NCBI GenBank assembly: GCA_900321865.1
Contig: ONXP01000003.1
Coordinates: 1-63,916 of the forward strand
Direction: 5' to 3'
From: an uncultured Elusimicrobia bacterium
Lineage (GTDB): Bacteria > RUG730
Length of the DNA stretch: 63,916 bases
Below the pieces are notes generated by a model. It was not told the DNA's origin and made no database searches. It saw nothing but the letters and a program-made list of their open reading frames with translations. Position 1 is the first letter of the stretch. The number at the start of each line of letters is the position of its first letter. Below, piece by piece: positions 1 through 63,916 of this stretch. Both the position numbers and the translations under genes were made by a program.

Positions 1-1176
1 ATACTTACATTTATTTTTAATCTCATTTTTTTCTGCATATGTATCAATAGCATCTAAAAAATCTGGGCTATGTGTATTAATTAAAATCATTAAATTAAAT
101 TCTTTTTGAAGTTCAATTAAAATTTCAGCAAAAAGCAGTTGCCACTTTGGATGCATGTGAATTTCTGGCTCATCTAATATTAAAATATCTCTATCTAAAA
201 CATATCCATTTTCTAAAACCATTTTTAAAAATGCAAAAGATTTCATTCCAGTAGACAATTCTTTAATATTTATCGGTTTACTGACTTTTTTATGTTTAAT
301 AAATATATCATTATTTGGATTTTCTGGAAAAATAATATCGGTGAGATTCGTTTTATTAATTAGATGCATTATTTTTTCTAACCTTTCTTTAATGGGGAGA
401 GCTTCACTAATTTTATTTTTATTAAAAAAAATATTTTGACTCATAGCTTCATGATTAACAAAATTTCTTGCATCCATTATTGGTATTATAGGAAAGTAAG
501 AAGAATCTAAATAATATGCTTCATTTATAATTCCTGTATTTTGTTCTAAATTAATAACTTTATTATTTTTAATTTCTACATTTATACTTTTATCTTTTAT
601 AAATAAAGATACTTTCCCTATTTCATCTTCTTTATTTAAGTTGTTTATTTGATTACTAAATTCATTATTAAATAAATTCTCTAAAAATGTTTTTTCTACC
701 TTTTCTTTAGTTCTAAGATTTTCCGTAAAATTTTTTAAAACATCATTTATAAAATTTTCTTTATCTTCTTTCTCTTTATCTTTTAAATCTAATTCTATTT
801 CTATAGTTTTAGATATATTTTCAAAAGTAGCCTTATTTTCTAAAATTAAATTTACAATTTTTTTTGCCAATATTCTCATTTTATTCCTTGTTTCCTTATC
901 CATTTTGAAATTATGAATTGCTAATTCAAGTTTTGTATCAAATTTATGGAATAAAAAAGAATATCTATTTATATTTAACATTAAAACATTAAATATTATT
1001 CTTTCTAAATTATAAGATATTTTTATTTCTTTTTTGTTAAAAAAAGTAACCATAGAATACAAACATTTTCCAATAGTAGATTTTCCTGTGTCATTTTCCC
1101 CGCAGATTACAGTAATGCCATTAAACTCTACATCTGCCTTTTCTATCATTCCAATATTTTCAATATGTATTTTCAT
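1..1176 (-). CDS. AAA_21/ABC-type ATPase (abortive-infection/OLD-like ATPase class); C-terminus continues beyond window start
   Basis: ATG at 1176 (rc). Translation MKIHIENIGMIEKADVEFNGITVICGENDTGKST gives a Walker A. Later motifs are ...LSTGMKSFAFL (ABC signature-like), ILILDEPEIHMHP (Walker B/D-loop) and LINTHSPDFL (H-loop). The frame is open to position 1. It is absent from the ORF track because it is truncated by the window edge. Confidence 0.6.
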   Translation of the reverse strand, partial: MKIHIENIGMIEKADVEFNGITVICGENDTGKSTIGKCLYSMVTFFNKKEIKISYNLERIIFNVLMLNINRYSFLFHKFDTKLELAIHNFKMDKETRNKMRILAKKIVNLILENKATFENISKTIEIELDLKDKEKEDKENFINDVLKNFTENLRTKEKVEKTFLENLFNNEFSNQINNLNKEDEIGKVSLFIKDKSINVEIKNNKVINLEQNTGIINEAYYLDSSYFPIIPIMDARNFVNHEAMSQNIFFNKNKISEALPIKERLEKIMHLINKTNLTDIIFPENPNNDIFIKHKKVSKPINIKELSTGMKSFAFLKMVLENGYVLDRDILILDEPEIHMHPKWQLLFAEILIELQKEFNLMILINTHSPDFLDAIDTYAEKNEIKNKCKY

Positions 1177-1605
1177 AATAATATCCTATAGATAAATTTT
1201 ATGTAAAATATACTTTATTTTTATATTTAAATCTTTAATTTTATGTAATTTTTTAGGAAATTGTTTATTTTTTTAAGTTAAAATATAGAATATTCAAAAT
1301 TTTAATAAATTTATTAATAATTTTTATTAAAACCTTTTCTAAATTTTCTAAATAACACAATAAAGCCAGGTTTTTTATTTTTATTAAAAAAATATAGGAA
1401 AAGGCAATCTTATAAAATTAAAGAATTAATAAAAAATAATAAACTAATCATAAAAACCTTAAAATAAATCTATAAAATTAAATTTATAAAATTTTTTAGT
1501 TAAATCCTAAAATATTAATAAAAAAGTTTAATAATTAAATTTAAAGATGAAAAATTGATATCTTTTAAATTAATTTTTTTATTATCAATATTTTATATAT
1601 TATTT

Positions 1606-1791
1606 TTATTCATTTTCTTTTTTGTCTATTTCTTTTAATTCTTCATCTTCTTTTTTTATATTTTCTTTAGCTTTTTTATATTCATATTCAGCTCTAGCCA
1701 GAGCCTTAACTAATTCTGGGATTTTCTTGCTACCAAAAAGAATCAGTATAATTAAAAAAATTAAAATAATTTCACTTAATCCTATTGACAT
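1606..1791 (-). CDS. tatA: Sec-independent (twin-arginine) translocase subunit TatA/E
   Basis: The 61-aa product has an N-terminal TM helix and the FGSKKIPELVKALARAEYEYKKA amphipathic-hinge motif typical of TatA. Confidence 0.7.
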   Translation of the reverse strand: MSIGLSEIILIFLIILILFGSKKIPELVKALARAEYEYKKAKENIKKEDEELKEIDKKENE

Positions 1792-1849
1792 AAAAATTTT
1801 TTCCTTTTTAATCCTTAAAATTTTAAAAAATTAATTTTAATCTAATATT

Positions 1850-3333
1850 CTAATCTAAAAATATTTGTTTATAAATAGGAATAATTTCTATAGCTTTCAT
1901 CTTGCAGTTTTTAGCACATTTAGAGCAGCCTATGCATTTATTAGTATCTATTTTTGCTAAAGCACCTGGAACCCATTCTATAGCATCCTTAGGGCAAACT
2001 CCAGAACATACTCCGCATCCTATGCAGTGTCCTGTGATAACAGCAGCAGCTATTTTTAAATTTTGTTTTTCTTCTAGCGACAAAGTTTTTATAGCACCAG
2101 TAGGACAAACAAGGGAGCAATTATTACAATCATATTCGCAAAATCCTTTTCCAATATAATAATCTATGTGAACTCTATTAAAATCACTATTCGCCTTTGA
2201 TAAAATCTTGTTTTTACAATTATTTATACATAAATAACAATTTAAACATCTCGTTTTCATTCTATTTTTACTAATAGCTCCTGGCGGAAGAATAATATTT
2301 TTATTATTCTTTTGTGAATCTTTAATTTTTAAAAAATTTGAAGAATTTGAATTTGAATTTGAAAACCTTGAAAAAAATTTAAAATTAAAAAAATCTAATT
2401 TTTTAGTTAAAAAATAAATACTTCCAAAAGTGCTTATAATTCCTAAATTTTTTAAAAAGTTTCTTCTATTTTTATCAAAATAAAATTCTTTTTTTTCTTC
2501 TATTTTTTTAAATTTTATAGCATCATTTTTACATACAGTTAAACATTTTAGGCATTTTATGCAATTTTCATTATTTATTTTTATTTTACTATTTTTTTCC
2601 TCTATACATTTCGTTTGACAAGAATTAATACACATTTTACAAGAAATACATTTTTTATTATTTATTTGTATTTTATAAATTGAAAGTTTTGAAATTATTC
2701 CGAGTATTGTGCCAACAGGACAAAGTTTAGTGCAAAAAAATCTATTTTTAAATAAAGCTAAATTAAGTATTATAAATATGCTAATTATGCTAAAAAATCT
2801 AAAATTTATGCTGGATGAAAAAATAGTATAAGGATCGAGGAAACTAATTAGTTTTGAAGAAAAAAAATCGTAAACAAAAATATAAAAGCTAATAAATATT
2901 TTAAGTAATTTATAAAATTTAACCCTTCAAAATTAAAACTTTCAAAATTTTGTGATTTTTTTTCATTTTCTAAAAAGTTTTGATTGCTATTAAAATTCGG
3001 ATTTTTTTCATTTTTAAAATTTGTAGAAAGATTTATATTTTTTTGAGAAAAGTTAAATTTATTTTTTGTAAAAACTAAAAAAATTTCTTGCAATATTCCC
3101 ATAGGACAGATGATAGAGCAATAAATTCTGCCAAAAAAAAGAGTTATAATAAAAATCAAAATAAATAAAAAAAGTGAAAAAAACGAAAAATTAATAATTA
3201 TCTTTTCTAAAAGAGGAGTAAACTCTAAATTAAATATTTTAATTGGATAAAATAATCCTAAAATTCCTAATATATAAAAAATTTCTATTAATAGAACAAA
3301 AAGTAGTCTAATTTTATAAAGTTTTTGCATCAT
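1850..3333 (-). pseudogene. NapH/MauN/FixG-family membrane polyferredoxin, disrupted by a frameshift in a homopolymeric tract (or sequencing error)
   Basis: ORF 2848..3333 encodes TM helices plus CSIICPMG (CxxxCP). The frame of ORF 1850..2635 is actually open upstream to 2926 with no Met. It encodes a second CxxxCP (FCTKLCPVG) followed by six CxxCxxCxxxC(P) ferredoxin motifs. The first cluster, CISCKMCINSC, starts upstream of the ORF-track Met at 2635. The two frames overlap at 2848-2926 around an A8 run at 2860-2867. Confidence 0.5.
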
Positions 3334-3566
3334 TATAATAGTTTTAAATTATTTTTACTTATCTTTTTTCTAATTCATAATTAAATTTAAATTTAACTAT
3401 GAATTTTATTATTTTTTTTTAAATTACATGTTTTATTTTTCATTTAAAATTTTTATTGCTTCTTTATCTAGTCTTTTACTTTCATTTTTTAATTCAAAAC
3501 TTTTTTTGACAATTTTTGTAGTTTTATCAATTATATCTTTTTCTAATATAGGAATTTCAAAATTTT

Positions 3567-4085
3567 CTAATCTATTTTCTCTAAGATGTGGAATAGTAGC
3601 AGAGTAGCAGTATTTCTAATTGCTTGGAAATAACCAGTCCATTTATTGCCTAATAAAGCAAACAGATATTCAGGAGTTATATATATTTTTTCTTTTTTTA
3701 TTTTTTCTTCATTTAATCTAATTATTTCAATACCAGAAGAAATTATAATTTTATCATTTTCTGTAACCATAGCAGTAATTCCAATTTTTCCATCTTTTGT
3801 AAATAAAATATCACTAGGCTTTAAATTTTGATTTAATTTTTTATAAATACTTTCTGGAGCAAATTTATCTGGAATTTGATTAACCTCAAAATTAACTAAG
3901 TCTTCCGTTCGTATAAAAGGAATATCTGTTTCAGTTTTATCAAAAAAATCTATATAATTCTCACTTCCAACCTCGTCTCCATTTCTTAAATCTACTATTT
4001 TATTTAATTTTATAAATTTAATTTTTTTATTCTTCATTTTATCTATTTTTGATTTATAAAATGGAGAAAAATGTTTTGGGATCAA
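3567..4085 (-). CDS. Possible restriction specificity (HsdS-like) single target-recognition-domain fragment
   Basis: The 172-aa product has a TRD-like pattern: IKLNKIVDLRNGD...DIPFIRTEDL...SDILFTKDGKIG...ISSGIEIIRL. It lacks the conserved HsdS central and C-terminal repeats. It sits in a decayed R-M context. Confidence 0.3.
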   Translation of the reverse strand: MIPKHFSPFYKSKIDKMKNKKIKFIKLNKIVDLRNGDEVGSENYIDFFDKTETDIPFIRTEDLVNFEVNQIPDKFAPESIYKKLNQNLKPSDILFTKDGKIGITAMVTENDKIIISSGIEIIRLNEEKIKKEKIYITPEYLFALLGNKWTGYFQAIRNTATLLLFHILEKID

Positions 4086-4090
4086 ATAGT

Positions 4091-4810
4091 TTATTTAATA
4101 ATATTCTTGTTAATTAGTGCTTGTTGATATATTTTCATTAATTTATAATAATGGCAGCTTTTTTTAATATGAGCTGCAGGATGATTATAACCTATAAACA
4201 ACCTATTTTTTTTACCTATGCAACTACTGTAGTAGAATCCACTATCATTGGGTTTTTTATTTGTTATTGAATTATTACAAATATCATCAATATATAATTT
4301 ATTCGTACAAGAAATAATAACGCCAGGGTCGATTAATTCAATTTCTTTTATTATTTCATATTTATCTTCTGTGACATAAGATTTAATACTTTTATTGTTG
4401 CTTTGTGGTTTACCATTACTCTTTTTTAAATTCATGACTGCAATTTTCTTTAAGATTGAATAATCATTATAATTAGCATCATAAGGGAGAATGTAGTTAT
4501 TTGTTGTTCCTCGTAAACCTCTAACCCATTTAATGATTACTTTCCAAGTTTGATCTTGTTTATAACCTTTAGGGTCTTTAGGGTCTTTAGGGTCTTCTTC
4601 ATTCAACCAATCATTTAAATACCAGTCATTTTCATCATTTTTTCCATATGCTTCTTTTAGCACAAATAAAAATTTTTTATCAAATGTATTTTTTTGCCAA
4701 ATATCTTCATTTACAATCCCATCTTTAATAAAAGGTTTACATCTCGAATGTAATTCTTTTTGTCTCCATTTACTAAATAAAATATCTAATTGTTTTCTAA
4801 TATCACTCAT
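4091..4810 (-). CDS. Hypothetical protein (orphan) with DPKDPKDPK repeat
   Basis: The 239-aa ORF has no motif I recognise. It contains an in-frame 9-bp x3 tandem repeat. It is embedded between R-M gene remnants. Confidence 0.45.
   Translation of the reverse strand: MSDIRKQLDILFSKWRQKELHSRCKPFIKDGIVNEDIWQKNTFDKKFLFVLKEAYGKNDENDWYLNDWLNEEDPKDPKDPKGYKQDQTWKVIIKWVRGLRGTTNNYILPYDANYNDYSILKKIAVMNLKKSNGKPQSNNKSIKSYVTEDKYEIIKEIELIDPGVIISCTNKLYIDDICNNSITNKKPNDSGFYYSSCIGKKNRLFIGYNHPAAHIKKSCHYYKLMKIYQQALINKNIIK
4571..4597. repeat. Perfect/near-perfect 9-bp tandem repeat x3 (agggtcttt agggtcttt agggtcttc) encoding DPKDPKDPK on the minus strand
   Basis: Read directly from the sequence at lines 4561-4600. 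Confidence 0.9.
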
Positions 4811-4952
4811 ATTTAATCACCACTCCTTTTTATCTAAAATCTCAAAAGACCTTTATTTATGCCAACTTTTTCAAGCAGTCCCTATTTCCCCTTTGTATCA
4901 ATCTCGTAGTATAAATATCAAGAATTAAATCTTTTTTTGTAGGACTTAACAT

Positions 4953-5877
4953 TTAAACTAATGATTTTATAACATTTCTTGGAGTAAAAAATTGTCCCTG
5001 TTCTCCCTTTAAAGCATGTCCTATAAAAGTTTCGAAAGCATCTGCTATAACATCCCTTTCTGTTTCCATTAAATAATAGTTTTGCAGTTCACCAACAACA
5101 TAATTTATAGAATTATCGTCTAAATTTATATTTTCATTTTCTTCAAATAGATCATCATAATTATTTTTTACTTTAACAAAAATATTTTTTATTCTTGTTG
5201 CAACTTGATTAGGAAGTTCATCTATTCCAATTCTAAATTCAAGAATATCATCCATTCTTGTATTTTTTTCATCATATATTTTACAAAAAATTAAATTTAT
5301 TAATTCTTTTGCTAATACTTCATCTCTCGTTACCCCTTTTGTATTTCCTGCTAAATGATTTCTAATTGTTTTAAAAATTGTTTTTAAATTATATGTAATT
5401 TTTAAATCTTTTTTTCTAAATTTTCCAATATCCTCCAACCTTTGCTGATACTTTGGAATATTTGGAATTTCTTCAAATAATATTTCACCATTTTTTTCAT
5501 ATTTTCTTATGAATAATCTTTCCTCACCATTAAACCAAACCCCTAATTTTGCTTTTGATAATCTTAGATAATCTTTTAGCTCGTCTTTACCATCATTTCT
5601 ATTTTTCTTTTTACATTCAACAATAATATACAAATTATCATTATTTTTGTTCTCGCTACTAAAAACTGCTATATCTACTGGATATTCTTTTTTTGTATCA
5701 CTTGACCTTGCTTTTACTCTAAATTGTGGATGAGTTTGAATTAAATTCTTTGGATATTCATAATCTTCTACTAATTGTTTAGAAAATACTTGAACTGCCT
5801 CTATATTCTTCTGGAAGAGCTTTAACTTTTATATTTGATATGTAATCTATGATGAAATTATCTTCATTCTTTTTCAT
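4953..5877 (-). pseudogene. Remnant of an R-M enzyme N-terminus (PD-ExK nuclease-like HSDR_N module plus N6-adenine MTase motif X), truncated before the MTase catalytic core and frameshifted near 5800
   Basis: The ATG at 5877 frame gives MKKNEDNFIIDYISNIKVKALPEEYRGSSSIF*. The adjacent +1 frame is open from 5828 and gives ...YPVDIAVFSSENKNNDNLYIIVECKKK (D...ExK), then ...DVIADAFETFIGHALKGEQGQFFTPRNVIKSLV* (HsdM/MmeI-type motif X). A stop follows immediately. No FxGxG or NPPY motifs follow downstream. Confidence 0.5.
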
Positions 5878-6269
5878 TAGAATTCCTTTATTCCCTTTAA
5901 AATATTTCTTTTTATTGCATAACAAAAATAATTTTTTTTAAAAATCTTTTTTAAAAAATAAATATTGCTAGTTTTCAGTTTTATTATTTCTATTACATAT
6001 ATATAAAAATTTAACTAAAAAATAAATTTAATTAAAAGTTTTATAGTTATAGTTATAAATTTTCTTTTTTTATTTTTTCTGAAAAAGTGTATTTTAACAA
6101 AAACATAAAGGGAACAAATTCATTTATTATGAAGTTTGGTTTAAAATAAAAAAATATTTTTAATATAATGATATATTTTAAACATTTTTATTTTTTTCTT
6201 TATGATTAATAACATATTTTTATAATATTGTTTCATAAATTCAATTTTTGGATTCATAGAGGTTAAATT

Positions 6270-7322
6270 ATGGGAAAAATATATAATATTACTCTCATTC
6301 CAGGAGATGGAATAGGACCAGAAATATCAGATGCAATGAAATTAGTTTTAAAATCTACTGGGTTAAAGATTAATTGGGAAGAAGTAGAAGCAGGAGAATG
6401 TGCAATTAAAAAATATCAAACCCCGCTTCCTGATGAAGTTATTAAATCTATAAAAAAGAATAAAGTAGCTATAAAAGGCCCAACATCTACGCCTATAGGA
6501 ACAGGATTTAGAAGCATTAATGTAGCACTTAGGAAAGAATTAGATCTTTATGTATGTCTTAGACCTTGTAAAAGTATGGTAGGAGTAAAAAGTAAATTTT
6601 CTAATATAGATTTGGTTGTAGTAAGGGAAAATACAGAAGACTTATATATGGGAGTTGAATTTTTTCCTAATAGTAACGAAGCTAATGAAATAATAAAAAT
6701 GTCTAATAATAAAATTTTACCTAATTCTGCCATAAGTATAAAAGCTATTTCTAGGGAAAATACAGAAAGAATAATAAAATTTGCATTTGATTATGCCTTA
6801 AAAAATAATAGGAAAAAAGTTACGGCTGTAACAAAAGCAAATATTATGAAGGCAACAGATGGTTTGTTTTTAGAAGTAGCTAGAGAAGTATCAAAATCTT
6901 ATTCTAATATTGAATATGAAGAAAAACTTATTGATAATATGTGTATGCAATTAGTTCAAAAGCCGGAAATCTATGATGTTCTGGTTTTACCTAATTTGTA
7001 TGGAGATATTTTATCTGATTTGTGTGCAGGTTTAATTGGTGGCCTAGGTGTAGCTCCTGGTGCTAATATAGGAAAAGATATAGCAGTTTTTGAGCCAACT
7101 CACGGCAGTGCTCCAAAATATAAAGGTTTAAACAAAATTAATCCAACAGCAATGATTTTATCTAGCACGATGATGCTTGATTATTTAGGGGAAAAAGAAA
7201 TTAGCACAAGGATAAAAAATGCTGTTAAAAAGGTTATAAAAGAAGGAAAAGTTTTAACATACGATTTAGGTGGGACAGCTAAGACTATGGAAATGGCAGA
7301 AGAAATAGCTAAAAATTTATAA
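6270..7322 (+). CDS. icd: Isocitrate dehydrogenase (isocitrate/isopropylmalate dehydrogenase family; motif pattern favours NAD(P)-IDH)
   Basis: LIPGDGIGPEI near the N-terminus; NLYGDILSDLCAGLIGGLGVAPGANIG; HGSAPKYKGLNKINPTAMILS. RBS gaggt lies upstream. No leu genes are nearby. Confidence 0.7.
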   Translation: MGKIYNITLIPGDGIGPEISDAMKLVLKSTGLKINWEEVEAGECAIKKYQTPLPDEVIKSIKKNKVAIKGPTSTPIGTGFRSINVALRKELDLYVCLRPCKSMVGVKSKFSNIDLVVVRENTEDLYMGVEFFPNSNEANEIIKMSNNKILPNSAISIKAISRENTERIIKFAFDYALKNNRKKVTAVTKANIMKATDGLFLEVAREVSKSYSNIEYEEKLIDNMCMQLVQKPEIYDVLVLPNLYGDILSDLCAGLIGGLGVAPGANIGKDIAVFEPTHGSAPKYKGLNKINPTAMILSSTMMLDYLGEKEISTRIKNAVKKVIKEGKVLTYDLGGTAKTMEMAEEIAKNL

Positions 7323-7470
7323 TTCTTTATAAATAGAAAGTAGTTATTGGATTAATAGAATTAATTTTTTAATAAAAAGTTAAATTTATTTTCATTTATA
7401 TAAAGTTTTAAATTGTAATAATTTTTGATTTTTTATATTATAAAACGAATGTTTTTTAAGTGAGGGAAAA

Positions 7471-8670
7471 ATGAATAAAAAAAATGTCAAAGATATTGAC
7501 TTAAAAAATAAAAAAGTTCTAGTTAGAGTAGATTTTAATGTTCCGTTAGATGAAAATCTAAATATTACCAGCGATAAAAGAATAATTGCAGCTGTTCCTA
7601 CTATAGAATATCTTTTGGAGCAAAATGCAGCTATTATTTTGATGTCTCATTTAGGTAGGCCAAAGGGTGAATTTGTTGAAAAAATGAGTTTAAAGCCTGT
7701 CGCTAAAAGATTGCAAGAAATTTTTAAGGATAGAAAAATAATTATGGCTGACGATTGTATAGGTGAAAAAGTAGAATCTTTAGCAAAAAATCTAAAATCT
7801 GGGGAAATTTTATTACTTGAAAATTTGAGATTTTACAAAGAAGAAGAAAAAAATGATCCTTTTTTTGCTAAAAAATTAGCAAGTCTTGGAGAAATTTTTG
7901 TAGAGGATGCTTTTGGAGCTGTTCACAGAGCTCATGCTTCTACTGAAGGAATAACTAAATATTTACCTAGCATAGCCGGACTTTTGGTTGAAAAAGAATT
8001 AGAATATTTAGGCAATTCTGTAAATAATCCTAAAAGACCTTTTTTAGCTATTTTAGGTGGTGCAAAAGTTTCTGATAAAATAAATGTCATAGAAAATTTG
8101 TTAAAAAAAGTAGATTCTTTAATAATTGGCGGGGCTATGGCATATACTTTTTTGAAGGCAGAAGGGAAAAATATTGGAGCTTCTAGAGTAGAAGAGGATA
8201 AAATAGATTTGGCGAAGGATTTATTGAAAAAGGCTAAAGACAAGGGTATAAAAATTTTACTTCCCTTAGACCATGTATGTGCGAAAGAATTCAAAGAAGA
8301 TGCAGAAAGTTTTATAACTGATGATTGTAATATTACTGATTCTAGTTTAATGGCTTTAGATATTGGACCAAAAACTATAGAAATGTATAGAAATGAAATT
8401 TTGAAATCAAAGACTATTGTGAATAATGGACCTATGGGAGTTTTTGAGTTTAAAAAGTTTGCTACAGGAACAATAGAAGTTTCAAAGGCTCTTGCAGAAG
8501 CTACGAGACTAGGAGCTATAACAGTTGTAGGTGGTGGAGATTCTGCTTCTGCTGTAAAAAAAGCCGGTGTGGACAAGTTAGTTTCTCATGTTTCAACTGG
8601 TGGGGGAGCATCTTTAGAATTTTTAGAAGGGAAAGCGCTTCCTGGAGTAGTTAGTTTATTAGATAAATAA
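7471..8670 (+). CDS. pgk: Phosphoglycerate kinase
   Basis: 399 aa. Motifs include RVDFNVP, MSHLGRPKG, GGGASLE and FLEGKALPGV. Confidence 0.95.
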   Translation: MNKKNVKDIDLKNKKVLVRVDFNVPLDENLNITSDKRIIAAVPTIEYLLEQNAAIILMSHLGRPKGEFVEKMSLKPVAKRLQEIFKDRKIIMADDCIGEKVESLAKNLKSGEILLLENLRFYKEEEKNDPFFAKKLASLGEIFVEDAFGAVHRAHASTEGITKYLPSIAGLLVEKELEYLGNSVNNPKRPFLAILGGAKVSDKINVIENLLKKVDSLIIGGAMAYTFLKAEGKNIGASRVEEDKIDLAKDLLKKAKDKGIKILLPLDHVCAKEFKEDAESFITDDCNITDSSLMALDIGPKTIEMYRNEILKSKTIVNNGPMGVFEFKKFATGTIEVSKALAEATRLGAITVVGGGDSASAVKKAGVDKLVSHVSTGGGASLEFLEGKALPGVVSLLDK

Positions 8671-8754
8671 AATAATTCAAAATCAAAAGATAAAAATCTT
8701 TTTGGGATAGAGAAGCTTAGGCTTTATCCTTAAACAAATTTAGGAGGACTTAAA

Positions 8755-9636
8755 GTGTCTAATATTAGTATGAAAAATTTGTTGGAAGCAGGTGTTCATT
8801 TTGGGCATCAAAAAAAGAAATGGAACCCTAAAATGGCTCCTTTTATATTTGGTGTTAGAAATAACATTCATATAATCGATTTGCAAAAAACGGTAAAATA
8901 TCTAAAAATTGCATATGAATATGTTAGAGATGAGGTTTCTAAGGGTAAAAATATACTTTTTGTAGGGACGAAAAGGCAAGCACAAATGCCTATTTTGGAA
9001 GAAGCAAAAAGATGTGGAATGTTTTATGTAAATAATAGATGGCTTGGCGGACTTTTAACAAACTTTGACACTGTTAGCCAAAGCATAAAAAAATTAAAAG
9101 GGATAGAAGATTTAAAAAATAGTCCAGAGTTTTCTCAATTTACTAAAAAAGAAGTAGCTAGATTGAATAAAACTTATGAAAAATTAAACAAAAATTTAGC
9201 TGGAATAAAAGATATGCCAGGTCTTCCTGATATGCTTTTTATTATAGATATTGAGCAAGAAAAAACAGCATTAAATGAAGCTAAAAAATTAGGTATTCCA
9301 GTTGTTGCAGTCGTTGATACTAATTGTGATCCTAGCGATATAGATGTTATTATCCCTGGGAATGATGATGCTATTAGAGCGGTAAAATTGTTTGCTTCTG
9401 TTATTTCCAATGCAGTTATGGAAGGGAAAGAATTGATGTCAAAAGGAACTATGGATGATTTTGAAACTGAAAATCCTGTAAATTCTATAGAAGGCGAAAA
9501 TGTTTCACAAGAAGCACAAAATTCAGAAAATAGTAATACTGAAAAAAATGAAAGTGAAAATAATATAGAAAATTCAGAAAATGCTGTTACAAAAAATCAA
9601 GAATCTAATCCAAAAGAAGAAAAAAGTTTAGAATAA
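8755..9636 (+). CDS. rpsB: 30S ribosomal protein S2 (GTG start) with acidic N/E/S-rich C-terminal tail
   Basis: [19 protein letters not shown] is present. An AGGAGG RBS lies at 8739-8744. The gene order rpsB-tsf-pyrH-frr is conserved. Confidence 0.95.
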
Positions 9637-9653
9637 AAAGGGGTTTTGATATT

Positions 9654-10250
9654 ATGGCAATAAAAGCTAGTGATGTACAAGTTTTAAGAGAAAGAACAAA
9701 TGTTGGAATGTTAGATTGTAAAAAAGCTTTAGAAGAGGCAAATGGCGATATAGAGAAAGCAATTGTTATTTTGAGAGAGAAAGGAATAGCAAAATCTTTA
9801 AAAAGAGCGGATAAAGAAGCAAAAGAAGGTCAAATTTTTGCATATATTCACAATGGAAATAAATTAGGGGTCTTGTTAGAAGTAAATTGTGAAACAGATT
9901 TTGTTGCTAGAACAGAAGATTTTTCAAATTTAGTTAAAGAATTTGCTATGCAAATAGCTGCAACAGCTCCAATTTGTATAAATAAAGAAGAACTTCCAAA
10001 GGAAAAATTGGAAGAAGAATCAGAAATTGCTAGAAAACAATTAGAAGCAGAAGGTAAACCAAAAAATATTATTGAAAAAATTATTCCTGGAAAGTTAGAA
10101 AAATATTATTCTGAAGTTTGTTTATTGGAGCAGGTTTCAATAAAAGATGGTTCCAAAAAAATGAAAGACATTTTGAATGAATATAGAATGAAAACAGGCG
10201 AAAATTTAGTTATTAGAAGATTTGTTAGATATAAATTAGGGGAAAAATAA
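9654..10250 (+). CDS. tsf: Elongation factor Ts (short form, 198 aa)
   Basis: MAIKASDVQVLRERTNVGMLDCKKALEEANGD matches the UBA-like N-terminus of EF-Ts. Confidence 0.9.
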   Translation: MAIKASDVQVLRERTNVGMLDCKKALEEANGDIEKAIVILREKGIAKSLKRADKEAKEGQIFAYIHNGNKLGVLLEVNCETDFVARTEDFSNLVKEFAMQIAATAPICINKEELPKEKLEEESEIARKQLEAEGKPKNIIEKIIPGKLEKYYSEVCLLEQVSIKDGSKKMKDILNEYRMKTGENLVIRRFVRYKLGEK

Positions 10251-10251
10251 T

Positions 10252-10947
10252 TTGTATAAAAGGATTCTGTTAAAAATTAGTGGAGAATCTTTAATAGGAA
10301 AGCAAAATATAGATTTAAATTCTGACATTATAGAGTTGCTTTCAGAACAAATAAAAAAATTATTGGAACTTTCTGTTGAAATATCCATTGTAATAGGTGG
10401 AGGAAATATTTGGCGGGGAGTTTTTACCAATAAAATAGACAAAGTTACGTCTGATTATATGGGGATGCTGGCTACTATGATTAATTCTATGGCACTTCAA
10501 AAAGCTTTGGAAATGCATGGAATAGTGACCAGAGTCCAGAGTGCTATAGAAATGCAAAAATTAGCAGAGCCTTTTATAATAAGAAGAGCTATAAGGCATT
10601 TAGAAAAACATAGAGTGGTTATATTTGCATGTGGAACAGGGAATCCTTATTTTACTACTGACACGGCTGCAGTTTTAAGGGCGAGCGAAATAGAAGCAGA
10701 TGTAATACTAAAAGCTACAAAAGTTGATTATGTTTATAACGAAGATCCTTTTAAAAACAAAAATGCCATAAAGTATGAAAATTTAACATATAAAGATGCA
10801 TTGGATAAAAATTTAAAAGTTATGGATATGACGGCATTTTCTTTATGTATGGAGAAAAAAATTCCTATTATTATTTTTAATATGAGCAAAAAAGATAATA
10901 TTTATAATGCGGTCTTAGGACATAAAGTAGGGACTTTAATAAAATAA
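10252..10947 (+). CDS. pyrH: UMP kinase (TTG start)
   Basis: KRILLKISGESL, VIGGGNIWRG, and the position after tsf. Confidence 0.9.
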   Translation: MYKRILLKISGESLIGKQNIDLNSDIIELLSEQIKKLLELSVEISIVIGGGNIWRGVFTNKIDKVTSDYMGMLATMINSMALQKALEMHGIVTRVQSAIEMQKLAEPFIIRRAIRHLEKHRVVIFACGTGNPYFTTDTAAVLRASEIEADVILKATKVDYVYNEDPFKNKNAIKYENLTYKDALDKNLKVMDMTAFSLCMEKKIPIIIFNMSKKDNIYNAVLGHKVGTLIK

Positions 10948-10959
10948 TCGGAGTTTTTT

Positions 10960-11517
10960 ATGATAAATGATATAAAAAAAAATTTAAATTCAAAAATAGA
11001 AACAGTTTTATCAAAATTAAAATCTGAGCTTTCTAATATTAGAACAGGAATATTTACAACTTCTATGTTAGATGTGGTAAAGGTCGAAGCTTATGGCAGT
11101 ATTATGCAGATTAGCCAATTAGCTAATGTAGCAATTCCAGAGCCTAGAGTAATGGAAATAAAACCTTGGGATACATCTATTTTATCAAATATTGAAAAAG
11201 CTATTTTAAAGTCTCCTCTTGGGATTACTCCAAATAACGATGGAAAAATGATCAGATTAATTTTGCCTATTATGACGGAAGAAACTAGAAAAGAATTGTC
11301 AAAGTTTGCCTCTAAATTAGAAGAGCAATTTAAAATAGAAATCAGAAATTTAAGGCGTGATATCAATGAAGAATTAAAAGCCTTAGAAAAGGATAAACAA
11401 ATTACAGAAGATGAGCTTTTTAATTCAGAAAAAGAAGTTCAAAATATTATAGATTTATGTAATAAAAAGATAGTAGAAATAGTAGAAACAAAGAAAAAAG
11501 AAATAATGACAGTATAA
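10960..11517 (+). CDS. frr: Ribosome recycling factor
   Basis: 185 aa. LSNIRTGIFTTSMLDVVKVEAYG is typical of RRF. It follows pyrH. Confidence 0.9.
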   Translation: MINDIKKNLNSKIETVLSKLKSELSNIRTGIFTTSMLDVVKVEAYGSIMQISQLANVAIPEPRVMEIKPWDTSILSNIEKAILKSPLGITPNNDGKMIRLILPIMTEETRKELSKFASKLEEQFKIEIRNLRRDINEELKALEKDKQITEDELFNSEKEVQNIIDLCNKKIVEIVETKKKEIMTV

Positions 11518-11520
11518 AAT

Positions 11521-11979
11521 ATGGAAAGTTTTCATAGACCTAGCTGGGATGAATATTTTATTTCTATAACTTTGGAAGTTGCAAAAAGATCTACTTGTCT
11601 CAGAAGACAAGTAGGGGCGATTTTAGTAAAAGATAAAATAATTTTATCAACTGGATATAATGGAGCTGTAAAAGGTTTACCACATTGCAAGGATAGTGGT
11701 TGCCTTAGAGAAAAAAATAATATTGTAAAAGGAACTCATCATGAGCTTTGTTCTGGACTTCATGCTGAGCAGAATGCGATTTTATTTTCCAGTAAAATGG
11801 GTGAAAATTTAGAAGGAGCAACTTTATATTCTACTAATTTTCCGTGTTCTATCTGTGCAAAAATGTTAATCCAAGTTGGCATAAAAAAAATAGTTTATCT
11901 AGAAGATTATCCTGATGATTTGTCTAAAAAATTATTTTCTTACACTGATATTGAAATTATAAAATTTTCGAAACCTTAA
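11521..11979 (+). CDS. dCMP/cytidine deaminase family (ComEB-like deoxycytidylate deaminase)
   Basis: HAEQNAI (zinc His/Glu) and PCSICAKMLIQVGIKKIVY (zinc CxxC) motifs. Confidence 0.8.
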   Translation: MESFHRPSWDEYFISITLEVAKRSTCLRRQVGAILVKDKIILSTGYNGAVKGLPHCKDSGCLREKNNIVKGTHHELCSGLHAEQNAILFSSKMGENLEGATLYSTNFPCSICAKMLIQVGIKKIVYLEDYPDDLSKKLFSYTDIEIIKFSKP

Positions 11980-11982
11980 AGT

Positions 11983-12354
11983 ATGATAGTGGGTCTAGAT
12001 ATAGAATCTATTTCCAACTTTAACTATTTATCATCTCTAGAAAAACAGCAGGATTTTTTATTTTTGTCACCTTTTTTTTTAAATGATGAAATTTTATATT
12101 GTATTCAATTTGACAAACCTAAAAGTTTTGCTATTTTATTTTCTTTAAAAGAATCAATTATTAAGATTTTAAAAAATTACTATTTTTCAATAAGTTTTGT
12201 GGATATTGAAATTTTGAATTTTTATGATAAATTAGAAATCATATTTGCTAAAAATTTAAAAAGATTTAATTCTAAAATACAAGTTTCTTTTGCTTGTGAT
12301 AGATACAATGTTTTATCATTTGCCGTTTTAGAGGAGAAGTCTCTTGAATTATAA
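11983..12354 (+). CDS. acpS: Holo-ACP synthase (4'-phosphopantetheinyl transferase AcpS)
   Basis: MIVGLDIESISNF aligns to MAILGLGTDIVEI. FSLKESIIKIL aligns to FAVKEAAAKAF. VSFACDRYNVLSFAVLE aligns to VTLADERHYACATVIIE. Confidence 0.7.
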   Translation: MIVGLDIESISNFNYLSSLEKQQDFLFLSPFFLNDEILYCIQFDKPKSFAILFSLKESIIKILKNYYFSISFVDIEILNFYDKLEIIFAKNLKRFNSKIQVSFACDRYNVLSFAVLEEKSLEL

Positions 12355-12796
12355 ATATTTAATAGATAAACTTTTGAAACAAAAGCATCCTTTTTTATTT
12401 TTGGACGATATTTTAAAGATAGAAGACAATAAAATTTTGTCTATTTTTTATCTAAATAAAAATGAAAATATTTTAAAAGGGCATTTCGAAAATAATCCTA
12501 TTTTACCTGGTGTTATTATGATAGAGATGATTAGTCAGACAGCACTTTTTTTTATGACTTATAATTTGTATAAGAAAGAGCAAAAAGATATTTTTTACGA
12601 TGCTTTGTTATCAAAAGTGAACTATTTTTCATATAAAAATGCGATTTTTCCAGAGGCTTTGATAAAAATCGATGTAAAAGTTGAAGAAACTTTGTTAGAG
12701 AATTTTTATACAGTTAAAGGGAAAATTTTAGTAGACGATAAAATAAAAGGTCTTGGGGAAGTTACTTTATATTTTAAAGGGAAAGAAAATGAATAG
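12344..12796 (+). CDS. 3-hydroxyacyl-ACP dehydratase, FabZ/FabA hot-dog fold
   Basis: HPFLFLDDIL...GHFENNPILPGVIMIEMISQ carries the catalytic His/Glu signature of FabZ. Confidence 0.75.
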   Translation: MNYKYLIDKLLKQKHPFLFLDDILKIEDNKILSIFYLNKNENILKGHFENNPILPGVIMIEMISQTALFFMTYNLYKKEQKDIFYDALLSKVNYFSYKNAIFPEALIKIDVKVEETLLENFYTVKGKILVDDKIKGLGEVTLYFKGKENE

Positions 12797-13076
12797 AGAA
12801 GAAATTTTAGAAAAAGTGAAAAAAACTATTATATTTGAAGGGCTAAAATTGGAAGATTTGGGTTATACTTTGGCTGATGTGACTGATGATGTAAAGCTTT
12901 TTGGTGAAAATAGTTTGGATTTAAGTTCTGTAGATGTTTTGGAAATTTTGATGCTGATAAAAAAGGAATTTGGGATAGAAATTGACAAAATTGATAGAGA
13001 GGAAGTAGAAAAACATTTCACGTCTCCTAAGGATATCACTGATTATATAATGGCTCATTTACCTAAAAAAAAATAA
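12789..13076 (+). CDS. Acyl carrier protein (divergent, cluster-dedicated)
   Basis: Start set at the internal ATG (12789) after a GGAAAG RBS. The LFGENSLDLSSVDVLEILMLIKKEFGIEI phosphopantetheine-Ser motif is present. Confidence 0.7.
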   Translation: MNREEILEKVKKTIIFEGLKLEDLGYTLADVTDDVKLFGENSLDLSSVDVLEILMLIKKEFGIEIDKIDREEVEKHFTSPKDITDYIMAHLPKKK

Positions 13077-13077
13077 A

Positions 13078-13734
13078 ATGAATTTATTTTTTTTACAAGA
13101 TGCAAATAATTTTTTGGGAATAGAAATAATTAAATATTTTTCTAATGATAATAGAGTTTTTTTACTAGAAAATGTTGGCGAAAAATTTGATAAAAATGTA
13201 ACTATTTTAAAAAATATTGAAAATGTAGTCGATTTTTTTGATAAGGAAAATATTTTTTTGTTTGGATTAAAATTTTTAAATGAATACGATATAGATGATA
13301 TTAGTTATATAGACAATATAATCTTTGATTTAACTCAAAAATATCAATTTTTACAATTTATCTCTAAAAATTTAATAGAAAGATCGTTTAAAGGAGCTTT
13401 TTATTTTTTTACTTTTCATTCTATAAATTTAAACACTTCAAAACTTCCTATAAAGCCCATACATGACAGTGCTATTGAAATATTTGTAAAAACAGTTTCA
13501 AAGGAACTAACTACATTTAATATTTATTCTTATTGTTTGAGGTTAGAATCTATATTTGAAACTATGAATTTTCAGGAAATTAGGGATTTTAGAAAAAAAA
13601 TGAATATTTTTGCTTTTAGAAAAACTCCAACAAAAATTCTAGATATTTTGTCATTTTTAAATGTTTTATTTCATAATAATTTTAAACTGTTGTCGGGTTC
13701 TATTATTAATGTAGGGGACGGGATGGATTTTTAA
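13078..13734 (+). CDS. Degenerate short-chain dehydrogenase/reductase-like protein (lacks glycine-rich NAD motif)
   Basis: C-terminal SGSIINVGDG resembles the SDR G..IxVDGG motif. No GxxxGxG is present. It is embedded in the ACP cluster. Confidence 0.35.
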   Translation: MNLFFLQDANNFLGIEIIKYFSNDNRVFLLENVGEKFDKNVTILKNIENVVDFFDKENIFLFGLKFLNEYDIDDISYIDNIIFDLTQKYQFLQFISKNLIERSFKGAFYFFTFHSINLNTSKLPIKPIHDSAIEIFVKTVSKELTTFNIYSYCLRLESIFETMNFQEIRDFRKKMNIFAFRKTPTKILDILSFLNVLFHNNFKLLSGSIINVGDGMDF

Positions 13735-14498
13735 TGGAATACGAAGATTTTTTTCAAAAAGTGGTTTTAATTACAGGTGGAACGAAAGGAATAGGGAAAG
13801 AAACTGCAAAGACTTTTTTATTAAATGAAGCGAAAGTTTTTATAGTATATTCAAAAGATGAAGAAGCAAAAAATTTATTTTTAGACGAAATTAAAAGCAA
13901 ATTTTCTAAGTTTATAAATAATGTTTTTTTTTACAAGGGAGATGTTTCTGATGTTAATTTCGCAAAATTTGTTTTTGATGAAATAAATAAAAAATTTAAA
14001 AAACTGGATATTTTAATAAATAATGCCGGAATTAATAGAGATAATTTACTTTTGGAAATGAAATTGGATGAATGGAAAAAGGTTTTAGATGTAAACATAA
14101 AAGGAACATATATTTTTACGATGCTTGCTAAAGATTTATTGATAAAAGGACAAGATCCTAAAATTATAAATATTTCATCTATTTCAGGAGTTTATGGAAA
14201 AGCGGGGCAGGTAAATTATTCAGTTTCCAAGGGCGCAATTATTGGTATGACTAGATATTTTGCAAATAAATATATAAAGCATTTTATCCATGTCAATTCT
14301 GTGGCACCAGGCTTAACTAAGACAGAATTTTCTAAAGATTTAGATAAGGCTAAAGTAGGTGAAATTATAAACTTTGTTTCAATGAAAAAGTTGGGAACAG
14401 CAAGTGAAATAAAAGATGTAATTATGTTTTTGGCTTCTAATAAGTCTAATTATATAAACGGAAAGACGATTTTGGTAGATGGCGGGTTTTTAATATGA
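13734..14498 (+). CDS. fabG: 3-oxoacyl-ACP reductase (SDR)
   Basis: ITGGTKGIGKETAK; NNAGI; YSVSKGAIIGMTR (Y-x3-K); C-terminal TILVDGGF. Confidence 0.85.
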   Translation: MEYEDFFQKVVLITGGTKGIGKETAKTFLLNEAKVFIVYSKDEEAKNLFLDEIKSKFSKFINNVFFYKGDVSDVNFAKFVFDEINKKFKKLDILINNAGINRDNLLLEMKLDEWKKVLDVNIKGTYIFTMLAKDLLIKGQDPKIINISSISGVYGKAGQVNYSVSKGAIIGMTRYFANKYIKHFIHVNSVAPGLTKTEFSKDLDKAKVGEIINFVSMKKLGTASEIKDVIMFLASNKSNYINGKTILVDGGFLI

Positions 14499-16732
14499 CA
14501 GAAAAAGTAGTAGTAATAGGGATGGGAATAATTTCTGCCATAGGGAAAAATAGAGAAGAAACCATAGAAAATATTAAATCTTTACAAGATGGACTAAAGA
14601 AAAAAGACGAATTTTTTGGAGTTGATATAAAAAGTATTGGCTCTAGGTATGCAGCTGAAGTTGATTCTAAAAATTTTACTACCGATTCTAAATTTTCTAA
14701 ATTTGATAAAAATTATTTATTGTCAAAAATTTCTTTAAATGAAGCTATAGAAAATTCAAAACTTGACATAAAAAATTTTAATTTGGAAAAAGTTGGGATA
14801 TTTTTTGGCTCATGCAATGGGAATCTTTTATCTTTTGAAAAAATTTATCAAGATTTTGATTCTCCGCACGAATATACTTATAATTCAATCACATCATTTA
14901 ATGGAGCAGATGTCGTTATAGATTATTATAGGGATAATCAGAAAATAGATATTTCTGGGCCTAAATATCTGTTTTCTAATGCTTGCAGTTCTTCTAATAT
15001 GGCATTAGCTTTTGCAAAGGATAAAATAAAAAATTCTGATATAGACCTAGCATTTGTTGGCGGAAGTGATACTTTAACTGAAATTACATTGTTAGGGTTT
15101 GATAGTTTTAAAAGCATATCACAGGAAAAAGCCTCTAGTTTTAGTCCAAATTTTGGATTAAATTTAGGAGATGGAGCTGGCTGGATGATTTTAACTACTG
15201 AAAGCCTAGCCAAAAAAAATAATTTAAAAATTTTTGCAGAAATAAAAGAAAGTGCAAGTTATCTAAATGGTAATAAAAATATAGTTTCGCCTGATATAGA
15301 TGGAAAAACATTATCACTTTGTATGGATGAAGCTATTAAAAAATCTTCTTTAGATAAAAAAGATATAAAGGTTATTTGTGCTCATGGCACAGGAACAGAG
15401 CTTAATAATATTTCTGAAAGCAAAGCTATAAAAAAGTCATTTTTAGACGAAAATTTTAAAGATATTTTAGTGACTTCTATAAAGCCTTATTTAGGGCATA
15501 CCTTAGGGGCATCTGGTTTAATGCAAAATATTATTATGATAGATTGTATGAATTTTGGGATAATTCCTCCTATTCTTCATTTCTCAGAAAATAATTCTAG
15601 TCTAGACGATAAAAATATTGCACTAAATGAATTAGTGCATAGAGATTACGATAATTTTTTATCAAATTCTTCTGCATTTGGTGGAAATGATATTTCTATA
15701 GTTATTTCAAAGTATAAAGAAGAAAAATTTAATCAAAATATTTGTATAAAAACTGAAGAAAATAAAATTTTTATTAATGATATTTCTATGCATACACCTT
15801 TATTTTCTAATTTTATGGAATTTTTTGATGCTATTTCTCAAAAAAAATTTTTAGGAACAGAAAAAAAATATATTACATATGATAATTTTTTGAAGAATGT
15901 ATTTATAAAAGAAGATATAAGTATGCGAAAATATGCTAAAAATCCTGATTATGTAAAGTTTAGTATAAAATTGATAAAAGATTTGATAAAAAATACAAAT
16001 ATTGATAGGAATATTGGTTTATTTTTTGCTAATTATCAAAATATATGTAGTTTTATAGAAGATTTTTATTTGGAAGCATTAAAAACAGAAAAAAAATATT
16101 CTTCTGCAATAAAATTTCAAAATTCGACATTTAATGCTACCTTAGGGCATATATCGAATATTTTTGGAATAAAAGGATTTGGGAATACATTTTTTGGGGC
16201 ATATGGAGCTTCGCTTTCTGCTTTAGATTATGGAATATATGCTTTGGAAAAAAATTTTTTAGGTAAAAGTCTAATTTTTTCTGTTGATTCAAAAAGTGAA
16301 TATTATAATAGATCAATACACGAAAAATATTATGATGGAGAATTAGCATCAGAGGGTGCAGCTGGAATACTTATATCGAAAGAAAAAAGTGAAAATTTGT
16401 TAGCTGAGATAAAAGGTTTTAGCACGAATAGTTTTTATTTTTTAGACGAAAATTTAGCAAAAAAGACATTTAATGATTGCATAAATATTACTTTAGAAAA
16501 GGCAAATATAAAACTAAAAGATGTAGATTGTCATATAACTAAAAGCTTTTTTATGAAAAATGAAAAAGCTTTTACTTCTACAAAATACACTGGACTTTTG
16601 GAAACATCATCGCCACTTATAGATATAATGATGGCTATTTATTTGATTCAAAATGAAAATTTAAAAAACATTTTGGTATCATTGCAATCTTTGCAAGGCA
16701 CCAATCATAGCTTTTTAGTGAGAAAAGTTTAA
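14495..16732 (+). CDS. Beta-ketoacyl-ACP synthase fused to a C-terminal active-site-less KS-like (chain-length-factor-like) domain
   Basis: The N-terminal half has the KS catalytic triad context: CSSSNMALAFA (Cys), CAHGTGTELN (His) and YLGHTLGASG (His). The C-terminal ~340 aa is KS-like (GFGNTFFGAYGASLSALDYG) without the Cys. Total length is 745 aa. Confidence 0.8.
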   Translation: MTEKVVVIGMGIISAIGKNREETIENIKSLQDGLKKKDEFFGVDIKSIGSRYAAEVDSKNFTTDSKFSKFDKNYLLSKISLNEAIENSKLDIKNFNLEKVGIFFGSCNGNLLSFEKIYQDFDSPHEYTYNSITSFNGADVVIDYYRDNQKIDISGPKYLFSNACSSSNMALAFAKDKIKNSDIDLAFVGGSDTLTEITLLGFDSFKSISQEKASSFSPNFGLNLGDGAGWMILTTESLAKKNNLKIFAEIKESASYLNGNKNIVSPDIDGKTLSLCMDEAIKKSSLDKKDIKVICAHGTGTELNNISESKAIKKSFLDENFKDILVTSIKPYLGHTLGASGLMQNIIMIDCMNFGIIPPILHFSENNSSLDDKNIALNELVHRDYDNFLSNSSAFGGNDISIVISKYKEEKFNQNICIKTEENKIFINDISMHTPLFSNFMEFFDAISQKKFLGTEKKYITYDNFLKNVFIKEDISMRKYAKNPDYVKFSIKLIKDLIKNTNIDRNIGLFFANYQNICSFIEDFYLEALKTEKKYSSAIKFQNSTFNATLGHISNIFGIKGFGNTFFGAYGASLSALDYGIYALEKNFLGKSLIFSVDSKSEYYNRSIHEKYYDGELASEGAAGILISKEKSENLLAEIKGFSTNSFYFLDENLAKKTFNDCINITLEKANIKLKDVDCHITKSFFMKNEKAFTSTKYTGLLETSSPLIDIMMAIYLIQNENLKNILVSLQSLQGTNHSFLVRKV

Positions 16733-17187
16733 TTATTACTTAATTTTTTTACATCAGATTTAGCTTTTTTGAATATTTTTTTGTATTTATTTTTGTAAAT
16801 ATTCAAAACTACTAAGTTAGAAAAAAACATTATCATAAAATAATATATCATAGGTCTAAGAGACATATCACTTCCTGATTTCCTAAAAACATAACCAGAT
16901 AAAACCCATAATATAAAAAATATAGATGTTACAATTCTTTCTTCATTCATCTTTTTTAATGTTTGAATATTTGGTCTTTTTGAGACAAAAACATTCATAA
17001 TATGTTTCCCTATACGAATGTGTAAATACCAATATGCTATATGTAATACAAAAAAGAACGAAAAAAGATATCTATTGAAAAGAAATACATATAAAATTAA
17101 ATTAAAAAAATTAAAAATAACAAAAGATATAAAAATAGCTGTATAATTTCCAATATGAGGAACTCTTTTGGCCACAAATCCCTCCAA
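16729..17187 (-). CDS. Hypothetical integral membrane protein
   Basis: The 152-aa product has multiple hydrophobic helices. It is convergent with the KS gene, with overlapping stops. Confidence 0.45.
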   Translation of the reverse strand: MEGFVAKRVPHIGNYTAIFISFVIFNFFNLILYVFLFNRYLFSFFFVLHIAYWYLHIRIGKHIMNVFVSKRPNIQTLKKMNEERIVTSIFFILWVLSGYVFRKSGSDMSLRPMIYYFMIMFFSNLVVLNIYKNKYKKIFKKAKSDVKKLSNN

Positions 17188-17264
17188 AATATAAAAATTT
17201 AATGCATAAAATAAAATATATAATAATATTTTAATTATTCAATAAAAAATTATAAAATGTATTT

Positions 17265-17537
17265 ATGAAGACTGAAAAAGATTTTTTTTTATTAGTAGAG
17301 TTCTTTTTAGTATTTTTATTTTTTACTTTTATTCTATTAATCGAGACTAAAAAAATGATTAATTATAAAATAAACCTGACAGAAAAAATTAATGAATTAA
17401 AAAACGAAATAAATGATTTAAATAATGAAATTTTTCAACTAAAACATAATAAATCTTATTTAGAAAAAATAGCAAGAGAAGCCCTTTTAATGAAAAAAGA
17501 AGGGGAAGTAATATATACTTTAGAGAGAGATATATGA
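17265..17537 (+). CDS. ftsB: Septum formation initiator FtsB/DivIC-like
   Basis: 90 aa with an N-terminal TM and a coiled coil. YLEKIAREALLMKKEGEVIY matches the FtsB C-terminal motif. Confidence 0.65.
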   Translation: MKTEKDFFLLVEFFLVFLFFTFILLIETKKMINYKINLTEKINELKNEINDLNNEIFQLKHNKSYLEKIAREALLMKKEGEVIYTLERDI

Positions 17538-18334
17538 AAAAATATAAAAATATTATTTTAATTACAGCTATGAAATTTGAATTGGAAATATTTTGTAAGA
17601 ATCTTTTAAAATATAATTTTATAAAAATCAATATTGATTTTTTGTCTCACGATCTAAAGAGAAGTTTATATATTTTTAAAAATGATAAGAAATTTATTCA
17701 AATAATTATGATTTTTTCTGGAGTTAGCGAACATTTTTTAAATTTAAAAACGATATTTAATTTTTTAGAAAATAATTTAAATGACAATGAAGCTACATTT
17801 GATATCAATTTTGGATATTTAGTAGGACTGTCAGGAGCTTGTAATGAAAATTATAAGGTTGGAACTGTTTTAGAAGTTGGCAAGGTTAAATTTGGGAAAG
17901 ATGTTTTTGTGTTAGATAAAAATAAAAAAATTACTTTACTTACTTCTGATAAAATTATGAAGTTTGATGATAAAAAAAAGATCTCAAATCTTGTCGATAT
18001 TGTAGATATGGAAACATTTTTTTGGATAAAAGAATTGCAAGATTTTATAAACCTTAAAAATATAAAAGTTTTTCGAAGCATAAGCGATGATTTATCGTTT
18101 AAATTTCCAGAAACGCTAAACGATTTAGAGATTTCTAAAAAAATATTCAGTATAATAAGCGGGAATTTAGGAATATTTAAAAAGGAATTTTTATCTCTTT
18201 TATTTAAAAAAGTAAATTTCAATTTGATAAAATTTTTTGTAGAAATAAAAAGAATTGTATCTATGAAAAAAAATTTTCATTTATCTAGAAAAACTTTAAC
18301 CAAAGTTTTGTTAAAAGAAATTTTAGGGAAATAA
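17534..18334 (+). CDS. PNP_UDP_1 family nucleosidase (MTA/SAH nucleosidase or futalosine hydrolase-like)
   Basis: ILITAMKFELEIF aligns to IGIIGAMEEE. LVGLSGACNENYKVGTVLEV aligns to INTGSAGGL..VGD. VDMETFF aligns to VEMEATA. FRSISD aligns to VRAISD. Confidence 0.55.
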   Translation: MKKYKNIILITAMKFELEIFCKNLLKYNFIKINIDFLSHDLKRSLYIFKNDKKFIQIIMIFSGVSEHFLNLKTIFNFLENNLNDNEATFDINFGYLVGLSGACNENYKVGTVLEVGKVKFGKDVFVLDKNKKITLLTSDKIMKFDDKKKISNLVDIVDMETFFWIKELQDFINLKNIKVFRSISDDLSFKFPETLNDLEISKKIFSIISGNLGIFKKEFLSLLFKKVNFNLIKFFVEIKRIVSMKKNFHLSRKTLTKVLLKEILGK

Positions 18335-18339
18335 TTTTT

Positions 18340-19218
18340 ATGGACAGTATGACAGGTTTTTTTCAAATCGTTAGTGAGAAAGAAAATGTTTTGTTTGATA
18401 TAAAACTTTCTAGCATTAATAGTAAAACTTTGGAATATAAAATTGACGGGATAAAAGACTTTATCTTGCTTGATAAATTAAAAACTATTTTACAAAAAGA
18501 AATTTTTAGAGGGAAAATTTATATCCAGATTTTTTTAAAAGAAATTTTCTCAGATGATGAAAAATTATTTTTTGACGAAAATAAAATTTTAGAAATTAAG
18601 AATAAAATAGACAGTGTTGCAAAAATTATAAATATAAAAAACGATTTATCTATTTCTAGTCTTTTAAATATTTATTCAAATAATTTTAAAAATAAAGAAA
18701 TTGCTGGAAATAAAGAAAATATTTTTGAAAAAGATTTAATTAAACTTTTTAAAAAAGCTATAAAAGGTCTAAAAAAAGATAGACATAAAGAAGGAAAAAA
18801 ATTAGAAACAGAATTTGTAAAATATTTAACTTCGTTGTCAGAAAATGCAGAAGAACTTTTTAAAATGAAAGATAAATATTTTTTAGATTTACGTGAAAAA
18901 ATAAAGAATAAATATAAAAATTTTTTATTAGAAATGGATGAAATAGAAAAAAAATCGCTGGAAAAAGAAATAAATTTTTTAATATTAAAGGGAGATTACG
19001 AAGAAGAAATAGTTAGAATAAAAGCACATTTAGAAAAATTTTTTGAAATTTTAAAAGATAAAAATATAGGAAAAAGAATGGGGTTTTTATTGCAGGAACT
19101 TACCAGGGAATTTAATACCTTGGGAGATAAAATTTTAGACATAAAGGGAAAAGATTTAGTTATAGAATCAAAAATTTTAATAGATAGAATGAAAGAACAA
19201 TCAATGAATATTGAATAA
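18340..19218 (+). CDS. yicC: YicC family stress-induced protein
   Basis: MDSMTGF N-terminus. C-terminal ...LLQELTREFNTLGDKI...IESKILIDRMKEQSMNIE matches the YicC C-terminal domain. Confidence 0.8.
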   Translation: MDSMTGFFQIVSEKENVLFDIKLSSINSKTLEYKIDGIKDFILLDKLKTILQKEIFRGKIYIQIFLKEIFSDDEKLFFDENKILEIKNKIDSVAKIINIKNDLSISSLLNIYSNNFKNKEIAGNKENIFEKDLIKLFKKAIKGLKKDRHKEGKKLETEFVKYLTSLSENAEELFKMKDKYFLDLREKIKNKYKNFLLEMDEIEKKSLEKEINFLILKGDYEEEIVRIKAHLEKFFEILKDKNIGKRMGFLLQELTREFNTLGDKILDIKGKDLVIESKILIDRMKEQSMNIE

Positions 19219-19233
19219 TTAGGAGACATTTTT

Positions 19234-21042
19234 ATGTATAGAACCAATTATTGTGGAGAGATTACTGAAAAAAATATTGGGGAGAATATTATAATTTCTG
19301 GCTGGGTAAATTCTAGACGTGATCATGGCGGAGTTGTCTTTTTTGATATGAGAGACATAACTGGCATAGTGCAAGTTGTTTTTCGAATAGAAGAAATAGA
19401 AAAAGATAAATTAAATTTTATAGAAGATTTAATTAAACACAATGTTAAACCGGAATTTGTATTAAAAATTAGTGGAAAAGTAGTAAAAAGATCAGAAGAA
19501 TCTATAAATCCAAAAATGAAAACAGGAAAAATAGAAATCGTTTTAAAAAATCTTGAAGTTTTAAACACTTCAAAGCCTCCTGTTTTTGACATTGAAAATT
19601 CTCAAAATGTTGCTGAGGATACTAGGCTAAAATATAGATTTTTAGATTTAAGAAATCCTAAAATGCAAGAAATTTTTATAAAAAGAAGTTTATTTATAGA
19701 AGAAGTGAATAAATTTTTGTCAAATGAGAGATTTTTATATGTAGAAACTCCAATTTTGACCAAATCTACACCAGAAGGAGCGAGAGATTATTTGGTTCCT
19801 AGTAGAGTTCAAAATGGTATGTTTTATGCTCTTCCGCAATCTCCGCAACTTTTTAAACAACTTTTAATGATATCAGGATTTGACAGGTATTATCAGATAG
19901 CTAAATGTTTTCGTGATGAAGATCTGAGAGCTGACAGGCAACCAGAATTTACGCAGCTAGATATGGAATTATCTTTTGCAATAGAAGAAGATATTTTTGA
20001 TATTATAGAAAGAATGTTAGCAAAAACCTTTTCAATTTTTGGTATAAATATTAATCTGCCTATAAAAAGGCTTACATATGATGAAGCAATGTCTAGATTT
20101 GGCTCAGATAAGCCAGATACGAGATTTGGGATGGAAATTTCTGATGCTACTAATATTTTTTTGAATACAGAATTTAAAGTTTTTAGGCAAATTTTAGAAA
20201 ATAAAGGGAAAATTTTAGGTATAAAAGTCGATAAAGGCTCTTCGTTTTCTAGAAAAGAATTAGATTCTTTGATAGAAGAAGCAAAAATTTTGGGAGCAAA
20301 AGGTCTATTATATGGAAAATATATAAATGGGAATTTTGAGTCGCCTTTAACAAAATTTGCTAAAAAAGAAGAAATAGATGCACTTTTAAAGCTTTTTAAA
20401 GCAGAAGATGGAGATTTAATTCTAATAGTCAGCGATAAAGAAGAATTGGCACAAAAAATTTTGGGAACAATAAGGGGAAATTTGGCAAAAAAATTAAAAT
20501 TAATTCCACCAAATAGTTTTGATTTTTTATGGGTTTATGATTTTCCTATGTTTGAATATAGTGAAGAAGAAAATCGTCTGGTTTCAAAGCATCATCCTTT
20601 TACTATGCCTAGTTTGGAAAATTTTGATAATTTAGAAAATTTGTCTATCGAAGAAAAATTAAAAATAAAATCTAGAAGCTATGACATAATAATGAACGGA
20701 GTAGAACTAGGTGGAGGAAGCATTAGAATCCACGACTTAAATATTCAAAAAAAAGTTTTTAAACTTTTGAATATTAAAGATGAAGAAGCAGAAGAAAAAT
20801 TTGGATTTTTATTAGAGGCTTTGTCTTATGGTGCTCCGCCTCATGCTGGGATAGCTTTGGGCTTAGATAGATTAATTATGCTCTGTATGGAGTTAGATTC
20901 TATTAGAGATGTTATAGCTTTTCCAAAAACCCAAAAAGCTAGTTGCCTTTTGACAGATGCTCCAAATGTCGTTAGCAAAGTTCAACTAAGAGATTTAGGA
21001 ATACAAATAAAAGAAAAAATAAATTTTGATAAAAAAGATTAA
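19234..21042 (+). CDS. aspS: Aspartyl-tRNA synthetase
   Basis: 602 aa. It has an N-terminal OB fold, FRDEDLRADRQPEFTQLD (motif 2) and GGGSIRIHD / GLDRLIMLL (motif 3). Confidence 0.95.
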   Translation: MYRTNYCGEITEKNIGENIIISGWVNSRRDHGGVVFFDMRDITGIVQVVFRIEEIEKDKLNFIEDLIKHNVKPEFVLKISGKVVKRSEESINPKMKTGKIEIVLKNLEVLNTSKPPVFDIENSQNVAEDTRLKYRFLDLRNPKMQEIFIKRSLFIEEVNKFLSNERFLYVETPILTKSTPEGARDYLVPSRVQNGMFYALPQSPQLFKQLLMISGFDRYYQIAKCFRDEDLRADRQPEFTQLDMELSFAIEEDIFDIIERMLAKTFSIFGININLPIKRLTYDEAMSRFGSDKPDTRFGMEISDATNIFLNTEFKVFRQILENKGKILGIKVDKGSSFSRKELDSLIEEAKILGAKGLLYGKYINGNFESPLTKFAKKEEIDALLKLFKAEDGDLILIVSDKEELAQKILGTIRGNLAKKLKLIPPNSFDFLWVYDFPMFEYSEEENRLVSKHHPFTMPSLENFDNLENLSIEEKLKIKSRSYDIIMNGVELGGGSIRIHDLNIQKKVFKLLNIKDEEAEEKFGFLLEALSYGAPPHAGIALGLDRLIMLCMELDSIRDVIAFPKTQKASCLLTDAPNVVSKVQLRDLGIQIKEKINFDKKD

Positions 21043-21150
21043 AAAAATATTTTAATAAATTTTTGAATTAGTGGTTTTTGTTTAAAAATTTGTTTTGTGA
21101 ATATTTTAAATTTAAATTTTGATAGAATTTTTATTGATTATAAGGGAATT

Positions 21151-21930
21151 ATGTGTACAAAGTTAGATTTGTCTGTCGTAATAATTACAAAAAATGAAGA
21201 GAAAAATATTGTTAAATGTCTTGAAAAAATAAAAAATATCGCAAATGAAATCATTATAATAGACAGTTTTAGCACTGATAAAACTAAAGAAATAGTAAAT
21301 AATATAAAAGCAAATATTATTTTTAAAGAAGTTTTGTGGCAAGGTTATGGAAAAACTAAAAATTTTGGTATAAATTTGGCAAAATCGAAATGGATTCTTA
21401 GTCTGGATGCTGATGAAGTGTTGACAGATGAATTGATAAAAGAAATAGAAATTGTTATAAATAAAGAATCTGATATTTTTGGTTATTATGTGCCTAGAAC
21501 TTTGTTTTTTTGCAATAAAGCACTGCACTATGGAGGGACATATCCAGATTATCAGCTTCGTCTTTTCAAAAATGGAGCAGGACTTTTTAATAATTCTGAT
21601 GTCCACGAAAAATTGATTTTAAATGGTAAAAAAGGTTATCTAAAAAATAGCATGTTTCATTATAGCTATCATTCTATTTTTGATTATTTTGAGAGATTTA
21701 ACCTTTATACTACTTTGGATGCAGAAAAAATGTATAATTCAGGCAAAAAAATTAATATTTTAAAGCTTTTTTCTTTTAATTTTAGGCTTTTTAATAAACT
21801 GATAATAAAAAGAGGAATTTTAGATGGATTTTATGGAATTTTTTATCATTTTTTTTCAAGTATGTATCCTATAGTCAAGTATGCCAAACTTTTCGAAATC
21901 TACCAAAATAAAAAATCTAAAAATTTTTAA
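21151..21930 (+). CDS. Family 2 glycosyltransferase (LPS-core type, WaaE/KdtX-like)
   Basis: LSVVIITKNEEKNI, IIIDSFSTDKT and SLDADEVL (DxD) motifs. Start set at the internal ATG 21151. Confidence 0.7.
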   Translation: MCTKLDLSVVIITKNEEKNIVKCLEKIKNIANEIIIIDSFSTDKTKEIVNNIKANIIFKEVLWQGYGKTKNFGINLAKSKWILSLDADEVLTDELIKEIEIVINKESDIFGYYVPRTLFFCNKALHYGGTYPDYQLRLFKNGAGLFNNSDVHEKLILNGKKGYLKNSMFHYSYHSIFDYFERFNLYTTLDAEKMYNSGKKINILKLFSFNFRLFNKLIIKRGILDGFYGIFYHFFSSMYPIVKYAKLFEIYQNKKSKNF

Positions 21931-22035
21931 ATAATGATAAAAAATTTTTTATTTGAAATTAAAGAAATTTGATAATCTTAAGATTTAATATTCTAAAAAT
22001 AAAAATTTTCATAGAAAATTAAACTTATTTTTTAA

Positions 22036-22070
22036 TAAAAAAACCTGCTAGAAAAAACTAGCAGGTTTTT
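22036..22070. terminator. Bidirectional rho-independent terminator between the GT2 gene (+) and groEL (-)
   Basis: An A-run is followed by the stem cctgctag, the loop aaaaaa, the stem ctagcagg and then ttttt (22044-22070). Confidence 0.6.
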
Positions 22071-22113
22071 GAAATTTTTGAAACAAAAATATTATTAATA
22101 ATTTAAAATATTA

Positions 22114-24047
<1,934 letters not shown>

Positions 24048-24089
24048 TTTATCCCCCTTATGAAACAATATTAAATTTTTAATTAAAAA

Positions 24090-24116
24090 TTAGCAATCTA
24101 ACCGGTTGATTGCTAA
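24090..24116. promoter_or_regulatory. CIRCE (HrcA operator) inverted repeat TTAGCAATC-N9-GATTGCTAA upstream of groES
   Basis: A perfect 9-bp inverted repeat with a 9-nt spacer. The CIRCE consensus is TTAGCACTC-N9-GAGTGCTAA. Confidence 0.7.
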
Positions 24117-24143
24117 TTTTATTTTTTTTGTATGTGTTGTCAA
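24116..24143 (-). promoter_or_regulatory. Putative sigma70-type promoter for groESL (TTGACA-N16-TAAAAT), immediately upstream of CIRCE
   Basis: The reverse complement of 24138-24143 is TTGACA. The reverse complement of 24116-24121 is TAAAAT. The spacer is 16 nt. AT-rich background makes this uncertain. Confidence 0.35.
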
Positions 24144-24228
24144 GTTTTTTAATTATATTACTTTTATAAAGTATAAAAATGTGTTAAAATTCTATAAATT
24201 TTTTAAAAATTAGAGGAGAATTTGAATT

Positions 24229-25632
24229 TTGAAAAGTTATAATCTTAATTTTTTAGACAATAATTTTTTAAATAAAAAATATACAATTTTGGGTTTCGGA
24301 AAAAGTGGAGAAGCGAGCTTAGAATTATTAAATCAATTAAATATAAAAAATATTTTTGTAAGCGATACGAATAAAAATATTTTAGGAAAACTAGAAAATT
24401 ATAAAAAAAATGGGCTAATTTATGATTTTGAAATAGGAGAACATTCTGACAAAATTTTAGATTCTGATATAGTTGTGGCTAGTCCTGGGATAAATAAAAA
24501 TCTACAGATTTTTCAAAAAATTAAAGATAAAAATCTTGAAATAATTTCAGAATTAGAATTAGGTTTTAGACATATTGATTCAAAAAATATTATAGCAATA
24601 ACAGGAACAAATGGAAAAACTACGACAGTAAATATTATTAATGAAATATTAAAAGCATACAAAAAGCCTTCGCATCTTTGTGGCAATGTCGGAGTGCCTA
24701 TAACAAAAATTGTAAAAAATGTAAAAAAAGACGATTTTGTTATTATAGAGGTGAGTAGCTATCAATTGGAATTTATAAAAAATTTTCATGCAAAAATTTC
24801 AGCTATCACCAATATCACTCCAGATCATTTATATAGATATGGAAAGATTGAAAATTATGCGAAAGTAAAATTTAATATTTTTCATAATCAAGATAAAAAT
24901 GATATTGCTTTAATAAATTTAGATGACGATTTTATAAAAAATTTTGCACATCAAAAATTTTTACAAAATTTAATTCAAGTTAAAACATTTTCACTTTTTG
25001 ACAAAAATGCTGATATTTTTTATGACGAAAATTTGAAAAAAATTATTTTTAAAAAATATTTGTGGGAATTTGATGTAAAACATTTAAAAATTTTGGGGAA
25101 ACATAATATCCAAAATATAATAATTTCTATTTTGGCTTTAGAAGATATTGTAAAAAAAGACAATTTTAAACTTTTAGAAAATTTTTTAGAGAATTTTTTA
25201 GGGATAGAGCACAGGATAGAATTTGTAAATGAAATCAAAAATATAAAGTTTTATAATGATTCAAAATCGACTAATTACGATTCTACTGAGGTGGCTCTAA
25301 AGGCTTTTGAAAGTGGCGAAAAAAATATAATTTTAATTTTGGGTGGGCAACATAAAGGGTTTTCATTTGAAAAGATGAAAAAATTAATCAATGAAAAAGT
25401 CAAATATTTGTTTTTGTTTGGGGAAGCAAAAACTAGATTGTTTAATGAATTAGATGGAAGCACTGAAATAATTATAAAAAATAACTTGGATGAAATTATA
25501 AATGGTGATTTATTAAAATTGGTTAACTTTGGGGATATCGTGCTTTTTTCTCCAGGATGTGCGAGCTTTGACCAGTTTAAAAATTTTGAAGAAAGAGGAA
25601 AATATTTTAAAGAATTAGTAAATAAATTGTAA
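24229..25632 (+). CDS. murD: UDP-N-acetylmuramoylalanine--D-glutamate ligase (TTG start)
   Basis: ILGFGKSGEA (N-terminal Rossmann), ITGTNGKTT (P-loop), 467 aa. Confidence 0.9.
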   Translation: MKSYNLNFLDNNFLNKKYTILGFGKSGEASLELLNQLNIKNIFVSDTNKNILGKLENYKKNGLIYDFEIGEHSDKILDSDIVVASPGINKNLQIFQKIKDKNLEIISELELGFRHIDSKNIIAITGTNGKTTTVNIINEILKAYKKPSHLCGNVGVPITKIVKNVKKDDFVIIEVSSYQLEFIKNFHAKISAITNITPDHLYRYGKIENYAKVKFNIFHNQDKNDIALINLDDDFIKNFAHQKFLQNLIQVKTFSLFDKNADIFYDENLKKIIFKKYLWEFDVKHLKILGKHNIQNIIISILALEDIVKKDNFKLLENFLENFLGIEHRIEFVNEIKNIKFYNDSKSTNYDSTEVALKAFESGEKNIILILGGQHKGFSFEKMKKLINEKVKYLFLFGEAKTRLFNELDGSTEIIIKNNLDEIINGDLLKLVNFGDIVLFSPGCASFDQFKNFEERGKYFKELVNKL

Positions 25633-25734
25633 AATATTTTAATATTAAAAGTTATCAAAATTTAGCAGAAACTTTTTGGTATAATAAATCAAAAAATTAA
25701 ACAAAATATCGCAGATTAAAAAGGATTTTTAAAA

Positions 25735-27462
25735 ATGTTAAAGTTGACCTTTGAAAATATTTTTCTCACTTTAAATCAATTAAAAAATTTCAGCAAAAAT
25801 TTTACATTTTCGATAATCAATGAAAATAAAAATCTGTTTATTTCATCTGCAACGATTAATTCTAAGGGAAAAAATGAAAATTCTTTATTTTTTGCAATAA
25901 AAGGAAAAAATGTTAACGGACTAAATTTTTTATTAGATGCAAAGGAAAATGGTGCAAAATATTTTTTAGTAGAAAAAGAAAATTGGGAAAATAGATCAAA
26001 AATTTTTAAAAATGATGAAATTTTAAAGAAAATAGAAAATTTAGAAAATGTAATAGTATCAAATGATCCAGAAAAAACTTTTTTATTTTTGGCAAGGGCT
26101 TTTTTAAATTTAGCAGAACAAGAATCAATTAAAAAAAATAACATTTTTCATAAAATAATAATAACTGGTAGCACTGGGAAAACAACAACAAAAAATTTTC
26201 TTTCCTTCGCACTTAAAAATATTTATGGAGAGGAAAAAGTTTTTGCTAGCGAAAAAAATTTAAATAATTCATTGGGTGTTCCATTAAATATTTTTAAATT
26301 GACTGGCGAGGAAAAAATTTGCATTTTTGAAGTTGGAATTAGTAATAAAAACGAGATGGATATTTTAGCAAATATTATAAATCCTGATGTTGGAGTTATT
26401 TTAAATATTGGACCATCGCATTTAGAATATTTAAAAGATTTACAAGGGGTTTGTGATGCAAAGTGGGAGTTAGTAAAACATATTAAAAAAAATGGAGTTT
26501 TATGCCTTAATATTTCTGATTTTCATGAAAAAGAAAATTTTTTGTTTGAAAAATTAAAAAAAAATATATCTTTTCTAGAAAAGAATAAAATAAAATTATC
26601 ATTATTTGGTAATATTCAAAGTTTAATAGAAAATAAGAAAAATCTCAGGTTTTATAAAAAATATAACTATAATTATCTAAAATTTTTGTTGAAAACTAAA
26701 ATTTGTTTTTTTGGGAAAATAGGGAAATTAGATTATGATAATTTTTATACAAAAAACTTTTTAGAACAAAAAATATCTGTATTTTCTAAACGAGGAAATT
26801 CTATTTTTACGACTAAAATTTTAGAAAATGCAGGACTTTCTTCACTTCTTGCAGTAATCTCAATAGCTAAAAGATTTAATATAAATGTTTTTAGCAAAAA
26901 ATTTAAAAATATTATTTCAAAATTTTCAAATACTCATGATGACGAGTTTCTTGAAAAAAAAGGAATGCGTTTTTTTATAAATAAAAAAAATAATATTTTT
27001 TATATAAATGATGCTTATAATGCGAATCCTATTTCTATGGAAAATAGTCTAAAAATTTTATCAAAAATAGATCCTAATGAAAATAATAAAATAGTTATTC
27101 TGGGAGATATGTTAGAATTGGGAAAGGAAGAAGATTTTTTTCATAAAAATTTAGCTAAAAAAATTTTAGATATAAACTTTAAAAAAGTTATTTTGATAGG
27201 AGAAAAAACGAAATATACTTTTTTAGCCTTAAAAGGTTATTTAAATGATAGTAATTTAAAAAATTTTACAAAACTTAATGAATTTTATAAAAAAAGCAAT
27301 TCTTTTTTAGATGAATTTATAAAAAATAATATTTTAAAGTTTGAAAATGTAGATGAATTTATTATTTTTTTAGAAAAAAATTATATTTTTGAAAAGAATG
27401 ACATTGTTTTTATCAAAGGTTCTAGAAAAATGAAATTGGAAAAAATTATAGATTTTTTATAA
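25735..27462 (+). CDS. murF: UDP-MurNAc-pentapeptide synthetase MurF, with extra inserted segments (575 aa)
   Basis: ITGSTGKTTTKNF, GVPLNIFKL and DAYNANPISMENSLKIL (MurF DSYNANP motif). Confidence 0.8.
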   Translation: MLKLTFENIFLTLNQLKNFSKNFTFSIINENKNLFISSATINSKGKNENSLFFAIKGKNVNGLNFLLDAKENGAKYFLVEKENWENRSKIFKNDEILKKIENLENVIVSNDPEKTFLFLARAFLNLAEQESIKKNNIFHKIIITGSTGKTTTKNFLSFALKNIYGEEKVFASEKNLNNSLGVPLNIFKLTGEEKICIFEVGISNKNEMDILANIINPDVGVILNIGPSHLEYLKDLQGVCDAKWELVKHIKKNGVLCLNISDFHEKENFLFEKLKKNISFLEKNKIKLSLFGNIQSLIENKKNLRFYKKYNYNYLKFLLKTKICFFGKIGKLDYDNFYTKNFLEQKISVFSKRGNSIFTTKILENAGLSSLLAVISIAKRFNINVFSKKFKNIISKFSNTHDDEFLEKKGMRFFINKKNNIFYINDAYNANPISMENSLKILSKIDPNENNKIVILGDMLELGKEEDFFHKNLAKKILDINFKKVILIGEKTKYTFLALKGYLNDSNLKNFTKLNEFYKKSNSFLDEFIKNNILKFENVDEFIIFLEKNYIFEKNDIVFIKGSRKMKLEKIIDFL

Positions 27463-27596
27463 TTTGAAGAAAACTTTTGTAGAAATATAAAATTTTTATT
27501 ACTTAATTTTAAATTTTTTTATTTTTTAAAAATCTTAAATATTTTTATTTATTAAAAATTTAGGGAATGTTAAAACTTTTCTAGAAATTCTAGAAA

Positions 27597-28151
27597 TTAT
27601 TTTTTGTGAACTTTTTTATAAGTTTTTTGGCAAAAATTTCTATAATTTTTTTTATACTTTACATGTCTATATTTTACTGGGTCATACTGATAGCAACCTA
27701 TGCATCCTAACTTTTCATCATAATTTTCGTTTCCTTCATAGAATGAAAAAGGATTTCCTAAAATATTCTTTGCATCCCACCTCTTGCCAGTTTCTTTACA
27801 TTTTTTGCAGATTTGCCTTTTTATATCATTTGCTGCCTTACATAAAGGTTGAAAATCTTCTATTCTTTGACTAGAAATATTTGAGACATTTTTATCACTC
27901 TTTCTGCCATCTTTATGGTCTATTTCAATATATGTATTTTCACTTTTTCCATTAATACCTAACATCACACAATTTTTATTTTTATAAAAATCTTTTATAT
28001 CCTGCCTAATAGTATTTTTAAAATTAAAATTTTTATTAAAACCATTTAATCTAATTCTATCAATAGAGTTTCCAGAAGTTATATTTTTATCAAATTCTAT
28101 TATATATTTTTTGGCGAGAATAGAACTTTTTCTGCTACCTGTTTCCACCAT
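27597..28151 (-). CDS. HNH-family (beta-beta-alpha-Me) endonuclease, probable type II restriction endonuclease
   Basis: IEIDHKDGRK...NV...DFQPLCKAANDIKRQ is the HNH motif. It is followed by CKKC...CIGC zinc-ribbon cysteines. It lies directly downstream of the MTase on the same strand. Confidence 0.6.
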   Translation of the reverse strand: MVETGSRKSSILAKKYIIEFDKNITSGNSIDRIRLNGFNKNFNFKNTIRQDIKDFYKNKNCVMLGINGKSENTYIEIDHKDGRKSDKNVSNISSQRIEDFQPLCKAANDIKRQICKKCKETGKRWDAKNILGNPFSFYEGNENYDEKLGCIGCYQYDPVKYRHVKYKKNYRNFCQKTYKKVHKK

Positions 28152-28278
28152 TACCTAATTGTAAACTCTGATATTTTCCTATAAATTCACGAGACCAGAC
28201 CCATCTATTTTTTCCTAATTTATTAGGTTCAGCAAGTTCTAAAAAAAGTTCTGTTTTTGTAAATTTTTTATTTTTCAT
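28135..28278 (-). CDS. Small 47-aa ORF translationally coupled to the HNH gene (function unknown)
   Basis: ATG at 28278. Its stop TAG overlaps the ATGGTG start of the HNH ORF by 17 nt in another frame. Product is MKNKKFTKTELFLELAEPNKLGKNRWVWSREFIGKYQSLQLGNGGNR. Confidence 0.3.
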   Translation of the reverse strand: MKNKKFTKTELFLELAEPNKLGKNRWVWSREFIGKYQSLQLGNGGNR

Positions 28279-28307
28279 ATTAAATATTTTAAAATTTTTA
28301 TAAAAAT

Positions 28308-29114
28308 TTATTTCATTTTAAATACAAAAATATATTCATGTTTAAAAATATAAAAACCGCCTTTCATAGCTCTATATCTCCAGAGTCCACCAGATCCCAG
28401 CTTTCCTTTATTTCCTTCTATATTTTTTATAATTATTCCTTTCATCAAACAATTAAAATTTTTCTTTATCAATTCCATCACATAAAAAGAAAGTGGAATA
28501 ACCTCTGATTTTTTATAAATATCACCAATAACAATAGCAAAATATTTATCTTTTTTTAAAAATTTTAAAAAAATCTCACAGATAATTTTAAATTTATCTA
28601 AAAACTTTTCTAAATCTTCTTCATTAGATAAATCGTTTTTATTATCAGTAAATTTTATTATATCCATATATGGAGGATGCATTAAAATAAAATCTACTTT
28701 TTTACTAAAATTATTAAACTTTTTAAAAGCTTCTTCTAAACTTTTATCAATTTTTTCTCCAGAAAGAGAATCCTCTTCTTTCAAATAAAAATTACTTTTA
28801 TTAAAATCTAGCCCCATACTTTCATAAATATAATTAATCATATTAGGATTAATATCAAAGCCTATATATTTCCTATTAAGCTTTTCACATTCAAATAAAG
28901 TCGTTCCAGAGCCTGCAAATGGTTCTAAAACTAAATCATTTTCATCGGTATATCTACGAATAAGTTGATTAGGAATCTGTGGAATAAAATTCCCATGATA
29001 AATATTTTTATGCTTTCCTGTTTTATCTCTACTAGAAATTAACCAAAGAGAATCTACATTTATATCTAGCATGTTTGATTCTAATTTTTGTTTATTTATA
29101 TTTTCTTCTTTCAA
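28308..29114 (-). CDS. DNA amino-methyltransferase (N6A/N4C), motif order X-I...IV with atypical HPPY catalytic tetrad
   Basis: KHKNIYHGNFIPQIPNQLIRRYTDENDLVLEPFAGSGTT matches PF01555-type motif X plus I (hptqKP..L...LI...gdlVLDPFaGSGTT). ILMHPPYMD sits in the (D/N/S)PPY position. Confidence 0.8.
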   Translation of the reverse strand: MKEENINKQKLESNMLDINVDSLWLISSRDKTGKHKNIYHGNFIPQIPNQLIRRYTDENDLVLEPFAGSGTTLFECEKLNRKYIGFDINPNMINYIYESMGLDFNKSNFYLKEEDSLSGEKIDKSLEEAFKKFNNFSKKVDFILMHPPYMDIIKFTDNKNDLSNEEDLEKFLDKFKIICEIFLKFLKKDKYFAIVIGDIYKKSEVIPLSFYVMELIKKNFNCLMKGIIIKNIEGNKGKLGSGGLWRYRAMKGGFYIFKHEYIFVFKMK

Positions 29115-29305
29115 TGTTTACTCCAAAATATTATGAAAAACTTACTTAATATAAATTTTAATATAACAATTATTATATTAAACTAGAAAAAATTTAATAT
29201 TTATAATTTTAATACAAATAAAAGCTATTTGTTTCTATTCTAAAATGTTTTTGAAAATATATTTTTAAATAACTAAGAGAAAATCAAAAATTATATTGAT
29301 ATGTT

Positions 29306-32300
29306 TTAATTGAATAGTTTTCGATAATTTTCAAAAACTTTAATAATAATTTTATTTTTATCTGTTTCGCCTTGAGCTATAGATGTACTAACCCATTCAT
29401 CTATCATACCTATATCACCATAAATAATTTTTGAAAAAGTATTTTGGATAATATTTTTTATTTCTTCGTTTTTTTGTATTATTCTTTTAAATTCTAAGAT
29501 ATAGTTAGTAGATAATGTATCTAAATAATATAAAAGCTTAACACAAAATTCTTCATTTTTTGCATAATCAAAATTTTCCATATCTTTTAAAAAGTTAATT
29601 AAATTTATTTCATAATAATTATTATAGGGAAACAATTTAGGATATAAATCAGAAACAAGTTTTATAATCTCATTTTTATTTTTTGATGATGTAAATTTAT
29701 CTAGTTTAATAAATACCAATAGTAAATCTAAAAAGTTCTGTAAATTTCTTGTATCATCATAGGAAGCAAAGATAAATAAGAATAATAACTTCACTATAAG
29801 GATTTTATTTATCTTTTTTAAATAAATGAATCTCTTTTTTTCTATTCGTAGATATACTTTTAAAATTTTTATAATTTCATATTCTATTTTTTCGTTAGGT
29901 TTTAATATATCTAATTTCAGTGCATCAAAATATAAATCATAAACAGAAAATTTTTCACAAAAAAGATTAAGATTATTTTTTGTTTTCTCCTGAAATTCTA
30001 CTGAAAAATTATTAAACAAACTAAATGTTGATTTAAAAAATTTTTTATATGTTAATATTAATTTATAGTATTTCTTAATATAGTCATCTATATAAATGTC
30101 TATATATTTTCGTCTATTTATATTGATTTTATCTATGACATATATTATTTTGTTTTTTTTATCATAATTTTTAATGAGTTCTCTAGCTTTGCTTATATCT
30201 ATTTCTTTAATTCTTGTTTGTTCTTCCCATTTATCAGTATAAAAAAATTCTTCCACATCCTTATTGAATGTAAAATTATGCTCTTTATTCTTAAAAAATT
30301 TCAAAATACCTTGAATAATATCGTTAATAGTTTCGTCAAAACAAAATTTTTTATCTTTAAAATTAAAATAATAAGAATGCTTAGCTATTGAATTTAAAAA
30401 TTCGTCTAAAATATTAAAATCTATACAATCAATATATTTACTTAAATAGTGTTTATAAAATATAGATAAAGATAATTCATAATTTTTATACAAATCAAAA
30501 AACTTATTAAATATCTTATTTTTTTCTTCTTTTGAAAGGGAAATATTAGAGAAAAGAATCATAAAATTATTCATTTTATCTATTATTTTTTCTGTAAAAT
30601 TATCTTCTTCTAATTTATTTATTATACAATTGATAATATTTTCAAAACTTTCAATTAATCTATTTTTATCTTCTTCATTACATTTAAGATTTTTAAAATC
30701 ATATATTTTTTTATATTTATCAATGAATTTTATTAATTCTTCATTGTTTAAATATTCAATCATTATATAAAATTCAATATATATAAACTCTTTTGCTAAT
30801 TCTTCATTATGATGATCATATCCATTAATACGATAATAATATCCATTAAACTTATACATAAATACAATATCAATTAACTCTAAAATATCAGATTTAAAAG
30901 TACCTTCTATCTGTTTAAGATTTTTGGGATAAAAAAGATTTAAAAACAAAAAATTTTCTATAATAGAGCAAAAACAAAAAAATAAAGCATTGTACCAATA
31001 TGAAAAAAATTCTTCTGGCAATGATATACTATTAAAATGAACCCATTTATGTTTATTTATGTTATAAAAACATTCTTTAAAAGCATTAAGTTTATAATTA
31101 TTCATAATAAATGCTATGTATGGGAATGTTTCATCTGTATTTATTTTATAAACTTTTCTTCTTTGTTTATAAAATTCCTTTTCTTTTAAATCAATTTCAT
31201 TTTTAACTTTGTGATTAGAATAAAATGTTTCATAAGATATCGGTCTAGGTGGTGGGTTTTGTAAATCCTTATCTAGCTGTAGCCGTAAAATAGAACCTCT
31301 ATTATTTTCAAATATTGCATTAATTAAAGGGTTTTTTTTATAAGAATCATGAATTTTATTTAATTCTTCTTTAGCTTTTTCATATTTACACAGTCTATAA
31401 AAATAGTAAGCTTTATAAAAAACATTAATTGGTTTTGTTTTACTAGGATTATATGATTCATCTTCCACTAATTGTTTTAGTCCTATGTAATCAAAATTGT
31501 AAATTTTTTGAAAAAATTTCTCTATTTCTTCTTTTTTAGGTTTAAAAAATTTTGAAAACTCATATAAATTAACTTCTGTTGTTGGGTAAAAAATATAAGT
31601 CGGTAATTCAATATTATCATCATATTTTGTATACAAAGTTTCTCGGTAACTAGATTGATATTTAAGCATTAAAAAATTATTCTTTGTTAAAATGCTTAAA
31701 ATAATTTTTAATTTTTTTACAATACGAGTTTTTTTAGTAGTTTGATTGTCTTTTTTAAAATTTTCTATTTTTAACTTTCTATTTTCATTTGTCATTTCAT
31801 CAGAAATGTCATATTTTTCACATAATTTTTTATCCTTTTTAAGATATTCTAAAAATAATTTTTCTGGTAATAAATATATTAGATTATCACGAATTGCATC
31901 AATTAAAATTTTAAATTTTACATTATTACTTATTAACACATTTGAGATATCAATATTATAATATCTATTACGATTCTTTATATCATAATCTTCGTTCAAT
32001 AAATCAAGAATATCTTTATTAGTGTAACTATTTAATTTTTTAAGTATTTTTAATTTTTGATAATAATAATCTACGACTTCTTTTATTTCATATAATTCAT
32101 CATATGTTAGAAAAAACAAAGATTTATATGTATCACGACCTATTTCTTTTAATGATTTTATATTTTCTTCTATATTTTGTCTTATATTATCGTTTTTTTT
32201 CAAAAAATCTTCTATTTCATCTTTTATTTTAGTATAAGGTATGCGAATTATATTTTGATTTTTATAATAATTATCTATTATTTCTTTATTTTCTTCTGTG

Positions 32301-33094
32301 CTTGGAGTATCAATATTTAATAAATATGCTTTTTTAGTTTTTTCTCCTAAAATATCTTTTATAGAATTAAATATCATTTTTACATTTATATCATTGACAC
32401 TATAACCGATAAAAAGAACTGTATGCGATGCAACTATTGCCTTTATATAAGTTTCTATTAAGGTGAAATTCTTAGAATACGATAAATAGTCATCCTCTTT
32501 TAAAACAATATTATTTTTAGAAAAATCTCCATGCATTTTTATTATTACATTTTTTGAATGTATGTTAGGAATATCTTTATCTTCTTTAACAACATAATAC
32601 CCTGGAAATTCTTTTCCTAAAAGATTATCATAATTCGTTGTAATAATATATTTAGGTTTTAAAGAATCAAAAATAAGTTTATGAATCTCATTTTGCTTAA
32701 AATTATCAATATTTTTAAAAATATCTTTTAATTTTTTTAAATACTCATCCTCCCCTTTTTCATTAAAATAATATTGAGGAATCTTTAAATATTCATCCTG
32801 GCTATAATCATCTTTTTTATTAGGCTTTAAAGAATTAAAAATAAATTTATGAATCTCATTTGGCTTAAAATTATCAATATTTTTAAAAATATATTCTAAT
32901 TTTTTATTATACTCATTCTCATCTTTTTCTTTTTTATAACCTAAATCTTCTGCAAAAGATTTAATTACATCTTTATAGCTAGGAGCTCCAGAATTTACCG
33001 ATATTCCTGCACCTACAAAAAGGCATAGTTTATCATCCTGTATTGCTCTTTGAATCTTTTTAATAGAATCTAAATAAATTTTATCCATACTCAT
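29306..33094 (-). CDS. Defence-associated sirtuin (DSR2-like): N-terminal SIR2_2 NADase domain plus ~960-aa uncharacterised alpha-helical C-terminal region
   Basis: LFVGAGISVNSGAPSYKDV (GAGIS), ITTNYDNLLG (catalytic Asn) and IIKMHGDFSKNNIVLKEDDY (catalytic His) define SIR2_2/ThsA/DSR. Total length is 1262 aa with no other recognisable motif. It is a single-gene system. Confidence 0.7.
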   Translation of the reverse strand: MSMDKIYLDSIKKIQRAIQDDKLCLFVGAGISVNSGAPSYKDVIKSFAEDLGYKKEKDENEYNKKLEYIFKNIDNFKPNEIHKFIFNSLKPNKKDDYSQDEYLKIPQYYFNEKGEDEYLKKLKDIFKNIDNFKQNEIHKLIFDSLKPKYIITTNYDNLLGKEFPGYYVVKEDKDIPNIHSKNVIIKMHGDFSKNNIVLKEDDYLSYSKNFTLIETYIKAIVASHTVLFIGYSVNDINVKMIFNSIKDILGEKTKKAYLLNIDTPSTEENKEIIDNYYKNQNIIRIPYTKIKDEIEDFLKKNDNIRQNIEENIKSLKEIGRDTYKSLFFLTYDELYEIKEVVDYYYQKLKILKKLNSYTNKDILDLLNEDYDIKNRNRYYNIDISNVLISNNVKFKILIDAIRDNLIYLLPEKLFLEYLKKDKKLCEKYDISDEMTNENRKLKIENFKKDNQTTKKTRIVKKLKIILSILTKNNFLMLKYQSSYRETLYTKYDDNIELPTYIFYPTTEVNLYEFSKFFKPKKEEIEKFFQKIYNFDYIGLKQLVEDESYNPSKTKPINVFYKAYYFYRLCKYEKAKEELNKIHDSYKKNPLINAIFENNRGSILRLQLDKDLQNPPPRPISYETFYSNHKVKNEIDLKEKEFYKQRRKVYKINTDETFPYIAFIMNNYKLNAFKECFYNINKHKWVHFNSISLPEEFFSYWYNALFFCFCSIIENFLFLNLFYPKNLKQIEGTFKSDILELIDIVFMYKFNGYYYRINGYDHHNEELAKEFIYIEFYIMIEYLNNEELIKFIDKYKKIYDFKNLKCNEEDKNRLIESFENIINCIINKLEEDNFTEKIIDKMNNFMILFSNISLSKEEKNKIFNKFFDLYKNYELSLSIFYKHYLSKYIDCIDFNILDEFLNSIAKHSYYFNFKDKKFCFDETINDIIQGILKFFKNKEHNFTFNKDVEEFFYTDKWEEQTRIKEIDISKARELIKNYDKKNKIIYVIDKININRRKYIDIYIDDYIKKYYKLILTYKKFFKSTFSLFNNFSVEFQEKTKNNLNLFCEKFSVYDLYFDALKLDILKPNEKIEYEIIKILKVYLRIEKKRFIYLKKINKILIVKLLFLFIFASYDDTRNLQNFLDLLLVFIKLDKFTSSKNKNEIIKLVSDLYPKLFPYNNYYEINLINFLKDMENFDYAKNEEFCVKLLYYLDTLSTNYILEFKRIIQKNEEIKNIIQNTFSKIIYGDIGMIDEWVSTSIAQGETDKNKIIIKVFENYRKLFN
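32652..32940. repeat. In-frame ~168-bp imperfect tandem duplication inside the SIR2 domain coding region
   Basis: Unit 32652-32819 vs unit 32820-~32940. Both read ttagg(t/c)tttaaagaat(c/t)aaaaataa(g/a)tttatgaatctcattt(t/g)gcttaaaattatcaatatttttaaaaatat... The protein repeat is ...YIFKNIDNFKPNEIHKFIFNSLKP / ...DIFKNIDNFKQNEIHKLIFDSLKP. Confidence 0.75.
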
Positions 33095-33753
33095 ATATTT
33101 TTATAAAAATTTAAGAAAGTTAAATACGATTTTTATTATAATAAAATTCCCCAGATTTTTAGAATTCTTTAGTATCATTATCTAGCTCCCCACTATCTTT
33201 ATATTTTTATAAGGTTTCTTATGAAACATTTTAAATAAAAACATAATTCATTTTTATAAAATTTATTATTATAATTTTTATTGTAGAGATAAGCATTTAT
33301 TATTTTTAGATGAATATTAAATAAAATATTTCTTTAAAAAATTTTTATTTTAAATAACTAAAATTTTATCCGAAAATAAATTTTAAATTTTTAAGCTTAT
33401 TATTCCTATTTTTTGTTTAATTAAGATTTAAATTTTTTTATTTTAATTTATAGTGATTGTTATATTGATGAAAATTTTATATTTATTACTCTATAATTTA
33501 ATAAAAAACAAAATTAATTTAATAATTGTTTTATAAAATTTTTAGATTTTATAGAAAAATATTAGTAATTATTCTAAAATAAATTAAATTCTTTAGTTTT
33601 ATATTTATTTAAAATTTTTGATAAGATAAACTAAACATTATCTTATATATACGAGGTATTTTTGTTATGAGGATTAAAATTTTATTTATTGTTATCATTA
33701 TTTGCTTATTTGATAGTTTAATTTTTTCAAAAAATATAAAAAAAGAGGGAAAT

Positions 33754-34233
33754 ATGGAAAAAAAGGTATTAGTTGCTTATTTTTCAGCTACAGGAACTAC
33801 TAAAAAAGTTGCAGAAAATTTATCAAAGGCAATAAGAGCTGATATTTATGAAATAAAACCTAAAAAACCTTATTCTAATGAAGATTTAGATTGGACCAAT
33901 AAAAACTCCAGAAGTTCCGTTGAAATGGATAAAAAAATAAAACCAGAAATAGAAAAAAATAATTTAGATTTATCAAAATATGAAAAGATTTTTTTAGGAT
34001 TTCCTATTTGGTGGTATGTTGCACCTACCATTATTAATACATTTTTAGAATCATGTGATTTTTCAAATAAAACTATAATTTTATTTGCTACTTCTGGCGG
34101 TTCTAGGTTTGGGAAGACTATAGAAAATTTAAAACCTAGTCTTTCTAATACTGCTAAACTTATAGAAGGAGATATATTAAATCATAACCCTAGCATTAGT
34201 AGATTAAAAACTTGGGCAGAAAAATATATTTAG
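33754..34233 (+). CDS. Flavodoxin family protein
   Basis: KVLVAYFSATGTTKKVAE (FMN phosphate loop) and GFPIWWYVAP motifs. Start set at the internal ATG 33754 after an AGAGGG RBS. Confidence 0.75.
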   Translation: MEKKVLVAYFSATGTTKKVAENLSKAIRADIYEIKPKKPYSNEDLDWTNKNSRSSVEMDKKIKPEIEKNNLDLSKYEKIFLGFPIWWYVAPTIINTFLESCDFSNKTIILFATSGGSRFGKTIENLKPSLSNTAKLIEGDILNHNPSISRLKTWAEKYI

Positions 34234-34248
34234 TTATAGGAGTTATAA

Positions 34249-35259
34249 TTGAAATTTTTAGATGAAAAGCTAGTTTTAGATAAATATAAAGACAAAAAAA
34301 TTTTGGTTCTTTATGGTGGGATATCTAGCGAAAGAGAAATATCTATAGAAACAGGAAAATCTATTTTACAAAGTCTTTTAGATATGAATTTGAATGCAAA
34401 AGGAATAGATTTTAAATTTGATAAATTTGATATTTTTGATAAGGAAAATCCTGATATTGTTTTTATAGCTCTTCATGGAAAAGGTGGAGAAGATGGAAGA
34501 TTGCAGGGTTTTTTAGATTTGAAAAATATATGTTATACAGGAGCTAACTTTTTAGCTTCTGGTATAGCTATGAATAAATTTATAACTAAAAAATTAATTT
34601 CTATGTCTAATGTTCCTACAGCTAAATTTTTTAAATTAGATTTTTCTAGTTTTCCTGAAAATTTTGTAGATTATAAAATTTCTGAATCTGAAAATTTTAA
34701 AAAATATATAGAGGATAATATTTTAAAGGAAACTTTAAATTTCCCTCTAGTTGTAAAACCTAATAATAATGGCTCGGCTATAGGTGTATATATAGTTAAT
34801 GATATAGATGAATTGTTGATTGCTATAGACAAAGTAAAAGAAATAGATACCGAAATTTTGATAGAAAAGTATATAAATGGCAGAGAATTTAGCATAGGAC
34901 TGATAGGTGATATTTTTCTTCCTGTATTAGAAATAAGATCAAAAAATGCTTTTTATGATTATGAAGCGAAATATACAGATGGGAAGTCTAATCATTTTAT
35001 TCCAGAGGATTTAGATAAAGAAGTTTTAAAAAGAATGCAAAATATGGCTATAGATGTAGCTAATATTTTAGGAGTAAAAGGAGCTTCTAGAGTAGACATG
35101 ATTATGGAGGGGAATAATATTTTTGTATTGGAAATTAATACAATCCCTGGCATGACTAAAAATAGTCTTCTCCCATATGCAGCAGAAAAACATGGCATAT
35201 CATTTAATGAATTAGTCCTTTTAATTTTAGAAAATGCTTATGGAAAAAATAGAAAATAA
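34249..35259 (+). CDS. ddl: D-alanine--D-alanine ligase (TTG start)
   Basis: ILVLYGGISSEREISIETGK, FIALHGKGGEDG, ATP-grasp EINTIPGMT; 336 aa. Confidence 0.9.
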   Translation: MKFLDEKLVLDKYKDKKILVLYGGISSEREISIETGKSILQSLLDMNLNAKGIDFKFDKFDIFDKENPDIVFIALHGKGGEDGRLQGFLDLKNICYTGANFLASGIAMNKFITKKLISMSNVPTAKFFKLDFSSFPENFVDYKISESENFKKYIEDNILKETLNFPLVVKPNNNGSAIGVYIVNDIDELLIAIDKVKEIDTEILIEKYINGREFSIGLIGDIFLPVLEIRSKNAFYDYEAKYTDGKSNHFIPEDLDKEVLKRMQNMAIDVANILGVKGASRVDMIMEGNNIFVLEINTIPGMTKNSLLPYAAEKHGISFNELVLLILENAYGKNRK

Positions 35260-38200
35260 AGAAGAATTTTCTTTTTTAAAATTTTGTGAAAAATTAAAAA
35301 AATTTTTAAGATTTGATTATTTTGAAAAGATAATTAATCATTACGAAGAATCAAAAGAATTCCGTCTTCAAGGAATAACTTTTTCTAGCATTAATTTCCT
35401 AGTTCCTTTAATTTATTCAAAAATCAAAACTTTTAATAAATCTATTATTTATATAATAGATGATAAAGAAACATCTCTCTTTGTAAAGATGGAGATGATG
35501 TTTTTTGTAAAAATTTTAAATTTAGATATAAAAAAAGATGAAATTTTTTTATTTTCGGAAGATGAAGGAGAAAATAAAAATTTACTTTTTGAGAAATTAA
35601 ATGAAAATTTGATTCAAAATAAACCATGTATAGCTGTCTGGCATAGTAATGATTTGTTAGATATAGGGATAGATATAAAGAATTTAGAAAAAAATAAATT
35701 TGAACTAAAAATTGGAGAAAAATTAAATATATTATCATTAAAAGAAATATTATTAAAAAATTCGTTTAATTTTGTAGATGAAGTTTATGAGAAAAATGAT
35801 TTTAACATGAGAGGAGAAATTTTAGATTTATGGCCAATTAATTACGAAAATCCTCTTAGAATTACATTTGACGATGAAATTATAGAATCTATTTATGAAT
35901 TTGATATAACTACCCAGAGGAGAAATCTCAAAAAAAAATATGAAAGCATTTTTATAAAAAATTTTTCTAAAAACAATAATACTATTTATTTAGATAATTT
36001 TGATCCAAAAAATTTTATCTGTTTTTATGACAATAAAATTATAGGAAATACAAAGTCTTATTTATTAGAAAAAAACTTTTTTTCATTTTTAATAGAACCT
36101 TTTAACAAAGCTTCAAAAGATATAAAATTATACGAGTCTATGGCATTTAATGCTGATATAGATTTAATTACAAAATATTTAGGCGATTTATTGGACGACG
36201 ATTACAATATTTTTATAGTGTTTTATAAGGATGCAGATATTGCTAATTTTAAATCAACTCTGTTTAAAAACAAAAAATTTAGAAATTCTAAAAATTTACA
36301 TTTTTTTAATGGCTTTATTAGAGAAGGGTTTTATTCATTAGAAGAAAAAATAGCATTTTTTACGGAAAAAGAAATTTTTAATAGAAACTTAAAAGATGAA
36401 ATTATTGTAAAAGATAAAAAAATTAATAAAAAAGTAGATGTTTTTAGAGAAAATTCAATTGATTATAAAATAGGAGATTATGTAGTTCATAATAATTTTG
36501 GTATAGGGAAATTTTTAGGTTTTAGTAATATAAAAGTTGGAGAAAAAAATTCTGAATATATAACAATAGAATATTCTAAAGGCGATAAACTTTTTGTTCC
36601 AATATTTGATTTTAAATTTATAAGCAAATATTCAAATTATGATTCTGATTATATCCCTATGTTAGATTCTATGGATGGATTTACTTGGAAGAAATCTAGA
36701 GCAAAAATAGAACAAAAAATTTTTGAAATGGCAAATAGCATAATATCACTTCAAGCAATCAGAAAAAAAATATCAGGTTTTAGTTTTAAAGAAAATAAAG
36801 TGATGGAGGACGATTTTAGAAATACTTTTCCATACGAGGAAACAGAAGATCAAAAAAAGGCTATAGAGGAAGTTTTGTTAGATATGGCAAGTGATACTCC
36901 TATGGAAAGATTAATTGCAGGTGATACTGGATACGGAAAAACTGAGGTTGCTATTCGTGCAGCATTTAGAGCTATGATAAATAGTAAACAGGTTTTATTA
37001 ATTTGTCCTACGACTTTATTATGTAAGCAACATTATAATACTTTTAAAGAACGATTTTCTTCTTATCCATTTAAAATATCTATGTTATCTAGATTTTTAA
37101 CAAAAAAAGATATAGAGGATGCTAAAAAATCAATTCTTCAAGGGAAGATAGATTTAATAATTTCTACTCATATAGCATTAAGGTCAAATATAAAATTCAA
37201 AGATTTAGGTCTAGTTATAATAGATGAAGAACATAGATTTGGTGTAAAAGATAAAGAAAAATTAAAAATGTTTCAAAAAAATATTGACATATTATATCTT
37301 AGTGCAACTCCTATTCCTAGGACTTTATCTATGGCTCTTAATGGTATAAAAGATATTTCTGTAATAGAAACACCGCCTCCTATTAGAAAAAATATTACTA
37401 CATATATTTATGAATATGATGCAAAGATAATAAAACAAGCTATAGATTTTGAGTTATCTAGAGGGGGACAGGTTTTTTATTTATATAATAATGTAGAAGA
37501 TATAGAAAAGAAAAGGGAGGAACTTGTTTCAATGTTTCCCGATAAAAATATAGCTACTGCTCACGGACAAATGATGCCTAATGAGTTAGATGAAAAAGTA
37601 ACAAATTTTATTGATAAGAAATACGATATTTTAGTAGCAACGACGATAATAGAATCAGGTCTTGATATCCCAAAAGTCAATATGATAATAATTGATAGAG
37701 CGGATCTTCTAGGTTTAGCACAAATATATCAATTGAGAGGGAGAGTTGGGAGAGGTTATGAGAAAGCTTTTTGTTATTTGTTATTTCCTAAAGATTTTAG
37801 TTTAAATAAAAATGCTATCAAAAGATTAGAAGCAATAAAGTCTTTCGAGGGTTTTGGAGCTGGAATAAAACTAGCTATGAGAGATTTAGAAATAAGAGGT
37901 GCGGGGAATCTTTTAGGGAAAAAACAACATGGCTACATTAAGGAAATCGGCTTTGAATTATATATGGATATGTTAAAAAAGGCTATTTCCAAAATGAATG
38001 GAGAGGCATTAGAAGATATAGATTGTGAAATAGATTTACCTATCAGTTTTTATATTCCTAAAACATATATTCCTAGTCCACCAGTTAGAATGTATTTTTA
38101 TAAAGAATTGATTAGTATAACAAGTGATGAAGAGGCTAAAAATATAAAAAAAGAACTTTTGGATAGATTTGGAACAATTCCTAAGGAATTAGAAAATTTT

Positions 38201-38446
38201 TTTGAAGTCTTAAATATTAAAAATTTAGCAAAAAACTTGAAAATTTCTTCTATAAAAGAAAATAAAAATGTTATTACTATAAATTTTTCTGATCCTAAAA
38301 TAATAGATATAAATATTATTTTGGATATGATGGAAAAAGAAAAAGGAAAAATTAAATTTAAAAATAATTCTCCTAATGCAATAGATTTATATGTTAATAA
38401 AAATAAATTAGATTATATAAAAAATATTTTAACAAAATTAAAATAA
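35234..38446 (+). CDS. mfd: Transcription-repair coupling factor
   Basis: 1070 aa. It has an RNAP-interacting domain, LIAGDTGYGKTEVAIRAA (helicase motif I), VIIDEEHRFG (DEEH), QLRGRVGRG (motif VI) and a C-terminal TRCF domain. Confidence 0.95.
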   Translation: MLMEKIENKEEFSFLKFCEKLKKFLRFDYFEKIINHYEESKEFRLQGITFSSINFLVPLIYSKIKTFNKSIIYIIDDKETSLFVKMEMMFFVKILNLDIKKDEIFLFSEDEGENKNLLFEKLNENLIQNKPCIAVWHSNDLLDIGIDIKNLEKNKFELKIGEKLNILSLKEILLKNSFNFVDEVYEKNDFNMRGEILDLWPINYENPLRITFDDEIIESIYEFDITTQRRNLKKKYESIFIKNFSKNNNTIYLDNFDPKNFICFYDNKIIGNTKSYLLEKNFFSFLIEPFNKASKDIKLYESMAFNADIDLITKYLGDLLDDDYNIFIVFYKDADIANFKSTLFKNKKFRNSKNLHFFNGFIREGFYSLEEKIAFFTEKEIFNRNLKDEIIVKDKKINKKVDVFRENSIDYKIGDYVVHNNFGIGKFLGFSNIKVGEKNSEYITIEYSKGDKLFVPIFDFKFISKYSNYDSDYIPMLDSMDGFTWKKSRAKIEQKIFEMANSIISLQAIRKKISGFSFKENKVMEDDFRNTFPYEETEDQKKAIEEVLLDMASDTPMERLIAGDTGYGKTEVAIRAAFRAMINSKQVLLICPTTLLCKQHYNTFKERFSSYPFKISMLSRFLTKKDIEDAKKSILQGKIDLIISTHIALRSNIKFKDLGLVIIDEEHRFGVKDKEKLKMFQKNIDILYLSATPIPRTLSMALNGIKDISVIETPPPIRKNITTYIYEYDAKIIKQAIDFELSRGGQVFYLYNNVEDIEKKREELVSMFPDKNIATAHGQMMPNELDEKVTNFIDKKYDILVATTIIESGLDIPKVNMIIIDRADLLGLAQIYQLRGRVGRGYEKAFCYLLFPKDFSLNKNAIKRLEAIKSFEGFGAGIKLAMRDLEIRGAGNLLGKKQHGYIKEIGFELYMDMLKKAISKMNGEALEDIDCEIDLPISFYIPKTYIPSPPVRMYFYKELISITSDEEAKNIKKELLDRFGTIPKELENFFEVLNIKNLAKNLKISSIKENKNVITINFSDPKIIDINIILDMMEKEKGKIKFKNNSPNAIDLYVNKNKLDYIKNILTKLK

Positions 38447-38527
38447 TAATATTATAAAAGTAAAAACTTGAAAAATAGTTTTTTATTAATTATAATCAAA
38501 AATACTTTTTGTTTCTTTGGAGGATTT

Positions 38528-39391
38528 ATGAAACATAAAATAAAATTGTTTTCGGTTTTGTTTTTTATTTTAATTTCATTTTTAGCTTGTAAAAAAAGTC
38601 AAAATAGTCCTACCTTAATTAAAACCAAAAATGATATTTTTACATTAAACGATTTTAAAGATAGATTAAATGAATTAAAACGATATGGATATCAGAATAT
38701 TACCAAGAGAGATATGGAAGGAATCTTAAAAGATTTGGAAAGAGAATCGGTAATGTTTCAAATTGCAAAAAATCGTGGCTATGATAAAAAAGACGAATAT
38801 TTATCTAGAGCAAAAATGTTTGAAAAACAAAATTTAATAAATTCCCTTATGAGAGAGCTTACACAAGAAAATCATCCTTTGTATGTATCAGAAGAAGAAA
38901 TAAAGTCAGATTATGATAAAAATAAAGAATATTACGATAAGCCTATTCAGATAAAAGTTGCTCATATTCTTTTAAAAGATGAAACTTTAGCTAAAAATAT
39001 TCTTGCAGAAATACGAAATGGTGGAGATTTTGCAGTTTTGGCCAGCAGTTATTCTTTTGACAATTCCAACAAAAATAATGGTGGAGAGCTAGATTGGTTT
39101 GGCAAGGATGCAACTTTTGTTCCTGAATTTAAAGATGCTGCTTTTGCCTTGGCAAATGTTGGGGATGTTTCTGATCTAGTTGAGACATCTTTTGGTTTCC
39201 ATATAATCAAAAAATTAGATGAGAGAGTGGGAGAGCCTATTACATTTGATAATGTAAAAAATGAAATTCGCAATAAATTATTTATGCAAAAATTTGATAA
39301 TTGGTATCAAAATGAATCAAAAAAAGTTTCTGTAAAAACTAATGAAAAACTTCTTTCAACTATAAATATTGAAGAAGAAAAGGGGGAATAA
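38528..39391 (+). CDS. Parvulin-type peptidyl-prolyl isomerase lipoprotein (PrsA/SurA-like)
   Basis: Start set at the internal ATG after a GGAGGA RBS. The signal with lipobox is LISFLAC. The parvulin domain is VAHILLKD...GGELDWFGKD...FGFHIIK. Confidence 0.7.
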   Translation: MKHKIKLFSVLFFILISFLACKKSQNSPTLIKTKNDIFTLNDFKDRLNELKRYGYQNITKRDMEGILKDLERESVMFQIAKNRGYDKKDEYLSRAKMFEKQNLINSLMRELTQENHPLYVSEEEIKSDYDKNKEYYDKPIQIKVAHILLKDETLAKNILAEIRNGGDFAVLASSYSFDNSNKNNGGELDWFGKDATFVPEFKDAAFALANVGDVSDLVETSFGFHIIKKLDERVGEPITFDNVKNEIRNKLFMQKFDNWYQNESKKVSVKTNEKLLSTINIEEEKGE

Positions 39392-39393
39392 TA

Positions 39394-40368
39394 ATGAAAA
39401 AAAATACTATTTTGACAATATTTTCTATAGTTTGTATTTTTTCTACTAATGTTTTATTTGGAGCAGATAAGTTTACGAATAAAATTTTGGCAAAGGTAGG
39501 AAAAGAGACAATCCTCTTGACGGAATTTAATGATTTAACTCTTCCTATTATAGAACAATATAAAAAAGAAAGACCTGATCTTTTAGCAAATGGTGGAGAA
39601 GAAAAATTAAAAGAAGATATGCTAAATCAGATGATTGATGAAAGAGTTTTACTTTTAGAAGCAAGAAAAAATAAAGTATCAGTTACAAAAGTTGCGATAG
39701 ATAAAGCAGTCAATGAAATAAAAGATAGATTTAAAACAGAAGATGAGTTTCAGGCAGAGTTAAAAAAAAGTAATTTAAAAGAAGTTGATTTTAGAAAACA
39801 GATAGAAAAAAATTTAATGATTTCAAGTTTTATTGATAATTTTGTAAAGAGTAAAGTTGTTGCCCCTACAGATGAGGAGGCAAAAAAATATTATAATGAG
39901 CATCCTAGTGAAATGATAGTTCCAGAAACTGTTAGAGTAAGGCATATTTTGATGAAAACAGTAGGAAAGAAAAATTTAGATGTGTTAAACAAAATGAGAG
40001 AGCTTAGAGCAAAAATCGTAAAAGATAAAACCAAATTTTTTAGTGATTATGCTATGGAATATTCAGAAGATGAAACTACTAAAGAAAATGGAGGAGACAC
40101 TGGGCTTTTTACTAGAGGAAGAATGGAATTAAAGGCATTTGAAGATAAGGCTTTTTCTTTAAATGTTGGACAGATTAGTGATGTTTTTGAAACAAAATTA
40201 GGGTATCATATAATGAAATGTGAAGAGAAAAAAGCAGAAGAAAAGAGAAGTTTTAACAATGCTAAAAATTCTATAAAGGGTTTTTTGTATAATGTAAAAA
40301 TCGATGAAGAATTAAAAAAAGTTTTAGAAAATGCTAAGAAAAATATAGAGATTGTAAAAAATATATAA
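39394..40368 (+). CDS. Parvulin-type peptidyl-prolyl isomerase (SurA-like), secreted
   Basis: Signal peptide; RVRHILMK...GGDTGLFTRG...LGYHIMK parvulin motifs. Confidence 0.7.
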   Translation: MKKNTILTIFSIVCIFSTNVLFGADKFTNKILAKVGKETILLTEFNDLTLPIIEQYKKERPDLLANGGEEKLKEDMLNQMIDERVLLLEARKNKVSVTKVAIDKAVNEIKDRFKTEDEFQAELKKSNLKEVDFRKQIEKNLMISSFIDNFVKSKVVAPTDEEAKKYYNEHPSEMIVPETVRVRHILMKTVGKKNLDVLNKMRELRAKIVKDKTKFFSDYAMEYSEDETTKENGGDTGLFTRGRMELKAFEDKAFSLNVGQISDVFETKLGYHIMKCEEKKAEEKRSFNNAKNSIKGFLYNVKIDEELKKVLENAKKNIEIVKNI

Positions 40369-40396
40369 AATAAATTAAAAGGGCATAAATTGACTT

Positions 40397-41242
40397 TTGA
40401 AAAAAGATAAGACTGAAAAAGAAAAATTTTATTTTTTAGCTATAATAAGAAAAATAAAGACTTCTGTTTATGTTTTTACGGACAATGTTAATTTTAAGTT
40501 AAAAGTTTCTGATAAAGTTATAATTCAAATAGATGGTAAATATGAAGTTGGTATTTTGGCAGAGAAAATTATAGCTTTTGACGAACAAAGTGATTTAAAA
40601 ACTAAAAAATTATATAAAATTATTAGAAAATGCACCGACAAAGATATTGAAATTATAAAAAATAATTCCATTCAAGCAAAAATGATAATGGAAAAATGTA
40701 ATAGTGTGATTGTCACTCATAATATGAAATCTGTTATGAAAATCACGGATATTGAATTAGTATTTAGTGGAGATAAATTTATAATTTATTATACATCAGA
40801 AGATAGAGTAGATTTTAGAGAACTTTTAAAAAGTTTAAATAAAATTTTGATGGTAAAAGTTCAAATGGTTCAGATAGGTGTGAGAGACGAAGTAAAAATA
40901 AAAGGAAGTCTGGGGCAATGTGGGAATGTTGTTTGTTGTAAAAGATTTTTAAATAAAATAAAGCCAGTCGTCGTAAATACTATAAAAGAGCAAGAACTTT
41001 TTATAAGATCTAACAAAATTTCTGGAGTTTGTCAGAGATTGATGTGTTGTATTGAATTTGAAAGTGAAACATATAGAGATTTAATATCCAGAATGCCAAG
41101 TTGTGGTATGCAGTGTGAAACACCTTATGGGAAGGGAAAAGTTGAAGCTAGAAGGCTTTTAAAGGAAGAAGTAGATGTTGAGTTAGAGGATGGAACTAAA
41201 AAGACATTAAACCTAAAAGATATTAAATTTGACAAAAAATAA
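40397..41242 (+). CDS. PSP1 C-terminal domain protein (RicT/YaaT-like)
   Basis: KVQMVQIGVRDEVKIKGSLGQCGNVVCCKRFL and SGVCQRLMCC are the conserved PSP1 cysteine motifs. TTG start. Confidence 0.7.
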   Translation: MKKDKTEKEKFYFLAIIRKIKTSVYVFTDNVNFKLKVSDKVIIQIDGKYEVGILAEKIIAFDEQSDLKTKKLYKIIRKCTDKDIEIIKNNSIQAKMIMEKCNSVIVTHNMKSVMKITDIELVFSGDKFIIYYTSEDRVDFRELLKSLNKILMVKVQMVQIGVRDEVKIKGSLGQCGNVVCCKRFLNKIKPVVVNTIKEQELFIRSNKISGVCQRLMCCIEFESETYRDLISRMPSCGMQCETPYGKGKVEARRLLKEEVDVELEDGTKKTLNLKDIKFDKK

Positions 41243-41278
41243 AAATCTATAATTTTCATTTTCATATAGGATCTTTAT

Positions 41279-42682
41279 ATGAACGATACAAAAAATTCTT
41301 TTAATATGGTTTCTTTGTTTTTACCTGATATTAAGGATATGATAGACAGAGGGAAATTTTTGGAGCTTCGGGAGCTTTTGACTAAAATTCACTCTGTAGA
41401 TATAGCTGATAAGTTTGTAGAGTTTTCAGATAAAGAAAAAATTATAGTTTTTAGACTTTTAAAAAAGGATAAATCCATAGAAGTTTTTGAAAATTTATCT
41501 TTTGACGAACAAAATTTTCTATTAAAAAATTTAAAAGTCATAGAAATTTCAAATATTCTAAACGATATGTCCAGTGATGAAAGAGTAGATCTTTTTCAAG
41601 AATTATCTAGTGAGGACATGGACAAACTTTTTCTTTTGATGAAAAAAGAAGAAGTTGATAATGTAAAATCCCTTTTGGATTATCCAGAAGGGACAGCGGG
41701 GAGCCTTATGACAACTGATTTTGTAAAAATGTCTCCTGAATTAACCACTAGAGAAGCCTTGATAAAACTTCAAGATGATCTAGAAGAAGGCTCGTCAGAA
41801 CATGTTTATTCTAGTTATATATGCGACGAAAACTCTATTCTTTTGGGGGCTGTAGATCTTCAGCAATTAGTAAAAAGCTCTTCAAAATTAAAATTATCTG
41901 AAATAATGACAGATGTCTCTAATATAAAAGTCAATGCATTTGTTGAAGCAAAATTGGTTGCAGATATATTTGTAAAGTATGATATTTTGAGCATTCCTGT
42001 CGTATCTGATGAAAATAAAATGTTAGGAATGATAGTTTTTGATGATATAGTTGATTTAATACAAGAAGATAATACAAAAGAAATTTATGAATTAGGTAAA
42101 ATGTATATTGATGATGGAGAAGAAATTAAATATTCTAACTCCAATAGTTTTGATTTAATTAGACGAAGATTTGCTTGGCTTTTATTTTTACTTGTTTTTG
42201 ATTTTTTTACTGCTACAGTTTTAAAAAAATATGAGTTTGCAATAAATAAAGTTGTAGCTTTGTCATTTTTTATTCCTATGCTTTTGGATACTGGTGGGAA
42301 TGCAGGTGCACAGGTTTCGGTTAGTATAATTAGAGGGTTTGCGACTGGGGATGTGACTTTTGATAATTTTTTTAGTATAGCGAAAAAAGAAATTTTATCG
42401 GCTTTTATAATGAGTATTTTTATAGGAATTGTGGCATTTATTAGAGCATATCTTTTGCAAAGAAATATTTTGATGTCGTTTGTTATAGGTTTTACTATGC
42501 TTTGTGTTGTGATTTTAGCATCTATAACAGGAATGGTACTTCCGGCATTGTCAAAAAAGATAGGGCTAGATCCAGCAGTTTTAGCAGGACCGATTACGAC
42601 TAGTATAGTAGATATTATAGGCTTAATTATTTATTTTAATGTAGCTTTAGTTTTTTTGCCTAGTTTGAAAGGTTTATTTTAA
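41279..42682 (+). CDS. mgtE: Magnesium transporter MgtE
   Basis: N-terminal domain plus tandem CBS. The TM domain has LLDTGGNAGAQ. Confidence 0.9.
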   Translation: MNDTKNSFNMVSLFLPDIKDMIDRGKFLELRELLTKIHSVDIADKFVEFSDKEKIIVFRLLKKDKSIEVFENLSFDEQNFLLKNLKVIEISNILNDMSSDERVDLFQELSSEDMDKLFLLMKKEEVDNVKSLLDYPEGTAGSLMTTDFVKMSPELTTREALIKLQDDLEEGSSEHVYSSYICDENSILLGAVDLQQLVKSSSKLKLSEIMTDVSNIKVNAFVEAKLVADIFVKYDILSIPVVSDENKMLGMIVFDDIVDLIQEDNTKEIYELGKMYIDDGEEIKYSNSNSFDLIRRRFAWLLFLLVFDFFTATVLKKYEFAINKVVALSFFIPMLLDTGGNAGAQVSVSIIRGFATGDVTFDNFFSIAKKEILSAFIMSIFIGIVAFIRAYLLQRNILMSFVIGFTMLCVVILASITGMVLPALSKKIGLDPAVLAGPITTSIVDIIGLIIYFNVALVFLPSLKGLF

Positions 42683-43764
42683 TGAAAACAAGAGTTTTTA
42701 TTTTTTTGTATTGTTTATGTTTTTTTTCTACATTATTTTCAATTGACAAACCTAGATTTATCAGAGGAATTCATATAATGCCATGGTGCATAAATTCTCA
42801 AAAATTGATAGAACAATATAAATTTTTAGCAGAATTTACAGAAATTAACACTTTTGTTATAACAATTAAGGAAATAAATAGTGATGTATATATTGACGGA
42901 TCTAACAAGTCAAAACAGATAGGAGCTTATAAAAAAACATTAAATATTAAAAAGTTTATAGATTATTTACATGAAAAAAATATTTATGTTGTTGCAAGGC
43001 TTAGTGTGTTTCTAGATCCAAAGTTTTCGGATAATTTTAATGATGCATCAATAAAAAGTTTAGATGGCACGGTTTGGCGAGATTATAAAGGGAATTCTTG
43101 GTGTGATCCAGAATCAAAGGAAGTTTGGGAATATAATTTTAGTATAGTTGATAAATGTATAGAGATGGGATTTGATGAAATTCAGTTTGATTATATTAGG
43201 TATCCATCGGATGGAAATTTAAAAAATTTGCTTTATTATAATAATTCTATGAAAAAAGACAATAATATACTTTCTTTTGTGAAAGAAATAAATCTAAAAT
43301 ATTCAAAAAAAATAAATATAGGAATAGATGTTTTTGGATTAAGTATTACTTCAATGGATGGGCTTGGAATAGGTCAAAATATTTTGAAGTTAATTCCATA
43401 TGTAGACAGAGTATATCCTATGGTATATCCTTCTCATTATGCAAAAGGAACCTATGGGGTTAAGTATCCTAATAGAGATGTTTATGATTTGATTAATAAA
43501 GCTATTATAATTAGCAAAAAGAAATTAGACAAAAATTTTAATAAAGTGGTTCCATATATTCAGGCTTTTGATTTATATAGGAAATATACAAAAGATGATA
43601 TTTTAGATGAAATTCAGGCTCTTTATGACAATGATGTGGGAGAATGGATTTTATGGCATCCTGTTGGTAAATATGATTCAAAAATTTTTCAGTCAAAATT
43701 TATGTCTGATAGATTTATAAATATGAGGATGGATATTTTAGAATTATCAGATTATAAAGTATAA
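42682..43764 (+). CDS. Putative glycoside hydrolase-like family 10 (GHL10/YngK-like) secreted protein
   Basis: Signal peptide. GFDEIQFDYIRYPSDG matches the GHL10 GfD.vhlDyiRyP motif. Confidence 0.5.
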   Translation: MKTRVFIFLYCLCFFSTLFSIDKPRFIRGIHIMPWCINSQKLIEQYKFLAEFTEINTFVITIKEINSDVYIDGSNKSKQIGAYKKTLNIKKFIDYLHEKNIYVVARLSVFLDPKFSDNFNDASIKSLDGTVWRDYKGNSWCDPESKEVWEYNFSIVDKCIEMGFDEIQFDYIRYPSDGNLKNLLYYNNSMKKDNNILSFVKEINLKYSKKINIGIDVFGLSITSMDGLGIGQNILKLIPYVDRVYPMVYPSHYAKGTYGVKYPNRDVYDLINKAIIISKKKLDKNFNKVVPYIQAFDLYRKYTKDDILDEIQALYDNDVGEWILWHPVGKYDSKIFQSKFMSDRFINMRMDILELSDYKV

Positions 43765-43774
43765 AGGATTTTTT

Positions 43775-45508
43775 ATGGATATAAGTATTTTGAGGCATTC
43801 AGCTTCGCATTTAATGGCAATGGCAATAAAAAGGCTTTTTAAAGAAGTGCATTTTGGGATAGGACCGGCTATAGATGATGGATTTTATTATGATATAGAT
43901 TTGGATAAAAGATTAGAACCAGAAGATTTGATAAAAATAGAAGAAGAAATGAAAAAAATAGTCAAAGAGGGATTACCTTTTGAAAGGATAGAAATCACAA
44001 GAGATGAAGCTGAAAAATTTTTTTTAGAAAAGAATGAAAATTTTAAGGTAGAAATTATAAGAGACTTGCCTAGTGATGTAAAAATTGTTTCTTTATACAG
44101 AAATGGAGATTTTGTTGATCTTTGCCGTGGTCCTCATGTTGACAATACAAAAGACATAAAATATTTTAAACTTTTGAATTTAGCAGGGGCATATTGGCGA
44201 GGAAATGAAAAGAATAAAATGCTACAGAGAATTTATGGGACAGCTTTTTTTAAAAAAGAAGATTTGGATGAATATTTAAAATTTTTAGAAGATGTAAAAA
44301 CTAGAGATCATAGAATACTGGGAAAAGATTTAAAACTTTTTAGTACTAGTGAGGATATAGGACCAGGTTTAATTTTGTGGCATCCAAAAGGTAGCATCAT
44401 AAGGCATATTATAGAAACATTTTGGAAGGAAAAACATTTTGAATCTGGGTATGAGCTTTTATATACTCCTCATATAGGTAGAGCTTTTTTGTGGGAAACT
44501 AGTGGACATTTAGGTTTTTATAATGAAAATATGTATGCTCCAATAAATATTGACGATCAAAATTTTTATATTAAGCCAATGAATTGTCCTTTTCATATTT
44601 TGGTTTATAAAAATTCACTTCATTCGTATAAAGAACTTCCGATTAGATATGCAGAGTTGGGGACGGTTTATAGATATGAGAGATCTGGAGTTTTGCATGG
44701 ACTTATGAGGGTAAGAGGTTTTACCCAAGATGATGCTCATATCATTTGTAAAAAAGAAGAAGTAAAAGATGAAATCAAAAGAGTTATTGATTTTTGTCTA
44801 TTTATGTTAAAAACGTTTGGGTTTAGTGAGTATAAAATCTTTTTGTCAACTCGTCCAAAAGAAAAATATGTAGGGAGCCTTGAAGATTGGCAATTAGCAG
44901 AGGAATCTTTGGAAGATGCGATAAAATCTAGCGGATATGAATATGACATCGATGACGGAGGAGGAGCATTTTATGGCCCAAAAATAGACATAAAAATAAA
45001 AGATGCTTTAAAAAGAGATTGGCAATGTTCTACTATACAGTTTGATTTTAATTTGCCAGAAAGGTTTGATATGTCTTATATAGGTAGCGATGGTGAAAAA
45101 CATAGACCTTATATGATACATAGGGCTTTATTAGGATCTATAGAGAGATTTTTTGGAGTTTTAATAGAGCATTATAAGGGAGCATTTCCTGTTTGGCTTA
45201 GCCCAGAAGAAGTAAGAATTTTAACGATTAATGAAAATCACGAAAAATATGCAAACGAAATATTTGAAAACTTAAAAAATAAAAAATTAAGAGTGAAGAA
45301 AGATTTTACAAATGAAAAATTGTCGAAAAAAATACGGGATGCACAACTTGAAAAAGTTCCATATATGATAATTATAGGCGATAAAGAAATTGAACATAAC
45401 ACTATTTCTATTAGAACTAGGCAAAATAAAAATTTAGACATAAAAAATGTAGATGATTTCTTAAAGTATATTTTGGAAAAAGTAGAAAATAAAGACATTG
45501 AAATTTAA
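43775..45508 (+). CDS. thrS: Threonyl-tRNA synthetase lacking the N-terminal TGS domain (577 aa)
   Basis: Starts at the editing-domain HSASHLMAMAIKRL (HxxxH). Class II motifs FRYERSGVLHGLMRVRGFTQDDAHI and the C-terminal anticodon-binding domain are present. Confidence 0.95.
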   Translation: MDISILRHSASHLMAMAIKRLFKEVHFGIGPAIDDGFYYDIDLDKRLEPEDLIKIEEEMKKIVKEGLPFERIEITRDEAEKFFLEKNENFKVEIIRDLPSDVKIVSLYRNGDFVDLCRGPHVDNTKDIKYFKLLNLAGAYWRGNEKNKMLQRIYGTAFFKKEDLDEYLKFLEDVKTRDHRILGKDLKLFSTSEDIGPGLILWHPKGSIIRHIIETFWKEKHFESGYELLYTPHIGRAFLWETSGHLGFYNENMYAPINIDDQNFYIKPMNCPFHILVYKNSLHSYKELPIRYAELGTVYRYERSGVLHGLMRVRGFTQDDAHIICKKEEVKDEIKRVIDFCLFMLKTFGFSEYKIFLSTRPKEKYVGSLEDWQLAEESLEDAIKSSGYEYDIDDGGGAFYGPKIDIKIKDALKRDWQCSTIQFDFNLPERFDMSYIGSDGEKHRPYMIHRALLGSIERFFGVLIEHYKGAFPVWLSPEEVRILTINENHEKYANEIFENLKNKKLRVKKDFTNEKLSKKIRDAQLEKVPYMIIIGDKEIEHNTISIRTRQNKNLDIKNVDDFLKYILEKVENKDIEI

Positions 45509-45517
45509 GAGGAAAAA

Positions 45518-46495
45518 ATGGTTAAAGCAAAAATAACTTCTCTAGGGCATTATGTTCCAGAAAAAATTTTAACAAATTTTGATTTAGAAAAAATGGTAGA
45601 GACTAGCGATGAATGGATAGTAAAAAGAACTGGAATAAAAGAAAGGCATATTGCGGAAAAAAATGAATATGCATCTACTATGGGTGTAAAAGCAGCGAAA
45701 TTGGCTATAGAAAGAGCTGGGATTTCTCCATTAGATATAGATATTATAATATGTGCTACAATTACCGGAGATTATGTGACTCCTTCGACGGCTTGTATAA
45801 TTCAGTCAGAAATAGGGGCGGAAAAAGCTTTTAGTTTTGATATTTCGGTTGCTTGTTCTGGGTTTTTGTATGCTATTAGTATTGCAGAAAAATTTATTTT
45901 AGAGGATCCTAGTAAAAAAATTTTAGTAGTGGCTGTTGAAAAATTATCCAGTATAACGAATTGGCAAGATAGATCTACATGTGTATTATTTGGCGATGGA
46001 GCAGGAGCTGCGATATTAGAATCTGATGAAAATAGTGGTATTTGTAAAACATTCTTAAAAAGTGATGGAAGGCTTTATGATTATTTGATGGTCGCTTTGG
46101 GGGGATCTCATGAGCCTCTTGATATAAATAATATTAATAGCCCCTTAAGATATCTTACAATGCAAGGCAATGCAGTTTTTAAACATGCAGTGAATAAAAT
46201 GCTAGAATCTATAGAAAAAGTGATGGAATTATCTTTTTGGAAAAAAGAAGATTTAAAAATGGTTTTTACACATCAGGCAAATATCAGAATAATAGAATCT
46301 ATTAGAAAAAGTTTAGATCTAGAAGAAGAAAAAGTTTTTATAAATTTAGAAAAATATGGCAATACCAGTGCCGCAACTCTTCCTATAGCCTTGGACGAAG
46401 CCGTTCAGAAAGGTCTTTTGAAAAGAGGCGATAAAATAATTTTATCCAGTTTTGGAGGCGGATTTACCTGGGGTGCAATTAGTATTGTTTGGTAA
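45518..46495 (+). CDS. fabH: 3-oxoacyl-ACP synthase III
   Basis: 325 aa. Active-site ACSGFLYA (Cys) and NTSAATLPIALDEA; C-terminal GGGFTWGA. Confidence 0.9.
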   Translation: MVKAKITSLGHYVPEKILTNFDLEKMVETSDEWIVKRTGIKERHIAEKNEYASTMGVKAAKLAIERAGISPLDIDIIICATITGDYVTPSTACIIQSEIGAEKAFSFDISVACSGFLYAISIAEKFILEDPSKKILVVAVEKLSSITNWQDRSTCVLFGDGAGAAILESDENSGICKTFLKSDGRLYDYLMVALGGSHEPLDINNINSPLRYLTMQGNAVFKHAVNKMLESIEKVMELSFWKKEDLKMVFTHQANIRIIESIRKSLDLEEEKVFINLEKYGNTSAATLPIALDEAVQKGLLKRGDKIILSSFGGGFTWGAISIVW

Positions 46496-46496
46496 A

Positions 46497-47168
46497 ATGA
46501 TAGAAAAAATATTAAATCATAAAAAATTTAAAGAAATTTTGACAGATTTAAATCTTTTAGATAAAGAGCAAATTTTGAGGGAAAAGTTTTTGAGAATTGA
46601 TTCTGATTTTTTGAAAACAGATAAAGAAGTAGAAAAGGAAAATCAAAATATAGAAAATTCAGAAAATGCTGAAAAAATAGAAAATTTTGATTTTAAGGTA
46701 ATTAATATTTTTACAGACGGAGCATCTAGCGGGAATCCAGGCAAGGCAGGAGCAGGATGCATTTTTTTTGATAAAAATTACAAAGAATTTTTTAGAGAAA
46801 ATATGAATCTAGGAATAAATACTAATAACTATGCAGAATATAATGCTATTCTTTTAGCAGTTAAAAATTTAGAAAATTTTAAAAATGAGAATGTTTTTGA
46901 AAATTTTAATATAAAATTTTGTGATATAAAATTTAATTTTTTTTCTGACTCGGAACTTATGGTAAAGCAATTGACTAGAAAATATAAAATTTCTAATACT
47001 AATTTGAAAATTTTAGCCGAAAAATTTTTTGAAAAAACTAAAAATTTAGGGATTAATTATAGTATTTTTCATATTCCTAGAGAAAAAAATAGTTTAGCAG
47101 ATTCTATTGCAACTTTTGCAAAAGAGAATAAAATAATTAAATTTAATAAAATAAGGCAAAATAGATAG
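46497..47168 (+). CDS. rnhA: Ribonuclease HI-like protein with N-terminal extension
   Basis: IFTDGASSGNPGKAGAGC (catalytic Asp), YAEYNAILLAV (Glu) and FSDSELMV (Asp) are present. Start set at ATG 46497 just after the fabH stop. Confidence 0.75.
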   Translation: MIEKILNHKKFKEILTDLNLLDKEQILREKFLRIDSDFLKTDKEVEKENQNIENSENAEKIENFDFKVINIFTDGASSGNPGKAGAGCIFFDKNYKEFFRENMNLGINTNNYAEYNAILLAVKNLENFKNENVFENFNIKFCDIKFNFFSDSELMVKQLTRKYKISNTNLKILAEKFFEKTKNLGINYSIFHIPREKNSLADSIATFAKENKIIKFNKIRQNR

Positions 47169-47558
47169 TCGCTTTTTTAAAATTTTTTAAAAAAGAGGAA
47201 AGTCCGAACACCATACAGCAAGATACTTTTCGAAAGGAAAGACACATATAGTGCAAATTATATGTGATAGATAGTGTAGCAGAAAATAAACCGCCAAAAT
47301 TTATTTTTAAAAATAAAAAATAATTTTGGTAAGGGTGAAAAAGTGAGGTAAGAGCTCACTATTTATTTTAGTGATAAAATGAATTGACAAACCTTATCTG
47401 GTGCAACTTCAAGTATAGTCCTATAAAAGGTCCGCTGGGCTTCTAAGGACGGGGTAGAAGGCACGAGCATTTTTGCCGCGGTTATTTTTATAACTAGAGA
47501 TAGATGACTATCGCTTTATATTTTTATAAAGAACAGAATTCGGCTTATTTTTTGCCTT
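47152..47558 (+). ncRNA. rnpB: RNase P RNA (bacterial type A)
   Basis: GAGGAAAGUCCGaaCa (P4 5' strand), UAGUGUAGCAGAAAAUAAACCGCC (J11/12), GGUAAGGGUGAAAaaGUGaGGUAAGAGCuCAC and ACAGAAUUCGGCUUA (P4 3' strand) are all present. P1 pairs aaggcaaaa with ttttgcctt. P2 pairs gatagtc with gactatc. P3 is an AU hairpin. Confidence 0.85.
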
Positions 47559-47570
47559 ATTTTAAAGGTT

Positions 47571-48218
47571 TTGAAAGTGCTAAAAATTTTTAAAATTATC
47601 AATGAAGAAATTGAAAACATTTTTGATAAAGATCCAGCTGTAAAATCAAAATTAGAAGTTATTTTATGTTATCCTGGATTTCAGGCGATAATGTTGCATA
47701 GAATTTCACATTTTTTTTATAGAAAAAAATTTTTTGTATTTGCTAGAATTATTTCTCATATTTCTAGGTTTTTTACAGGAATAGAAATACATCCAGGGGC
47801 TAAAATAGGCAAAAAAGTTTTTATCGATCACGGGATGGGTGTTGTAATAGGAGAAACTGCAATCGTAGGAAATGGTTGCCTTTTATATAAAGGTGCTGTT
47901 CTAGGAGGTGTAAGTCTATCAAAAGGAAAAAGACATCCGACATTAGGAGAAAATGTTGTAGTAGGGACTAATGCCATAGTCTTAGGGAATATCAAAATAG
48001 GAAATAATGCAAAAATTGCAGCAGGTTCTGTAGTATTAAAAAATGTACCACACCATGCTACAGTCGTTGGGATTCCTGGGAAAATTGTCAAAACAAAGTC
48101 TTATCGTTCTATTTTGGAACATAATATAGTTCCAGATCCTTTTTCACATGTAATTCATCATATTTTAAATGAAATAAAAGAACTAAAAGAAGAAATCAAA
48201 ATATCTAAAAAAAAGTAA
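47571..48218 (+). CDS. cysE: Serine O-acetyltransferase (TTG start)
   Basis: CYPGFQAIMLHRISHFF, GIEIHPGAKIGKKVFIDHGMGVVIGETAIVGN, hexapeptide repeats. Confidence 0.85.
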   Translation: MKVLKIFKIINEEIENIFDKDPAVKSKLEVILCYPGFQAIMLHRISHFFYRKKFFVFARIISHISRFFTGIEIHPGAKIGKKVFIDHGMGVVIGETAIVGNGCLLYKGAVLGGVSLSKGKRHPTLGENVVVGTNAIVLGNIKIGNNAKIAAGSVVLKNVPHHATVVGIPGKIVKTKSYRSILEHNIVPDPFSHVIHHILNEIKELKEEIKISKKK

Positions 48219-48300
48219 AGAAAATCAACATTCAAAATGTCAGATTTTTTGATAAGAAAAATTTAATTTTTCAATTTTTTATATGGTTTATTAAAACTTT

Positions 48301-49230
48301 TTATTTTTTATTTTTTCCGTCAATATCTACGACTACACCAGATGCAGTCAATGGAACATATAAAGGAACTTTTCTGCCGTCCCATCTTTTGGCTTTTTCT
48401 AATTCTATTTCTAATTCTTTTAATTTTATTTCTGTATTGTAATTTTTTGATATTTGGTTGTTATAATAAAGGATAGAATCTGCTTCTATTCTTTTAGCCT
48501 CAGCTTTTGCTTCTGCTTTTACTTTTATGGCATTTGCATTTAGCTCTTCTACTCTTAGAGCTGCTTCAGCTTCTTTTACTCTTTTTAAAGTTTCTTGCTC
48601 TCTTAGGGCGACTTCTTGTTTCATCCTTTCTACTTCTTGTTTACGTTCCATAGTTTTTTGAATCATATTGTCAAAAGAATCAGACCAATCAATGTCATTT
48701 AAATTTACATCTATGATTTTTATCGGAATTTCTTTTAATCTACCCTTCATTTTTTCTAAAATATTTTTAGACATAGTTGTAATATTCATTACTATTTCTT
48801 CCGAAGTCAATTTGCCTATTTCGTCTTTTAAAATTTCTTCTAAAGTCAAATCAATTCTTTTTTCTATGATTAAAGTATTATTATATTCTCTGATTATGTC
48901 TATTAAATATTCAGTATTATATTGCCAATATATAGAAAGATTACAACCTAAAGTTTGCATATCTTTGGTTATGGCTCCATTGGAATTTACCCCGTAGGAA
49001 GTTTTGTGTAAAATTGGGGTAGAGCTTATTTTTTCAATTTTTTGAACAAATGGAATTTTAAATCTCATTCCAGGCAACAAAATATTATTGCCTGGCTTTC
49101 CAAAAGTTAATAAAACTCCTCTATAAGAGGCTCCTATTACTTCAAAACTATTAGCTAAAAATATAACTATAAACAATAAAAAAATTAATCTAACAAAAGA
49201 TTTTTTAATAAATTTTATAAAATTTTCCAT
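48301..49230 (-). CDS. SPFH/band-7 (prohibitin/HflK-like) membrane protein
   Basis: N-terminal TM, SYRGVLLTFGKPG...PGMRFKIPFVQKI is the SPFH domain. A coiled-coil C-terminus follows. Confidence 0.8.
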   Translation of the reverse strand: MENFIKFIKKSFVRLIFLLFIVIFLANSFEVIGASYRGVLLTFGKPGNNILLPGMRFKIPFVQKIEKISSTPILHKTSYGVNSNGAITKDMQTLGCNLSIYWQYNTEYLIDIIREYNNTLIIEKRIDLTLEEILKDEIGKLTSEEIVMNITTMSKNILEKMKGRLKEIPIKIIDVNLNDIDWSDSFDNMIQKTMERKQEVERMKQEVALREQETLKRVKEAEAALRVEELNANAIKVKAEAKAEAKRIEADSILYYNNQISKNYNTEIKLKELEIELEKAKRWDGRKVPLYVPLTASGVVVDIDGKNKK

Positions 49231-49338
49231 AAAAAGTTCCTATTTTTTTAATATGAATTTTCAATAATAATAAAAAATGTTTGTAAAATCAATTGTAAAT
49301 TAAAATTTTTAATTATTTATTGTTATAAAAATAAAAAT

Positions 49339-50544
49339 TTAAATAGCTAATCTAATGCTAAAATTTGCACCAACATTTTCAGATTCAAAATTATAACTAG
49401 CACCCAATCCTATTTTAAATAAAAAAAGGCTGAACCCAAGGCCTCCAAAAATTACAGGATGAAAATAATCAAAAGAATTTAGCTCGTTGGACTTTTTTAT
49501 TTCTTTAGGCAAAATAGAATTTATTATAGCAGCTTCTGCTCCACTGGTTTTGGTAATATAGCTCCAATTAGGACTTGCTGAAAGTTCAGTAGATGCAGAC
49601 AAAGGAGTTAAAAATTTTAGTCCGGCAAAAACATCTAAAAATATAGTTTTTACATCAGCTTGTGCACCAATACTGAGAGATGTCTGGTCAAAATTAAATT
49701 TTGCATCGCCTTGAGGATCCGAAATATTTAGATCTCCTGCTGTGTGATAAATGCCTAAAACTCCAGATGCTTTAATTTTTAAAAGATTTGGTCCAATGTT
49801 TAAAAAATTATATCTAACATCTCCAGCTATATTAGAATATTTAAAGTTAAAATCGTTTGATAAGGAAATATCTTTTGTATCTAAACTCATAAAAGATAAA
49901 CCTATATCAAATGGTAAAACAAAACCACCTATTCTGGCATTTATAGAAGCCGTTGGAAAGATTAATTTATTTTCTAAAAAACTAGGAATATCTGAATAAA
50001 AATCTTTTTTTAAATCTTGTCTAAAATCCTGCATACCTAGAGCATCTGTAAGATCAAAAAGCGGAGAAGCATCAAATGTAGCTACAGAAAAATCTACCCC
50101 CAGCCCTAAATGAAATCCAGGAAAAAAATGACCTATATATGAATTTGGCCAAGTATTTTGCATACTAGAAGAATCTATTAAACCATATGTAAGATTTTTT
50201 GAAAAATTTCCAAAACTTGTATTTATTGTATTTTTTAAGACATCGTAATCGTTTATATATTGAGATCCTTCTTCTAATAAATATTCGGTTGCTATATTAA
50301 AATACGGCATAATTTCTTTTTCATGATCTTTAAAATAATCTTTGTATTCTTCTGGTAAAAGATTAACTCCAGACATTATTAAATTTTCATTTATGCCCAG
50401 ATCTTCCATCAGTCCTGCCAAGGCATCAGGAATAGTAATACTGATAGGCATTCCGTCATTACCAATAATGCCAGTATTGTAATCCTTTGCAAACAAATAA
50501 CTAGAAAAACAAATTACGAGAAATAACAAAAAAATTTTTTTCAT
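49339..50544 (-). CDS. Hypothetical secreted beta-rich protein, candidate outer-membrane/surface protein
   Basis: Signal peptide MKKIFLLFLVICFSSYLFA. The C-terminal half has alternating hydrophobic residues. It lies in the lgt-rluD operon. Confidence 0.45.
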   Translation of the reverse strand: MKKIFLLFLVICFSSYLFAKDYNTGIIGNDGMPISITIPDALAGLMEDLGINENLIMSGVNLLPEEYKDYFKDHEKEIMPYFNIATEYLLEEGSQYINDYDVLKNTINTSFGNFSKNLTYGLIDSSSMQNTWPNSYIGHFFPGFHLGLGVDFSVATFDASPLFDLTDALGMQDFRQDLKKDFYSDIPSFLENKLIFPTASINARIGGFVLPFDIGLSFMSLDTKDISLSNDFNFKYSNIAGDVRYNFLNIGPNLLKIKASGVLGIYHTAGDLNISDPQGDAKFNFDQTSLSIGAQADVKTIFLDVFAGLKFLTPLSASTELSASPNWSYITKTSGAEAAIINSILPKEIKKSNELNSFDYFHPVIFGGLGFSLFLFKIGLGASYNFESENVGANFSIRLAI

Positions 50545-50559
50545 ACAATAAAAAACTCC

Positions 50560-51540
50560 TTATAAATTTAAATTTTTGTAGAAACTAATTATTTTTTGAA
50601 AATCATTTGGAATTTTTGCCTCCATATTTAAAAATTTTTTACTTTTTGGATGGAAAAAAGAAATGCTTTTAGCATGCAAAAGAGTTCTAGGAAGTAAATT
50701 AGGAAAATTCTGATTAAATATTTTATATTTTACTCCATATACTGAATCATTTATTATTGGATAGCCTACATAAGATAAATGTAATCGAATTTGATGAGTT
50801 CTGCCAGTCTCTGGAAGAGCCTTTATGAGGACTATATTATCTTTATATTTTTCCAAAACTCTAAAGTTAGTTACGGAAGTCTTTGCATTAATGTCATTGT
50901 CAAAGGAGAGTGCCATTTTTTTTCTATCTAATTTTGATCTAGTAATTTTTATATTGATTTTACCTTCGTCTAGATCTGATTTTTTATAACATATTGCCAA
51001 ATATTCTTTTTTTATTTTTCTGGTTTCAAATTGCTTAGCCAAGGATTTCATAGCAAGTTCATTTTTGGCAATAATCATAATTCCGCTGGTCTCTTTATCT
51101 AATCTATGGACTATTCCAGGTCTTACGAAATTTTTATCTAAGCTAGGCAAATTGGAAAAATGAAACATAAGTGCATTGACCAAAGTCCCGGTATAATTGC
51201 CACATGCAGGATGCACAACCATATTGCTAGGCTTATTTATGACGACAATGTCTTCGTCTTCGTATATTATGTCTAGTGAAATATTTTCACTTTTTATGTC
51301 TAATTCATCAGAATTATTTTCTATATTTTCTACTTCTATTATGTCATCTTTTTTTAATTTGTAACTATTAGAAACTAAATTTTTGTTAACTTTAATATTA
51401 TTTTTTTTTAAAAGTTTTTGGAAATGTGTCCTAGAAAATTCTGGAAATTTGTTTTTTAAAAAAAAATCTAATCTTTTCCCTAAAAAATCTAAATTTTCAG
51501 AAACATTTATTGTGATATTTTTTTCTTTAGATAAATCCAT
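50560..51540 (-). CDS. rluD: 23S rRNA pseudouridine synthase, RluA family (RluD/RluC-like)
   Basis: HRLDKETSGIMIIAKN carries the catalytic Asp. An S4 domain is at the N-terminus. Start set at the internal ATG 51540. Confidence 0.8.
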   Translation of the reverse strand: MDLSKEKNITINVSENLDFLGKRLDFFLKNKFPEFSRTHFQKLLKKNNIKVNKNLVSNSYKLKKDDIIEVENIENNSDELDIKSENISLDIIYEDEDIVVINKPSNMVVHPACGNYTGTLVNALMFHFSNLPSLDKNFVRPGIVHRLDKETSGIMIIAKNELAMKSLAKQFETRKIKKEYLAICYKKSDLDEGKINIKITRSKLDRKKMALSFDNDINAKTSVTNFRVLEKYKDNIVLIKALPETGRTHQIRLHLSYVGYPIINDSVYGVKYKIFNQNFPNLLPRTLLHAKSISFFHPKSKKFLNMEAKIPNDFQKIISFYKNLNL

Positions 51541-52265
51541 AAATAAATTCCAAATAAAAATATAAAACAAGATATAAATTGCCCAACAGACAAAAACAAA
51601 ATATTTCCTCTATCATCTCCTCTAAAAAATTCAATAAAAAATCTAAACATAGAATAATAAATTAGGTATAAGCTCGTGATTTTTCCATCAAGATTTTTGT
51701 TTTTTGAATATTTATACAAGAAAAAAAATAATGAAAAATTAAAAATTGCTTCAAAAAGTTGAACCGGTAAAAGTTTTATATTGATTGGAGCTAGACAATT
51801 TTGATTTTTATATACTACTCCTAAAATAGAGTTTGTTTCTTTTCCATAGCAGCATCCCGCCATAAAGCATCCAATTCTTCCAAAAGCATGGGCGAGCGGA
51901 ATATTTATCGTCAAGAGATCTGTTATATTAAAGAGAGGAATTTTATATTTTTTAAGGTAAAATATAAGAAAAATAAATCCTACTATAAATCCTCCAAAAA
52001 AAACTAATCCTCCGTTCCAAATTTTAAATATTTCTATAGGATTTTGATAAAAAAATTTAAAATTTATGATAATGTATAGACCTCTTGCACCTAATAATCC
52101 GGCAAAAAAAATCGAAAAAATTAAATTTTCTAAAAATTTTTCATCATACCCGTAAGATTTGGCTTTTTTGATAAAAATATTGACGGCTATAATAAAACCT
52201 ATAGCTATGCAAAAACCATAAGTGTAAATTTTTAAAAATCCTAAATTTAATAAAATAGGATGCAT
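51507..52265 (-). CDS. lgt: Prolipoprotein diacylglyceryl transferase
   Basis: 252 aa polytopic membrane protein with an Lgt-like HPILLNLGFLKIYTYG start, GARGLY and a HAFGRIGCFMAGCCYG-like motif. Confidence 0.85.
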   Translation of the reverse strand: MHPILLNLGFLKIYTYGFCIAIGFIIAVNIFIKKAKSYGYDEKFLENLIFSIFFAGLLGARGLYIIINFKFFYQNPIEIFKIWNGGLVFFGGFIVGFIFLIFYLKKYKIPLFNITDLLTINIPLAHAFGRIGCFMAGCCYGKETNSILGVVYKNQNCLAPINIKLLPVQLFEAIFNFSLFFFLYKYSKNKNLDGKITSLYLIYYSMFRFFIEFFRGDDRGNILFLSVGQFISCFIFLFGIYLWIYLKKKISQ

Positions 52266-52404
52266 AAAATATCCTTTTCTATAAATAGTGAAATCTATTT
52301 AAAATATTTTTGTAAAAATAATTCATAAAACAAAAATTATTATATATTATTTTTCTTGGATTTTAAAATTGAATATTTTTAATACAATTTAACGAACTTG
52401 AAAT

Positions 52405-52704
52405 TTGTATTATAGAAACAATTTTAAGAATGAAAAATTTAAGAAAAATATAAAAAATGACAAAAATTTATCGATATACGAAGAGATTTTATATAAAAAT
52501 GCAGAAAATTTAAATAAAATATGGAAAAAAATGAAATTTTCTATTATTTTGCTTTTAGTTTTATTTTTTGTCGTAACTTTTTTGCATAAACCATTTAATA
52601 TTCACAAAAATAAAACTTGGATTTTTAAATTTCATGAAATTTTAGAATGGATTTTAATTATTCAAGGAATGATTGTATTAAATGAATTTTTTAAATTAAT
52701 ATAA
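52405..52704 (+). CDS. Hypothetical small membrane protein
   Basis: ORF only; one hydrophobic segment. Confidence 0.25.
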   Translation: MYYRNNFKNEKFKKNIKNDKNLSIYEEILYKNAENLNKIWKKMKFSIILLLVLFFVVTFLHKPFNIHKNKTWIFKFHEILEWILIIQGMIVLNEFFKLI

Positions 52705-52877
52705 AAATTAAAATTTTAAAATTAAAATTAAAAGTCATAGAAAAGATTTAAATTTTGTAAAATAATTTTATTAATTAAATATTTTAACAAAAAATAAAAC
52801 GAAGATCTAAAAACCTAGAATGTTTATTTTTATATTATAATTCAAGTTTAAAATGCTTAAAAAAGGATAAAATATAT

Positions 52878-53153
52878 TTGAAAGTCTTAAAAGAAAACTC
52901 AAAGTATATTATAAATCACAAGAATTTAGCTGATGGTCTAGATCTTTTAGCAGATATTTATGATGAAAGTATTGGAGCAACTTTTTTTGACCCTCAGTAT
53001 AGAGGAGTTTTAGATAAACTAAAATATGGAAATGAGGGTAAAGAAAGAGGAAAGGAGAGATCAGAGCTTATTCAGATGGAGGAAAATATCATTATTTCAT
53101 CTCGTGCAATGGCGATAGATAATCTTGATAATTTTATAAATGATTGTGAATAA
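52878..53153 (+). pseudogene. Possible remnant of a beta-class DNA methyltransferase N-terminus (degenerate motif IV, DPQY)
   Basis: [26 protein letters not shown] resembles gDcle.l..lpdeSvDLifTDPPY. Nothing MTase-like follows. Confidence 0.3.
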
Positions 53154-53300
53154 GGGAAATATTATAGAAAGAATCATATCTTTGCACAAAAAAATAGTTA
53201 AATCATCAAATTATAAATTAGATGGAAATGAGCCAGATTTTATTGTTTTTAAGTTAGATAAATCAAAAATTTTTTTTAATGTTGTCAATTTTTGTTAAAA

Positions 53301-54029
53301 TTATTTGATAGCTAAAATGCTAACAAAATTTAAAATTTGTATCAAAATTCTAATTTCTGTAAATCCTATATTTTTTAATCTTTCTATATGAAAATCTAAA
53401 CTTTCTGGGATTAAAATGCCTTTTAGTGCTTCTTTTTTGTTTTTTATTTCTGCATCAGAATATCCATTTGATTTTTTGTATGAAAAGTATAAATTTGTAT
53501 AAAAGTCTTTTAAGTTTTCGTTTTCAAAGATAATTTTTTCAGATAAAATTATCCCTCCGCCATCCTCTAAACCATTGAAAATATTTTTTAAAAATTCTAA
53601 CTTTTTATTTTTTGGAAGAAATTGCAAAATAAAATTCAAAATTCCGAACGAAAATTTATTTATTTTTATATCGCATACATCGGATACTAAAAAATTAATA
53701 TCTATATTAGAATATCTTTGTTTCAAATCTAAAATTATAGGTTTCACCTTTAAAGACATAGCCTCGGAATTATCTACGGCTATTACTTTAAAGTTTTTCA
53801 TTTTATTAGCTTCTATTACAGATTTCGTCGATTTTAATAAAGAAGCTCCAAAATCATAACAAATGTCTTTATCCTTTATAAAATTTTTAGAAACAAGGCC
53901 AGTAAGTTTTAAAAAAATCTCGTATCCTGGAATGGACCTAGAAATCATATTGTCAAAAACTCCAGCAACTTCTTTATCAAATACAAATTTTTCTTTTTTT
54001 TCTAAAAAAATATTGTCAAATTTTTCCAT
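53301..54029 (-). CDS. cmoA: Carboxy-S-adenosyl-L-methionine synthase
   Basis: [23 protein letters not shown] aligns to [59 protein letters not shown] aligns to the E. coli CmoA C-terminus. Confidence 0.85.
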   Translation of the reverse strand: [242 protein letters not shown]

Positions 54030-54080
54030 AAAATCATTTTTTATTTTTAATTTTGAAAATTTAAATTTAAAAACCTAAAC

Positions 54081-56786
54081 CTAAACAAGATTTTCCAAAT
54101 TTAGATTTAATTTTTCTTTTTTTTCTAAAAACAGATTATATTTTTCTTTTACTTTTTCAATTTCATCTTTTGGAGCATTTGATAAAAATTTTTCATTTTT
54201 TAATTTTTTTTCTATTTTTTCAATTTCAGAATTTAATTCTTTTATTTTTTTTAAAGTTTTCAATTTTTCTTCTTCAAAATTTATCAAGCCTTCGAGTAAA
54301 ACAAAAACTTGATATTTATCAGTTACGACGACTTTTGATTTTTTTGGAATTTCTAGATTTTCACCTTGGACAATATTATTAATTTTTGTTAAAGATTTTA
54401 TGTAAAATTCTAAATCTTTACTAAGCTTGAAATTATTTTTGTTATACGAAATGAAAAAAGTAGAATTTTCTATCCCGGAAATATTTAAATCTTTTTTTAT
54501 ATTTCTAATGGCAGTAATTACTTCTATCATAGAATTTATAGAATTTTTTACATCATTGTCAGAAATATTTAAGTCTTTTTCTAAAAAATTTTCATTTCTT
54601 GCTAAATCTTTATTTTCTAAATTTAAAATTTTATTAATATTTTCGTTAATTTCCTCAGTGATAAAAGGGATTATTGGATTTATTAAATTGATAATATTAT
54701 CTAAAACATATACCAAAATGCTGTATGTCAAAATTTTTTTATTTTCATCTTCGGTATAAATTTTGGGTTTTGAAAATTCTATGTATAAATCGCAATATTT
54801 ATTCCAAATAAATTCATACATTATCCTAGACATCATCGAAAAATCTAATTTTTGATAAAAATTTTTCACCGCAATTTTGAGATCTTTTAATTCTAGCAAA
54901 ATCCATTTATCTGTTATGTCAAAATTATTAAAATTTTGTTCAATGTCTTTTTTTGACAAAAGTTTTATATTTTTGTTTTGTAAAAAATTGTCCAGATTAG
55001 TCAAGACAAATCTAGATGCATTCCATAATTTATTGCAAAAGTTTCGGCTCATAATAAATGTTTCGTTGGAAACTTGTAAATCTCTCCCCATAATTCCATT
55101 ATAAATTAACGAAAATCTAATAGCATCTACTCCAAATTCTTCTATTATGTCTAGGGGATTTATGACATTTCCTAAGGATTTACTCATTTTTTTCCCAAAT
55201 TTATCCCTTACTATTCCGTGGATGTAAACTTTTTTAAACGGAACTTCTCCTCTGAATTTTAGTCCCATCATTATCATTCTGGCAACCCAGAGATATAAAA
55301 TTTCATGACCTGTTGCCAAAATTTCTGTTGGATAGTAATATGATAAGTTTTCTTCATCATTTGGGAATCCCAAAGTTGAAAGTGGCCAAAGACTAGACGA
55401 AAACCAAGTGTCTAAAACATCTTCTTCCATTGTAAAATTATTTTTATTATGACATTTAGGACATTCACTAGGTTTTTCTCTAGATACTATGATGGTAGGA
55501 TTATTATTTTCGTCAGAGCATTCATTGCAATACCAGATGGGAATTCTGTGCCCCCACCAAATTTGTCGCGAAATGCACCAATCATGAAGAGAATTCATCC
55601 AGTTAAAAAACGGATTTTCCCAGCTATTTGGAGTGAATACGACTTTTTTTTCTTTGACCACATTTATAGCCATTTTAGCCATTTCTTTTGTGTTCAAAAA
55701 ATATTGCATAGAAATATTTGGCTCTATCGGAGTATGACATCTATAACATACTGAAATATTGTTTTTATAAGGAATTTTTTCTTCTAAATATCCTAATGTT
55801 TCCAATTCTTTCGCAACTTCTTCCCTTGCTATAAATCTGTCTAAAAGGTGAAATTTTTCTGGAATAAATTTTAGTGGCATAATATGTCCAAAATCATCGA
55901 TTACTTTTATAAATTCTAAATTGTGCCTTTTAGCCGTTTCATAATCGTTTATGTCGTGAGATGGAGTAATTTTTACCGCTCCGGTTCCAAAATTTATATC
56001 CACCATTTCGTCAGCAATAACTTTTATTTTTCTATTTACAATTGGCAAAACTAAATTTTTCCCGATTATATTTTTGTATCTTTCGTCATTGGGATTGACA
56101 GCTACAGCAGTATCTCCAAACATCGTCTCAGGCCTAGTCGTCGCTACCACTAAAAAATTATCAGAATTTTCAAAAAAATATTTAATTTTCCACAAAAAAC
56201 CATTTTGCATTTCATGTTCTACTTCTATATCAGACAAGGCCGTTTGGCACCTAGGACAAAAAGAAGTCATCCTATTTCCTCTGTATATTAAGCCTTCGTC
56301 ATAAAGTTTTTTAAATGCAAAAAATACAGCCTCTTCACAATTTTTGTCCATTGTAAATCTAGTTCTTTCCCAGTCCAAGAGGCATCCTAATTTTTTTAAT
56401 TGCATCAAAATAGTGTCGCCGGTTTCTTCTCTCCATTTCCACATAATCTCTAAAAATTTTTTTCTGCCTAGATCATTTTTTTTAATGTTTTTTTTGAGAA
56501 GCATTTTTTCGACAATGTTTTGTGTGGCTATTCCGCCATGATCTGTTCCTGGGATCCAGCAGGTATTATATCCGTGCTTTTTGGCAAATCTTATAAAAGT
56601 ATCCTGGAGGGTATTGTTTAGTGCATGCCCCATATGAAGAGCTCCTGTAATATTGGGAGGAGGAATAACGACAGAAAAGGATTTTTTATCTTTGGAAATA
56701 GTTGAATGATTGATTTTATTTTTTATCCAATAATTATACCATTTTTCTTCGATCATTTTGGGATTAAATTTTGATTCTATATTCAT
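54081..56786 (-). CDS. valS: Valyl-tRNA synthetase
   Basis: 901 aa; PPPNITGALHMGHA (HIGH), KMSKSLGN (KMSKS), C-terminal coiled coil. Confidence 0.95.
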   Translation of the reverse strand: MNIESKFNPKMIEEKWYNYWIKNKINHSTISKDKKSFSVVIPPPNITGALHMGHALNNTLQDTFIRFAKKHGYNTCWIPGTDHGGIATQNIVEKMLLKKNIKKNDLGRKKFLEIMWKWREETGDTILMQLKKLGCLLDWERTRFTMDKNCEEAVFFAFKKLYDEGLIYRGNRMTSFCPRCQTALSDIEVEHEMQNGFLWKIKYFFENSDNFLVVATTRPETMFGDTAVAVNPNDERYKNIIGKNLVLPIVNRKIKVIADEMVDINFGTGAVKITPSHDINDYETAKRHNLEFIKVIDDFGHIMPLKFIPEKFHLLDRFIAREEVAKELETLGYLEEKIPYKNNISVCYRCHTPIEPNISMQYFLNTKEMAKMAINVVKEKKVVFTPNSWENPFFNWMNSLHDWCISRQIWWGHRIPIWYCNECSDENNNPTIIVSREKPSECPKCHNKNNFTMEEDVLDTWFSSSLWPLSTLGFPNDEENLSYYYPTEILATGHEILYLWVARMIMMGLKFRGEVPFKKVYIHGIVRDKFGKKMSKSLGNVINPLDIIEEFGVDAIRFSLIYNGIMGRDLQVSNETFIMSRNFCNKLWNASRFVLTNLDNFLQNKNIKLLSKKDIEQNFNNFDITDKWILLELKDLKIAVKNFYQKLDFSMMSRIMYEFIWNKYCDLYIEFSKPKIYTEDENKKILTYSILVYVLDNIINLINPIIPFITEEINENINKILNLENKDLARNENFLEKDLNISDNDVKNSINSMIEVITAIRNIKKDLNISGIENSTFFISYNKNNFKLSKDLEFYIKSLTKINNIVQGENLEIPKKSKVVVTDKYQVFVLLEGLINFEEEKLKTLKKIKELNSEIEKIEKKLKNEKFLSNAPKDEIEKVKEKYNLFLEKKEKLNLNLENLV

Positions 56787-56794
56787 TTTTGCCT

Positions 56795-57256
56795 CTATTT
56801 GTGATATGTTTCATTATTTATAATTTTATATGCTCTATATATTTGTTCAAGTAAAATTACTCGCATCAATTTATGCGGAAAAGTAAATTTTGAAAAAGAT
56901 AAGCATAAATCCATATTTTTTTTAATATTACTAGTTAAGCCTCGTGAACTACCAATGAAAAATTTTATTTTAGAATTTTTATATGTAAAAATATCTTTTA
57001 AAACTTTTGCAAATTCTAAGCTAGAATAGCTTTTCCCATCTATAAAAAGTCCAATATTATAGCCTTTTTGTTTTGCATAAGGCATTATTTTAGCTTCTTC
57101 TAAATTTAAAGACTTATTTTCATCTTTTATATCAGGCTCGTCCAAAATTTCTATTATTTTAATGCTATTATACTTAGATAATCTTTTTTTATATTCGTCT
57201 ATTGCATCTAAAAAATATTTTTCTTTTATTTTTCCTAAACAAATTATTTCAATCAT
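56795..57256 (-). CDS. rlmH: 23S rRNA (pseudouridine1915-N3)-methyltransferase, SPOUT
   Basis: 153 aa; MIEIICLGKIKEKYFLDAIDEYKKRL and C-terminal SPOUT knot residues. Confidence 0.85.
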   Translation of the reverse strand: MIEIICLGKIKEKYFLDAIDEYKKRLSKYNSIKIIEILDEPDIKDENKSLNLEEAKIMPYAKQKGYNIGLFIDGKSYSSLEFAKVLKDIFTYKNSKIKFFIGSSRGLTSNIKKNMDLCLSFSKFTFPHKLMRVILLEQIYRAYKIINNETYHK

Positions 57257-58368
57257 AATAATGCCATATTATCACGATGAATAATAATATTTTTTGGAAA
57301 TAAATTTTTTTTAGTTAAATCTTCTTTGTTAAGGCCTTTTATATTATTTATATAAAAAGCATTATATTCTGCTATTCCCCTAGCAAAAATTATATTTTTA
57401 GAGTTTTTTATGTCGACAATATCGCCTTTTGAAAAATCGCCTTCTACTTTTATTATGCCTGGTGAAAGAAGGCTTTTGCCATGAAATTTTATCGCTTCTT
57501 CTGCTCCAGAATCAACATAAATATATCCCATAACATGAGTATTATAAAGAAACCATCTTTCTCTTTCAGTCAAAACTTTTTTATCAGGAATAAATTTTGT
57601 TCCATTGTCCAAATCTTTGAATAAAACTTTTATATTTTCTAATTTTCCATTCGTTATTAAAACCGGAACCCCGGATGTACAAGAAATTTTTGCGGCTTTT
57701 AGTTTGGTTGCCATGCCACCTGTCCCTATAGTGGATCCTGTTTTTTTAGATGACGAAAGATCCAAAGAATTTAATAAATTATCAAATTCCGAAAGTTTTA
57801 CAGTTTTTATTAAAGTTGCATCTTTTTTTATTTTTGGATTAAAATTATAAAGGCCGTCTACATCTGTCAAAATTACCAAAAGCGAAGCATTTACCCTGGA
57901 TGCAACTATTGCGGAAAGTGTGTCATTGTCCCCAAATTTTATCTCTGATATTGAAACAGTATCGTTTTCATTGATAATTGGGATAAAATTCATGTCCAAA
58001 AGCTCAAATAAAGTATTTTTTATGTTTTTATAACTTTCTCTATTGTCTAATTCTAATTTTGTTAACAAAACTTGGGCAATTTGAACTGTATACCTTGCAA
58101 ATGCTTTTTTGTAAATATTCATAAGTTCTGTTTGTCCTATAGCAGCTAAGGCCTGTTTTTTAGAAATTTTTGTAGGCTTTCTTTTAAGGCCTTTTAGTCC
58201 CATACCTCCTGCTATCGCTCCTGATGAGACTATAATTATTTTATCTTTATTCTCCAGAACATTCTCGTAAATACTTCTAGCTAAAGAATTTATATATTCT
58301 ACATTTATTTGATTATTTTTAGTTAGAAGGCTACTGCCTATCTTTAAAATAAAAAGTTTTCCTGCCAT
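57253..58368 (-). CDS. proB: Glutamate 5-kinase with C-terminal PUA domain
   Basis: 371 aa; amino-acid kinase fold VSSGAIAGG, GTGGMATKL; PUA GDIVDI. Confidence 0.9.
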   Translation of the reverse strand: MAGKLFILKIGSSLLTKNNQINVEYINSLARSIYENVLENKDKIIIVSSGAIAGGMGLKGLKRKPTKISKKQALAAIGQTELMNIYKKAFARYTVQIAQVLLTKLELDNRESYKNIKNTLFELLDMNFIPIINENDTVSISEIKFGDNDTLSAIVASRVNASLLVILTDVDGLYNFNPKIKKDATLIKTVKLSEFDNLLNSLDLSSSKKTGSTIGTGGMATKLKAAKISCTSGVPVLITNGKLENIKVLFKDLDNGTKFIPDKKVLTERERWFLYNTHVMGYIYVDSGAEEAIKFHGKSLLSPGIIKVEGDFSKGDIVDIKNSKNIIFARGIAEYNAFYINNIKGLNKEDLTKKNLFPKNIIIHRDNMALL

Positions 58369-58387
58369 CTTTTAACCATTTTTAATT

Positions 58388-59284
58388 TTAATAAGTTCTG
58401 TTTTCTATATAATCCAAAAGTTTGTATAAAAAATTTTTACATTCCAGATTTATATCCATTTTATTAACTAAATTTTGACTATTTTTTTTATATTTTGATA
58501 CAAAAATTTTTGATTTTTCTAAACCGTAAATGCTAGGATAGGTCAATTTTTGATTTTCTAAATCGCTACCTTTTTTCCCTAAAAGTTTTTTATCACCAAT
58601 AATATCCAAAATATCGTCCGTTATCTGAAACATATGTCCTAAGTTTATTGCATATTTTTTGATTAAAATAATATTTTTTTCGTCAATATTATTAGAAAGC
58701 ATTGCTCCAGATACAATGCTAGCTAAAAGTAAATCTGATGTTTTTCTAGCATGAATAGTTTTTAGCAAAAATTTATTTTTTTTATTGTTAGGAGAAAATT
58801 TTTCGTTTAAAATGTCTAAGGCCTGACCTTTTATCATCCCTAGAAAACCAATTCTACTAGAAATTAAATTAATTATTTTTAAAGTATTTATGCTTTTCAT
58901 TTTAGAAAAACAAATAAAAGCCTCGGTCAAAAGTGCATCACCTGCTAAAATAGCTATTGCTTCATTATATTTTTTGTGGCAGGTCAAATTTCCCCTTCTA
59001 TAATCGTCATTGTCCATACTGGGTAAATCGTCATGAATTAGAGAATAAGTATGAATAAATTCTAAGCCTATAGCTAAAAATTTTATATCATCGTCAAAAA
59101 GATTATTTTTTTTATAAATATCATAAAAAGTTTTGGCTAAAATAGGCCTTAGCCTTTTTCCACCATTAAAAATGGAATATGTAATCGCTTCGTGAATTAT
59201 ATTTTTTGAAGGTTCTTTTTCTAAAAAATCTTTAATCCAGACATTGACTAAAGAACTTTTTTCTTTAAAAAAATCTTTTAACAT
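58388..59284 (-). CDS. ispA: Polyprenyl diphosphate synthase (FPP/GGPP synthase)
   Basis: LIHDDLPSMDNDDYRRG (first DDxxD), FQITDDILD (second). Confidence 0.85.
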   Translation of the reverse strand: MLKDFFKEKSSLVNVWIKDFLEKEPSKNIIHEAITYSIFNGGKRLRPILAKTFYDIYKKNNLFDDDIKFLAIGLEFIHTYSLIHDDLPSMDNDDYRRGNLTCHKKYNEAIAILAGDALLTEAFICFSKMKSINTLKIINLISSRIGFLGMIKGQALDILNEKFSPNNKKNKFLLKTIHARKTSDLLLASIVSGAMLSNNIDEKNIILIKKYAINLGHMFQITDDILDIIGDKKLLGKKGSDLENQKLTYPSIYGLEKSKIFVSKYKKNSQNLVNKMDINLECKNFLYKLLDYIENRTY

Positions 59285-59390
59285 ATCTTACCTACAAAAA
59301 TAGAATTAATTTTTTAATAAAAAGTTTTAATTATATTTTAAAATTATATAATAATAAAATTTATTTATCTATATTTTTAAGGATATTTTT

Positions 59391-60578
59391 ATGCTAGATA
59401 GTGTAGAAACTGCGATAGGCGATTTAAAAAATGGAAAAATGATTATAGTCGTGGACGATGAAAATAGAGAAAACGAAGGCGATTTAATAGCATCATCAGA
59501 GCTTTTACAGCCAGAAGATATAAATTTTATGATAAAGTTTGCTAGAGGTCTTGTTTGCACTCCTATGGAAAAAGAGAGATTAGATGAGCTTTTTATTAGC
59601 CAAATGACTAATAATAATACTGACAAAAAAGGCACAGCTTTTACTATTTCAGTCGATTATAAAAATGGCACTACGACAGGAATATCCGCTTTTGATAGAT
59701 ATAAAACGATAAAAGCCTTGATAGACAAAGATTCTAAACCTTGGGATTTTACAAGGCCTGGACATATTTTTCCACTAGAGGCTAAAAAATATGGAGTTTT
59801 AGAGCGCCCGGGGCATACTGAGGCTACCATTGATCTAATGAAATTTGCAGGACTTTATCCAGCTGGGGTGATTTGTGAAATCATAAAGGATAATGGAGAG
59901 ATGTCAAGGTTTGACGATTTGGCAAAATTTAAAGAAAAATATAGCCTAAAAATGATTTCAGTTTTAGATCTAATCAAATATAAACAAAAACGAGTTAATT
60001 TTATTGAAAAAGTTTCTATGGCGACCTTGCCTACAAGTTTTGGAGAATTTAAAATAATCGTTTTCAAAAATTTAATAGACCAAAAAGAGCATGTAGCACT
60101 ATTAAAAGAACCTTTTGATACAAATTTTGGAGTTTTAACCAGGATTCATTCGTCGTGCTTTACTGGGGATTTATTGGGATCTAAGAGATGTGATTGCAGG
60201 GAGCAATTATATAAATCTCTGGAATTGATAAATAAAAATGGTGGGGTTTTATTATATCTAAATCAGGAAGGCCGTGGGATAGGGCTAGGAAATAAAATAA
60301 AAGCATATAAATTGCAAGAAGAAGGCTTTGATACAGTAGATGCAAATATAAAATTAGGCTTTAAAGATGACCTAAGGGATTATTCTGTGGCAGCTAAAAT
60401 GCTAGAAAATTTAAATATTAAAAAAATTAGACTTTTAACCAATAATCCTAAAAAAGTTTCTGGTTTAAAGGAATATGGAATAGAAATTTTGGAAAGAGTT
60501 CCTTTGATAATAAAATCAAACAATTTTAATGAAAAATATTTAAATACAAAAAAAGAGCGAATGGGACATATTTTTTAA
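59391..60578 (+). CDS. ribBA: Bifunctional DHBP synthase / GTP cyclohydrolase II
   Basis: RibB ENEGDLI and RPGHTEA motifs. RibA CDCREQL zinc site and GRGIGL. Confidence 0.95.
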   Translation: MLDSVETAIGDLKNGKMIIVVDDENRENEGDLIASSELLQPEDINFMIKFARGLVCTPMEKERLDELFISQMTNNNTDKKGTAFTISVDYKNGTTTGISAFDRYKTIKALIDKDSKPWDFTRPGHIFPLEAKKYGVLERPGHTEATIDLMKFAGLYPAGVICEIIKDNGEMSRFDDLAKFKEKYSLKMISVLDLIKYKQKRVNFIEKVSMATLPTSFGEFKIIVFKNLIDQKEHVALLKEPFDTNFGVLTRIHSSCFTGDLLGSKRCDCREQLYKSLELINKNGGVLLYLNQEGRGIGLGNKIKAYKLQEEGFDTVDANIKLGFKDDLRDYSVAAKMLENLNIKKIRLLTNNPKKVSGLKEYGIEILERVPLIIKSNNFNEKYLNTKKERMGHIF

Positions 60579-60580
60579 TT

Positions 60581-61489
60581 ATGAATTTTAATGATATAGT
60601 TGGCCAAGATAGAGCGATACAAATTTTAAAAAATGTCATAATTTTTGACAAAGTGTCGCAAAGCTATATTTTTTCTGGGAATGATGGAATTGGGAAGAAA
60701 TTATTGGCTAAAATCTTTGCAAAGGCATTAAATTGCCCTAATTTTTCCAAGGATTTTGAAAATTGTGAATGCATGAGTTGCAGAAAAATTGACAAAGATA
60801 TTCATCCTGACATAACCATTTTTAATACTGATAAAGCTACTATCCAACTAGATGATATAAAATCTATGCAAGATATTTTTAAATATAAAAACCACGAGGC
60901 AAAATATAGAGTTTTAATTGTTGATGGTGCAAATAAATTTACTCTGGAAGCATCCAATGCATTTTTGAAAACCTTGGAAGAGCCGCCACTAGGCACTATT
61001 ATAATTTTGATTTCTAATAATTTGGAAAAAATCCTAAAAACTATTAAATCCAGGTGCCAAATAATAGAATTTAAGAATCTTTCACCAGATGAAAAATTTT
61101 TGGTAATTGAAAAAAATTATGATTATTCTAAAGAATTGATAGAAAAAGCTTTATTCGTTTCAAATGAAAGCATAAATGATGCTATAAAATTTTTGGCAGA
61201 AAAAAATAACGAAGAAGTCTTAAAAAAATTTGACTTTTTTTTAGAAGCTTTTCAGTCGAAAAAATTAGATTTAGCCTTGGAGCAGGAATTAGAAAGCATA
61301 TCTAGTGCAAAACAAAAAGATCTTTTTTCAAAAATGTTAGATTATCTGATAAACATTCATTCCAAAAATTCATTAAAAAACCAAAAAGCTTTAATTTTAT
61401 TAAAAAGAGCGAAAAAATATTTTAACCAAAATGTTAATCCTAAACTCATTTGGAGCTGGCTTTTTTTGGGTAATATGTTGGAGAAATAA
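60581..61489 (+). CDS. holB: DNA polymerase III delta' subunit
   Basis: 302 aa; P-loop-like GNDGIGKK, zinc module CPNFSKDFENCECMSC, SRCQ motif. Confidence 0.8.
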   Translation: MNFNDIVGQDRAIQILKNVIIFDKVSQSYIFSGNDGIGKKLLAKIFAKALNCPNFSKDFENCECMSCRKIDKDIHPDITIFNTDKATIQLDDIKSMQDIFKYKNHEAKYRVLIVDGANKFTLEASNAFLKTLEEPPLGTIIILISNNLEKILKTIKSRCQIIEFKNLSPDEKFLVIEKNYDYSKELIEKALFVSNESINDAIKFLAEKNNEEVLKKFDFFLEAFQSKKLDLALEQELESISSAKQKDLFSKMLDYLINIHSKNSLKNQKALILLKRAKKYFNQNVNPKLIWSWLFLGNMLEK

Positions 61490-62218
61490 ATGATTAGTAT
61501 AAAAATGCGAGCAGAAAAAGATAAAAAACATATATCCGGAGCAGAAAAAATAATAGATGAAAACGATTTGGAAAAAAATGTTTTAAAATTAATTGATAGG
61601 GCGAGATTCCATGAAAAAGGCGAGCCAAACTTTATAAATATAAAAATTGAAAAAATTAGAGAAAGTGAAATTTTATATATTCCAATTTTAAATATTAAAT
61701 CTAAAAAAGTTTTGTTTATGGAAGAAGGACATATTTTAGCAAAAGAAGAATTAAAAAAATCTGGAGTGGGAGAGAATGCTATAGAGAATGCTTTTAATAT
61801 GCTAAGTTCTCTAAAACAAAGTATGAGAGGAGCGATAGTTTTGGGAGCAAATACTGGAAAAAGATTAGATAATTTTTTGGATAGAGGGCTAAGGGCAACC
61901 AAAATGGATGCAGAAGATTTTGAAAAATATAAAGATTTTTTAGATTCTAAAAAAATTTCTGGAGAACATGCTATGGAAGCCATAATTTTGGCATCAAAAG
62001 TTGCTTTTTATAAGGATGCAGTAGCTGAGCTTTGTTATTCTGATGATCCTAGCTATCTTGCTGGCTATGTCGCTAATAAAAATGACTATATTAGAATAAA
62101 TATAATGAAAAATTTTGGCTCTGAAATAGGCGGAAGGGTTTTTTTTGTAAAAGATGACATTTTTTTAGATGATTATATTAATTATATTGAAAAACAAGCA
62201 GTTTTAGTTAGACTATGA
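61490..62218 (+). CDS. bioW: 6-carboxyhexanoate--CoA ligase (pimeloyl-CoA synthetase)
   Basis: IKMRAEKDKKHISGAEKII aligns to B. subtilis BioW VRMRA...GKHISGGERL. ELCYSDDPSYLAGYVANK aligns to ELCWSDDPDYITGYVAGK. GGRVFFV is also shared. Confidence 0.85.
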   Translation: MISIKMRAEKDKKHISGAEKIIDENDLEKNVLKLIDRARFHEKGEPNFINIKIEKIRESEILYIPILNIKSKKVLFMEEGHILAKEELKKSGVGENAIENAFNMLSSLKQSMRGAIVLGANTGKRLDNFLDRGLRATKMDAEDFEKYKDFLDSKKISGEHAMEAIILASKVAFYKDAVAELCYSDDPSYLAGYVANKNDYIRINIMKNFGSEIGGRVFFVKDDIFLDDYINYIEKQAVLVRL

Positions 62219-63384
62219 AAATCAGTGAAATTGATAATTTTTTAGAAAAAGCTAAAACAAATAATATTTATAGAAAAATTAATTCTTATCAAAATATTTC
62301 GTCTACTAAATCTATTGATAAATTTGGAAATATTTATACATGCTTTTCGTCAAATAATTATTTAGGGCTTTCTCATAATGAAGAAACTATCCGAAAAGTT
62401 AAATTAGTTTTAAAATTTGGACTAGGATCTACTGGCTCTAGATTAGTGAGCGGGGCGGGATTTTTTTCAGAAAAGTTAGAAAATAAATTAAAAGATTTTA
62501 AACAAAAAGAAAAAGTTTTAGTTTTTAATACCGGATATATGACAAATCTTGGCACAATTTATGCTCTTTGTGATAAAAATGACATAATTTTTTCAGATGA
62601 ATTAAACCACGCCAGCATTATAGATGGTTGTAAAATTTCTGGAGCAAAAATTATAATTTATAAACATTTAGATATGCTAGATTTGGAACAAAAATTAGAA
62701 GAAAATAAAAATTTTCAAGGTCAAAAATTTATCATAACTGATGCTGTTTTTAGTATGGATGGCGATATTATAGATTTACCAAGTTTAATAAAATTAAAAA
62801 AAAATTTTGATGCCTTTTTAATCGTGGACGAAGCACATTCCTTTGGAACTATTGGAGAAACTGGAAAAGGGATCACTGAATATTTTAAACTTTTTGATAT
62901 AGATGTTATAATCGGAACTTTGAGCAAGGCTGTTGGGTCTTTGGGAGGATATGTAGCATCTAGTAAAAAAATAATAGATTTTTTGATAAATAAGTCTAGA
63001 AGTTTTATCTTTTCAACCAGTTTACCGGATTTTTTAACAGCATCTAGTTTGGAAAATATTAAATTGATAGAAAAATACGGGAAAGAATTTCACGAGGAAT
63101 TAAATTATAAATCAAATTTTATGAAAAAGCTTTTATTAGAAAATGATATTAATATTGCCAAAAATGACACTCCCATTATTCCAATCATTGTAAAGGATCC
63201 TAAAAAAGCTTTATTTATCCAGGAAGAAGCAAAGAAACAAAATATTTTACTTTCTGCCATAAGACCACCATCTGTAGAAAAAGATAAATCTAGAATTAGG
63301 TTAAATATAATTAGAACTCATAGCATAGAAGAAATAAAGCATTGTGGAAAGTTTTTGGTTGATATTTTGAAGAAAGTTAAATAA
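62215..63384 (+). CDS. bioF: 8-amino-7-oxononanoate synthase
   Basis: PLP fold; DEAHSFG; TLSKAVGSLGGYVASS (Lys). Confidence 0.9.
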   Translation: MKISEIDNFLEKAKTNNIYRKINSYQNISSTKSIDKFGNIYTCFSSNNYLGLSHNEETIRKVKLVLKFGLGSTGSRLVSGAGFFSEKLENKLKDFKQKEKVLVFNTGYMTNLGTIYALCDKNDIIFSDELNHASIIDGCKISGAKIIIYKHLDMLDLEQKLEENKNFQGQKFIITDAVFSMDGDIIDLPSLIKLKKNFDAFLIVDEAHSFGTIGETGKGITEYFKLFDIDVIIGTLSKAVGSLGGYVASSKKIIDFLINKSRSFIFSTSLPDFLTASSLENIKLIEKYGKEFHEELNYKSNFMKKLLLENDINIAKNDTPIIPIIVKDPKKALFIQEEAKKQNILLSAIRPPSVEKDKSRIRLNIIRTHSIEEIKHCGKFLVDILKKVK

Positions 63385-63414
63385 AAAAATTAAAATTTTT
63401 AGAGGAAATTTAAT

Positions 63415-63916
63415 TTGGGAAAAGGAATTTTTATAGTAGGGACTTCGACGGATGTTGGGAAAACTTATGTTTCTGGGCTTTTAACGAAATATTTTTTTGA
63501 TTTAGGGTATAAATCCGTTTATTATAAGGCTGCTATGAGTGGAAACAAAAAAGAAAATGGGGTGATTTTACCTGGAGATGGGATAAAAGTTAAAAATATT
63601 TCAAATATTTTGCAAAATATAGAATCGATGTGTCCTTTTGTTTATGAGAAAGCCTATTCTCCGCATTTAGCAGCCATTGTAGAAAAAAAGCCTGTAAAGT
63701 TTGATAAGATTAAAAAAAATTTTTTAAGTCTTGCTAAAAAAAGCGATTTTTTGACTATGGAAGGCTCAGGCGGAATAATTTGCCCAATAAATATAGATGA
63801 GAATTTTTTTTTATTTGATATAATAAAGGCATTAGATTTGCCTTGCATAATAGTTTCTGATTTAGAGCTGGGATCTATAAATTCAGCTTGCTTGACTTAT
63901 TTTTTTATGAAAGAAA
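63415..63916 (+). CDS. bioD: Dethiobiotin synthetase (TTG start; 3' end beyond window)
   Basis: LGKGIFIVGTSTDVGKT (P-loop), TMEGSGGIICP; AGAGGA RBS at 63401-63406. Confidence 0.8.
   Translation, partial: MGKGIFIVGTSTDVGKTYVSGLLTKYFFDLGYKSVYYKAAMSGNKKENGVILPGDGIKVKNISNILQNIESMCPFVYEKAYSPHLAAIVEKKPVKFDKIKKNFLSLAKKSDFLTMEGSGGIICPINIDENFFLFDIIKALDLPCIIVSDLELGSINSACLTYFFMKE

What the first reader, a model, noticed from the sequence alone, without database searches (positions are those of the whole stretch)
11983..16732. Self-contained ACP lipid/polyketide-like cluster (AcpS, FabZ-like, ACP, dead-SDR, FabG, KS-KSbeta fusion) fused into the rpsB-tsf-pyrH-frr operon
Six same-strand genes run from 8755 with 0-4 nt overlaps and no room for promoters or terminators. 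The cluster carries its own phosphopantetheinyl transferase and a divergent ACP. It also has a hot-dog dehydratase, an SDR lacking the NAD-binding glycines, a bona fide KR and a 745-aa condensing enzyme whose C-terminal half is a Cys-less KS. The canonical fabH lies elsewhere (45518), and no fabD, fabF or fabI is seen here. The content resembles dedicated systems such as the rhizobial AcpXL very-long-chain lipid-A acyl pathway, or aryl-polyene/type II PKS KS-CLF pairs. Here it is compacted and housed with ribosomal and translation genes. The product could be an envelope lipid specific to this lineage.
Basis: partly seen in the sequence, partly recalled or inferred. Interest (0 to 1): 0.65.

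Follow-up and report, generated by a model that had tools for sequence, protein, structure and literature searches.

The report
Minimal polyene-type lipid synthase in ribosomal operon
A low-GC Elusimicrobiota bacterium carries, directly behind its rpsB-tsf-pyrH-frr genes, a six-gene fatty-acid-like assembly line that is not the ordinary fatty acid machinery; it has a fused ketosynthase/chain-length-factor enzyme, a previously unnamed dead reductase subunit and no enoyl reductase, and it probably makes a special unsaturated envelope lipid.

Summary
Six tightly packed + strand genes (11983-16732) encode AcpS, a FabZ-like dehydratase, a divergent ACP, a degenerate SDR ("X"), an intact ketoreductase, and a 745-aa ketosynthase. 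The ketosynthase C-terminal half is a KS fold without Cys or either His. These genes continue the rpsB-tsf-pyrH-frr-dCMP-deaminase array, with gaps of -11 to +17 nt.

This is a dedicated type II set, not canonical FAS II. All six proteins miss their NCBIfam cut-offs, whereas FabH, Tsf, PyrH, Frr and BioW from the same window pass. ACP, KS and KR are 34, 25 and 33% identical to E. coli AcpP, FabF and FabG. True orthologues measured 55-76, 39-56 and 44-59%.

The closest known systems are cyl (granadaene) and aryl-polyene-type reducing type II synthases, not AcpXL. A Bacillus thuringiensis plasmid cyl-like operon has the same fused KS::CLF. X-KR-KS::CLF triads also occur in larger export-equipped clusters elsewhere.

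The cluster is not self-contained. It has no malonyl transferase, enoyl reductase, thioesterase, acyltransferase or exporter.

My best reading (0.5) is an ER-less module making a polyenoyl or unsaturated acyl-ACP, with X as a non-catalytic partner of KR. I could not test whether a canonical fabF/acpP set exists elsewhere in the genome. I rate it a new variant of a known kind, interest about 0.5.

The parts
8755..11979 (+). Upstream co-directional genes: rpsB (8755-9636), tsf (9654-10250), pyrH (10252-10947), frr (10960-11517), dCMP deaminase/ComEB-like (11521-11979). They are contiguous with the cluster.
   Evidence: ORFs. NCBIfam equivalogs pass for tsf, pyrH and frr. dCMP_cyt_deam_1 E=1.2e-25. 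Gaps are 1-17 nt and contain no terminator-like site. The order is the same in L001 and, from dcd onward, in L008.
11983..12354 (+). AcpS-type 4'-phosphopantetheinyl transferase (123 aa).
   Evidence: Pfam ACPS 31.9 bits, above the cut-off of 25. TIGR00556 scores 37 bits, below its cut-off of 45. It is conserved at this position in L001, L002 and L008. dN/dS is 0.33 against L001.
12344..12796 (+). FabZ/CylZ/ApeI-like hot-dog 3-hydroxyacyl-ACP dehydratase (150 aa, TTG start).
   Evidence: Pfam FabA E=2.9e-14, with a weak ApeI-like hit. NCBIfam FabZ scores about 70 bits, below the cut-offs of 113-155. The catalytic His and Glu align with EcFabZ and Bt CylZ.
12789..13076 (+). Dedicated acyl carrier protein (95 aa from the ATG at 12789; the longest ORF starts at the TTG at 12753).
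   Evidence: The best NCBIfam hit is PRK09184, a phosphopantetheine-binding protein (46 bits, cut-off 70). acpP TIGR00517 scores only 24 bits against a cut-off of 70. Identity to EcAcpP is 34%, against 55-76% for true AcpP. The attachment Ser aligns.
13078..13734 (+). X: a non-catalytic SDR-fold protein (218 aa). It belongs to an unnamed family that sat next to a KR gene in every locus examined.
   Evidence: No Pfam or NCBIfam hit. The X-only profile hits FabG structures at E about 7e-10. The AF2 model has pLDDT 82.7 and Foldseek matches SDRs at TM about 0.7. The cofactor and catalytic motifs are lost. The family is rare: 19 of 1.84 billion representatives. dN/dS is 0.22.
13734..14498 (+). FabG/CylG-like 3-ketoacyl-ACP reductase (254 aa) with intact motifs.
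   Evidence: adh_short_C2 E=1.1e-51 and KR domain E=3e-20. TIGR01830 scores 224 bits, below its cut-off of 298. Identity to EcFabG is 33%, against 44-59% for orthologues.
14495..15730 (+). KS half of the fused KS::CLF protein (residues 1 to about 412): an active condensing domain.
   Evidence: Pfam ketoacyl-synt plus Ketoacyl-synt_C. Cys, His, Lys and His are all present. The best PDB chain is 9s5h_B. Identity is 25% to EcFabF (98 bits) and 32% to the Bt CylI N half (193 bits). It falls outside the FabF clade in the NJ tree.
15731..16732 (+). CLF-like half of the fused protein (residues about 413-745): a KS fold without a catalytic triad.
   Evidence: The family profile hits KS structures at 1e-45, best 9s5h_C, a second, distinct KS chain of the same PDB entry. 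The Cys position is Tyr and both His are absent. The Lys aligned to FabF Lys335 is kept (TSTKYT), as in L001 and L002 but not in L016 or L005. It matches the C half of Bt CylI (E=1e-11) but not EcFabF. dN/dS is 0.19.
16729..17187 (-). Convergent small membrane ORF (152 aa) whose stop overlaps the KS::CLF stop by 4 nt. It is a conserved neighbour; a role in the pathway is unproven.
   Evidence: No family hit. It sits at the same position in L001 (81% id), L002 (34% id) and L008, and is absent in L016.
45518..46495 (+). Canonical FabH, unlinked to the cluster. It is a possible primer supplier and evidence that ordinary FAS II initiation exists.
   Evidence: TIGR00747 scores 413 bits (cut-off 292) and PRK09352 scores 429 bits (cut-off 249). 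Identity to EcFabH is 44.6%. The downstream neighbour is RNase H-like.

Best explanation
This is a stripped-down, enoyl-reductase-less type II synthase. It builds a specialised acyl chain on its own carrier protein, most likely conjugated-unsaturated (polyenoyl) or otherwise partly reduced. It is co-transcribed with the rpsB-tsf-pyrH-frr-dcd genes.

Proposed steps:
1. AcpS converts the dedicated apo-ACP to holo-ACP. Inferred from the Pfam match and the conserved attachment Ser.
2. A malonyl transferase encoded elsewhere loads malonate. Inferred; none is in the cluster.
3. The single-chain KS::CLF folds as an intramolecular pseudo-heterodimer. The N half condenses; its catalytic residues are shown. 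The triad-less C half shapes the acyl tunnel and sets chain length. This is inferred by analogy with KS/CLF pairs.
4. KR reduces the 3-keto group, with the catalytically dead SDR X as a structural partner. Inferred from strict X-KR adjacency and from conservation of the SDR dimer-interface helix.
5. The hot-dog dehydratase forms the 2-enoyl thioester; its catalytic His and Glu are shown. With no enoyl reductase, repeated cycles would leave conjugated double bonds, as in cyl/granadaene and aryl-polyene synthesis. This step is inferred.
6. Release or transfer of the chain is done by something outside the cluster and is unknown.

The module is the biosynthetic core of a wider, uncharacterised family of X-KR-KS::CLF clusters. 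In other bacteria those clusters also carry thioesterase, ABC/MacB-type exporters, LolA-like proteins and amino-acid-conjugating enzymes.
For: Not canonical FAS II:
- All six proteins miss their NCBIfam cut-offs, while FabH, Tsf, PyrH, Frr and BioW of the same window pass.
- ACP, KS and KR are 34, 25 and 33% identical to E. coli AcpP, FabF and FabG. AcpP, FabF and FabG found next to 80 unrelated metagenomic fabH genes are 55-76, 39-56 and 44-59% identical.
- The KS N half lies outside a tight FabF clade and sits with other fused KSs, though that grouping has only 50% bootstrap support.

Fused KS::CLF:
- The N half has Cys, His, Lys and His; the C half lacks the Cys and both His.
- The two halves best match two different KS chains of one PDB entry, 9s5h_B and 9s5h_C.

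Relatives sit in ER-less secondary-lipid clusters:
- B. thuringiensis pBTHD521-6 has ABC, TE, MCAT, FabG, ACP, FabZ, GNAT, aminomethyltransferase, an 818-aa two-domain KS, and rfbACBD. This matches the published cyl operon gene set (PMC6985545, PMC4315905).
- L005 has X-KR-KS::CLF-4HBT-KR-ACP-GCV_T-FeeM-KS-KS-DH-ABC-FtsX.
- L019 has ACP, a type-III-like KS, X-KR-KS::CLF-4HBT, ABC-MacB, a LolA-like protein and DH.
- GCA_015689235.1 has accDABC-KS::CLF-ACP-FAD-KR-X-FAD-DH-TE.
- None of these carries a recognisable enoyl-ACP reductase.
- cyl-like operons are reported to carry their own AcpS-type synthase (PMC6985545). The AcpS here therefore does not by itself imply housekeeping.

X:
- It is an SDR fold with the cofactor and catalytic motifs lost.
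- It is adjacent to KR in all 9 loci examined.

The module is functional and conserved:
- dN/dS is 0.14-0.33 for all parts, including X and the CLF half.
- The same order is kept in relatives down to 46% KS identity, and the ACP-X-KR-KS::CLF core down to 35%.
Against: - No product is known for any X-containing cluster.
- The absence of an enoyl reductase in the cluster does not prove that none acts on this ACP, since a housekeeping FabI/K/V could.
- There is no thioesterase, acyltransferase, exporter or amino-acid-conjugating enzyme here, unlike every larger relative. The fate of the chain is therefore unexplained.
- The cluster's position in a core operon, its conservation across a deep clade (AspRS 67-90% identical) and its own AcpS would also suit an essential function.
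- The Bt CylI N half branches nearer to FabF than to the window KS. Homology with a proven polyene synthase is therefore architectural rather than close.
- The X:KR complex is inferred only from gene adjacency and motif conservation.
Confidence: 0.5

Rival explanations
1. This is the organism's only FAS II elongation machinery. In this low-GC lineage a KS::CLF fusion, a divergent ACP, KR(+X) and a FabZ-like enzyme have replaced FabF, AcpP, FabG and FabZ. They work with the unlinked FabH, and with FabD and an enoyl reductase encoded elsewhere, to make bulk membrane and lipid A acyl chains.
For: - The cluster lies in a core housekeeping operon and is conserved across a deep clade.
- It carries an AcpS, which is often the sole PPTase of a small genome.
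- fabH is isolated rather than in a plsX-fabH-fabD-fabG-acpP-fabF cluster. Of 42 comparison loci of at least 9 kb, 24-26 have that linkage.
- No second fab set appears in the roughly 73 kb of the contig that could be read.
- There are no tailoring or export genes.
- A KS/CLF-like heterodimer was recently reported in a fatty acid pathway of anammox bacteria (bioRxiv 10.64898/2026.05.19.726425).
Against: - ACP, KS and KR identities to the E. coli proteins lie far outside the orthologue ranges, although FabH of the same genome is 44.6% identical to EcFabH.
- All six proteins fail the NCBIfam cut-offs while neighbouring housekeeping proteins pass.
- dN/dS is 2-4 times that of the adjacent genes.
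- An outer-membrane bacterium (BamA and Lgt are present) would be expected to keep a conventional AcpP for LpxA/LpxD/PlsX-type partners. This is inference from established knowledge.
- Homologous X-KR-KS::CLF triads sit in obviously accessory clusters.
Confidence: 0.17
2. This is a dedicated carrier-protein pathway for a saturated or hydroxylated special acyl chain. It would be analogous to rhizobial AcpXL very-long-chain lipid A acylation, would borrow the housekeeping enoyl reductase, and would have its transferase encoded elsewhere.
For: - It has its own ACP, KS, KR and DH, and it lies behind frr. In E. coli, envelope lipid genes (cdsA, lpxD-fabZ-lpxA-lpxB) follow frr.
- The organism has outer-membrane biogenesis genes.
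- A chain-length-setting CLF half would suit an unusual chain length.
Against: - No LpxXL-like or other acyltransferase lies in or beside the cluster in any of the five Elusimicrobiota-type loci.
- The nearest homologous clusters lack any recognisable enoyl reductase and have polyene-type (cyl-like) content.
- The ACP's best family match is the PRK09184 phosphopantetheine-binding protein subfamily rather than acpP. From memory only, I associate PRK09184 with aryl-polyene-type clusters; this was not tested here.
Confidence: 0.2
3. This is a mini-FAS supplying a cofactor precursor. One candidate is the pimelate needed by the BioW-dependent biotin pathway encoded on the same contig. Another is octanoyl-ACP for lipoate.
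For: bioW-bioF-bioD-bioA...bioB are present and start from free pimelate, and no bioC/bioH/bioI was seen. A CLF could set a short chain length.
Against: - The cluster is 45 kb from the bio genes and is never linked to them in relatives.
- The known pimeloyl and octanoyl routes need full reduction, including an enoyl reductase. This rests on established knowledge.
- Homologues lie in exported-lipid clusters.
Confidence: 0.04

Closest known systems
cyl operon of Streptococcus agalactiae and cyl-like operons (granadaene, an ornithine rhamno-polyene)
   Same: - It is an ER-less type II set of ACP (AcpC), KR (CylG), FabZ-like DH (CylZ), a PPTase (CylK or an AcpS-type synthase) and the CylI condensing enzyme.
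- In the cyl-like operon of B. thuringiensis pBTHD521-6, the CylI-position protein is the same two-domain KS::CLF fusion (818 aa). It aligns with the window protein over 91% of its length at 28.6% identity.
- The gene set and the polyene logic come from PMC6985545 and PMC4315905.
   Different: - The window has no CylE-type N-acyltransferase, CylF aminomethyltransferase, glycosyltransferase with rhamnose genes, CylA/B exporter or CylD malonyl transferase.
- The Bt operon has no X.
- The window KS is not phylogenetically close to Bt CylI.
- I could not obtain the GBS CylI sequence itself.
Uncharacterised X-KR-KS::CLF clusters in other bacteria (L005, a 5.7-Mb high-GC genome; L019, GCA_903813465.1; GCA_015689235.1)
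   Same: They share the homologous triad of pseudo-SDR X, KR and fused KS::CLF in the same or adjacent order, plus an ACP and an ApeI/FabZ-like DH. No enoyl reductase is present.
   Different: They also carry a 4HBT or alpha/beta thioesterase, ABC/MacB exporters, a LolA-like protein, extra KSs, FeeM and GCV_T or CrtI-like flavoproteins, and in one case ACC. The window keeps only the core and adds AcpS. Their products are unknown.
Aryl polyene (APE) clusters: ApeO/ApeC KS-CLF, ApeQ KR, ApeI/ApeP DH, ApeE/F ACPs
   Same: - They use an ER-less reducing type II logic with a KS plus a triad-less CLF.
- The window DH has weak ApeI-like matches, and relatives have ApeI/ApeP-like matches.
- The ACP and KS have below-cut-off matches to PRK09184 and PRK09185. 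I link these models to APE-type clusters from memory only; this was not tested.
   Different: In APE clusters KS and CLF are separate proteins. The window has no aryl-starter adenylating enzyme, second KS, LPLAT, glycosyltransferase, MMPL exporter or LolA-like gene. These APE features are stated from my own knowledge and the abstracts of PMC8358021 and PMC8253772. No APE sequence was compared directly.
Anammox amxFabF2/amxFabFmut KS/CLF-like heterodimer (ladderane lipid cluster)
   Same: It pairs a FabF-like active KS with a triad-less homologue, working with a dedicated ACP and FabZ in a lipid pathway (bioRxiv 10.64898/2026.05.19.726425). The two window halves best match two different chains of one PDB entry, 9s5h_B and 9s5h_C.
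   Different: It has two separate proteins rather than a fusion. I could not verify that 9s5h is that structure; the depositor names say only '3-oxoacyl-ACP synthase'. There is no X, and the organism and cluster content differ.
Human mitochondrial ketoacyl reductase HSD17B8/CBR4 (PDB 4cqm) and other alpha2beta2 SDR heterotetramers
   Same: It is a precedent for a KR built from two different SDR subunits. 4cqm is among the Foldseek matches of the X model, and petunia benzaldehyde synthase is another example (PMC13418739).
   Different: This is an analogy only. X has lost the cofactor and catalytic motifs entirely and about 37 residues, and no complex was modelled or measured here.
Rhizobial AcpXL very-long-chain fatty acid / lipid A pathway
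   Same: It uses a dedicated ACP with its own FabZ- and FabF-like enzymes for an envelope lipid.
   Different: No LpxXL acyltransferase is present here. The window has a fused KS::CLF rather than two FabF-like genes, and its relatives point to ER-less clusters. The AcpXL cluster composition is from my own knowledge and no sequence was compared.

Membership tests
Canonical bacterial FAS II elongation set (AcpP, FabF/B, FabG, FabZ) | Each protein reaches the curated equivalog score of its family. | tested here: not met
   Scores against cut-offs: fabF 209 vs 494; FabG 224 vs 298; FabZ about 70 vs 113-155; acpP 24 vs 70. FabH, Tsf, PyrH, Frr and BioW of the same window pass.
Canonical bacterial FAS II elongation set (AcpP, FabF/B, FabG, FabZ) | Orthologue-level identity to E. 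coli AcpP, FabF and FabG. | tested here: not met
   Window values are 34, 25 and 33%. Orthologue ranges are 55-76, 39-56 and 44-59% in 80 metagenome fabH loci. The KS lies outside the FabF clade.
Canonical bacterial FAS II elongation set (AcpP, FabF/B, FabG, FabZ) | It is the only such set in the genome. | not testable with these tools
   Only about 73 kb of an 82.8-kb metagenome contig is reachable, and the genome collection scans are exhausted.
KS/CLF condensing pair of type II PKS-like systems | An active KS (Cys-His-His) paired with a homologous partner lacking the catalytic Cys. | tested here: met
   The N half has Cys, His, Lys and His. The C half has Tyr at the Cys position and no His, in one polypeptide. 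The C-half profile hits KS folds at 1e-45.
KS/CLF condensing pair of type II PKS-like systems | A Gln at the CLF active-site position, plus cyclase/aromatase partners, as in aromatic type II PKS. | tested here: not met
   The position is Tyr in the window and Phe, Gly, Ala, Ile or Asn (none Gln) in the relatives aligned. No cyclase or aromatase genes are in the window.
cyl (granadaene) operon | A lipid-building core of ACP, KR (CylG), FabZ-like DH (CylZ), a two-domain CylI-type KS and a PPTase. | tested here: met
   All are present. Domain-by-domain homology to the Bt cyl-like operon proteins: KS::CLF E=3e-69, KR 6e-51, DH 2e-15, ACP 8e-8.
cyl (granadaene) operon | CylE N-acyltransferase and CylF aminomethyltransferase, listed as a conserved core in PMC6985545. 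| tested here: not met
   No GNAT/FeeM or GCV_T domain occurs in the cluster or its flanks, nor in L001, L002 or L016.
cyl (granadaene) operon | An ABC exporter (CylA/B) and a glycosyltransferase. | tested here: not met
   There is no ABC transporter near the cluster. A GT2 gene lies 4.4 kb downstream, beyond aspS (21097-21930), with no evidence of linkage.
Aryl polyene (APE) cluster | An aryl-starter activating enzyme, a second KS (ApeR), an LPLAT, and LolA-like/MMPL export genes. | tested here: not met
   No such domains occur among the window ORFs annotated. The feature list is from my own knowledge.
AcpXL very-long-chain lipid A pathway | An LpxXL-type acyltransferase and a reductase for full saturation next to acpXL/fabZXL/fabFXL. 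| tested here: not met
   There is no acyltransferase or enoyl reductase domain in or beside the cluster. The feature list is from my own knowledge.
[quoted passage not shown] | A Rossmann-type SDR fold. | tested here: met
   The AF2 model has pLDDT 82.7. Foldseek top hits are all SDR/FabG at TM 0.63-0.71 and probability 1.00. The X-only profile hits FabG at about 7e-10.
[quoted passage not shown] | The TGxxxGxG cofactor motif, the NNAG motif and the catalytic Ser-Tyr-Lys. | tested here: not met
   The cofactor motif reads QDANNFLG, the NNAG region is deleted, Tyr is replaced by Ile and Lys by Asp. The same losses occur across the family.
AcpS-type phosphopantetheinyl transferase | An ACPS domain above the Pfam gathering score, with the Mg-binding Asp/Glu. 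| tested here: met
   PF01648 scores 31.9 bits against 25. GLDIE and KES..K are seen in the translation. Activity was not tested.

The most novel reading that the evidence does not exclude
In low-GC Elusimicrobiaceae-like bacteria, this KS::CLF / pseudo-SDR module may not be an accessory pathway at all. It could be the cell's constitutive, possibly sole, acyl-chain elongation system, hard-wired to ribosome and translation-factor expression. That would be a housekeeping fatty acid synthase built around a chain-length-factor fusion and an obligate catalytically dead reductase subunit.
Probability: 0.17. Interest if true: 0.8.

Novelty: new variant of a known kind. Interest (0 to 1): 0.5.

Why it matters
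If the reading is right, a clade of gut and environmental Elusimicrobiota constitutively makes a polyene-type or otherwise unusual lipid from the smallest known version of a cyl/aryl-polyene-like assembly line. This version has six genes and no tailoring or export genes. That would make it a convenient minimal system for studying how KS::CLF enzymes set chain length.

The work also defines an unannotated protein family, X. It is an SDR fold with no cofactor or catalytic motifs, and it sat next to a ketoreductase in every locus examined. X marks a whole group of uncharacterised lipid gene clusters in several kinds of bacteria. It also predicts a heteromeric ketoreductase in bacterial type II systems.

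If the cluster instead turns out to be the only FAS II of these organisms, it would overturn the assumption that FabF and AcpP are universal in bacteria that make their own lipids.

Tried and rejected
- A single-protein scan of GTDB genomes with the KS found nothing. A 14-sequence CLF alignment was too divergent to derive search patterns. A 5-sequence alignment found two Elusimicrobiota MAGs and five distant hits.
- A word-based homologue search with X alone gave only 2 hits. The first AF2 model of X, from a 2-sequence alignment, was useless (pLDDT 42).
- Scanning JGI metagenomes with the window FabH was meant to find close relatives whose fabH neighbourhood might show canonical fab genes. It returned only relatives at about 50% identity. 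I reused them as a calibration set.
- Cluster-member look-ups gave no organism names.
- The apparent frameshifts in the L008 KR and KS genes looked like pseudogenisation but are masked runs of N.
- The AFDB fold library was unavailable.
- Literature searches for Elusimicrobia fatty acid synthesis and for fused KS-CLF gave nothing specific to this system.
- I considered and rejected aromatic type II PKS (no Gln in the CLF half, no cyclases), AcpXL (no LpxXL) and a biotin/pimelate role (unlinked, needs full reduction).
- I could not confirm that PDB 9s5h is the anammox heterodimer. I also could not obtain GBS CylI itself.

Full report
**What is there.** The window is the first 63.9 kb of an 82.8-kb metagenome contig (ERZ1029114:k87_16434203) with about 25% GC. 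On the + strand lie pgk (7471-8670), then an 84-nt gap, then eleven genes with almost no spacing. These are rpsB, tsf, pyrH, frr, a dCMP deaminase, and the six genes of the finding. The gaps are +17, +1, +12, +3, +3, -11, -8, +1, -1 and -4 nt. No terminator-like hairpin lies in any of these junctions. Promoter-like matches are uninformative at this AT content. The array ends where a convergent 152-aa membrane ORF overlaps the last stop codon.

**The six genes** (domain searches):
- AcpS scores above the Pfam threshold.
- The FabZ-like hot-dog dehydratase has its catalytic His and Glu in place.
- The ACP is 95 aa, and its real start is most likely the ATG at 12789, as in relative L001. Its best family match is the PRK09184 phosphopantetheine-binding protein subfamily rather than acpP.
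- The 218-aa protein I call X has no family hit at all.
- The ketoreductase has every SDR motif.
- The 745-aa condensing enzyme completes the set.

**The condensing enzyme is a KS::CLF fusion.** Aligned with E. coli FabF, the N half keeps Cys163, His303, Lys335 and His340. The C half has Tyr at the Cys position and lacks both histidines. The same pattern holds in every relative examined. The C half is undetectable with single-sequence searches. A profile of C halves matches ketosynthase structures at E about 1e-45. The N half best matches PDB chain 9s5h_B and the C half best matches 9s5h_C, two different KS-like chains of one entry. The protein therefore looks like a covalently linked KS/chain-length-factor heterodimer.

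**X is a dead SDR.**
- A profile built only from X homologues hits FabG structures over nearly its full length at E about 7e-10.
- With a 41-sequence alignment, AlphaFold gave a confident model (pLDDT 82.7). Its Foldseek matches are all SDRs at TM about 0.7.
- In alignment with the adjacent KR and E. coli FabG, the glycine-rich cofactor motif reads QDANNFLG. About 37 residues including NNAG are missing. The catalytic Tyr is Ile and the Lys is Asp.
- The best conserved stretch of the family, P..PI.DEAIHSF.KSLAKEL, corresponds to the SDR alpha5 helix. That helix forms the dimer interface in FabG-type tetramers, according to established SDR structural knowledge.
- The family is rare. It gave 19 hits among 1.84 billion representatives with a two-sequence profile and 72 hits with a broader profile.
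- In all nine loci I could inspect, X lies next to a KR gene. In one locus (L020) X and KR occur without a nearby KS::CLF.
- From this I infer, without proof, that X is a non-catalytic partner of the reductase. Precedents are heteromeric SDRs such as human mitochondrial ketoacyl reductase (4cqm) and petunia benzaldehyde synthase.

**It is not ordinary FAS II.** Three calibrations agree.
1. All six proteins fall below their NCBIfam cut-offs. FabH, Tsf, PyrH, Frr and BioW of the same window pass theirs. AT-driven divergence is therefore not the reason.
2. FabH is 44.6% identical to E. coli FabH, but the ACP, KS and KR are only 34, 25 and 33% identical to AcpP, FabF and FabG. In 80 metagenomic loci chosen only because they carry a FabH about 50% identical to this one, the neighbouring AcpP, FabF and FabG are 55-76, 39-56 and 44-59% identical to the E. 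coli proteins.
3. In a neighbour-joining tree, the canonical FabFs form one tight clade. The window KS forms a 100%-supported clade with its Elusimicrobiota-type relatives outside it. That clade groups loosely (50% bootstrap) with other fused KSs.

**Who has it.**
- Identical gene order occurs in L001 (KS 77% identical, AspRS 90%), L002 (KS 46%) and L008. L008 is an 'uncultured Elusimicrobiaceae' MAG with AspRS 71% identical. Its apparent gene breaks are masked N runs.
- L009 is an Elusimicrobiota MAG.
- In L016 (GCA_031551405.1, AspRS 67% identical) only ACP-X-KR-KS::CLF is present, placed after pheS. The four-gene core is therefore older than its attachment to the rpsB operon.
- dN/dS between the window and L001 is 0.14-0.33 for the cluster genes, including 0.22 for X and 0.19 for the CLF half. 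The flanking tsf, pyrH, frr, dcd and aspS give 0.02-0.11. The cluster is functional and constrained, but less so than the core genes around it.

**What its relatives do.**
- Fused KS::CLF homologues are widespread. On Bacillus cereus-group megaplasmids the homologue is 818 aa; one record annotates it as 'synthase / Chain length factor'. It sits in an operon of ABC transporter, thioesterase, malonyl transferase, FabG, ACP, FabZ, a large GNAT, aminomethyltransferase, the KS, and rfbACBD. This is the gene set of the streptococcal cyl operon that makes the polyene lipid granadaene. In that pathway KS, KR and DH cycle without an enoyl reductase (PMC6985545, PMC4315905). That literature also notes that cyl-like operons in some phyla carry an AcpS-type synthase in place of CylK.
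- X-containing clusters are larger still.
  - L005 has X-KR-KS::CLF, thioesterase, a second KR, ACP, GCV_T, FeeM, two more KSs, DH, and ABC/FtsX.
  - L019 has ACP, a type-III-like KS, X-KR-KS::CLF, thioesterase, ABC/MacB, a LolA-like protein, and DH.
  - A third cluster has accDABC, KS::CLF, ACP, two CrtI-like flavoproteins, KR, X, DH and thioesterase.
- None of these has a recognisable enoyl-ACP reductase.
- The window cluster is the biosynthetic core of this family with everything else removed and AcpS added.

**Mechanism I think most likely (confidence 0.5).**
1. AcpS activates the dedicated ACP.
2. A malonyl transferase encoded elsewhere loads it.
3. The KS half condenses, while the CLF half shapes the tunnel and sets chain length.
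4. KR, stabilised by X, reduces the keto group and the dehydratase forms the enoyl thioester.
5. With no enoyl reductase dedicated to this ACP, the chain grows as a conjugated or partly reduced acyl-ACP.

The catalytic residues are shown by the data. The order of events, the X:KR complex, the polyene nature of the product and its fate are all inferred. The missing release or transfer step is the weakest point.

**Rivals.**
- Sole housekeeping elongation set (0.17). I could not exclude this, because the rest of the genome is out of reach. The operon position, the presence of AcpS and the isolated fabH favour it. The divergence and dN/dS data argue against it.
- AcpXL-like saturated special chain using a housekeeping reductase (0.2). 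This fits the envelope-gene neighbourhood: in E. coli, frr is followed by cdsA, bamA and lpxD-fabZ-lpxA-lpxB. It lacks the defining acyltransferase.
- Cofactor-precursor role (0.04). The BioW-dependent biotin genes on the same contig suggest it, but nothing else supports it.

**Verdict.** The new elements are the pseudo-SDR family X and the minimal, operon-embedded form in Elusimicrobiota. Interest is about 0.5.

Noticed in passing
window 61490-63384, continuing on the contig beyond the window (L015 9276-16828): A BioW-dependent biotin pathway: bioW-bioF-bioD-bioA, then bamA and panD, then bioB. It starts from free pimelate, and no bioC/bioH/bioI-type pimelate source was seen in the 73 kb read.
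   Followed up: partly
window 27597-33094, - strand: A very low-GC (about 19-20%) block encoding an IceA-like (NlaIII-type) endonuclease, a DNA methylase and a 1262-aa protein with a SIR2-like domain. It looks like a restriction/anti-phage defence islet inserted between murein ligase genes and a flavodoxin gene.
   Followed up: partly
window 47152-47563, + strand: Bacterial RNase P RNA class A (198 bits), directly downstream of the RNase H-like gene that follows fabH. No tRNA genes occur in the whole window.
   Followed up: yes
window 16729-17187, - strand: A 152-aa, apparently four-helix membrane protein with no family match. Its stop overlaps the KS::CLF stop by 4 nt in convergent orientation. 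It is conserved at that spot in L001, L002 and L008 but absent in L016.
   Followed up: partly
window 8755-9636: Ribosomal protein S2 carries a roughly 50-residue acidic, Asn/Glu/Ser-rich C-terminal extension (293 aa). L001 has a similar 289-aa form.
   Followed up: no
window 45518-47168: The canonical fabH stands alone between thrS and an RNase H-like gene, whose longest ORF overlaps the fabH 3' end by 44 nt. In 24-26 of 42 comparison loci, fabH is linked to fabD-fabG-acpP-fabF.
   Followed up: partly
L003/L004 (P0007) and L020: The module can be split. A KS::CLF fusion stands alone beside an FAD monooxygenase-like gene in L003/L004. An X-KR pair stands alone after an EamA transporter in L020. 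Both come from sample ERZ27286505, which suggests the parts can be encoded at separate sites.
   Followed up: no
window 4953-5633 and 4091-4810, - strand: Fragments resembling a type I restriction R/M subunit (HSDR_N, with a weak N6_Mtase hit) lie next to unannotated ORFs. They may be remnants of another restriction system.
   Followed up: no

What the first reader, a model, noticed from the sequence alone, without database searches (positions are those of the whole stretch)
27463..33666. Defence island (type II R-M plus sirtuin) inserted in the cell-wall gene block between murF and fldA/ddl
murD and murF (+) are followed by ~6.2 kb of minus-strand genes before flavodoxin-ddl-mfd resume on the + strand. 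Those minus-strand genes are an HNH endonuclease, a small ORF, an MTase and the DSR2-like protein. The block is flanked by a 134-bp and a 570-bp AT-rich non-coding stretch. It contains no integrase, transposase or tRNA. So it looks like a mobility-gene-free defence island at a conserved locus, a typical hotspot arrangement.
Basis: inference. Interest (0 to 1): 0.7.

Follow-up and report, generated by a model that had tools for sequence, protein, structure and literature searches.

The report
Small defence island after murF
A 5.8-kb block of anti-phage genes (a restriction-modification pair whose nuclease is broken by a frameshift, plus a divergent DSR2-type NAD-depleting sirtuin) sits between two cell-wall genes of an uncultured rumen bacterium and is absent from that spot in its closest known relative; it is a real but ordinary accessory defence island.

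Summary
Between murF (25735-27462, +) and a flavodoxin-ddl-mfd block (from 33667, +) lie three minus-strand genes, not four.

- **Methyltransferase.** An intact 268-aa N6/N4 enzyme.
- **SIR2 protein.** It is 1262 aa. Its SIR2 domain, and separately its non-SIR2 remainder (residues 300-1262), match B. subtilis DSR2 best, by sequence, family profile and predicted fold.

The closest relative available (MurF 75% identical) has murD-murF-[371 bp]-flavodoxin-ddl-mfd with nothing in between. Its intergenic DNA aligns to window 27463-27493 plus 33337-33666. That defines a clean 5,843-bp indel (27494-33336) with no flanking repeats, tRNA, integrase or transposase.

The "functional type II R-M" reading is weakened, because the nuclease gene is a pseudogene in all three assemblies (99.9-100% identical to one another) that carry it. 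The "hotspot" claim could not be tested properly: only two related lineages exist in the databases. One weak hint supports it, since two outgroup strains lose homology 27 bp after murF.

Verdict: a new member of known kinds, of modest interest.

The parts
27494..33336 (.). The accessory block (5,843 bp) that is present in the window and absent from the sister-species contig L014
   Evidence: blastn: L014 6291-11727 matches window 22035-27493, and L014 11707-21698 matches window 33337-43273, at about 84% identity. The junction is ambiguous by at most 21 bp. GC is 20.0% against 25.1% for the window.
27597..28151 (-). C-terminal 184-aa fragment of the IceA/NlaIII-family restriction endonuclease (pseudogene)
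   Evidence: PF05315 ICEA, E 6.5e-82, profile positions 42-215/218.
28135..28278 (-). N-terminal 47-aa fragment of the same endonuclease. The +1 frame break lies within 28135-28156.
   Evidence: PF05315 positions 1-40, E 2.1e-12. A single-base deletion restores a 226-aa ORF with E 1.4e-100. The same split is called in L004 and L016.
28308..29114 (-). Intact type II DNA methyltransferase (N6/N4 class), 268 aa, with a TTG start preceded by GGAG
   Evidence: PF01555, E 5.9e-24. PADLOC MTase_II PDLC03351, E 8.7e-78. It aligns end to end with 260-280-aa relatives, and the invariant FxGSGT and HPPY motifs are kept.
29306..33094 (-). DSR2-family defence sirtuin, 1262 aa: an N-terminal SIR2 NADase domain followed by an alpha-solenoid remainder that matches DSR2's MID and CTD
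   Evidence: PF13289, E 8.5e-22. The best PDB sequence match is B. subtilis DSR2, E 6.5e-35. Foldseek on residues 300-1262: the top 29 hits are all DSR2, E 5e-10 to 4e-4. Foldseek on residues 1-420: DSR2, E 1e-18. The family profile matches DSR2 end to end, E 7.8e-128.
32531..32635 (-). Codons for the conserved catalytic pair N154 (TTNYD) and H188 (KMHGD), which correspond to DSR2 N133 and H171
   Evidence: Alignment to DSR2. Both columns are invariant across 77 family members. The role of N133 and H171 is taken from PMC10981675.
32652..32939 (-). In-frame 168-nt tandem duplication inside the SIR2 domain. The detected copies are 32652-32771 and 32820-32939, 87% identical.
   Evidence: the repeat finder family D1. 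It appears as an insertion relative to DSR2 between residues 51 and 88. It is modelled as two extra helices, with the Rossmann core unchanged.
33095..33336 (.). Island-borne upstream region of the sirtuin gene, 242 bp
   Evidence: It has no counterpart in L014.
27463..27493 (.). Native DNA downstream of the murF stop, up to the left junction
   Evidence: Aligns to L014 11699-11727.
33337..33666 (.). Native upstream region of the flavodoxin gene, starting at the right junction
   Evidence: Aligns to L014 11707-12069 at about 68% identity, and the alignment runs on into the gene.
25735..27462 (+). murF, the left anchor gene
   Evidence: Mur ligase domains. Homologues are named UDP-MurNAc-tripeptide--D-Ala-D-Ala ligase.
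33667..35259 (+). Flavodoxin (PF12682) and ddl, the right anchor genes
   Evidence: The same order is seen in L014.

Best explanation
Window 27494-33336 is a 5.8-kb accessory defence block. It lies in the chromosome of an uncultured, very AT-rich rumen bacterium (probably Elusimicrobiota), between murF and a flavodoxin-ddl-mfd operon.

**Module 1: an NlaIII/IceA-type type II restriction-modification pair (M gene, then R gene).**
- The methyltransferase is intact.
- The endonuclease is inactivated by a 1-nt frameshift.
- The module therefore now most likely only methylates DNA. The target is inferred to be CATG and was not tested. It does not restrict.

**Module 2: a single-gene DSR2-family system.**
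- By analogy with B. subtilis DSR2, its long alpha-solenoid C-terminal region is inferred to bind a phage structural protein.
- That binding would switch on the N-terminal SIR2 NADase.
- NAD+ would be depleted and the infection aborted.
- The trigger is unknown, because the sensor part is only 12-14% identical to DSR2 in the structural alignments.

**How it got there.** The block most likely entered as an insertion in this lineage. It could also have been exchanged by homologous recombination through the conserved flanks. It left no repeats and carried no mobility genes.

**Shown:** gene identities, the frameshift, the empty site in the sister species, the conserved catalytic residues, and fold-level DSR2 homology of both parts.

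**Inferred:** CATG specificity, NADase activity, abortive infection, and the direction of the indel.
For: **Empty site**
- L014 has groEL-groES/murD-murF-[371 bp]-flavodoxin-ddl-mfd-ppiC-surA-PSP1-mgtE.
- blastn breakpoints are 27493 and 33337, and no L014 sequence is left unaccounted for.

**R-M module**
- PF05315 matches both fragments.
- The restored ORF covers the whole profile, E 1.4e-100.
- IceA1-HpyIM and NlaIII are a CATG R-M system, and iceA1 is commonly frameshifted in H. pylori (PMC13340068).
- The MTase is full length, with family-invariant motifs.

**DSR2 module**
- phmmer against the PDB gives DSR2 as best hit, E 6.5e-35, with TTNYD and KMHGD aligned to N133 and H171.
- The model of residues 300-1262 (pLDDT 70, pTM 0.69) hits only DSR2 chains in ranks 1-29. 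Generic solenoids follow at E of 6e-3 or worse.
- The SIR2 model (pLDDT 82.5) matches DSR2 at E 1e-18, with TM about 0.8 against SIR2-only chains.
- The family profile matches DSR2 residues 21-1004, E 7.8e-128, and the SIR2-less DSR2 fragment at E 2e-37.
- The closest homologue, P0002, sits among Abi_alpha and SEFIR/TIR genes near an integrase.

**Persistence**
- The island is 99.9-100% identical in three rumen assemblies.
- A 3.8-kb ORF remains open in DNA of 19% GC.
Against: - Only one informative relative exists, so loss in L014 is not excluded.
- Island composition is within the host range, so composition gives no independent sign of foreign origin.
- No PADLOC or NCBIfam DSR2 model matches the sirtuin. 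PADLOC gives ThsA-SIR2 and a weak Dsr1 hit. The PADLOC Dsr2 model also covers only the SIR2 domain of Bacillus relatives and misses P0002.
- The 56-aa duplication lies next to the segment that holds a DSR2 tetramerisation residue (Y71, PMC10981675) and could impair assembly.
- CATG is under-represented (O/E 0.56), but so are TCGA, ACGT, GATC and GTAC, so this does not single out CATG.
- No biochemical activity was or could be tested.
Confidence: 0.78

Rival explanations
1. The block is ancestral to this clade and was deleted in the L014 lineage, rather than inserted in the window lineage.
For: Only two genomes share this gene order, so the direction of the event is not resolved. Island GC and codon usage fall within the host range, which fits long residence. 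The endonuclease has had time to decay.
Against: L014's intergenic region equals the two window flanks, with no scar. No direct repeats flank the block that could have mediated a precise excision. The cargo belongs to sporadically distributed defence families. The sirtuin's nearest homologue is only 37% identical and lies in an unrelated context.
Confidence: 0.17
2. The slot just downstream of murF is a recurrent integration or exchange hotspot, the R-M pair and the sirtuin arrived separately, and other strains hold other cargo there.
For: Two outgroup strains (L015 and L021, 94.9% identical over murD-murF) lose homology 27 bp after the murF stop, against 31 bp in the window/L014 pair. L021's 70-nt tail is 43% GC in a contig of 25.6% GC. 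Both contigs end there. The sirtuin's closest homologue has no adjacent IceA or MTase gene, so the two modules are not a conserved unit.
Against: The outgroup evidence is 70-88 nt at contig ends. No actual alternative cargo was seen. The window/L014 difference is a single clean indel. All same-species contigs are near-clonal and carry the same island.
Confidence: 0.3
3. The restriction-modification system is fully functional. The frameshift is either an assembly artefact or is bypassed during translation, for example by a +1 shift at AGG-TAG.
For: The gene is otherwise intact, and the two fragments together cover the whole family profile. The required shift is +1, at the stop codon that ends the first ORF.
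Against: The same sequence occurs in three assemblies from different samples. There is no homopolymer or slippery motif at 28135-28156. The P-site codons AAC and AGG do not re-pair in the +1 frame (read directly from the sequence). Frameshifted iceA1 alleles are common and reported as non-functional in H. pylori (PMC13340068).
Confidence: 0.07
4. The 1262-aa SIR2 protein is not an anti-phage effector. It would instead be a housekeeping or regulatory sirtuin that happens to lie next to an R-M remnant.
For: No curated DSR2 HMM hit. Function was not tested.
Against: It is absent from the sister species. Its SIR2 domain and the rest of the protein (residues 300-1262) each match DSR2 rather than deacetylases. 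Its closest homologue lies in a defence neighbourhood.
Confidence: 0.04

Closest known systems
DSR2 (defence-associated sirtuin 2) of Bacillus subtilis 29R; PDB 8K98, 8WY8, 8XFF and others
   Same: Single-gene system. It has an N-terminal SIR2 domain with the catalytic Asn/His pair (N154/H188 here, N133/H171 in DSR2) and the VLKEDDY segment. A long alpha-helical remainder follows, and its predicted fold matches only DSR2 in the PDB. The family profile aligns with DSR2 over its full length.
   Different: It is 1262 aa against 1005 aa. It has a 56-aa tandem duplication inside the SIR2 domain and further insertions in the solenoid. The non-SIR2 remainder (residues 300-1262) is only 11-14% identical to DSR2 in the structural alignments, so the trigger (tail tube protein for DSR2) cannot be transferred. 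It is not recognised by the PADLOC Dsr2 model. The host is probably Elusimicrobiota rather than Bacillota.
NlaIII R-M system of Neisseria lactamica, and iceA1-hpyIM of Helicobacter pylori (CATG)
   Same: The endonuclease is a full-profile member of Pfam ICEA (PF05315). It is adjacent to, and on the same strand as, a DNA methyltransferase. As in many H. pylori iceA1 alleles, the nuclease gene is broken by a frameshift while the methylase is kept.
   Different: The gene order here is M then R. In H. pylori, hpyIM lies downstream of iceA (PMC13340068). The methyltransferase was not compared directly with M.NlaIII or M.HpyI. Its closest relatives are unnamed metagenomic proteins of 260-280 aa, and CATG specificity is inferred only.
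Mobility-gene-free defence islands and hotspots between conserved core genes, a concept known from Pseudomonas, Vibrio and E. coli genomics (my own knowledge, not tested here)
   Same: Defence cargo lies between conserved housekeeping genes. The site is empty in a relative. There is no integrase, tRNA or repeats.
   Different: Only one occupied state and one empty state were observed. A hotspot is defined by several different cargos at the same site, and that was not shown.
ThsA (Thoeris) and DSR1 SIR2 NADases
   Same: They share the SIR2_2 NADase domain (PADLOC ThsA E 2.8e-24; weak Dsr1 hits).
   Different: There is no SLOG domain and no ThsB/TIR partner gene in the island. The Dsr1 hits are marginal, about 20 bits against a cut-off of 1400. 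The rest of the protein matches DSR2 instead.

Membership tests
DSR2 family | N-terminal SIR2 domain most similar to that of DSR2, with the catalytic Asn and His (N133, H171) | tested here: met
   phmmer against the PDB gives DSR2 as best hit, E 6.5e-35, with TTNYD and KMHGD aligned. N154 and H188 are invariant in 77 homologues. Foldseek on the model of residues 1-420 gives DSR2 at E 1e-18. Residue roles are from PMC10981675.
DSR2 family | The part after the SIR2 domain (in DSR2, the MID and the alpha-solenoid CTD sensor) is homologous to DSR2 | tested here: met
   Foldseek on the model of residues 300-1262: ranks 1-29 are all DSR2 chains (E 5e-10 to 4e-4, TM 0.33-0.55), and the next hits have E of 6e-3 or worse. 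The family profile matches the SIR2-less DSR2 fragment 8ygk at E 2e-37. Sequence identity is only 11-14%, and the model has moderate confidence (pLDDT 70). No separate MID and CTD were delimited in the window protein.
DSR2 family | Recognition by a curated DSR2 HMM (PADLOC PDLC02184) | tested here: not met
   No hit at E of 0.01 or better. The model discriminates poorly: it covers only the SIR2 domain of Bacillus relatives (E 1e-21 to 1e-24), scores below ThsA, and misses P0002. NCBIfam returned only a marginal Dsr1 hit for this protein.
DSR2 family | Homotetramer; NADase activated by a phage tail tube protein and inhibited by DSAD1 | not testable with these tools
   Needs biochemistry. The duplication lies beside the segment that holds DSR2's tetramer-interface residue Y71.
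NlaIII/IceA-type type II R-M system | Endonuclease of Pfam ICEA (PF05315), full length | tested here: not met
   Family membership is clear, but the gene is split by a frameshift into 47-aa and 184-aa ORFs. Only an in-silico repair gives full-length coverage.
NlaIII/IceA-type type II R-M system | Adjacent intact cognate methyltransferase | tested here: met
   The 268-aa N6_N4 MTase lies 29 nt upstream on the same strand. Length and invariant motifs are intact. Cognate pairing is inferred from adjacency.
NlaIII/IceA-type type II R-M system | CATG recognition, with m6A methylation | not testable with these tools
   CATG has O/E 0.56, but four other palindromes are equally or more depleted, so the result is not specific.
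Defence-island hotspot | The same core-gene junction is empty in some genomes and occupied in others | tested here: met
   The window is occupied and L014 is empty, with clean breakpoints.
Defence-island hotspot | Different cargos at the same junction in different genomes | tested here: inconclusive
   The only evidence is 70-88 nt of non-homologous sequence after murF in L015 and L021. No further relatives were found in the genome, metagenome or protein collections.
Integrative mobile element | Integrase or transposase, att or terminal repeats, or a tRNA target | tested here: not met
   No such Pfam domains. No tRNA. Flank repeats are at chance level. Inverted repeats are no better than AT-rich background.

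The most novel reading that the evidence does not exclude
The junction about 30 bp downstream of murF may be a recurrent, mobility-gene-free exchange site for defence cargo in a poorly sampled rumen and gut Elusimicrobiota clade. The enlarged DSR2 relative found there has a duplicated SIR2 segment and a sensor region 11-14% identical to DSR2. It may recognise a phage trigger other than the SPR-type tail tube protein.
Probability: 0.25. Interest if true: 0.5.

Novelty: new member of a known kind. Interest (0 to 1): 0.3.

Why it matters
- It records a DSR2-family sirtuin and an NlaIII-type R-M remnant in an almost unsampled, extremely AT-rich rumen lineage.
- It gives a cleanly delimited occupied/empty pair for a defence island that lacks any mobility gene.
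- It shows a divergent DSR2 with an internal duplication. That protein could help define which parts of the SIR2 and sensor regions tolerate change.
- None of this changes current understanding of these systems.

Tried and rejected
Local alignment of 27463-27596 against 33095-33666 scored 45, against a shuffle mean of 42 with sd 6. Rejected.
- **Terminal inverted repeats.** The pair at 27487-27521 and 33335-33369 (80% complementary) is one of 186 similar AT-rich pairs, and one arm lies outside the island. Rejected.
- **44-nt direct repeat bracketing the sirtuin ORF (29257-29300 / 33093-33136, 70% identical).** It was not the best alignment between the two intergenic regions. The best one was marginal, p about 0.03. 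Treated as chance.
- **Genome-collection scan with Ddl.** It found nothing.
- **Scans with a MurF alignment.** They gave one Elusimicrobiaceae MAG whose contig ends 96 bp after murF, plus unrelated hits.
- **Ddl relatives at 51-56% identity.** They have other gene orders (pgi-ddl-ftsQAZ, mraY-ddl) or contigs starting 84 bp before ddl, so they cannot serve as an outgroup. The ends of L021/L015 and L032 do not overlap.
- **Viral-contig scan with the sirtuin.** No relatives.
- **Promoter and terminator scan.** At chance level: 65 sites found against 69 expected, and no terminators.
- **Rfam.** Nothing in the island.
- **Composition as a sign of foreign origin.** The island genes lie within the host range.
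- **CATG avoidance as evidence of specificity.** Not specific.
- **PDB sequence search with the repaired endonuclease.** No solved relative.
Full report
**Source and setting**

The window is the first 63.9 kb of an 82.8-kb metagenome-assembled contig (ENA ERZ1029114, k87_16434203), and window coordinates equal record coordinates. GC is about 25%. Contigs 99.8-100% identical to the window occur in several rumen assemblies.

The lineage is very poorly sampled. MurF has only two relatives above 35% identity, at 75% and 46%. The 46% relative is labelled an uncultured Elusimicrobiaceae MAG. Ddl relatives at 55% and 43% are labelled Elusimicrobiota and Endomicrobiia. Assigning the host to Elusimicrobiota is an inference from these labels.

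**Observation**

The ORF map and Pfam scan confirm the following layout:

| Feature | Coordinates | Strand |
|---|---|---|
| groEL / groES | 22114-24047 | - |
| murD | 24229-25632 | + |
| murF | 25735-27462 | + |
| Minus-strand genes | 27597-33094 | - |
| Flavodoxin | 33667-34233 | + |
| ddl | 34249-35259 | + |
| mfd | 35234-38446 | + |

The two non-coding flanks are 134 bp and 572 bp. There is no tRNA anywhere in the window, and the only Rfam hit is RNase P RNA, far from the island. None of the island ORFs has an integrase, transposase or recombinase domain.

**The restriction-modification module**

The 184-aa ORF (27597-28151) matches Pfam ICEA (PF05315) at profile positions 42-215. The overlapping 47-aa ORF (28135-28278) matches positions 1-40. 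The second ORF lies in the +1 frame.

Deleting any one base in 28135-28156 gives a 226-aa protein that covers the profile 1-215/218 at E 1.4e-100.

The break is not at a long homopolymer or a slippery motif. The same split is called in contigs from two other samples, L004 and L016. Those contigs are 99.9-100% identical to the window. This rules out a one-off assembly error, but it samples the same clone rather than independent lineages.

The family is that of NlaIII and H. pylori IceA1, which with HpyIM form a CATG system. In H. pylori, iceA1 frequently carries inactivating frameshifts (PMC13340068).

The methyltransferase (28308-29114) appears intact:
- It has a TTG start with a GGAG 6 nt upstream.
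- It hits PF01555 and PADLOC MTase_II at E 8.7e-78.
- An exhaustive search shows many 260-280-aa relatives that align end to end, the best at 54% identity.
- All family-invariant residues are kept, including FxGSGT and HPPY.

The module now most likely methylates DNA but does not cut it. CATG is under-represented in the window (O/E 0.56, z -5.5). TCGA, ACGT, GATC and GTAC are equally or more depleted, so this does not confirm specificity.

**The sirtuin**

The 1262-aa protein has a SIR2_2 domain. Its best PDB sequence match is B. subtilis DSR2, E 6.5e-35. TTNYD and KMHGD align to the DSR2 catalytic residues N133 and H171, and VLKEDDY aligns to the segment that holds D188. N154 and H188 are invariant in an alignment of 77 homologues.

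About 2,000 homologues were found, typically 985-1112 aa and many from Bacillus. The closest non-self hit is only 37% identical over 47% of the protein.

Several lines tie the protein to DSR2 over its length:
- A profile of the family matches DSR2 from residue 21 to 1004 (E 7.8e-128). It also matches a SIR2-less DSR2 fragment (E 2e-37), so the family is the DSR2 family over its full length.
- The AlphaFold model of residues 300-1262 (pLDDT 70, pTM 0.69) gave DSR2 chains as the top 29 PDB hits (E 5e-10 to 4e-4, TM 0.33-0.55). After these there is a sharp drop to generic solenoids at E of 6e-3 or worse and TM about 0.12.
- The model of residues 1-420 (pLDDT 82.5) matches the DSR2 SIR2 domain at E 1e-18, with TM about 0.8 against SIR2-only chains.

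Two points count against simple membership:
- Curated HMMs do not recognise it. PADLOC gives ThsA-SIR2 plus weak Dsr1 hits, and NCBIfam gives only a marginal Dsr1 hit. However, the PADLOC Dsr2 model also covers only the SIR2 domain of Bacillus relatives and misses the closest homologue, P0002.
- The protein is about 250 aa longer than DSR2.

Part of the excess length is an in-frame 168-nt tandem duplication (32652-32771 and 32820-32939, 87% identical). It adds two helices between the GAGxS strand and the TTNYD strand and leaves the Rossmann core intact in the model.

The closest homologue, P0002, lies among Abi_alpha and SEFIR/TIR genes near an integrase and has no IceA or MTase neighbour. This supports a defence role. 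It also shows that the two modules of the island are not a conserved unit.

**Synteny**

The contig of the closest relative is L014 (Logan SRR33322315, 52 kb; MurF 75% and Ddl 79% identical). It reads groEL-groES / murD-murF-[371 bp]-flavodoxin-ddl-mfd-ppiC-surA-PSP1-mgtE-DUF4015.

blastn aligns L014 6291-11727 to window 22035-27493, and L014 11707-21698 to window 33337-43273, at about 84% identity. The L014 intergenic region equals window 27463-27493 plus 33337-33666.

The difference is therefore one clean 5,843-bp indel (27494-33336), with at most 21 bp of junction ambiguity and no leftover sequence.

No significant direct or inverted repeats bracket the block. Island GC (20.0%) and codon usage lie within the range of host genes. 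For example, murF is 20.4% GC.

**Direction of the event, and the hotspot question**

No usable outgroup was found:
- The 46% MurF lineage is represented by two contigs, L015 and L021, that end 88 and 70 nt after homology between them stops.
- A probable Ddl contig of that depth begins 84 bp before ddl.
- More distant Ddl relatives have other gene orders.

L015 and L021 are 94.9% identical over murD-murF but diverge 27 bp after the murF stop. That is almost the same position as the window/L014 breakpoint, which lies 31 bp after the stop. L021's tail is 43% GC in a contig of 25.6% GC.

This is a weak hint that the slot is variable in the clade. It does not demonstrate a hotspot. Insertion is favoured over loss because the empty site has no scar, no repeats are available to mediate excision, and the cargo families are sporadically distributed. 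Loss is not excluded.

**Mechanism**

The most likely reading is a decayed R-M module, with the methylase retained and the nuclease dead, next to an intact DSR2-type abortive-infection gene.

For the sirtuin, the proposed steps are:
1. The solenoid region binds a phage protein.
2. The SIR2 domain is activated.
3. NAD+ is hydrolysed.
4. Infection is aborted.

These steps are inferred from B. subtilis DSR2 (PMC10981675, and related structural papers listed). They are supported here only by conserved catalytic residues and fold homology. The trigger cannot be inferred, because the sensor region is so divergent.

**Verdict**

The finding is real, and most of its interpretation is right. The pieces belong to known families. 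The R-M system is not intact. The hotspot label is unproven. This is a new member of known kinds, of modest interest.

Noticed in passing
window 32652-32939 (- strand, inside the sirtuin gene): There is an in-frame 168-nt tandem duplication whose detected copies are 87% identical. It adds about 56 aa (two predicted helices) inside the SIR2 domain, next to the segment that holds a DSR2 tetramer-interface residue. The ORF stays open and the catalytic residues are kept.
   Followed up: partly
L015 3249-3337 and L021 12630-12700 (outgroup contigs): Two Elusimicrobiaceae strains are 94.9% identical over murD-murF but lose homology 27 bp after the murF stop, and both contigs end within 90 nt. L021's tail is 43% GC against 25.6% for the contig. 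This may mean different content in the same slot.
   Followed up: partly
window about 22035 and leftwards, compared with L014 1-6290: There is a second synteny break between the window and the sister species, just beyond groEL. The window has a glycosyltransferase, aspS and yicC. L014 has a Peptidase_M78 (ImmA/IrrE-like) gene with a small partner ORF, gltX and DegT-type aminotransferase fragments.
   Followed up: no
window 33667-33753: The flavodoxin (PF12682/PRK07116 type, not classical FldA) starts with a hydrophobic extension of about 29 aa that resembles a signal peptide. The extension is conserved in L014, so it is probably real rather than a mis-called start.
   Followed up: no
window 25735-27462: MurF is unusually long, at 575 aa. 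It is 565 aa in L014 and 505 aa in the outgroup, while most homologues listed are about 425-470 aa. This implies lineage-specific insertions.
   Followed up: no
whole window: The palindromes TCGA, ACGT, GATC, CATG and GTAC are all strongly under-represented (O/E 0.15-0.57). This suggests pressure from several restriction systems, or a compositional quirk of this genome.
   Followed up: no
window 47152-47563 (+): Bacterial RNase P RNA class A, 198 bits. It is the only Rfam match in the window.
   Followed up: no
L024/L025 8001-12542: The closest homologue of the sirtuin (P0002, 37% identical) lies in a neighbourhood with Abi_alpha, a SEFIR/TIR_2 protein, a Hypoth_Ymh protein and a phage-type integrase. 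This looks like a conventional defence island in another organism.
   Followed up: partly
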